Shown: positions 1-20,626 of the stretch, piece by piece
Numbering within the stretch: the stretch's first letter is position 1
Layout of the letters: each line of letters opens with the position of its first letter
Assembly (NCBI RefSeq): GCF_035285525.1
Contig: NZ_JAYKGW010000220.1
Span: forward strand, 1 to 20,626
Direction: 5' to 3'
Length of the DNA stretch: 20,626 bases
Source of the DNA: Okeania sp.
Lineage (GTDB): Bacteria > Cyanobacteriota > Cyanobacteriia > Cyanobacteriales > Microcoleaceae
Translations under genes and position numbers: made by a program
The notes under the pieces: model-generated
The model's database searches: none
Told to the model about the DNA's origin: nothing
The model's input: only the letters and a program-made list of their open reading frames with translations

Positions 1-123
1 CACTTGTTAAACCCGCCCCTACTGTTTCAATATAATTCTAGGGGCGATAAATGTGGAGAGGGCGGGTTTAGTTAACTTGATGTGAAACTCCTTAACTCAC
101 TTGTTAAACCCGCCCCTACTGTT
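1..123. repeat. Dispersed GC-rich hairpin repeat (GGGCGGG...CCCGCCC family), truncated by the window edge
   Basis: The 26-bp direct repeat cacttgttaaacccgcccctactgtt occurs at 1-26 and 98-123. An inverted repeat gggcgggttta (60-70) / taaacccgccc (105-115) encloses a loop containing ctcctta (taaggag on the other strand). The reverse complement of the loop aligns with the loop of the repeats at 11357-11512. Confidence 0.7.
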
Positions 124-157
124 GCAATGGATAATCAATAATTAATCTATTAAAAAT

Positions 158-442
158 ATGATTTCTAAAGATACTTTATTTGCTCTTTCATTATTTCCTT
201 ATTTAGGTTTTCTTTGGTTTCTAACACGTTCTGGAAAAGTACCTCGTTTAGCTTTAATTGGATTTTATGGCACTTTAGTATTTGTAGGTGTAACTATTCC
301 AGCAGGAATTTATGCTAAACAAGTTTATAGTGAAGCTTTAGCAAATATTGATTGGTTACATGGCAGTGCTGAAGTATTTTTAACACTATCTAATATTTTA
401 GTAGTTTTAGGCTTTAGGGAAGCTGTTTTGAAGAAGGAATAA
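158..442 (+). CDS. Small conserved integral membrane protein (about 3 TM segments); possibly the cyanobacterial/plastid DUF3593-type family (family name from memory, unverified)
   Basis: 94-aa ORF with hydrophobic stretches LFALSLFPYLGFLWFL, LALIGFYGTLVFVGVTIPAGI and VFLTLSNILVVLGF. It has an ATG start, and a hairpin follows downstream at 487-511. Confidence 0.6.
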   Translation: MISKDTLFALSLFPYLGFLWFLTRSGKVPRLALIGFYGTLVFVGVTIPAGIYAKQVYSEALANIDWLHGSAEVFLTLSNILVVLGFREAVLKKE

Positions 443-486
443 GAAAGAAAGAAGGAGGAAGCAAGATTTGTAGAAGTGTAATAAAT

Positions 487-511
487 GTTGGGTTTCATTC
501 TTCAACCCAAC
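487..511 (+). terminator. REP-like hairpin GTTGGGTT-N9-AACCCAAC; possible terminator or stabiliser after 158-442
   Basis: Perfect 8-bp stem (487-494 / 504-511) with a 9-nt loop, 45 nt after the stop codon. The motif ATGTTGGGTTTC...AACCCAACCTAC is a widely dispersed cyanobacterial repeat as I remember it. There is no strong U-tract, so terminator function is uncertain. Confidence 0.35.
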
Positions 512-598
512 CTACACCTATTTAAGATATTTATATAACTGCTACTTTCAAATATTTTTTATTATTAATTATGTAAATAATCAACAAATAAAAAGTTT

Positions 599-1366
599 AT
601 GAACTCCCAAAATTATCGTCTAATTACTATTCCTGTCAGTCATTATTGTGAAAAAGTTCGTTGGGCATTAGATAGACTAAAAATCACTTACACTGAAGAA
701 CCTCATATTCCTTTATTTCATCGACTTGCTACTTTCAAATATGATAGTATTAGTGTTCCGGTTTTGGCTACAGAAAATCATGGTATTTTTGTTGATTCAA
801 CTGATATTTTGCATTATTTGAGTGCCATAGCACCACCAGATAAAAAATTATATCCAGATATTCCAGAATTACGGAAGGAAGTTGAAGAATTAGAAGATTT
901 ATTTGATGAAAAATTAGGTGTTGCTGTGAGAAATTGAGTATATTTTTATAAGGTAAAAGATCGTCGAGTTATGGGTAGGGGTTGCTGTAAAAATACTCCT
1001 TGGTTTGAACAGATTGGATTTACAATTCTTTTTCCTTTTATTTCCTATTTATTGCAGAAAAAATTTCAGTTAACAGCCGAAAATTCAGCAAAATCTCTGG
1101 CAGAAATTAAGAAAGTTTTTGACTTTGTTAGTGAACGATTATCTGAAGGTCGTTATTATTTAGTAGGAGATAATTTTTCGGCAGCAGATTTAACTTTTGC
1201 AGCTCTATCGGCTCTTATTTTAATGCCCCCAGAACATTTTATTAAACCTCAACCATTGTCACAACTTCCATCGGAAATGGTAACAGTAATTAAAGAGTTA
1301 CGAGCAACTCCCGCTGGAAATTATGGTCTGGGTTTATATCGAGAAAAACGTTATTTGAGTTATTAG
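599..1366 (+). pseudogene. Glutathione S-transferase-like gene interrupted by a single in-frame TGA (935-937)
   Basis: ORFs 599-937 and 971-1366 are in the same frame (both coordinates = 2 mod 3). The sequence reads through as ...GVAVRN*VYFYKVKDRRVMGRG... The N-terminal part is a thioredoxin-like GST_N domain (ITIPVSHYCEKVRWALD, SVPVL). The C-terminal part is a helical GST_C domain (YLVGDNFSAADLTFAALSA). The stop sits where GST-like proteins usually carry a Trp (TGG to TGA is one transition). Confidence 0.7.
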
Positions 1367-1381
1367 ATTTCTAGAAAAAAG

Positions 1382-1807
1382 ATGGAAGAATCATTTATTC
1401 AAGCTGCGGGGAGGCATTTACATGATGCAGAAATTTTACTGGTTCAAAATCGTTGGGATAATGCTGTTTATTTGGCAGGTTATGTAGTAGAATGCACTTT
1501 TAAAGTTCTAGTAGAGGAATATATTAATAATGAAGCTTGTAAAAAATTCGGTCACGATTTAACAGAACTTCAAGGTCAAAATATTGAAAGGTTACGGATA
1601 ATTTATCCCATTATTGATTCTAAATTGCCAATTTCCCGGACAAACGGAACTGTTTTAGTCAACTATCATCCACAGCGACGTTATTTTCAGTCTGGTTTGT
1701 GGAATGAAAAAAAGGCAAAAGAGGCAGTTCAACGAGCAGCAGAAATCTATAACGAAATTATTCCCAGATTAATTTTGGATGGTAGGATATCTAGTGAGGA
1801 ACTTTAA
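1382..1807 (+). CDS. Small all-helical HEPN-like domain protein (first gene of the three-gene operon)
   Basis: 141-aa ORF. The N-terminal pattern A..HL.DAE.LL....W.NAVYLAGY.VEC.FKVL, the central GHDL..L motif and the later RRY...........A......A motif resemble the classical HEPN (PF05168-type) four-helix layout. A canonical Rx4-6H motif is not visible (the sequence reads KKFGH). The stop TAA (1805-1807) directly abuts the next ATG (1808). Confidence 0.5.
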   Translation: MEESFIQAAGRHLHDAEILLVQNRWDNAVYLAGYVVECTFKVLVEEYINNEACKKFGHDLTELQGQNIERLRIIYPIIDSKLPISRTNGTVLVNYHPQRRYFQSGLWNEKKAKEAVQRAAEIYNEIIPRLILDGRISSEEL

Positions 1808-3166
1808 ATGATTAACATAACTTTCGGTGAAACATTTGACAAAGTACAAGAATGTTTTGAGGAATCTTCTATAAAAGACCAACTAGAATCAATAACTATC
1901 ATTCGGGATGTTAAGGGAAAAATTCGGCTTTTTCTGGAACCTCTGGAAAATAGCAATCTGGAAAAGGATATCTTAGACAACCTGAAAAAATCTCTCGACC
2001 AAAAACTGGGTCCATACTATGGTCAAGATATTTGGTTACCACAAGGCGAAAAAGATGGTTATAAAAATTTAATAGATGTCATTCGCGAAGAAAGAGTTCT
2101 CGCAGAATGGGATGATGAAAGTCAACCTCGTTGGTATGTGTTAGAACGTCATGTAGCTAAACAAGCATGGACAAATCAAAAAGAAGTTGAGCTTCCTTGG
2201 CCTCAAGAAGTAGTAGATGAAGGTCATAAACCAGCAATAGTTTCATTTTTTTCCTTCAAAGGTGGAGTTGGTCGCACTACAACATTAGTAGCAACAGCTC
2301 TGACATTAGCTCGTCACGGTCATCGAGTAGCTATAGTCGATTTAGATTTAGAGTCTCCTGGTATATCAACTATTTTTTTCCCAGATACAGAGGCGAGTTT
2401 TCCAGGGGCGATCGATTATTTGCTAGAGAAAAATATCCAAGGTGAAAATTGGAAACTCAGCGCTCATTTGCAGTTAGTTAACGATCCAATATTGTTAGGA
2501 GATGTAGAAAAAAGTTTGCCTATATTGGGTGCAGGAAATGTAGATAATAACTATCTGGAAAAGTTAGCAAGACTTGATTGCCAGAATATACTTGATTTCA
2601 ATAACCCACTGTTAAAAACATGGCATGATATGTTCAAAGAACTAAATGCAGCAGCAAGAAAACTAGATTTTATTTTACTGGATACCAGAACAGGGTTTCA
2701 CGATATTGGTGGGTTGGCGATCGCTGACTTATCCCATGCAGCAGTCATTTTTGGCACTCAATCTCGTCAAAGTTGGAAAGGTTTAACTCATGTTATTCGT
2801 CGTTTAGCAAGACCTTTAGCTCCTGAACCGCTGCCAGTGTTACTCATCCATGCTCTAGCTCCGGGATTAGGTGTACCAGGGAGAGAACAGGAACTGCAAG
2901 ATTTTCGAGAGCAAGCTTATACTATTTTTCAAGATAATTACTATAGCGAAAATGTTCCTAACTCCACCGACAAAGATGCTAGTTTTTACCCAATAGTTAT
3001 AGACTGGCAAAGTGAATTGCGTAGAGAAATAACTTTATTTCAGCGAGATTATACTCCGGAGGAAGATAGTCGTTTGTGGGGTATTATTGATGTTTTAACA
3101 GGCAAATCTTACCAACAGCTTGCTGAAAAAATTTGTAGTATTTTTAAGCGTAAATTAAACAAATAA
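1808..3166 (+). CDS. ParA/MinD-fold (SIMIBI) ATPase with variant Walker A KGGVGR-TT and a roughly 150-aa N-terminal extension
   Basis: The deviant Walker A reads SFFSFKGGVGRTTT (K151 at 2258-2260, R156 at 2273-2275), where ParA/MinD proteins have KGGxGK[ST]. The switch region is VAIVDLDLESPG and the Walker B-like motif is DFILLDTRTG. Start is ATG with translational coupling to the upstream ORF. Confidence 0.8.
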   Translation: MINITFGETFDKVQECFEESSIKDQLESITIIRDVKGKIRLFLEPLENSNLEKDILDNLKKSLDQKLGPYYGQDIWLPQGEKDGYKNLIDVIREERVLAEWDDESQPRWYVLERHVAKQAWTNQKEVELPWPQEVVDEGHKPAIVSFFSFKGGVGRTTTLVATALTLARHGHRVAIVDLDLESPGISTIFFPDTEASFPGAIDYLLEKNIQGENWKLSAHLQLVNDPILLGDVEKSLPILGAGNVDNNYLEKLARLDCQNILDFNNPLLKTWHDMFKELNAAARKLDFILLDTRTGFHDIGGLAIADLSHAAVIFGTQSRQSWKGLTHVIRRLARPLAPEPLPVLLIHALAPGLGVPGREQELQDFREQAYTIFQDNYYSENVPNSTDKDASFYPIVIDWQSELRREITLFQRDYTPEEDSRLWGIIDVLTGKSYQQLAEKICSIFKRKLNK

Positions 3167-3180
3167 AATTAGATAGAAAA

Positions 3181-4689
3181 ATGACTAACTTTGATAAAAA
3201 AAAGCTATTAGAAATTATGGCTAATGTTGCACCAGGAAGAGGTGTAGCGGAACATGAAAGTGACAATGAAAATGTATTCCTAAAAAACTTTTTACCTGTA
3301 GCTCGCTACCGTAAGGCATTAGACACTGACACATTTTTAATATTAGGTGGTAGAGGTGTTGGTAAAACAGAATTTTTTCGTTTACTAGCAAATTCTTCTG
3401 GTCGGAAAGCTTTAGTAAAAAACTTAAACATTAAATATTTTCCCCCTTTAGAAACAACAATCTGGATTGCTGGATATGGTCGTACTAAGACTAGGGAAAA
3501 AAAATTTCCTGCACCAGAAACAACAGAACACTATATGAAAGGTAAGGATAGAATTGATTGGCGCATTTTCTGGATTGGATTAATATTAGGAGTAATATTT
3601 CAGCAAGAAAAAGAATTATCAAATTATAATTGGGTTGAGGAAGTACCAGAGGAAATTCGCGATAGTTTAACGAACAAATTATCATTACTTTCCCACTGGT
3701 TTCCAGATGCTAGCCAGAACTTTGAAAATATCAACTATGCTTTGGATAAATTAGATGAAGAATTATTGGCAAGCGATCGTTGGTTATTTATCACTTATGA
3801 TGAGCTAGATCGAATTGTTCCTTCTTATTTAGAACTTGCCGCTCCCATTGCCGAACTATTAGCATTTTGGCTAGATAGATGGCGTCGTTGGGAACGAATT
3901 AGACCTAAAATATTTCTACGCACAGATTTATTTCAACAGGAATTTTTAGGATTTCCAGATGCTTCTAAACTCAGAGGACATCAAATTAGTTTAGAGTGGG
4001 AAACTTCATGGTTATATCAAGTATTTGTTAAGCGTTTAGCTAACTCTGGAGAAGAAATGAATGATTATTTACAAATAGTTCCTGGTTTAATTCCATCAAA
4101 AAAAGATAAAATATTAGGTATATTGCCAGCATCAGATGAGTCTCGTTTTGAATTATTAATGGAAAAAATAGTCGGGGAATATATGGGAAATAATCATCGA
4201 AAAGGTTACACTTATAATTGGGTTCCTAATCACCTTCAAGATGCCAAAGGAAGAATTGCTCCACGTTCTTTTTTAAAACTATTTTCCTTAGCAGCAGAAC
4301 GTAGATTAGAAAAATTTGAGGAAAAAGATTTACCAGAAAATCGCTTATTATTACCTTCTGATTTACAAGGAGCTTTAATGGATACTTCTCAAGATAGAAT
4401 CAAAGAACTTACAGAGGAAGAATATCCCTGGTTAGAAGCTTTTAAAAAAAGTCTTAAAAATCTCAACCTTTTAACTGAAGAGGAAAAATTTCTCAACATA
4501 CTGAAAAACACAAAATGGGATAAAGAACCCCCTAGCAAAAAACCAGAAGAAATTTTAAAATACTTAGAACAATTAGGTATTGTAGAAATTCGTAGCTCAG
4601 ATCGGCGAATTAATATGCCAGATATTTATAGATATGGTTTTGAAGTTAAACGCAAAGGTGGAATTAAACGTCCGAAAAAAAACAATTAA
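3181..4689 (+). CDS. P-loop NTPase of uncharacterised family (possibly the 'Sll1717-family P-loop ATPase'; family name from memory, unverified)
   Basis: Walker A is FLILGGRGVGKTEF (K62 at 3364-3366) and Walker B is WLFITYDELDRI. A long helical C-terminal region ends in a possible winged-helix-like segment, ILKYLEQLGIVEIR, and a basic tail, KRKGGIKRPKKNN. The gene sits 14 nt after the previous stop. Confidence 0.75.
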   Translation: MTNFDKKKLLEIMANVAPGRGVAEHESDNENVFLKNFLPVARYRKALDTDTFLILGGRGVGKTEFFRLLANSSGRKALVKNLNIKYFPPLETTIWIAGYGRTKTREKKFPAPETTEHYMKGKDRIDWRIFWIGLILGVIFQQEKELSNYNWVEEVPEEIRDSLTNKLSLLSHWFPDASQNFENINYALDKLDEELLASDRWLFITYDELDRIVPSYLELAAPIAELLAFWLDRWRRWERIRPKIFLRTDLFQQEFLGFPDASKLRGHQISLEWETSWLYQVFVKRLANSGEEMNDYLQIVPGLIPSKKDKILGILPASDESRFELLMEKIVGEYMGNNHRKGYTYNWVPNHLQDAKGRIAPRSFLKLFSLAAERRLEKFEEKDLPENRLLLPSDLQGALMDTSQDRIKELTEEEYPWLEAFKKSLKNLNLLTEEEKFLNILKNTKWDKEPPSKKPEEILKYLEQLGIVEIRSSDRRINMPDIYRYGFEVKRKGGIKRPKKNN

Positions 4690-4724
4690 AATAACACAAT
4701 TATTTTTTAACGAGATATTTGATT

Positions 4725-4978
4725 ATGTCTAAGGATACAATTAACAATTTAATTACTGAAATTCTGAATAATTTAGAGAGAATGAGTAGGCATTTTGATG
4801 CTTCAATGGTAAAGGTATTCCTGATGATAAAAAACAATAGAGATTTCAACCCTTAACCACTACTTCTAAAAAAGCTAAAGGCAGTGGTTTAGGATTGTAT
4901 ATTATTCGTAGAACTTTAATTAAAATGGAAGGTCATATTCGAGAAACGGGAGAAAATGGTGTAAGATTTGAAATCTAA
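4725..4978 (+). pseudogene. Decayed fragment of a histidine-kinase-type ATPase (HATPase_c) domain
   Basis: The frame from 4805 reads NGKGIPDDKKQ*RFQPLTTTSKKAKGSGLGLYIIRRTLIKMEGHIRETGENGVRFEI*. This covers the G1, F and G2 boxes (DNGxGI / FxPFxTTK / GxGLGL), with in-frame stops at 4838-4840 and 4976-4978. An N-box-like piece, LITEILNNL, lies upstream in a different frame (from 4725), so there is a frameshift as well as the nonsense codons. Confidence 0.6.
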
Positions 4979-5043
4979 ATTCCTGATGGCGATCGCTAAT
5001 CAAGATTTAATCAAAATTAAATAATAACAGGATTAACTATATT

Positions 5044-5235
5044 GGAGCCAGTTTGGCAAAATATATTAAAGTCCGGATTGAAAGTTTAGAAGTCAAGGAA
5101 GTTTGTATTATTGATGTTAAAAGTTCCCTCAAAAAGGCATTTCTTAAAAGCGACAAAGGTTGAGAATTTTATATTAGAGCCGCAAACTCTTCCAGAAGAT
5201 TAACTATCCCAGAAATTTACGATCATTTTTCTTGA
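5044..5235 (+). pseudogene. C-terminal fragment of an AlbA_2/Schlafen-like (divergent AAA) DNA-binding domain, with an in-frame stop
   Basis: The frame from 5044 reads GASLAKYIKVRIESLEVKEVCIIDVKSSLKKAFLKSDKG*EFYIRAANSSRRLTIPEIYDHFS*. The pattern V..I.V..S..P........FYIR.G.S...L...E is typical of the end of the AlbA_2 domain. There is a TGA at 5161-5163. No start codon or N-terminal part is present. Confidence 0.4.
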
Positions 5236-5539
5236 TTTAGACTAAACAAATGATTATTCATTTTAAGTGCATAAGCCAAATTAATTACACATTCTGTTAA
5301 CTCCCTGTTATCTCTTTCCTAAGTAAATATTTAATTTTTCTACTGATTTAACTCTAGTTGTACTGAAGATATTTATTGTGAAGATATTACAGCCTACAAT
5401 TTAAGTCAATGATAACTAAGAAAATAATTTTTTTATATAAATTCAACTTATTGGCTTTAAATTTGATAGAGATAATTGTAGTACCACTTCCGGTTGAGCT
5501 AGGTTGATTAAAAAAAAAATAATTTGAGAAGGAATCAAA

Positions 5540-6415
5540 ATGAGATTTTCTAGAATATGGATGACAATGCTAAGTTTGCTGGTGCTATTGCCAATGGGAT
5601 GTACATTTGAGTCAAATCAGACTAGCAATATTTCCTCTACAGGTTCTGAATCTTCTCAAGAAAAACAAACCATTAAAATAGGAGGAGCTGGTACACCTTA
5701 TCCAGCTATGAAACTATTAGCATCTGCATATCAGAAACAGACAAGTGGTACTAAAATAGACTTTATCGAATCTAGTCAGACTGGAGGGGGTATTGCGGGT
5801 GTCAAAGTAGGTTTGATTGAAATGGGTACTGTTACTCGACCCCCCAAACCTAAAGAAACTGCCGATCAACTGACATATCGTGAATTTGCCAAAGATGCTC
5901 TCTTAGTAGCGACTCACTCTAGCGTGGAAGGCGTTAAGAATTTAACAACTGAAGATTTACGCGCAATTTATAGTGGCCAAATTACTAATTGGCAAGAATT
6001 TGGGGGACCTGATGCGACAATAGTTGTCTTAGATAGACCCGAAGATGAATCTGGCAAAAAGTTATTACGAAAGTATTATTTAGGTTCCGACTTAGAAAAT
6101 TCACCGGATGCTATAGTGTTGCGTAGGGAAGCAGATTTAATTGATGCTATTCAGACTACACCCTACAGTATAGGTGCATTTTCCCTGGGTGAGACGATTA
6201 GTAATAATTTGCAAGTAAACCGTCTGAGTCTGAATGGAGTTGCACCAACTCCAGAGAATTTGCAATCTGGAAAATATACTATGGTCAGAAGTTTAGGTAT
6301 TGTCTGGTATGATGACCCTAACCCAGCAACCCAAGCATTCATTGACTTTATTTACGGGAAAACTGGGGCTGATGTTTTACAACAAGCCGGCTTTGTACCT
6401 ACTAAACTAGAATAA
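5540..6415 (+). CDS. PstS-family (PBP_like_2) periplasmic substrate-binding lipoprotein
   Basis: The signal peptide carries a lipobox LLPMG-C21. IKIGGAGTPYPAMKLLASAY...SSQTGGGIAGV matches the anion-binding N-lobe pattern of PstS/SphX-type proteins (GSGT...GSGxG). No pstCAB genes are nearby. Confidence 0.75.
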   Translation: MRFSRIWMTMLSLLVLLPMGCTFESNQTSNISSTGSESSQEKQTIKIGGAGTPYPAMKLLASAYQKQTSGTKIDFIESSQTGGGIAGVKVGLIEMGTVTRPPKPKETADQLTYREFAKDALLVATHSSVEGVKNLTTEDLRAIYSGQITNWQEFGGPDATIVVLDRPEDESGKKLLRKYYLGSDLENSPDAIVLRREADLIDAIQTTPYSIGAFSLGETISNNLQVNRLSLNGVAPTPENLQSGKYTMVRSLGIVWYDDPNPATQAFIDFIYGKTGADVLQQAGFVPTKLE

Positions 6416-6443
6416 ATCGTTTTCCTTAATTTCAAGCTTATCT

Positions 6444-8396
6444 ATGGAAATTCCTCGCTATTCAAACCTGCCTCTTGTGGGTAAAATATTGATTCCTATG
6501 CTGTCCATTTTCCTGGGAACTTGGATAGTGGGAGCTTTGGCTGTAGGCTATACTACAACTAAGAGGCAAGAAAATGAATTGAAAATAGAAACTGAGCATA
6601 CTGCTGCTCATATAAGCTATGATTTTGGATTAACTAATGAGTTATTGAGTTTTAAGGCCAAATCTATTGCAGATAATTCTGAGTTTTCAGAAGCGGTTGC
6701 CAAGCAGAATAAACAGGATTTGTTGAGAATACTTTTGCCACTGCGCTCTAGCTTAGAATTGGATTTGGTAAAAGTAGTAGATACAGAAGGAATAATCCTA
6801 TCAAGATTGACAAACTCTACTATGGATAAAACTCCACTAAAAGATTTAAAGCTCCGTCAACTGGCGCAAAGTGGTTTAATTTTCAGCAAGTTGGTCTTGT
6901 CGCAAGACTCGAAAAAGCTTCTGTTAGTAAAGGTTATTTCGATTAAGTCCAGAGAGAGAATTATTGGTGGTCTTATTATTGGTAAGACTTTAACATCAGA
7001 AGTTATTCAGGAGATTTTGGATGATACCAGACAGCATTTAGTTTTCCTAGAAGATTCAAAGGTTATTATTTCAACTGTTGCAGTGGATGGCTCAATTGAG
7101 TGGTCAAAAATTACATCTCAAGATATTCTTCAGGAAATTGAAACTTCAGGAAAGTCTTACTTTGCTCAACGAATCGACTTCCCTGAGATTTTAAAAGAGC
7201 GCATTCATGTAGTTGTATTGACTCCACTGACATCTCTACATGAATCTCAACGGGAAATCTGGTTCCAAATTGGGAGTTTTGCTTTAATTGGTGGTTTGAT
7301 AGTTTCTGTACTTGGTTTTTGGATTACCCGTTTGGTGACGCGGCGAATTACTTTGCTAACAACAGCAACTCAAGAGTTAAGCAAAGGAGACCTGAGCATT
7401 CATTTGGAATTTAAGGGTAAGGATGAAATTTATACGCTCGCAACCAGCTTTAATGAGATGAGCGAACAACTCAATGAGCGCGATTTAAAGATTAAAAAAC
7501 AGCTACAAGAATTGGAGTTATTGGTAAAAAAACTTCAGCAAACTCCCCAATTAATTCAAACCGAGAAGATGGCAAGTTTAGGACAAATGGTAGCTGGAGT
7601 CGCCCATGAAATTAATAATCCTGTGGGTTTTATCTATGGTAATGTGTCACACGCTAAGGGATATGTGAACGATCTGGTAAATTTGGTGCGTTTATATCAG
7701 GAGCATTTCCCGGAGCGATCGCCTCTAATTTTAGAAGAAGAGGAAACTATTGAGATCGATTTTTTGATTGAGGATGTGTTCAAGCTATTAGATTCTATGA
7801 ATTATGGTGCGGAACGCATTAAAGAGATTGTCTCCAGTTTACGCAGTTTCTCGCGCCAGGATCAATTAGAGATGAAAAAAGTCAATATTCACGATGGTAT
7901 TGATAGTACCCTGACTATTTTAGGGCATCGTCTCAGTGCTAAGAGCGATCGCCCAGTTATTGAAGTAGTGAAAGATTACGGTAATTTACCTTTTGTTGAT
8001 TGCTTTGCGGGGCAACTTAATCAGGTGTTTATGAATTTGTTGACTAATGCTATTGATGCAATGGAAGAGCTAATTATTAAACAGAATATAGAGAAAAGTA
8101 GCGATCGCATAAGTTTCCAGCCACAAATTTCAATTAAAACTTATGTACTCAACGATAACTGGGTAACTATTGAAATTGCTGATAATGGTTCTGGTATTCC
8201 TGAAGATATTCGCAACAAATTATTCGATCCATTTTTTACAACTAAAGCAGTGGGAAAAGGAACAGGTTTAGGGTTATCAATTAGTTATCAGATTATTGTG
8301 GAAAAACATGGTGGGAAATTATGGTGTGAATCAGAATTAGGGGAAGCAACTAAATTTTTTATTTCTATTCCAGTAACTCCAAATATCTCTACATAA
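6444..8396 (+). CDS. Membrane sensor histidine kinase (two TM segments, about 240-aa periplasmic domain, HAMP, DHp, HATPase_c)
   Basis: TM1 is [22 protein letters not shown] and TM2 is [21 protein letters not shown], followed by a HAMP-like segment ([18 protein letters not shown]...FNEMSEQL). The H-box is [12 protein letters not shown] (H388, 7605-7607), the N-box is [14 protein letters not shown]1 is DNGSGIP and G2 is GTGLGLSIS. The gene sits 28 nt after the PstS-like gene. Confidence 0.9.
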
Positions 8397-8527
8397 ATTA
8401 TCTAGCTGAAGTTTTGTCATCTATAGGTTCACCTCTATAAAAAGTAACACAGGCTTCAAGGCTATAACAAGCAAGATGCTTGTGTTACCATTTATTACTA
8501 AATAAAATATTGTTAATTCTTGAATTT

Positions 8528-9112
8528 TTACTCTTCTTGAAATTTCTCATCATTTAAAACTTGTTTCTTGTTATCTACTTCTAATGCTATAACTTCTTGA
8601 CTACCTCCGATAAAACTCTTCTTATAATCAATTGGCAATAAAATACTTGAAGCTTCCTTCACTTCCAAAATTAATGCTTGCCCACTACCGCTAAATAAAC
8701 GAATAACTGCATAAGAAACTAACACTGGTGAAGCTAATATCAAAGCAGCTATCATTCCCACAGGAGCCACTAATTGATAAACAATTAAAGAAGTAGGTTG
8801 AAACTCTTCATATTGAGAAAACACTCTAGATAACCACCACACTAATAATGCCATTACCGCAAATCCGAAAAGAGTAACAATCGAAGGTATAATAAAAGAC
8901 AAAAATACAGCCATTACTCCAATTAAAGCACCCCAACCTTGAGCAACTATTTTCTGTGATAGGTCAGAAACCATAATCGTTCCATGCACAAACCAAACGA
9001 TAAATCCCAAGACTAATGTAATTGCTGAACCTGCCAAAAAAATGTTAACGCCCTTAATAAAAAGTTGCTTAACCTCATTATTTTTTAACTTAAATTGTTT
9101 CTGGTTTTCCAT
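8528..9112 (-). CDS. Hypothetical integral membrane protein (about 4 TM segments plus an acidic C-terminal tail)
   Basis: 194-aa ORF with four clear hydrophobic segments. It is convergent with the histidine kinase. I do not recognise the family. Confidence 0.6.
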   Translation of the reverse strand: MENQKQFKLKNNEVKQLFIKGVNIFLAGSAITLVLGFIVWFVHGTIMVSDLSQKIVAQGWGALIGVMAVFLSFIIPSIVTLFGFAVMALLVWWLSRVFSQYEEFQPTSLIVYQLVAPVGMIAALILASPVLVSYAVIRLFSGSGQALILEVKEASSILLPIDYKKSFIGGSQEVIALEVDNKKQVLNDEKFQEE

Positions 9113-9436
9113 TTTTTTATTCCCCTACCATATAAACTTTTGATATTAAATTTAGTTGCCAATGCCTGTTATTTTTAAAATTCTTCTTTTCTATATCACA
9201 TTCTACAGGAAGCTCCCCTAATGACCGCTTTTTCTCCATAATATGGAAAGGCTTTATACCTTGATTTTTCGGTAATAGAGGAAAAAGAATAGAAAATACC
9301 ATAATATATCATAATTATTCTACTTTCCCATATCATTTTCCACATTTCTAAATATATTAAAAATTGGTTCTATAGGTTTACCATTCCGTAGTAGTATGAC
9401 ACTAAACTATTTTGATTAGGAATATCCTAGAAAACT

Positions 9437-9895
9437 ATGCTCAACACAATTGCTACTCAGATTAGAAAGTGGTTCCCAGCAACAGAGGTTAGCGCTCACT
9501 GTGATGGCCCTTGCGGTGTTTATGACCCTGCTTCGGCTCGAATTTATGCTGAAGCGGTATTATCCATGACTAAGAAAATCTTAGACCTCGATCCAAAAGC
9601 TGGAGATCATAAGACTGCTAATACTCTTTCTCGCTATATTGCAATTAAGGAAGAGCAAGCTCAAAAAACTAAGGAAGATTTACTCGTTCTTTGGACTGAT
9701 TATTTCAAGCCTGTACATTTAGAAAAGTATCCAGACCTCCACGATACTTTTTGGAAAGCTGCTAAACTTTGCTCTGCTTGTAAAGTAGAGGTTAGTTTGG
9801 AACACGCTACTGAGTTATTAGAGACTGTGGAGAAAATTCACAATATGTTCTGGGCTACTAAGGAACGTGATGTAGCTTGGGTTAAGGCTAGCTAA
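9437..9895 (+). CDS. sodN: Nickel-containing superoxide dismutase precursor (NiSOD)
   Basis: A 20-aa leader is followed by the Ni-hook HCDGPCGVYDP (canonical HCxxPCGVY). The downstream LWTDYFKP.H.EKYP.LH and IHNMFWATK segments match the four-helix NiSOD body as known from Streptomyces and marine cyanobacteria. Confidence 0.9.
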   Translation: MLNTIATQIRKWFPATEVSAHCDGPCGVYDPASARIYAEAVLSMTKKILDLDPKAGDHKTANTLSRYIAIKEEQAQKTKEDLLVLWTDYFKPVHLEKYPDLHDTFWKAAKLCSACKVEVSLEHATELLETVEKIHNMFWATKERDVAWVKAS

Positions 9896-10044
9896 TTTAT
9901 AAGCAATAAGCTGTCAGCTAACAGCTATTAGCTGCCTATTCGCCTATTCTAAGGTCGTACATTATTTGTCTGAAATGTGCTGTACTTTTAAGGTATGGGC
10001 GGAGTCTGATAGTTGAATAGTTAAGCTAATTTTTTTAGTTTGAG

Positions 10045-10416
10045 GTGGTAGGCAAAAAGTTGATACAAGAAAGTAATAAGAAAGAGTTATTACTTTGGTT
10101 ATTGAGATTACGTCAACGGTTTTGTGTTACTGGACTTTCTATGTTTCCTGTGCTAAAGCCAGGGGAGGAAGTTCTGGTAGATACAAGAGCCTACCGCCAC
10201 TTTTTACCAGAAATTGGGGATTTGGTGGTGGCGAAACATCCCCATCGTCAAGATTTAAGAATAATTAAGTGGGTTGCCTTAGTTGATGAAAAAGGTAACT
10301 GTTTTTTATTGGGAGAAAATAAAGAAGAAAGTAGCGATAGTCGTTCTTTTGGTGTTGTGAGTTCCCAACAAATTATAGGTAGAGTTACTAGCAGATTCCC
10401 TGAATATAATCAATAA
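10045..10416 (+). CDS. sodX: NiSOD maturation protease (S26 signal-peptidase-like)
   Basis: The motifs GLSMFPVLKPGEEVLVD (catalytic Ser, SMxP), GDLVVAKHP, RIIKWV (general-base Lys region) and GENKEESSDSRSFG (GDN..S.DSR) are S26 hallmarks. The gene lies directly downstream of sodN. The GTG start at 10045 is uncertain. Confidence 0.8.
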   Translation: MVGKKLIQESNKKELLLWLLRLRQRFCVTGLSMFPVLKPGEEVLVDTRAYRHFLPEIGDLVVAKHPHRQDLRIIKWVALVDEKGNCFLLGENKEESSDSRSFGVVSSQQIIGRVTSRFPEYNQ

Positions 10417-10829
10417 TTCTCAAGAAAAATTATAATTGCTGATATCTCAACAATTATAATTCTAAGTAGCTTTACATCTTTTATTTACTGCTAAATTTTA
10501 GAAATTAAATGCCCAAAATATAAAGTTTTTAGCAGTAAAAATTTGGGGAGAATTATCTGTTTTTAATCACACCAAAATAGACGGCGTTTCTCTTGCTGAA
10601 AAACTGCCATTTTTGGCAAGATTTTCTCAAAAAAGCCAACATTGATGGCAGCATTAAAGAGAGAAAATTTTCTGTGATTTTTAGTCGTGAGCAATTTTAT
10701 TCAGAATGCGATCGCTCATTTCAGTATCGACTTAATACTCAGTCCTATTCTGTGTTTTGCCCATGACTGGAAAATTGTTCTTTGGTCTCTAATTGTGGTA
10801 TCATAGCTTCAATCAAAATACATCGCTTT

Positions 10830-10859
10830 GGCCACTAACTTCTAGTGGTCATTTTTTTT
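10830..10859 (+). terminator. Intrinsic terminator with no associated ORF
   Basis: The stem ggccacta (10830-10837) / tagtggtc (10843-10850) has 8 bp including one G-U pair, with a 5-nt loop. It is followed by A then T8 (10852-10859). Confidence 0.55.
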
Positions 10860-11122
10860 GTCTTCAGGTTTAAAAGTCTATTGCAAGTCCATAAGTCATT
10901 GCTATTGGCCTTTTGAACCAAAGTACATTACATACTTATTGCAACTAATATTCAATAGTTTTTAGGTTTTGTCAAGGTTTTTCTGAGATTTTTTATGATT
11001 AAGTTTTGTAACATAAATAAATCAAATCTTAATGATTCCCTTTAAGATAAGCAGAACAGGCTTATGGCAATGGTTGCAAGTAAATTAATGAAAATTATTA
11101 TTATTAAAATCTCAAAAAAGTA

Positions 11123-11151
11123 TTGACAATAATTTGCATTAGGTTGATAAT
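11123..11151 (+). promoter_or_regulatory. Sigma70-type promoter TTGACA-N17-GATAAT
   Basis: TTGACA lies at 11123-11128, followed by a 17-nt spacer and GATAAT at 11146-11151, in an AT-rich context. No ORF follows. Confidence 0.45.
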
Positions 11152-11157
11152 AATAAT

Positions 11158-11268
11158 CACGTTGCTTATGGTGTTCTTCTCTCTGGTAGGACAACGTATT
11201 TATCGAGTCCCTCAGTCTCAATGATTATGTTTTGTTGGTAGACTGGAAAGCAATAGGGACTCTTTTTT
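11158..11268 (+). ncRNA. Candidate small RNA of about 105-110 nt (two stem-loops, the second a terminator)
   Basis: The predicted transcription start is just after the promoter at 11123-11151. SL1 pairs acgttg (11159-11164) with caacgt (11192-11197), and its loop is CU-rich (cttatggtgttcttctctctggtagga). SL2 pairs gagtccct+cagtct (11205-11218) with agactg (11240-11245) and agggactc (11255-11262), followed by T6 (11263-11268). There is no ORF. Confidence 0.35.
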
Positions 11269-11333
11269 ATTTTGGGTCTATAGAAACCATTTTGTATCTT
11301 TGCACGCGCTGCGAGTTTGTGGCAACTGAAAAA

Positions 11334-11512
11334 GGGCGGGTTTCACCATCTTGTAGGGGCGGGTCTTTCAAGTAAGCTAAGGAGTCTTCAGGTTAAGCTA
11401 GCTAGACCCGCCCCCTATCTTGCGTTCGCACACAGGGCGGGTCTTTCAAGTAAGCTAAGGAGTCTTCAGGTTAAGCTAGCTAGACCCGCCCCCTATCTTG
11501 CGTTCGCACACA
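11334..11512. repeat. Perfect tandem duplication (2 x 78 bp) of a GC-clamped hairpin repeat, preceded by a partial copy
   Basis: Units 11357-11434 and 11435-11512 are identical by eye. Each contains gggcgggtct ... agacccgccc (a 10-bp stem with a 37-nt loop carrying taaggag). A partial copy, gggcgggttt, lies at 11334-11343. This is the same family as 60-115, in the opposite orientation. Confidence 0.85.
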
Positions 11513-11671
11513 CCTAGGTAAAAGAAACCGGGTTTCTGGAGACATACAAATGTTTGATTCTCCTTGGGAATTTAGCTTTGCGCTAAGGAATCTATTCCTT
11601 GGCGCTTTTGACTTCTGCCTTTCACCAAAGTCTAATTATTCAACCGGACATGATATAAAACTGTATTTCTG

Positions 11672-11692
11672 ACTCCCTACTCCCTATTCCCT
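11672..11692. repeat. Short tandem heptamer repeat (STRR-like): ACTCCCT ACTCCCT ATTCCCT
   Basis: Read directly from the sequence: three consecutive heptamers. Confidence 0.6.
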
Positions 11693-11815
11693 ATAATAAC
11701 TTAAACTTTCGTAAAAAAGGTATTTAAAATTCTCTATCCGGTACGATCAATCTACATTTATTCATCTATTACCCTCATTTCTATTTCGTTTTCTCTAAAT
11801 TGTTCATAATTCTAC

Positions 11816-11844
11816 TTGACAGAATCTTCAAATTAGATCACAAT
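11816..11844 (+). promoter_or_regulatory. Possible promoter of the giant gene: TTGACA-N17-CACAAT
   Basis: TTGACA lies at 11816-11821, followed by a 17-nt spacer and CACAAT at 11839-11844, about 55 nt upstream of the GTG start. Confidence 0.3.
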
Positions 11845-11897
11845 AAGTTCAGGCTGCATCTCAAATAAAAAATACATATATTTGGGAGTAATAAAAA

Positions 11898-14800
11898 GTG
11901 GAAAAATCCAAAATATTCTCGGATTTCCAGATAGAAGGTCCTAACTCAGTACCATATCAACTATTTAATGTATTAGTTCCCGGAACTATAGAAGTAGAGG
12001 TTGATTGGGAAGGTCAAGGTGAAAAATTAACTGTTTCACTAGAAGGTCGGCGCGATTTTGGAAGTCGAAAACCTCCTGTTCAAATTACAGATTCTTCTGC
12101 TTCTCCTCTAAAACTAACTTATGATGTCACAGAAGAAGACATTGCCAGGGGTGTTGGTTGGCGGTTAGTGATTCGGGGTGAAGATGGAACAAATATTAAG
12201 GGAGATGTTAAAATTATCACTCCTTTTGACCCAGATGTTTATGAAACCTTTGAACAGCAAAAAATTAGTCTGCGTAGTGGTGACTTCCTTCCCACACGGA
12301 CTTTAGAGAAAGACTTTTTTGAAGAACTGAATGAAGATAAAAGTTCAAAAGGATTGCATGGTATTATCACCCTGAATAGAACACCAGAACATGATGAACT
12401 TTTAAAACTGGAAAAAGCAGGAATAGATCGCCAGAGTTTTCTGCCTGGGAAACACGCCTTTGGATTAGTTGAGGAAGATTTCGACCCCTCAGACCCCAAC
12501 ATTCCTCCTAAATTAATTCGTAGTATTACACCCTTAACACCAGAAGATAAAATTGCGCCCGATATTTTGGTGGGAAATTATCAGGAATACTTTATCCCAG
12601 AAAGAAAAGAGAATTACGTTCTGAATGATAATGGTACTCTCCGACTATCTGTCTTATTTGCACAAGATACTCCTCTGGAAACTATTCGTCAGTCAATTTT
12701 GAAGCGGGAGGCTATTTCTTTTTCTCCCATTAGCGATAATCTTTGGGAAGTTGAGATTGAGGAAAAAAATCTCATTAGTCTAGCAAGTTACGACCAAGTT
12801 GAATGGATAGATCCAGGTTCCTTCCCAGATTTACCAGAAAATGATAATACTCGTTCAGTTGTTAACGTAGATAATGTTCAAGATGCTCAAACTGATGGCA
12901 TGGGGAACCTGATTTTATCCGGTGGGTTTCCAGTTTATGACGGGTTATCTGGTGATGGTGTGACTGTGGGGGTAGATGATAGTGGTATTGATGCCTCTCA
13001 TCCAGACTTAAATGTGGTTGCGGATAGACCTGCAAGTAGTTTTCATGGAACCCATGTTGGGGGTATTATTGCAGGTAATGGTTCTCAAAGTAATTCTAAT
13101 GGTGGTACGCCTTTTGAATGGCGAGGTATGGCTCCCAATGCAGGTTTAATTGATTCTGACGACCTGATTAACACTGCCAATGTCTTAAACGCAATAGATA
13201 ATAATTCTCTAGATGTCTCTAACCATTCTCATGCGGTGAGTCCTGATGGAAATTATAGCGGTAATAACCAAACTATTGATCGATTAATTCGAGGGGGTGC
13301 AACTGCTGGGGGTGAACTTGTTCCGGAAAGACCGAAAGTGTTTTCTGCTGGCAACGGAGGTAGTAGCGCTCAATATGGAAATCAATTAGGATATTATTCT
13401 ATTACCAAACAAGTCAAAAATGCTGTTGTAGTGGGAAATTGGAATGCTTCTGATGGAGATGGAAACATTAATAATGATTTTCTCAGCACAGGTAGTAGTC
13501 TCGGACCAGCTTATGATGGTCGGATTAAACCTGATGTCGTAGCACCAGGAACTAATATCAGGTCAACCAATACCAGTAATGGTTATGGATCAAGTAGCGG
13601 AACTTCTATGGCTTCCCCTGCAGTCGCTGGTATTCATGCTTTATTGTTAGAAGGTTGGCAAAATACTTACAGTACCCCTCTAGGCACAACAATTGACGAT
13701 CGCCCTCCTTTACCATCTACCCTCAGAGCATTATTAATTCAAACCGCAGTTGATATCGTTGATGATGATGTTCGGAACAATACACTTACTGAGATTGATT
13801 CTGATAGCAATCAAGCTAATGGTAATGACGGTAATGGACGAGTCACCGCAACTGAAGGTCCCGACTATGCTACTGGTTGGGGTTTAGTGGATGCAGAAGC
13901 TGCAGTTGAAGTCATGCAGGATTTTCGTCTAGAAGGTGGTGTTCCCATTCCTAATCGCATTATTCAAGATGCAGTCATGCACAATGGAATCATTGAATAT
14001 AATTTTGTTGTGGATGAAGATTTTATTGATTCTGGCGATCCACTCAAATTGACATTAGCTTGGGATGATTTTGAGGGAGCCATTCAAAATCCTGCTATCA
14101 ACCCCACGTTAGTAAATGACCTTGATTTAGAAATAGTCGCCCCAGACGGTACAATATTCTACCCTTGGCAGTTAGGTCATACAATAGAAGACTTAATGGG
14201 TAATCCCTTGCCGAATAATGCTCAACCCCCTGGAACAGCAATTTCTATTAATCAAGAGATTACCCCGACCCTCACACCTGCCATCAATAATGACTACATT
14301 CCTGCTAATGCTTTAACTGGAAATGGAGCTTGGGTAGCAACACGAGGGAAAGACCATCTCAACAATGTGGAACAGGTGTTAGTTGATAGTGCAGATTTAG
14401 AAGAAGGTCATTGGACAGCTCGTGTGATTGGTTTTGATGTGCAAGCAGGTACAGCACAAGACTATTCTTTAGTAGGTTTTCCCTATCCTGAGTTACCAGA
14501 CTTAGTTGCATTCAGTAACGATAAAGTTAGCTTACCTTCTGGTGGGGGAACAGTTGAATTTGATTGGACAGTTAGTAATACTGGGGAGCTAGGAACAGGA
14601 ACTAATTTTGAATATGAGGTTTTACTTTCTACAGATTTCTTTGCTGATGCAAGTGATGTCGTTTTAACTGATACTAATCAAGCAAGTCTCGGACCTCTAG
14701 CTACAGGTGCTTCATTAAACCGTACTAGCGAAGTCACCATTAATAATTCTCATGCTGCACAACTTCTCGGTCCAGGTTCCACAGTTGACGACCTCATTGA

Positions 14801-17513
14801 TAATGATGCTTTCTTACTGGTGCGAGTAGACTCCGATGATGATATTCTAGAACATAACGAAGAAAATACGGCTGCTATCCAATTAGCTCGTACAGTTGAT
14901 GTGGTGCTAGTAATGGATCGTAGTGGTAGTATGGCTTCACAAGTTCCAGTTTCTAATGGAAACCGACCCAAAATTGAATTGTTGCAAGACTCCGCTAATT
15001 TATTCCTAGATTTGATTCGCCTTGATGCAGGCGATCGCTTAGGGGAAGTTAGTTTCGCAGGTAGTGTGACTACAGATTTTGGACCAGGAGATGTTTTAAC
15101 TGAGATTACTTCAGGTAATATTAATAATGCTGAAAATCAAATTAATAACCTCAGTCCTGGTGGTAGTACCAATATTCGTGGAGCGTTGCAGGAAGGACTA
15201 GATTTATTGACAGATGCTCCTGATGGCGAAAATAATCGTCGTGTAATTGTCTTCCTTTCTGATGGAATGCGCACAGCAGGTGGCGATCCGACTGCTCCTG
15301 CTTTCTTACAACAATTTGATGATGAAAATGTTAAAGTCTTCTCTGTTGGATTTGGTACTGAAGGTGCAAGTGGCAATGCTGGAATTGATGTAGATTTACT
15401 GCAAACCTTAACTAATGTAGGCGACCAAGGTTTTTACCAAGTAACTGAAAGTGCCTTAGAACTTGATAAATTCTTTGTCAATGCGGTAGCGGGGGCTATA
15501 GGTTCTGATGTAATTGTAGACCCAATTGATTATATTGCTCCCGGTGAAACTCACACTGTAGATATTACATTAGGTGAGCAAGATGGGGTAGCTTCCTTTA
15601 TTCTCACCAGTGATAATCCACAGTTCCCTCTAGATTTAGCATTACGCAGTCCATCTGGATTAGAAATCAATGCCAATAACTTTAATTCATTTGGCGAGCA
15701 AATTTCCTACATTAATGCTCCTACCCACGATATTTTCCAAGTACATCTTCCCATAGCAGCACAAGCAAATATCGACCATGGAGAAACCTGGGAGATGGTC
15801 ATTACTAACCCCAACTCCAGGACTGTTACTTACTCTGCTTCTGCTATTGCGGAGTCTACAGTTCATTTAGACATATTACCTCCCCAATCTAGTGATGGCA
15901 TTTTCAATCCAGGAGAACCTATTCCACTGCAAGTATTCTTAGAGGAAAATAATCAAGTTCCGATCCAAGATGCTTCTATAACAGTATCGGTCACTGGTCC
16001 AACCGCAGATTTAGGTAATTACCTCTCATCTGGAGTTATCACTCAGAAAGATTTGAAACAAGTTCCCGCTCAAATTAGACGTGAACCTTTGAGTTTGCAG
16101 GAGCGGATCGTAATTGCTATACAAAATAAATTGGGTAAAAATCCTCTATCTCCTGTGCAACTCGATCCGATTGAGCTAACCGAATTAGACGAAGGATTTT
16201 ACTCAGGAGAATTTTTAGACACTAAAGTTCCCGGAACCTATACTTTTGTGGTCAATGTCGAAGGTTTTACTTCTGATTGGCAACCCTTTCAAAGAGAAGC
16301 AACTTATACTGTCAACGTTTCCGATAATGAAGTCGATCCTGACAAAACGAAGGTTGATATTATCGCATCCAAACCTGGTAGCGGTGTAGTTACAATTACT
16401 CCCAAAACTACTGCCGGTAATTTTGTCGGACCAGGTTTTGCCGATGATATTGTCTTAGGAGGGAAAGGCTTAATTCCGAAAACAACTGTAATAGACAACC
16501 TAGATGGCAGTTATACACAACAGTTTGAAATAGAAACCAATATTGAGGAAACTAAACTTAATATTCAACTTCTAGATACGAAATTACCACCTATTATCGT
16601 TACTGATAATCCCATTGATGACATCTTCCTCAAAGGTAGGGGAGGCAACGATAAACTCCAAGGTCAAACTGGCGATGACACCCTTATTGGTAATGGTGGC
16701 AATGATACTCTCCATGGTGGTGGTGGTAACGATATTCTCAATGGTGGTAGCGGCAACGATACTCTTAATGGTAGCAAGGGTGACGATACTCTTAATGGTG
16801 GTAGCGGTAACGATACTCTTAATGGTAGTAGCGGTGACGATATTCTCAATGGTGGCAAGGGTAAAGACAGATTGCTTGGTGGTAGTGGCAATGATATTCT
16901 CAATGGTGGTAAGGGTAAAGACAGACTACTTGGTGGTAGTGGCAATGATACTCTCAATGGCGATCGCGATAACGATACTCTCAATGGTGGTAAGGGTAAA
17001 GACAGACTACTTGGTGGTAGAGGGAACGATCTATTAATAGGCGATAATGGTCAAGATACCTTGCTAGGAGAATCTGGTGACGATACTCTCAGAGGTGGTA
17101 GCGGTAATGATATTCTCAATGGTGGAGCAGGAAACGATGAACTCACAGGAGGGGGCAATATTGACAGCTTTGTCTTTGACACTAATAAGAAATTTAAGAC
17201 TAAGGATATAGGTATAGATGAAATTACTGATTTTTCCCAAAACCAGGGAGATATTATTCTTCTAGATTTGACAACTTTCAGTGCAATCAAAAGTTTGGCA
17301 GGAACTGGGTTTAGCATTATTGATGAATTTGCTGTAGTTACAAGTAATAAAAAGGCAGCAACCTCTGATGCTGTAATCGTCTATAATGAAAACAATGGTA
17401 ATTTGTTCTATAATCCCAATGGTAGTAGTGCAGGTTTCGGTAGTGGTGGTAGGTTTGCCACTTTGACAAATACTCCATCGTTAGTAGCAGACGATTTCTT
17501 CCTCAGAAATTAA
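11898..17513 (+). CDS. Giant multidomain secreted-type protein: N-terminal region, subtilisin-like S8 peptidase, P/CARDB-like beta domains, vWA domain, Ig-like domains, about 19 RTX (hemolysin-type Ca-binding) nonapeptides and a C-terminal domain
   Basis: GTG start with GGGAG 9 nt upstream (11884-11888). The S8 catalytic triad is VGVDDSGID (about 12972-12990), HGTHVGG (about 13044-13062) and GTSMASPAVAG (about 13599-13620), with the oxyanion-hole motif SAGNGG. LTLAWDD...NDLDLEIVAPDG is a protease-associated beta-domain pattern. The vWA MIDAS motif is VDVVLVMDRSGSM (about 14896-14935), with later GGSTNI and VIVFLSDG motifs. GGxGxDxLx repeats span 16635-17165. There is no N-terminal signal peptide, which is consistent with C-terminal (type I) secretion. 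Confidence 0.9.
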   Translation: MEKSKIFSDFQIEGPNSVPYQLFNVLVPGTIEVEVDWEGQGEKLTVSLEGRRDFGSRKPPVQITDSSASPLKLTYDVTEEDIARGVGWRLVIRGEDGTNIKGDVKIITPFDPDVYETFEQQKISLRSGDFLPTRTLEKDFFEELNEDKSSKGLHGIITLNRTPEHDELLKLEKAGIDRQSFLPGKHAFGLVEEDFDPSDPNIPPKLIRSITPLTPEDKIAPDILVGNYQEYFIPERKENYVLNDNGTLRLSVLFAQDTPLETIRQSILKREAISFSPISDNLWEVEIEEKNLISLASYDQVEWIDPGSFPDLPENDNTRSVVNVDNVQDAQTDGMGNLILSGGFPVYDGLSGDGVTVGVDDSGIDASHPDLNVVADRPASSFHGTHVGGIIAGNGSQSNSNGGTPFEWRGMAPNAGLIDSDDLINTANVLNAIDNNSLDVSNHSHAVSPDGNYSGNNQTIDRLIRGGATAGGELVPERPKVFSAGNGGSSAQYGNQLGYYSITKQVKNAVVVGNWNASDGDGNINNDFLSTGSSLGPAYDGRIKPDVVAPGTNIRSTNTSNGYGSSSGTSMASPAVAGIHALLLEGWQNTYSTPLGTTIDDRPPLPSTLRALLIQTAVDIVDDDVRNNTLTEIDSDSNQANGNDGNGRVTATEGPDYATGWGLVDAEAAVEVMQDFRLEGGVPIPNRIIQDAVMHNGIIEYNFVVDEDFIDSGDPLKLTLAWDDFEGAIQNPAINPTLVNDLDLEIVAPDGTIFYPWQLGHTIEDLMGNPLPNNAQPPGTAISINQEITPTLTPAINNDYIPANALTGNGAWVATRGKDHLNNVEQVLVDSADLEEGHWTARVIGFDVQAGTAQDYSLVGFPYPELPDLVAFSNDKVSLPSGGGTVEFDWTVSNTGELGTGTNFEYEVLLSTDFFADASDVVLTDTNQASLGPLATGASLNRTSEVTINNSHAAQLLGPGSTVDDLIDNDAFLLVRVDSDDDILEHNEENTAAIQLARTVDVVLVMDRSGSMASQVPVSNGNRPKIELLQDSANLFLDLIRLDAGDRLGEVSFAGSVTTDFGPGDVLTEITSGNINNAENQINNLSPGGSTNIRGALQEGLDLLTDAPDGENNRRVIVFLSDGMRTAGGDPTAPAFLQQFDDENVKVFSVGFGTEGASGNAGIDVDLLQTLTNVGDQGFYQVTESALELDKFFVNAVAGAIGSDVIVDPIDYIAPGETHTVDITLGEQDGVASFILTSDNPQFPLDLALRSPSGLEINANNFNSFGEQISYINAPTHDIFQVHLPIAAQANIDHGETWEMVITNPNSRTVTYSASAIAESTVHLDILPPQSSDGIFNPGEPIPLQVFLEENNQVPIQDASITVSVTGPTADLGNYLSSGVITQKDLKQVPAQIRREPLSLQERIVIAIQNKLGKNPLSPVQLDPIELTELDEGFYSGEFLDTKVPGTYTFVVNVEGFTSDWQPFQREATYTVNVSDNEVDPDKTKVDIIASKPGSGVVTITPKTTAGNFVGPGFADDIVLGGKGLIPKTTVIDNLDGSYTQQFEIETNIEETKLNIQLLDTKLPPIIVTDNPIDDIFLKGRGGNDKLQGQTGDDTLIGNGGNDTLHGGGGNDILNGGSGNDTLNGSKGDDTLNGGSGNDTLNGSSGDDILNGGKGKDRLLGGSGNDILNGGKGKDRLLGGSGNDTLNGDRDNDTLNGGKGKDRLLGGRGNDLLIGDNGQDTLLGESGDDTLRGGSGNDILNGGAGNDELTGGGNIDSFVFDTNKKFKTKDIGIDEITDFSQNQGDIILLDLTTFSAIKSLAGTGFSIIDEFAVVTSNKKAATSDAVIVYNENNGNLFYNPNGSSAGFGSGGRFATLTNTPSLVADDFFLRN
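16635..17165 (+). repeat. 27-nt periodic coding repeats (RTX nonapeptides), including near-identical 54-nt blocks (GGKGKDRLLGGSGND[IT]LN x3)
   Basis: Read directly: ggtaagggtaaagacagactacttggtggtagtggcaatgat recurs. The alternative-frame ORFs 16615-17037(+), 16664-16984(-) and 17051-17317(-) are artefacts of this periodicity. Confidence 0.9.
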
Positions 17514-17558
17514 TATCATCTCCAGATAATTAGTGATAAAAAACTTACTCCTCCTGTT

Positions 17559-17590
17559 CCCCTCCAGGGAGGGGTTAGGGGTGGGTTTAT
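17559..17590. repeat. G/C-rich hairpin plus G-run element (cccctccagggaggggttaggggtgggt)
   Basis: cccctcc (17559-17565) pairs with ggagggg (17568-17574), followed by ttaggggtgggttt. It lies 46 nt after the giant gene's stop. It resembles a common dispersed cyanobacterial repeat. There is no U-tract. Confidence 0.5.
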
Positions 17591-17645
17591 TTATAACTAT
17601 TCAACCGGATATGATATTACAGCGGTTTTCATTTCAGTAAACTAC

Positions 17646-17675
17646 TGTAGGGACGTTGCATGCAACGTCCCTACA
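17646..17675. repeat. Perfect 30-nt palindrome TGTAGGGACGTTGCA|TGCAACGTCCCTACA
   Basis: The 15+15 nt arms show perfect dyad symmetry (read directly). It lies between the convergent giant gene and the kinase gene, so it is a possible bidirectional hairpin or dispersed REP-type element. Related half-sites (tatagggacg) recur at about 17789 and about 18055. Confidence 0.8.
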
Positions 17676-17725
17676 AGGTTTTGCTTGTGGCGATGTGGTT
17701 TATCAAGAGTGAAAAGCGCTGCCAG

Positions 17726-18320
17726 AGGAAAATTCTAGGAAGGAGAGACAGAAACTACCTTTTCTATATATTGAATAAAAAGTCATGTATAGGGACGAAG
17801 ACGTCCCATTAAATAATATTGTATCAGAAATTTTCGCACTTGGCAAGGGGAATTTCTTTTCGCCGCCGATTTTTTGTCGGGAGCTTCACAAAATGCAAAT
17901 CTTCTTCTTCCTGTATTTGTGGCCAAATCTTTGTCTACCTCTGAGTTGCGATCGCACTGATTAAGAGGAAAAGAATAAAATCAAGGGGAAAATTCCTAGG
18001 AACGAGAGACAGAAACAGAAACTATCTTGGTCTTTGATTGAATAAAAAGTCATGTATAGGGACGAATGCACCCCATTAAATAATATCATATCAGAAATTT
18101 TTGCACTTGGCAAGGGGGATTTCTTTTCGGGTGCTTCACAAAATGCAAACTTTCTTATCCCTGTATCTGTGACGAAATCTTTGTCTGGCTCTGACTTCTC
18201 TGACTCTGAAAAAAAATTTTCCCCTTCGCGGGAGAAAAAAGAGAAAAGAAAAAGAGGGAAAAGGGGAAAAGAGGAAAAGAAAAAAGGGGAAGAATCCTAG
18301 GAACGAGAGACAGGGGAGGC
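17726..18320. repeat. Tandem direct repeat (units of about 260 and about 300 bp), each beginning with a copy of the last 20-25 nt of the kinase-FGE gene
   Basis: ggaaaattctaggaaggagagacagaaac (about 17727), ggaaaattcctaggaacgagagacagaaac (about 17988) and ggaagaatcctaggaacgagagacagggga (about 18287, the real gene end, encoding ...PVSRS*) mark the unit starts. The cores (ttgaataaaaagtcatgtatagggacg ... ttcacaaaatgcaaa ... aaatctttgtct) are roughly 85-90% identical by eye, with indels. Confidence 0.8.
18230..18294. repeat. Uninterrupted 65-nt homopurine (A/G) tract on the + strand
   Basis: Read directly: gggagaaaaaagagaaaagaaaaagagggaaaaggggaaaagaggaaaagaaaaaaggggaagaa. It ends 2 nt from the minus-strand stop codon (18297-18299). 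Confidence 0.9.
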
Positions 18321-20405
18321 AACACGAAAACCCCAATCGTCGTTGTAGCCGTCCGCATCGACACAGTCGCGCCAGGCACTCCGACAACTCCTAGAATGGT
18401 TGTCCCAGCAACCGGAACGGAGCAGTCTTCTATTACTATCACCTCCAGCTTCCCAAGCACTTCCATCTGTAGGCGCTCCATTATAGTTACTATGCCAAAC
18501 ATCCTGACACCATTCCCAGACATTGCCGTGCATATCGTACAAACCAAAACTATTGGGAGGAAAAATCCCCACATCTGTTGTTTCTTGACGATATTTTCCC
18601 TTTGGTGCATCAGCATAAGGATAGTTTCCATCATAGTTAACTAACTCAGTCGTTATAGTTTCCCCAAAATAAAATGGTGTGGTTGTTCCGGCTCGACAAG
18701 GATATTCCCACTGACTTTCACTGGGTAAACTATATTTTCTACCTGTTATTTCTGAGAGCTTCTGACAAAACTTTGTCGCCTCCTTCCAACTTACATTTTC
18801 TACAGGGCGACTTGCACCTTTAAAGAAAGAAGGATTATTTCCCATCACTGCTTTCCACTGTACTTGAGTAACTGGATACTTTCCTATGAAAAATTCTGGA
18901 ACATCTACATAATGTTGCGGACTTTCATCATCAAATCTTTCTGCTTCTGTCTCTGGAGAACCCATGATAAATCTACCTCTAGGAATGTTTACCATTTCTA
19001 GAGAAACTCCATTACCGAGGTTTTCTGTCATTACTTCTGCTTTACCTTGAGAGCGACTTACTATTTTTCCTTTCTTGTTAACTTTAACAGTAGTAAATGT
19101 CTGAATAGAAAATTTTGGTTGTGGTGGAGAGATAGGAGATGGTTTTGTTTTGGCAGGAGATGGTTTATTCCGCAAATGTTTAATTAACATTGCTGCTGCA
19201 AAACCACTTCCTGCTAAACTTCCTAATATTATCTGAATAGGAAAGTTAGGTTGTGGTGGAGAAGTAGGAGATGGTTTTGTTTGAGTAGGAGATAATTTAT
19301 CGGACAAACCTTTAACTAATATTGCTCCGACAAATGTACTTCCTGCCAAACCTCCTAATATCAATATTTGTCTTCTAGTTTTATTGGTTTTATTAGGTTG
19401 GGGTTTGACTACTACTTTTTGTGTGGAAGTAGTTGTTGCTTCTGGTGTTATTACTTCTGGTGGTGCTACTTCTGGTGTTGTTATTTTTGGTGGTGGAGGT
19501 GGTGGAGGTATTGGAGTTTGAATATTTAATGCTTCTAATACTTCTATGGCATTTTTATAACGCTGTGGAAAATATTCATGTACCATTCTATCTAATATAT
19601 TTGCTAACTCGTCGCTGACTTGTGCTTCATTTCGCCAGATAAAGTTTCGTGTCTTAGAGTCTCTTAGTAAATATTTTGGGTTTTTACCAGTTAGTGCTTT
19701 TATGCCTACCATTCCTACTGCATAAATATCGCTACTTAGTTGAGGATCGCCTAGTTTCTGTTCGTTTGGCATATATCCAGGAGTTCCCACTACCATAGCT
19801 AAAGTGGTTGTTCCTGGTTGTTTGCCTTTAGCTAACACATGTATTTCTTTTACTGCTCCGAAGTCTATCAATATTATTTTGTTATCTGACTTTCGACGCA
19901 TCAAGTTTTCTGGTTTAATGTCTCGATGAATAATATTATTTTGATGAGCTACTGTTAATGCTGATAATATTCCTGCGAGTAAGGCAATAGTATCAGACTG
20001 GCTTAATTTTTTCCCCGGCGTAAGTTCCCTACTAATATTATGCCCTTTGATATATTCTTGTACTAAGTAAAATTCTGTTCTTTCCTGAAAATGTGCAAAT
20101 AATTTTGGTATTTGCTCTGAGTCTTTGCCTAATGTGTATAGAGTTTTTGCTTCTCTCTCGAATAACTTTTGGGCAGTAGCTAAAACTGCGGGATTTAAAC
20201 TTTGGATGTTGTTTAACCAAGGAATGAATCTTAGGGGAAAAGGTAAGTCCGATTTTTTAGTTGTTTTAGGTTTGAGATGTTTAACGACACATTTGGGATT
20301 TCCTGGTAAGTCTAAATCTTCTGCTAAGTAGGTGTCTCCAAATCCTCCACTGCCAAGAGTGTGGATAATTTTGTACCTTTGTTTCAGGATTTTTCCAGAC
20401 TGCAT
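18297..20405 (-). CDS. Hanks-type Ser/Thr protein kinase fused, via a Pro-rich linker and two hydrophobic segments, to a C-terminal FGE-sulfatase (SUMF1-like) domain
   Basis: The kinase motifs are GSGGFGDTY (G-loop), VVKHLK (beta3 Lys), HRDIKPENLM, IDFGAVK and GTPGYMPNEQ. The linker reads PIPPPPPPPKITTPE. The TM-like segments are ILILGGLAGSTFVGAILV and IILGSLAGSGFAAAMLI. The FGE domain shows FIMGSPE...DESPQH.V.V..F.IGKYPVTQ.QW, NVSW.EA..FC, GLYDMHGNVWEWC and RLLRSGCW. Confidence 0.9.
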   Translation of the reverse strand: MQSGKILKQRYKIIHTLGSGGFGDTYLAEDLDLPGNPKCVVKHLKPKTTKKSDLPFPLRFIPWLNNIQSLNPAVLATAQKLFEREAKTLYTLGKDSEQIPKLFAHFQERTEFYLVQEYIKGHNISRELTPGKKLSQSDTIALLAGILSALTVAHQNNIIHRDIKPENLMRRKSDNKIILIDFGAVKEIHVLAKGKQPGTTTLAMVVGTPGYMPNEQKLGDPQLSSDIYAVGMVGIKALTGKNPKYLLRDSKTRNFIWRNEAQVSDELANILDRMVHEYFPQRYKNAIEVLEALNIQTPIPPPPPPPKITTPEVAPPEVITPEATTTSTQKVVVKPQPNKTNKTRRQILILGGLAGSTFVGAILVKGLSDKLSPTQTKPSPTSPPQPNFPIQIILGSLAGSGFAAAMLIKHLRNKPSPAKTKPSPISPPQPKFSIQTFTTVKVNKKGKIVSRSQGKAEVMTENLGNGVSLEMVNIPRGRFIMGSPETEAERFDDESPQHYVDVPEFFIGKYPVTQVQWKAVMGNNPSFFKGASRPVENVSWKEATKFCQKLSEITGRKYSLPSESQWEYPCRAGTTTPFYFGETITTELVNYDGNYPYADAPKGKYRQETTDVGIFPPNSFGLYDMHGNVWEWCQDVWHSNYNGAPTDGSAWEAGGDSNRRLLRSGCWDNHSRSCRSAWRDCVDADGYNDDWGFRVASPVSRS
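19101..19364 (-). repeat. In-frame 132-bp (44-codon) tandem duplication inside the kinase gene
   Basis: ctgaatagaaaattttggttgtggtggagagataggagatggttttg... (from 19101) aligns with ctgaataggaaagttaggttgtggtggagaagtaggagatggttttg... (from 19233). The protein copies are ILGGLAGSTFVGAILVKGLSDKLSPTQTKPSPTSPPQPNFPIQI and ILGSLAGSGFAAAMLIKHLRNKPSPAKTKPSPISPPQPKFSIQT. Confidence 0.85.
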
Positions 20406-20626
20406 TTTTTCAGTTAACAGTTATCAGCTTTTTCAGACTTTATTCTACTAGGAAAATATGGTTCTTTTGGCAAAATTTAACTTACATATGTATGAGCGAA
20501 CCTTCTCCATTATGATTACAATATCATGTCAAGTTTTGATTTGTCAACCAATCTACATATAATTCTGAAAATATAGTTAGTAGTTCTTTAATCTATGAGG
20601 TATGGTGTTTCCCCCCTGCTTCTCTT

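Follow-up and report, generated by a model that had tools for sequence, protein, structure and literature searches.

An intact copy of the candidate defence cassette PDC-M28 in Okeania encodes a HEPN-domain protein and two P-loop NTPases

Introduction

What is the function of a compact gene trio, in a filamentous cyanobacterium, that encodes a small HEPN protein, a ParA/MinD-fold NTPase and a second, larger P-loop NTPase? Such a trio lies in a stretch of Okeania sp. DNA of 20,626 nucleotides (the window), and an initial annotation of these letters proposed that it is an undescribed defence or conflict system. Published predictions offer several points of comparison. HEPN-ParA/Soj dyads of the MAE_18760 family are predicted toxin-antitoxin pairs (Anantharaman et al. 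[quoted passage not shown] 2020, PMC7159879). More recently, phage defence candidates (PDCs) have been collected by 'guilt-by-embedding', as genes that lie within BREX, DISARM or type I restriction-modification (R-M) systems; one of them, PDC-M28, is the cassette FAM_01482>>FAM_02546>>FAM_01036 (Table S8) and is distributed with PADLOC-DB v2 as a phage defence candidate (Payne et al., bioRxiv 10.1101/2024.01.29.577857). About half of the PDC/HEC candidates that have been assayed gave no protection.

Results

The trio is a sharply bounded cassette

Three intact ORFs make up the trio (Table 1). As first described, they are closely packed on one strand: the stop codon of gene 1 abuts the start codon of gene 2 in the sequence TAAATG at 1805-1810, and 14 nt (3167-3180) separate gene 2 from gene 3. 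On the upstream side, the cassette block is the only stretch that the window has in common with Okeania and Trichodesmium loci of 85-96% identity. Blastn homology to the cassette begins 0-5 nt 5' of the gene 1 ATG and ends 0-18 nt 3' of the gene 3 stop codon, and among these close relatives the upstream flanks differ while the cassette edges are sharp. No promoter or terminator stands out at the trio, where consensus matches are no better than those in shuffled sequence, and Rfam and tRNA scans of the whole window were empty.

Table 1. Positions of the cassette, its genes and their conserved motifs in the window.
Feature	Position	Strand	Basis
Cassette block	1377..4707	+	blastn of the window against loci L002-L008 and L039
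Gene 1, 141-aa HEPN-domain protein, PDC-M28A-like	1382..1807	+	ORF, Pfam, PADLOC models, family alignment
Codon of invariant His58, GHDL motif	1553..1555	+	family alignment
Codon of invariant Arg100, P-x2-R-Y motif before the last helix	1679..1681	+	family alignment
Gene 2, 452-aa ParA/MinD-fold (SIMIBI) NTPase, KGGVGR variant, PDC-M28B, NF047398	1808..3166	+	ORF, Pfam, PADLOC, NCBIfam
Deviant Walker A KGGVGR, aa 151-156	2258..2275	+	sequence and homologue alignment
Walker B/switch II region DFILLDTRTG; D287, D292, R294, G296 invariant	2666..2695	+	sequence and alignment
Gene 3, 502-aa P-loop NTPase, Sll1717 family, PDC-M28C, NF047389	3181..4689	+	ORF, PADLOC, NCBIfam, model
Walker A GGRGVGKT; K62 invariant	3346..3369	+	sequence and alignment
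Walker B FITYDELDR; D207, D210 invariant	3787..3813	+	sequence and alignment
Conserved basic C-terminal tail KRKGGIKRPKKNN; R491, G493, G494, R497 invariant	4648..4686	+	sequence and alignment

The genes on either side are decayed, as the initial annotation had noted. Upstream, a glutathione S-transferase (GST) gene that ends only 15 nt before the gene 1 ATG is interrupted by a single in-frame TGA (935-937); downstream, what is left of a TPR-HATPase_c gene and of a response-regulator-AlbA_2 gene, both of which are intact in Okeania relatives, lies at 4804-5262. The further step, from decayed flanks to a defence island, is weak because the genes around the trio in the window are commonplace, encoding GST, a phosphate-binding-like protein, a histidine kinase and Ni-SOD.

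The locus matches a catalogued defence candidate

All three proteins match components of PDC-M28 in the PADLOC HMM library, and it is on these matches and the order of the genes that our assignment is based. Gene 2 matches PDC-M28B (PDLC04559) with E = 4.1e-63 over residues 2-407 (profile positions 2-402 of 438), and gene 3 matches PDC-M28C (PDLC04561) with E = 1.9e-79 over residues 24-498 (positions 21-479 of 480). The match of gene 1 to PDC-M28A (PDLC04558; E = 6.7e-13) is confined to residues 1-50, aligned with the first 50 of 138 profile positions, and may fail a coverage cut-off. The three genes are adjacent and co-directional in the order A>>B>>C of the candidate. By profile matches and gene order, the Okeania locus is an intact copy of PDC-M28, a lead for experiments that has already been catalogued. 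The initial annotation had expected no PADLOC match and had itself counted a match to a described system against its proposal; since the locus matches PDC-M28, the label 'undescribed' has to be dropped and the novelty of the find is largely lost. A literature search returned nothing on PDC-M28, KGGVGR, Sll1717, or anti-phage systems that combine HEPN and ParA-like proteins.

A HEPN-T protein that lacks the canonical RNase motif

Residues 3-125 of the gene 1 product match the Pfam HEPN family PF05168 (HEPN-T) at 26.6 bits, above the gathering score of 22, which agrees with the HEPN-like layout recognised earlier; 19 of 24 members of the gene 1 family match the same model. R11, H12, E37, C38, K41, H58, R100 and G134 are invariant across the family, and the conserved histidine of the GHDL motif is H58, rather than H57 as originally numbered. 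The canonical Rx4-6H motif is absent: positions +4 to +6 after the invariant R100 are S, G and L, and the invariant histidines, H58 and also H12, sit away from it. Some HEPN-T members have an alternative histidine (PMC3710099). Because the canonical motif is missing, RNase activity of the gene 1 product is uncertain; its seven invariant polar residues point to a real active or ligand-binding site. Searched against PDB sequences, the family profile matched no solved structure meaningfully.

Two NTPases, one with an altered P-loop

Genes 2 and 3 belong to the two generically named families that the initial annotation had named, scoring 176.7 bits against NF047398 (KGGVGR-motif variant AAA ATPase; curated cut-off 90) and 107.1 bits against NF047389 (P-loop ATPase, Sll1717 family; curated cut-off 75), respectively. 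The description of gene 2 as a SIMIBI-class ATPase with an N-terminal domain of no known family also holds, the domain being conserved, about 143 aa long (estimated earlier at roughly 150) and without a family match. Gene 2 shares with ParA/MinD ATPases its fold, the signature lysine of the deviant Walker A motif (Lys151) and the Walker A' and B aspartates, but it does not fit KGGxxGK[ST] with both lysines: the canonical P-loop lysine is replaced by Arg156, which is invariant in 65 homologues. It differs further from ParA/MinD proteins in its extra N-terminal domain. The AlphaFold model of gene 2 is poor (pLDDT 53), and with it Foldseek retrieved generic SIMIBI proteins only and no match for the N-terminal domain; the gene 2 profile matched PDB sequences in the P-loop segment alone.

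In gene 3, the sequence motifs and the structural model (pLDDT 72.7) bear out the Walker A and B motifs, helical C-terminal region and basic tail that had been read from the translation. The model suggests that the last part of the helical region may be winged-helix-like, and the basic tail could possibly contact nucleic acid. The best Foldseek match, 1w5s_B, is weak (E = 0.014, TM 0.33-0.39), as are those to ORC1/2, CED-4, TnsC, RdrA, Apaf-1 and NOD2 (E ~0.01); the Pfam ORC-CDC6-like model gives 14 bits where 27 are required, and in the Pfam scan gene 3 reached no STAND family threshold. As modelled, gene 3 weakly resembles AAA+ ATPases of the ORC/Cdc6, STAND and TnsC types. Its likeness to STAND/ORC-Cdc6 defence NTPases (Avs/AVAST-like proteins, RADAR RdrA, TnsC) lies in these best but weak matches and in the relatives of gene 3, which show TPR fusions or arrays and AAA_16 matches; unlike those NTPases, gene 3 carries neither a fused effector nor a repeat sensor.

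The ParA/MinD fold and signature lysine of gene 2, together with the basic tail and possibly winged-helix-like end of gene 3 and the plasmid location of some copies, are what a DNA partition or segregation system might display, in which the ParA-like ATPase would be the motor and gene 3 a DNA-binding adaptor. We rejected this reading, which is largely refuted and to which we give almost no credence. No ParB or repeat array lies near the trio and the window holds neither a ParB/MinE-type partner nor centromere repeats, so the lack of partition context remarked on at the outset stands within the window; arginine stands invariantly in place of the P-loop lysine; gene 3, a large NTPase in its own right, resembles no centromere-binding protein; most copies occupy scattered chromosomal sites; and a HEPN protein has no place in partition.

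The trio is inherited and lost as a unit, and some relatives fuse genes 2 and 3

All three genes are present at 63 of the 73 genome loci found through gene 3, the trio being intact at 58 and split at 5. In metagenomes, loci retrieved with gene 2 (26-62% identity) have gene 3 downstream in 70 of 71 cases and gene 1 upstream in 67 of 71, counting those that extend far enough on the side in question. An order repeated at well over 100 independent loci is far beyond chance, and the synteny across phyla on which the original proposal depended proves to be strict. The trio has a patchy distribution over at least eight phyla and keeps a near-identical architecture in distant lineages (58% identity to Heliomicrobium, for example), and is widespread in bloom-forming or filamentous cyanobacteria such as Okeania, Trichodesmium, Microcystis and Dolichospermum. 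Decayed copies are frequent and some genomes carry two, paralogous, copies; the three genes are inherited together and lost together. Several lineages also have genes 2 and 3 fused into a single polypeptide: ParA-like domains occur in 7 of 32 long gene 3 relatives, and at one locus (L026) an 895-aa fusion protein adjoins a small HEPN-like ORF. Inheritance and loss as one unit, combined with these fusions, argue that the products of genes 2 and 3 very probably act together.

A search of the neighbours revealed no conserved fourth gene; those that recur reflect close kinship or promiscuous families such as ABC ATPases. Judging from viral sequence collections, the cassette is not phage-borne, since INPHARED contained no match and IMG/VR only two weak partial ones.

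Genomic settings of the relatives

An Enterobacter IncF plasmid and one from Paraburkholderia carry trios of the same architecture, the Calothrix copy is likewise plasmid-borne, and distant trios on conjugative or other plasmids directly adjoin tyrosine recombinases or integrases and other toxin-antitoxin genes. These settings are what would be expected of a toxin-antitoxin or addiction module that stabilises plasmids, integrative elements or islands, with the HEPN protein as toxin, the ParA-like NTPase as antitoxin or regulator, gene 3 as accessory controller, and phage defence at most a by-product. The prediction that HEPN and ParA/Soj pairs are toxin-antitoxin systems with the ATPase as antitoxin (Anantharaman et al., PMC3710099) lends itself to this interpretation, and the trio resembles those dyads in joining a small HEPN gene to a ParA/Soj-like SIMIBI ATPase in the place that the nucleotidyltransferase (MNT) takes in MNT-HEPN pairs. 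Against it, the HEPN proteins of the published MAE_18760 dyads keep Rx4-6H, whereas gene 1 lacks it and matches PF05168/HEPN-T, the two being set apart here by description. The trio moreover has a third, obligatory NTPase of some 500 aa that is as strictly conserved as genes 1 and 2 and would be needless in a simple two-part pair, and most copies are chromosomal, at scattered sites with no recognisable mobile element nearby. We consider a pure addiction role unlikely.

Other relatives have a conflict context. One trio lies inside a DISARM-like locus; others adjoin HmaA/HmaC, or type I R-M genes and transposases, or lie beside GmrSD_N or near HEC-05 and DrmMI, and family counts over 500 neighbouring ORFs include matches to BrxC, CBASS, Wadjet, ShosA and MkoC. 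The defence or conflict role first proposed is plausible in the light of the DISARM-like, Hma, type I R-M and plasmid or integrase settings; what weighs against it is that many other loci, like the Okeania copy, sit among housekeeping genes. A location of this kind, a GC content close to that of the surroundings, a HEPN protein without Rx4-6H and unusually good conservation (about 60% protein identity across cyanobacterial orders) would suit a cellular role outside conflict, for example in nucleotide-dependent positioning or RNA or DNA metabolism, in which ParA-like and ORC-like ATPases work with a non-catalytic HEPN adaptor. Such a role is hard to reconcile with near-identical, highly similar trios scattered patchily between distant lineages, or with frequent decay, a second, paralogous copy in some genomes, carriage on plasmids and a position inside restriction-type loci, a combination that is typical of accessory, horizontally moving genes. 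We regard it as improbable.

Discussion

We propose that the Okeania locus, as an intact PDC-M28 copy, is a horizontally spread operon that most likely encodes an NTPase-controlled HEPN conflict module, of abortive-infection or toxin-antitoxin-like type, a reading that we hold with somewhat better than even confidence and whose conflict function we infer. In such a module, gene 3, with its STAND/ORC-like ATPase, helical C-terminal region and basic tail, would serve as sensor or licensing ATPase, and gene 2 would be a nucleotide-dependent dimer switch, hydrolysing slowly or not at all, that holds the HEPN protein or sets its position. A trigger from the invader would then release or activate the HEPN protein, leading to RNA cleavage and growth arrest of the infected cell. 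We offer this division into sensor, switch and effector as a working scheme.

HEPN-type domains complete nucleotidyltransferase sites, and E145/K149 of kanamycin nucleotidyltransferase may offer an analogue for the E-x3-K pair of gene 1. By this analogy, the trio might represent a new kind of switch, in which the ParA/MinD-fold NTPase with its arginine P-loop forms a nucleotide-locked dimer, the HEPN-T protein completes or reads the nucleotide site through E37-x3-K41, H58 and R100, and the STAND/ORC-like ATPase licenses release of a non-canonical HEPN activity. We know of no characterised defence system that uses a ParA-fold switch as a nucleotide-locked dimer read by a HEPN protein, and we advance the idea as a speculative one that is rather unlikely to be correct in this form.

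Comparison with two further groups of systems helps to place the trio. Like MNT-HEPN (MntA/HepT), it encodes a small HEPN protein beside a nucleotide-using partner, and gene 1 has the E-x3-K pair (E37, K41) and conserved histidine and arginine residues found in HEPN-T families; it differs in having three genes and, in place of a nucleotidyltransferase, a P-loop NTPase as partner. With the ternary systems (PMC7159879), which occur mainly in cyanobacteria and actinobacteria, it has in common a ParA/MinD-fold module in a predicted conflict system. In those systems, however, the module is fused to vWA/VMAP components with MoxR, whereas gene 2 is free-standing and the residues of its nucleotide site are strongly conserved.

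As a discovery, the locus matters less than the initial annotation supposed, because the family is already catalogued. The PDC-M28 entry comes without domain analysis or mechanism in its source, and to it we add the anatomy, depth of synteny and fusions; with cassette boundaries, invariant residues and, as evidence for a complex, natural gene 2-gene 3 fusions, what was just a catalogue entry becomes open to experiment. Should PDC-M28 prove to be anti-phage, it would add a system with an unusual set of parts: a HEPN protein that lacks the usual RNase motif, a ParA-fold NTPase without the P-loop lysine, and a STAND/ORC-like ATPase. The homologue on the Enterobacter IncF plasmid provides a form of the cassette that could be examined directly in E. 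coli.

Identity of the Okeania locus

The three-gene cassette in the window, which encodes an HEPN protein (gene 1), a ParA/MinD-fold NTPase with a KGGVGR motif (gene 2) and a P-loop NTPase of the Sll1717 family (gene 3), is a new intact member of a catalogued candidate family and not an undescribed system. The initial annotation had proposed the latter and expected PADLOC to return nothing; instead, the PADLOC-DB v2 models PDC-M28A, PDC-M28B and PDC-M28C match genes 1, 2 and 3 with E = 6.7e-13, 4.1e-63 and 1.9e-79, so that the claim of novelty falls, insofar as a candidate listed in a database counts as described. The PDC-M28B and PDC-M28C matches are full length, and the PDC-M28A match covers the first 50 residues only. 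We are confident in filing the locus as PDC-M28, a call that a specialist running PADLOC would obtain immediately. The PDCs are 145 'phage defence candidates' proposed by Payne et al. (bioRxiv 10.1101/2024.01.29.577857) and since incorporated into PADLOC; they were chosen on the strength of members embedded within BREX, DISARM or type I R-M systems. Our literature search found no searchable paper naming PDC-M28, KGGVGR or Sll1717, and the family is thus catalogued yet uncharacterised. It combines an odd parts list with good prospects for experiment, through a homologue on an Enterobacter plasmid and a list of conserved residues.

The annotation's description of three co-directional, tightly packed ORFs stands, and all three are intact: the TAA of gene 1 abuts the ATG of gene 2 (TAAATG, 1805-1810), and 14 nt separate genes 2 and 3. 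Identical proteins appear in NCBI as Okeania sp. products under the family names of NF047398 and NF047389, which assigns the window to this filamentous marine cyanobacterium.

Features of the window and of a distant complete trio
Feature	Coordinates	Strand	Remarks
31-nt repeat with ACCCGCCCC	1-31, 98-128		two copies, at window start
GST_N ORF	599-937		one gene with GST_C, split by a single in-frame TGA (935-937)
GST_C ORF	971-1366		see GST_N
Gene 1, HEPN, 141 aa	1382-1807	+	intact ORF
Gene 2, SIMIBI/ParA-MinD-fold NTPase, 452 aa	1808-3166	+	intact ORF
Gene 2 deviant Walker A, KGGVGR	2258-2275	+	sequence motif
Gene 3, P-loop NTPase, 502 aa	3181-4689	+	intact ORF
Extra segment	4707-8591		decayed fragments and the two genes at 5540-8396
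Remnants (3' ends) of two genes	4804-5262		TPR-HATPase_c; response-regulator-DUF5678-AlbA_2
PBP_like_2 binding protein	5540-6415		
HAMP-HisKA-HATPase_c kinase	6444-8396		
194-aa ORF	8528-9112		the extra ~3.9 kb lies between the trio and this ORF
Sod_Ni gene, then Peptidase_S26-family gene	9437-10416		nickel superoxide dismutase; ordinary housekeeping context
78-nt unit	11357-11512		perfect two-copy tandem, in ORF-poor gap 10416-11898
Subtilase S8 + vWA + many RTX calcium-binding repeats, 1871 aa	11898-17513		
Tandem DNA repeats	16688-17138		coding sequence of the RTX repeats
Ser/Thr protein kinase fused to FGE-sulfatase domain, 702 aa	18297-20405	-	formylglycine-generating-enzyme-like domain
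Trio of Enterobacter asburiae	NZ_CP063442.1, 78224-81560		conjugative IncFIB/IncFII plasmid; between tyrosine recombinase and TIR-domain gene

Conservation of the three-gene array

The trio behaves as one selectable unit. Synteny of the three families had been named as a test of the original proposal, and the same gene order recurs in both genomes and metagenomes. Scanning a gene 3 alignment against one genome per GTDB species yielded 78 loci, to which a Heliomicrobium locus was added from a separate search. The upstream sequence extends far enough in 73 loci; genes 1, 2 and 3 stand intact in this order in 58 of them and, with a split gene, in five more; gene 1 or gene 2 is truncated or missing in the other 10, most of which look like decaying copies. 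Hosts found with gene 3 include Cyanobacteria, Bacillota (Heliomicrobium, Alicyclobacillus, Tumebacillus, Lachnospiraceae, Oscillospiraceae), Acidobacteriota, Planctomycetota, Bacteroidota, Chloroflexota, Deltaproteobacteria and Poribacteria. In the reverse test, gene 2 recovered 80 metagenome loci at 26-62% identity, with gene 3 directly downstream in 70/71 and gene 1 directly upstream in 67/71 of those with room. When 1.84 billion cluster representatives were searched with a profile, 1,629 relatives of gene 3 reached E <= 1e-3 and 436 reached E <= 1e-30. We found no conserved fourth gene among the neighbours of the trio loci.

The layout persists at 25-29% gene 3 identity on plasmids of Enterobacter asburiae and Paraburkholderia, where profile comparison confirms that the small protein (probability 97-98%) and the full-length KGGVGR protein (99.9%) are homologous to their counterparts in the trio. 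The Enterobacter trio is a handy version for work in E. coli.

In some lineages, genes 2 and 3 form one fused gene, which is evidence of joint action by their products. At one locus (L026), a single 895-aa protein has a KGGVGR core at residues 117-408 and an Sll1717 domain at 433-894; it lacks the N-terminal domain of gene 2, and its gene is preceded by a 151-aa HEPN-like ORF resembling gene 1, with hhalign probabilities of 99.7%, 99.4% and 88%. This two-gene variant (L026, 13653-16809) adjoins a normal trio. BLASTP clustering groups one ORF from each of two further loci, L055 and L064, with the fusion protein. Of 32 long relatives of gene 3, some bear extra domains: ParA-like domains (7), TPR arrays (4), a protein kinase domain (2) or an SF1 helicase domain (1).

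Conserved residues and structure models

All three proteins carry conserved polar sites. Gene 1 scores above the gathering score of Pfam HEPN model PF05168, as do 19 of 24 diverse relatives in matching this family, and across 24 sequences with identity down to 25% it retains R11, H12, E37, C38, K41, H58, R100 and G134 as invariant or near-invariant positions. The conserved histidine of its GHDL motif is H58 in the family alignment, correcting the H57 assigned earlier. Gene 1 lacks the Rx4-6H motif, its R100 being followed by Y-F-Q-S-G-L. HEPN-T/PF05168 members lacking the motif histidine have a conserved histidine at another place, and the family frequently clusters with R-M operons (Anantharaman et al., PMC3710099).

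Gene 2 matches NCBIfam NF047398, 'KGGVGR-motif variant AAA ATPase', at 176.7 bits, with family models aligning only from residue 142-144 on. In 65 sequences the invariant or near-invariant residues are K151, G152, G153, G155, R156, D178, D180, E182, D287, D292, R294, H298 and D299, together with F6, D34, R114, K118, W121 and W131 in the N-terminal region. Arginine replaces the canonical P-loop lysine in every one of these sequences; in P-loop enzymes, a lysine-to-arginine change usually spares nucleotide binding and impairs hydrolysis. The structure model is poor (pLDDT 53) and matches generic SIMIBI proteins only.

Gene 3 matches NCBIfam NF047389, 'P-loop ATPase, Sll1717 family', at 107 bits and shows a Walker A motif (GGRGVGKT), a Walker B motif (FITYDELDR) and a basic tail, KRKGGIKRPKKNN. 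Across 69 sequences, G56, G59, G61, K62, D207, D210, R236, R239, R247, D249, N350, H351, D354, R362 and R406 are invariant or nearly so, as are R491, G493, G494 and R497 in the tail. Its model (pLDDT 72.7, pTM 0.72) has weak best PDB matches (E = 0.014, TM 0.33-0.39), namely Aeropyrum ORC2 and ORC1, CED-4, TnsC, RdrA, Apaf-1 and NOD2. These matches are consistent with an AAA+ core of ORC/Cdc6-STAND type and a helical region after it, and such a core agrees with the TPR fusions and AAA_16 matches among relatives. The end of the helical region (~residues 434-484), judged by eye, could be winged-helix-like.

Genomic context

Homology between the cassette and Okeania/Trichodesmium loci of 85-96% identity starts at 1377-1386 and stops at 4688-4707, and those loci do not share the upstream GST flank. 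In five relatives (L002, L003, L006, L007 and L039), the trio runs straight into the sequence found at window position 8591, implying that the window has gained ~3.9 kb or that these relatives have lost it. The cassette matches the adjacent DNA in GC content. The decayed flanks noted initially are borne out. The GST split could mean that the gene is a pseudogene or is read through, or that the sequence contains an error, and the gene 1 ATG follows the GST stop by only 15 nt, leaving the trio without an intergenic promoter region of its own in the window. Downstream, the remnants correspond to genes that are intact behind the trio in Okeania sp. SIO3B5 and KiyG1 (TPR-HATPase_c, 700 aa; response-regulator-DUF5678-Schlafen/AlbA_2, 353 aa), which may form a signalling or conflict pair.

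As stated in the initial annotation, neither ParB nor repeat arrays lie close to the trio, and we regard a function in DNA partition as very improbable. Elsewhere, the context is mixed and no more than suggestive of an association with defence genes. On a metagenome contig (L092, 4394-13601), a trio with a frameshifted gene 2 lies between an MmeI-like methyltransferase gene and MZB/DUF1998 and PLD genes, flanks that place it inside a DISARM-like locus; here the embedding by which PDC-M28 was defined can be seen directly. One copy on a Calothrix plasmid adjoins HmaA and HmaC, another in Heliomicrobium has transposases and a type I R-M system beside it, GmrSD_N genes lie near the trio in four loci, and HEC-05 and DrmMI genes lie close to others. 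Matches among 500 non-redundant neighbour ORFs include BrxC, CBASS, Wadjet, ShosA, MkoC, type II methylases, TnpB and TnsB. Housekeeping surroundings are seen in the window, the Dolichospermum loci and three further sampled loci; a cellular role outside conflict seems to us improbable.

A tyrosine recombinase adjoins the trio on both the Enterobacter and Paraburkholderia plasmids. The cassette is essentially missing from phage genomes in INPHARED and IMG/VR. That the trio is an addiction module serving mobile elements is, in our estimation, unlikely.

A proposed model for trio action

Our preferred reading, of moderate confidence, is an NTPase-controlled HEPN conflict module. We propose that gene 3 acts as a sensing or licensing ATPase, that gene 2 would be a nucleotide-dependent dimer switch with slow or no hydrolysis, and that the HEPN protein may be the effector, probably an RNase with a non-canonical site. 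A trigger would then release the HEPN effector and cause cell arrest. HEPN-ParA/Soj pairs have been predicted to work as toxin-antitoxin modules in which the ATPase is the antitoxin (PMC3710099), and the proposed mechanism extends that prediction. It is possible, if rather doubtful, that gene 2 represents a new type of nucleotide switch with a ParA fold, the HEPN-T protein reading or completing its site.

Other features of the window

The FGE-sulfatase domain fused to the protein kinase is found almost only in conflict systems of cyanobacteria (Kaur et al. 2020, PMC7159879). The Peptidase_S26-family gene probably encodes the Sod_Ni maturation peptidase. The 78-nt unit bears a GC-rich inverted repeat, GGGCGGGTCT...AGACCCGCCC, and together with the 31-nt repeat may represent a small family of mobile or REP-like repeats.
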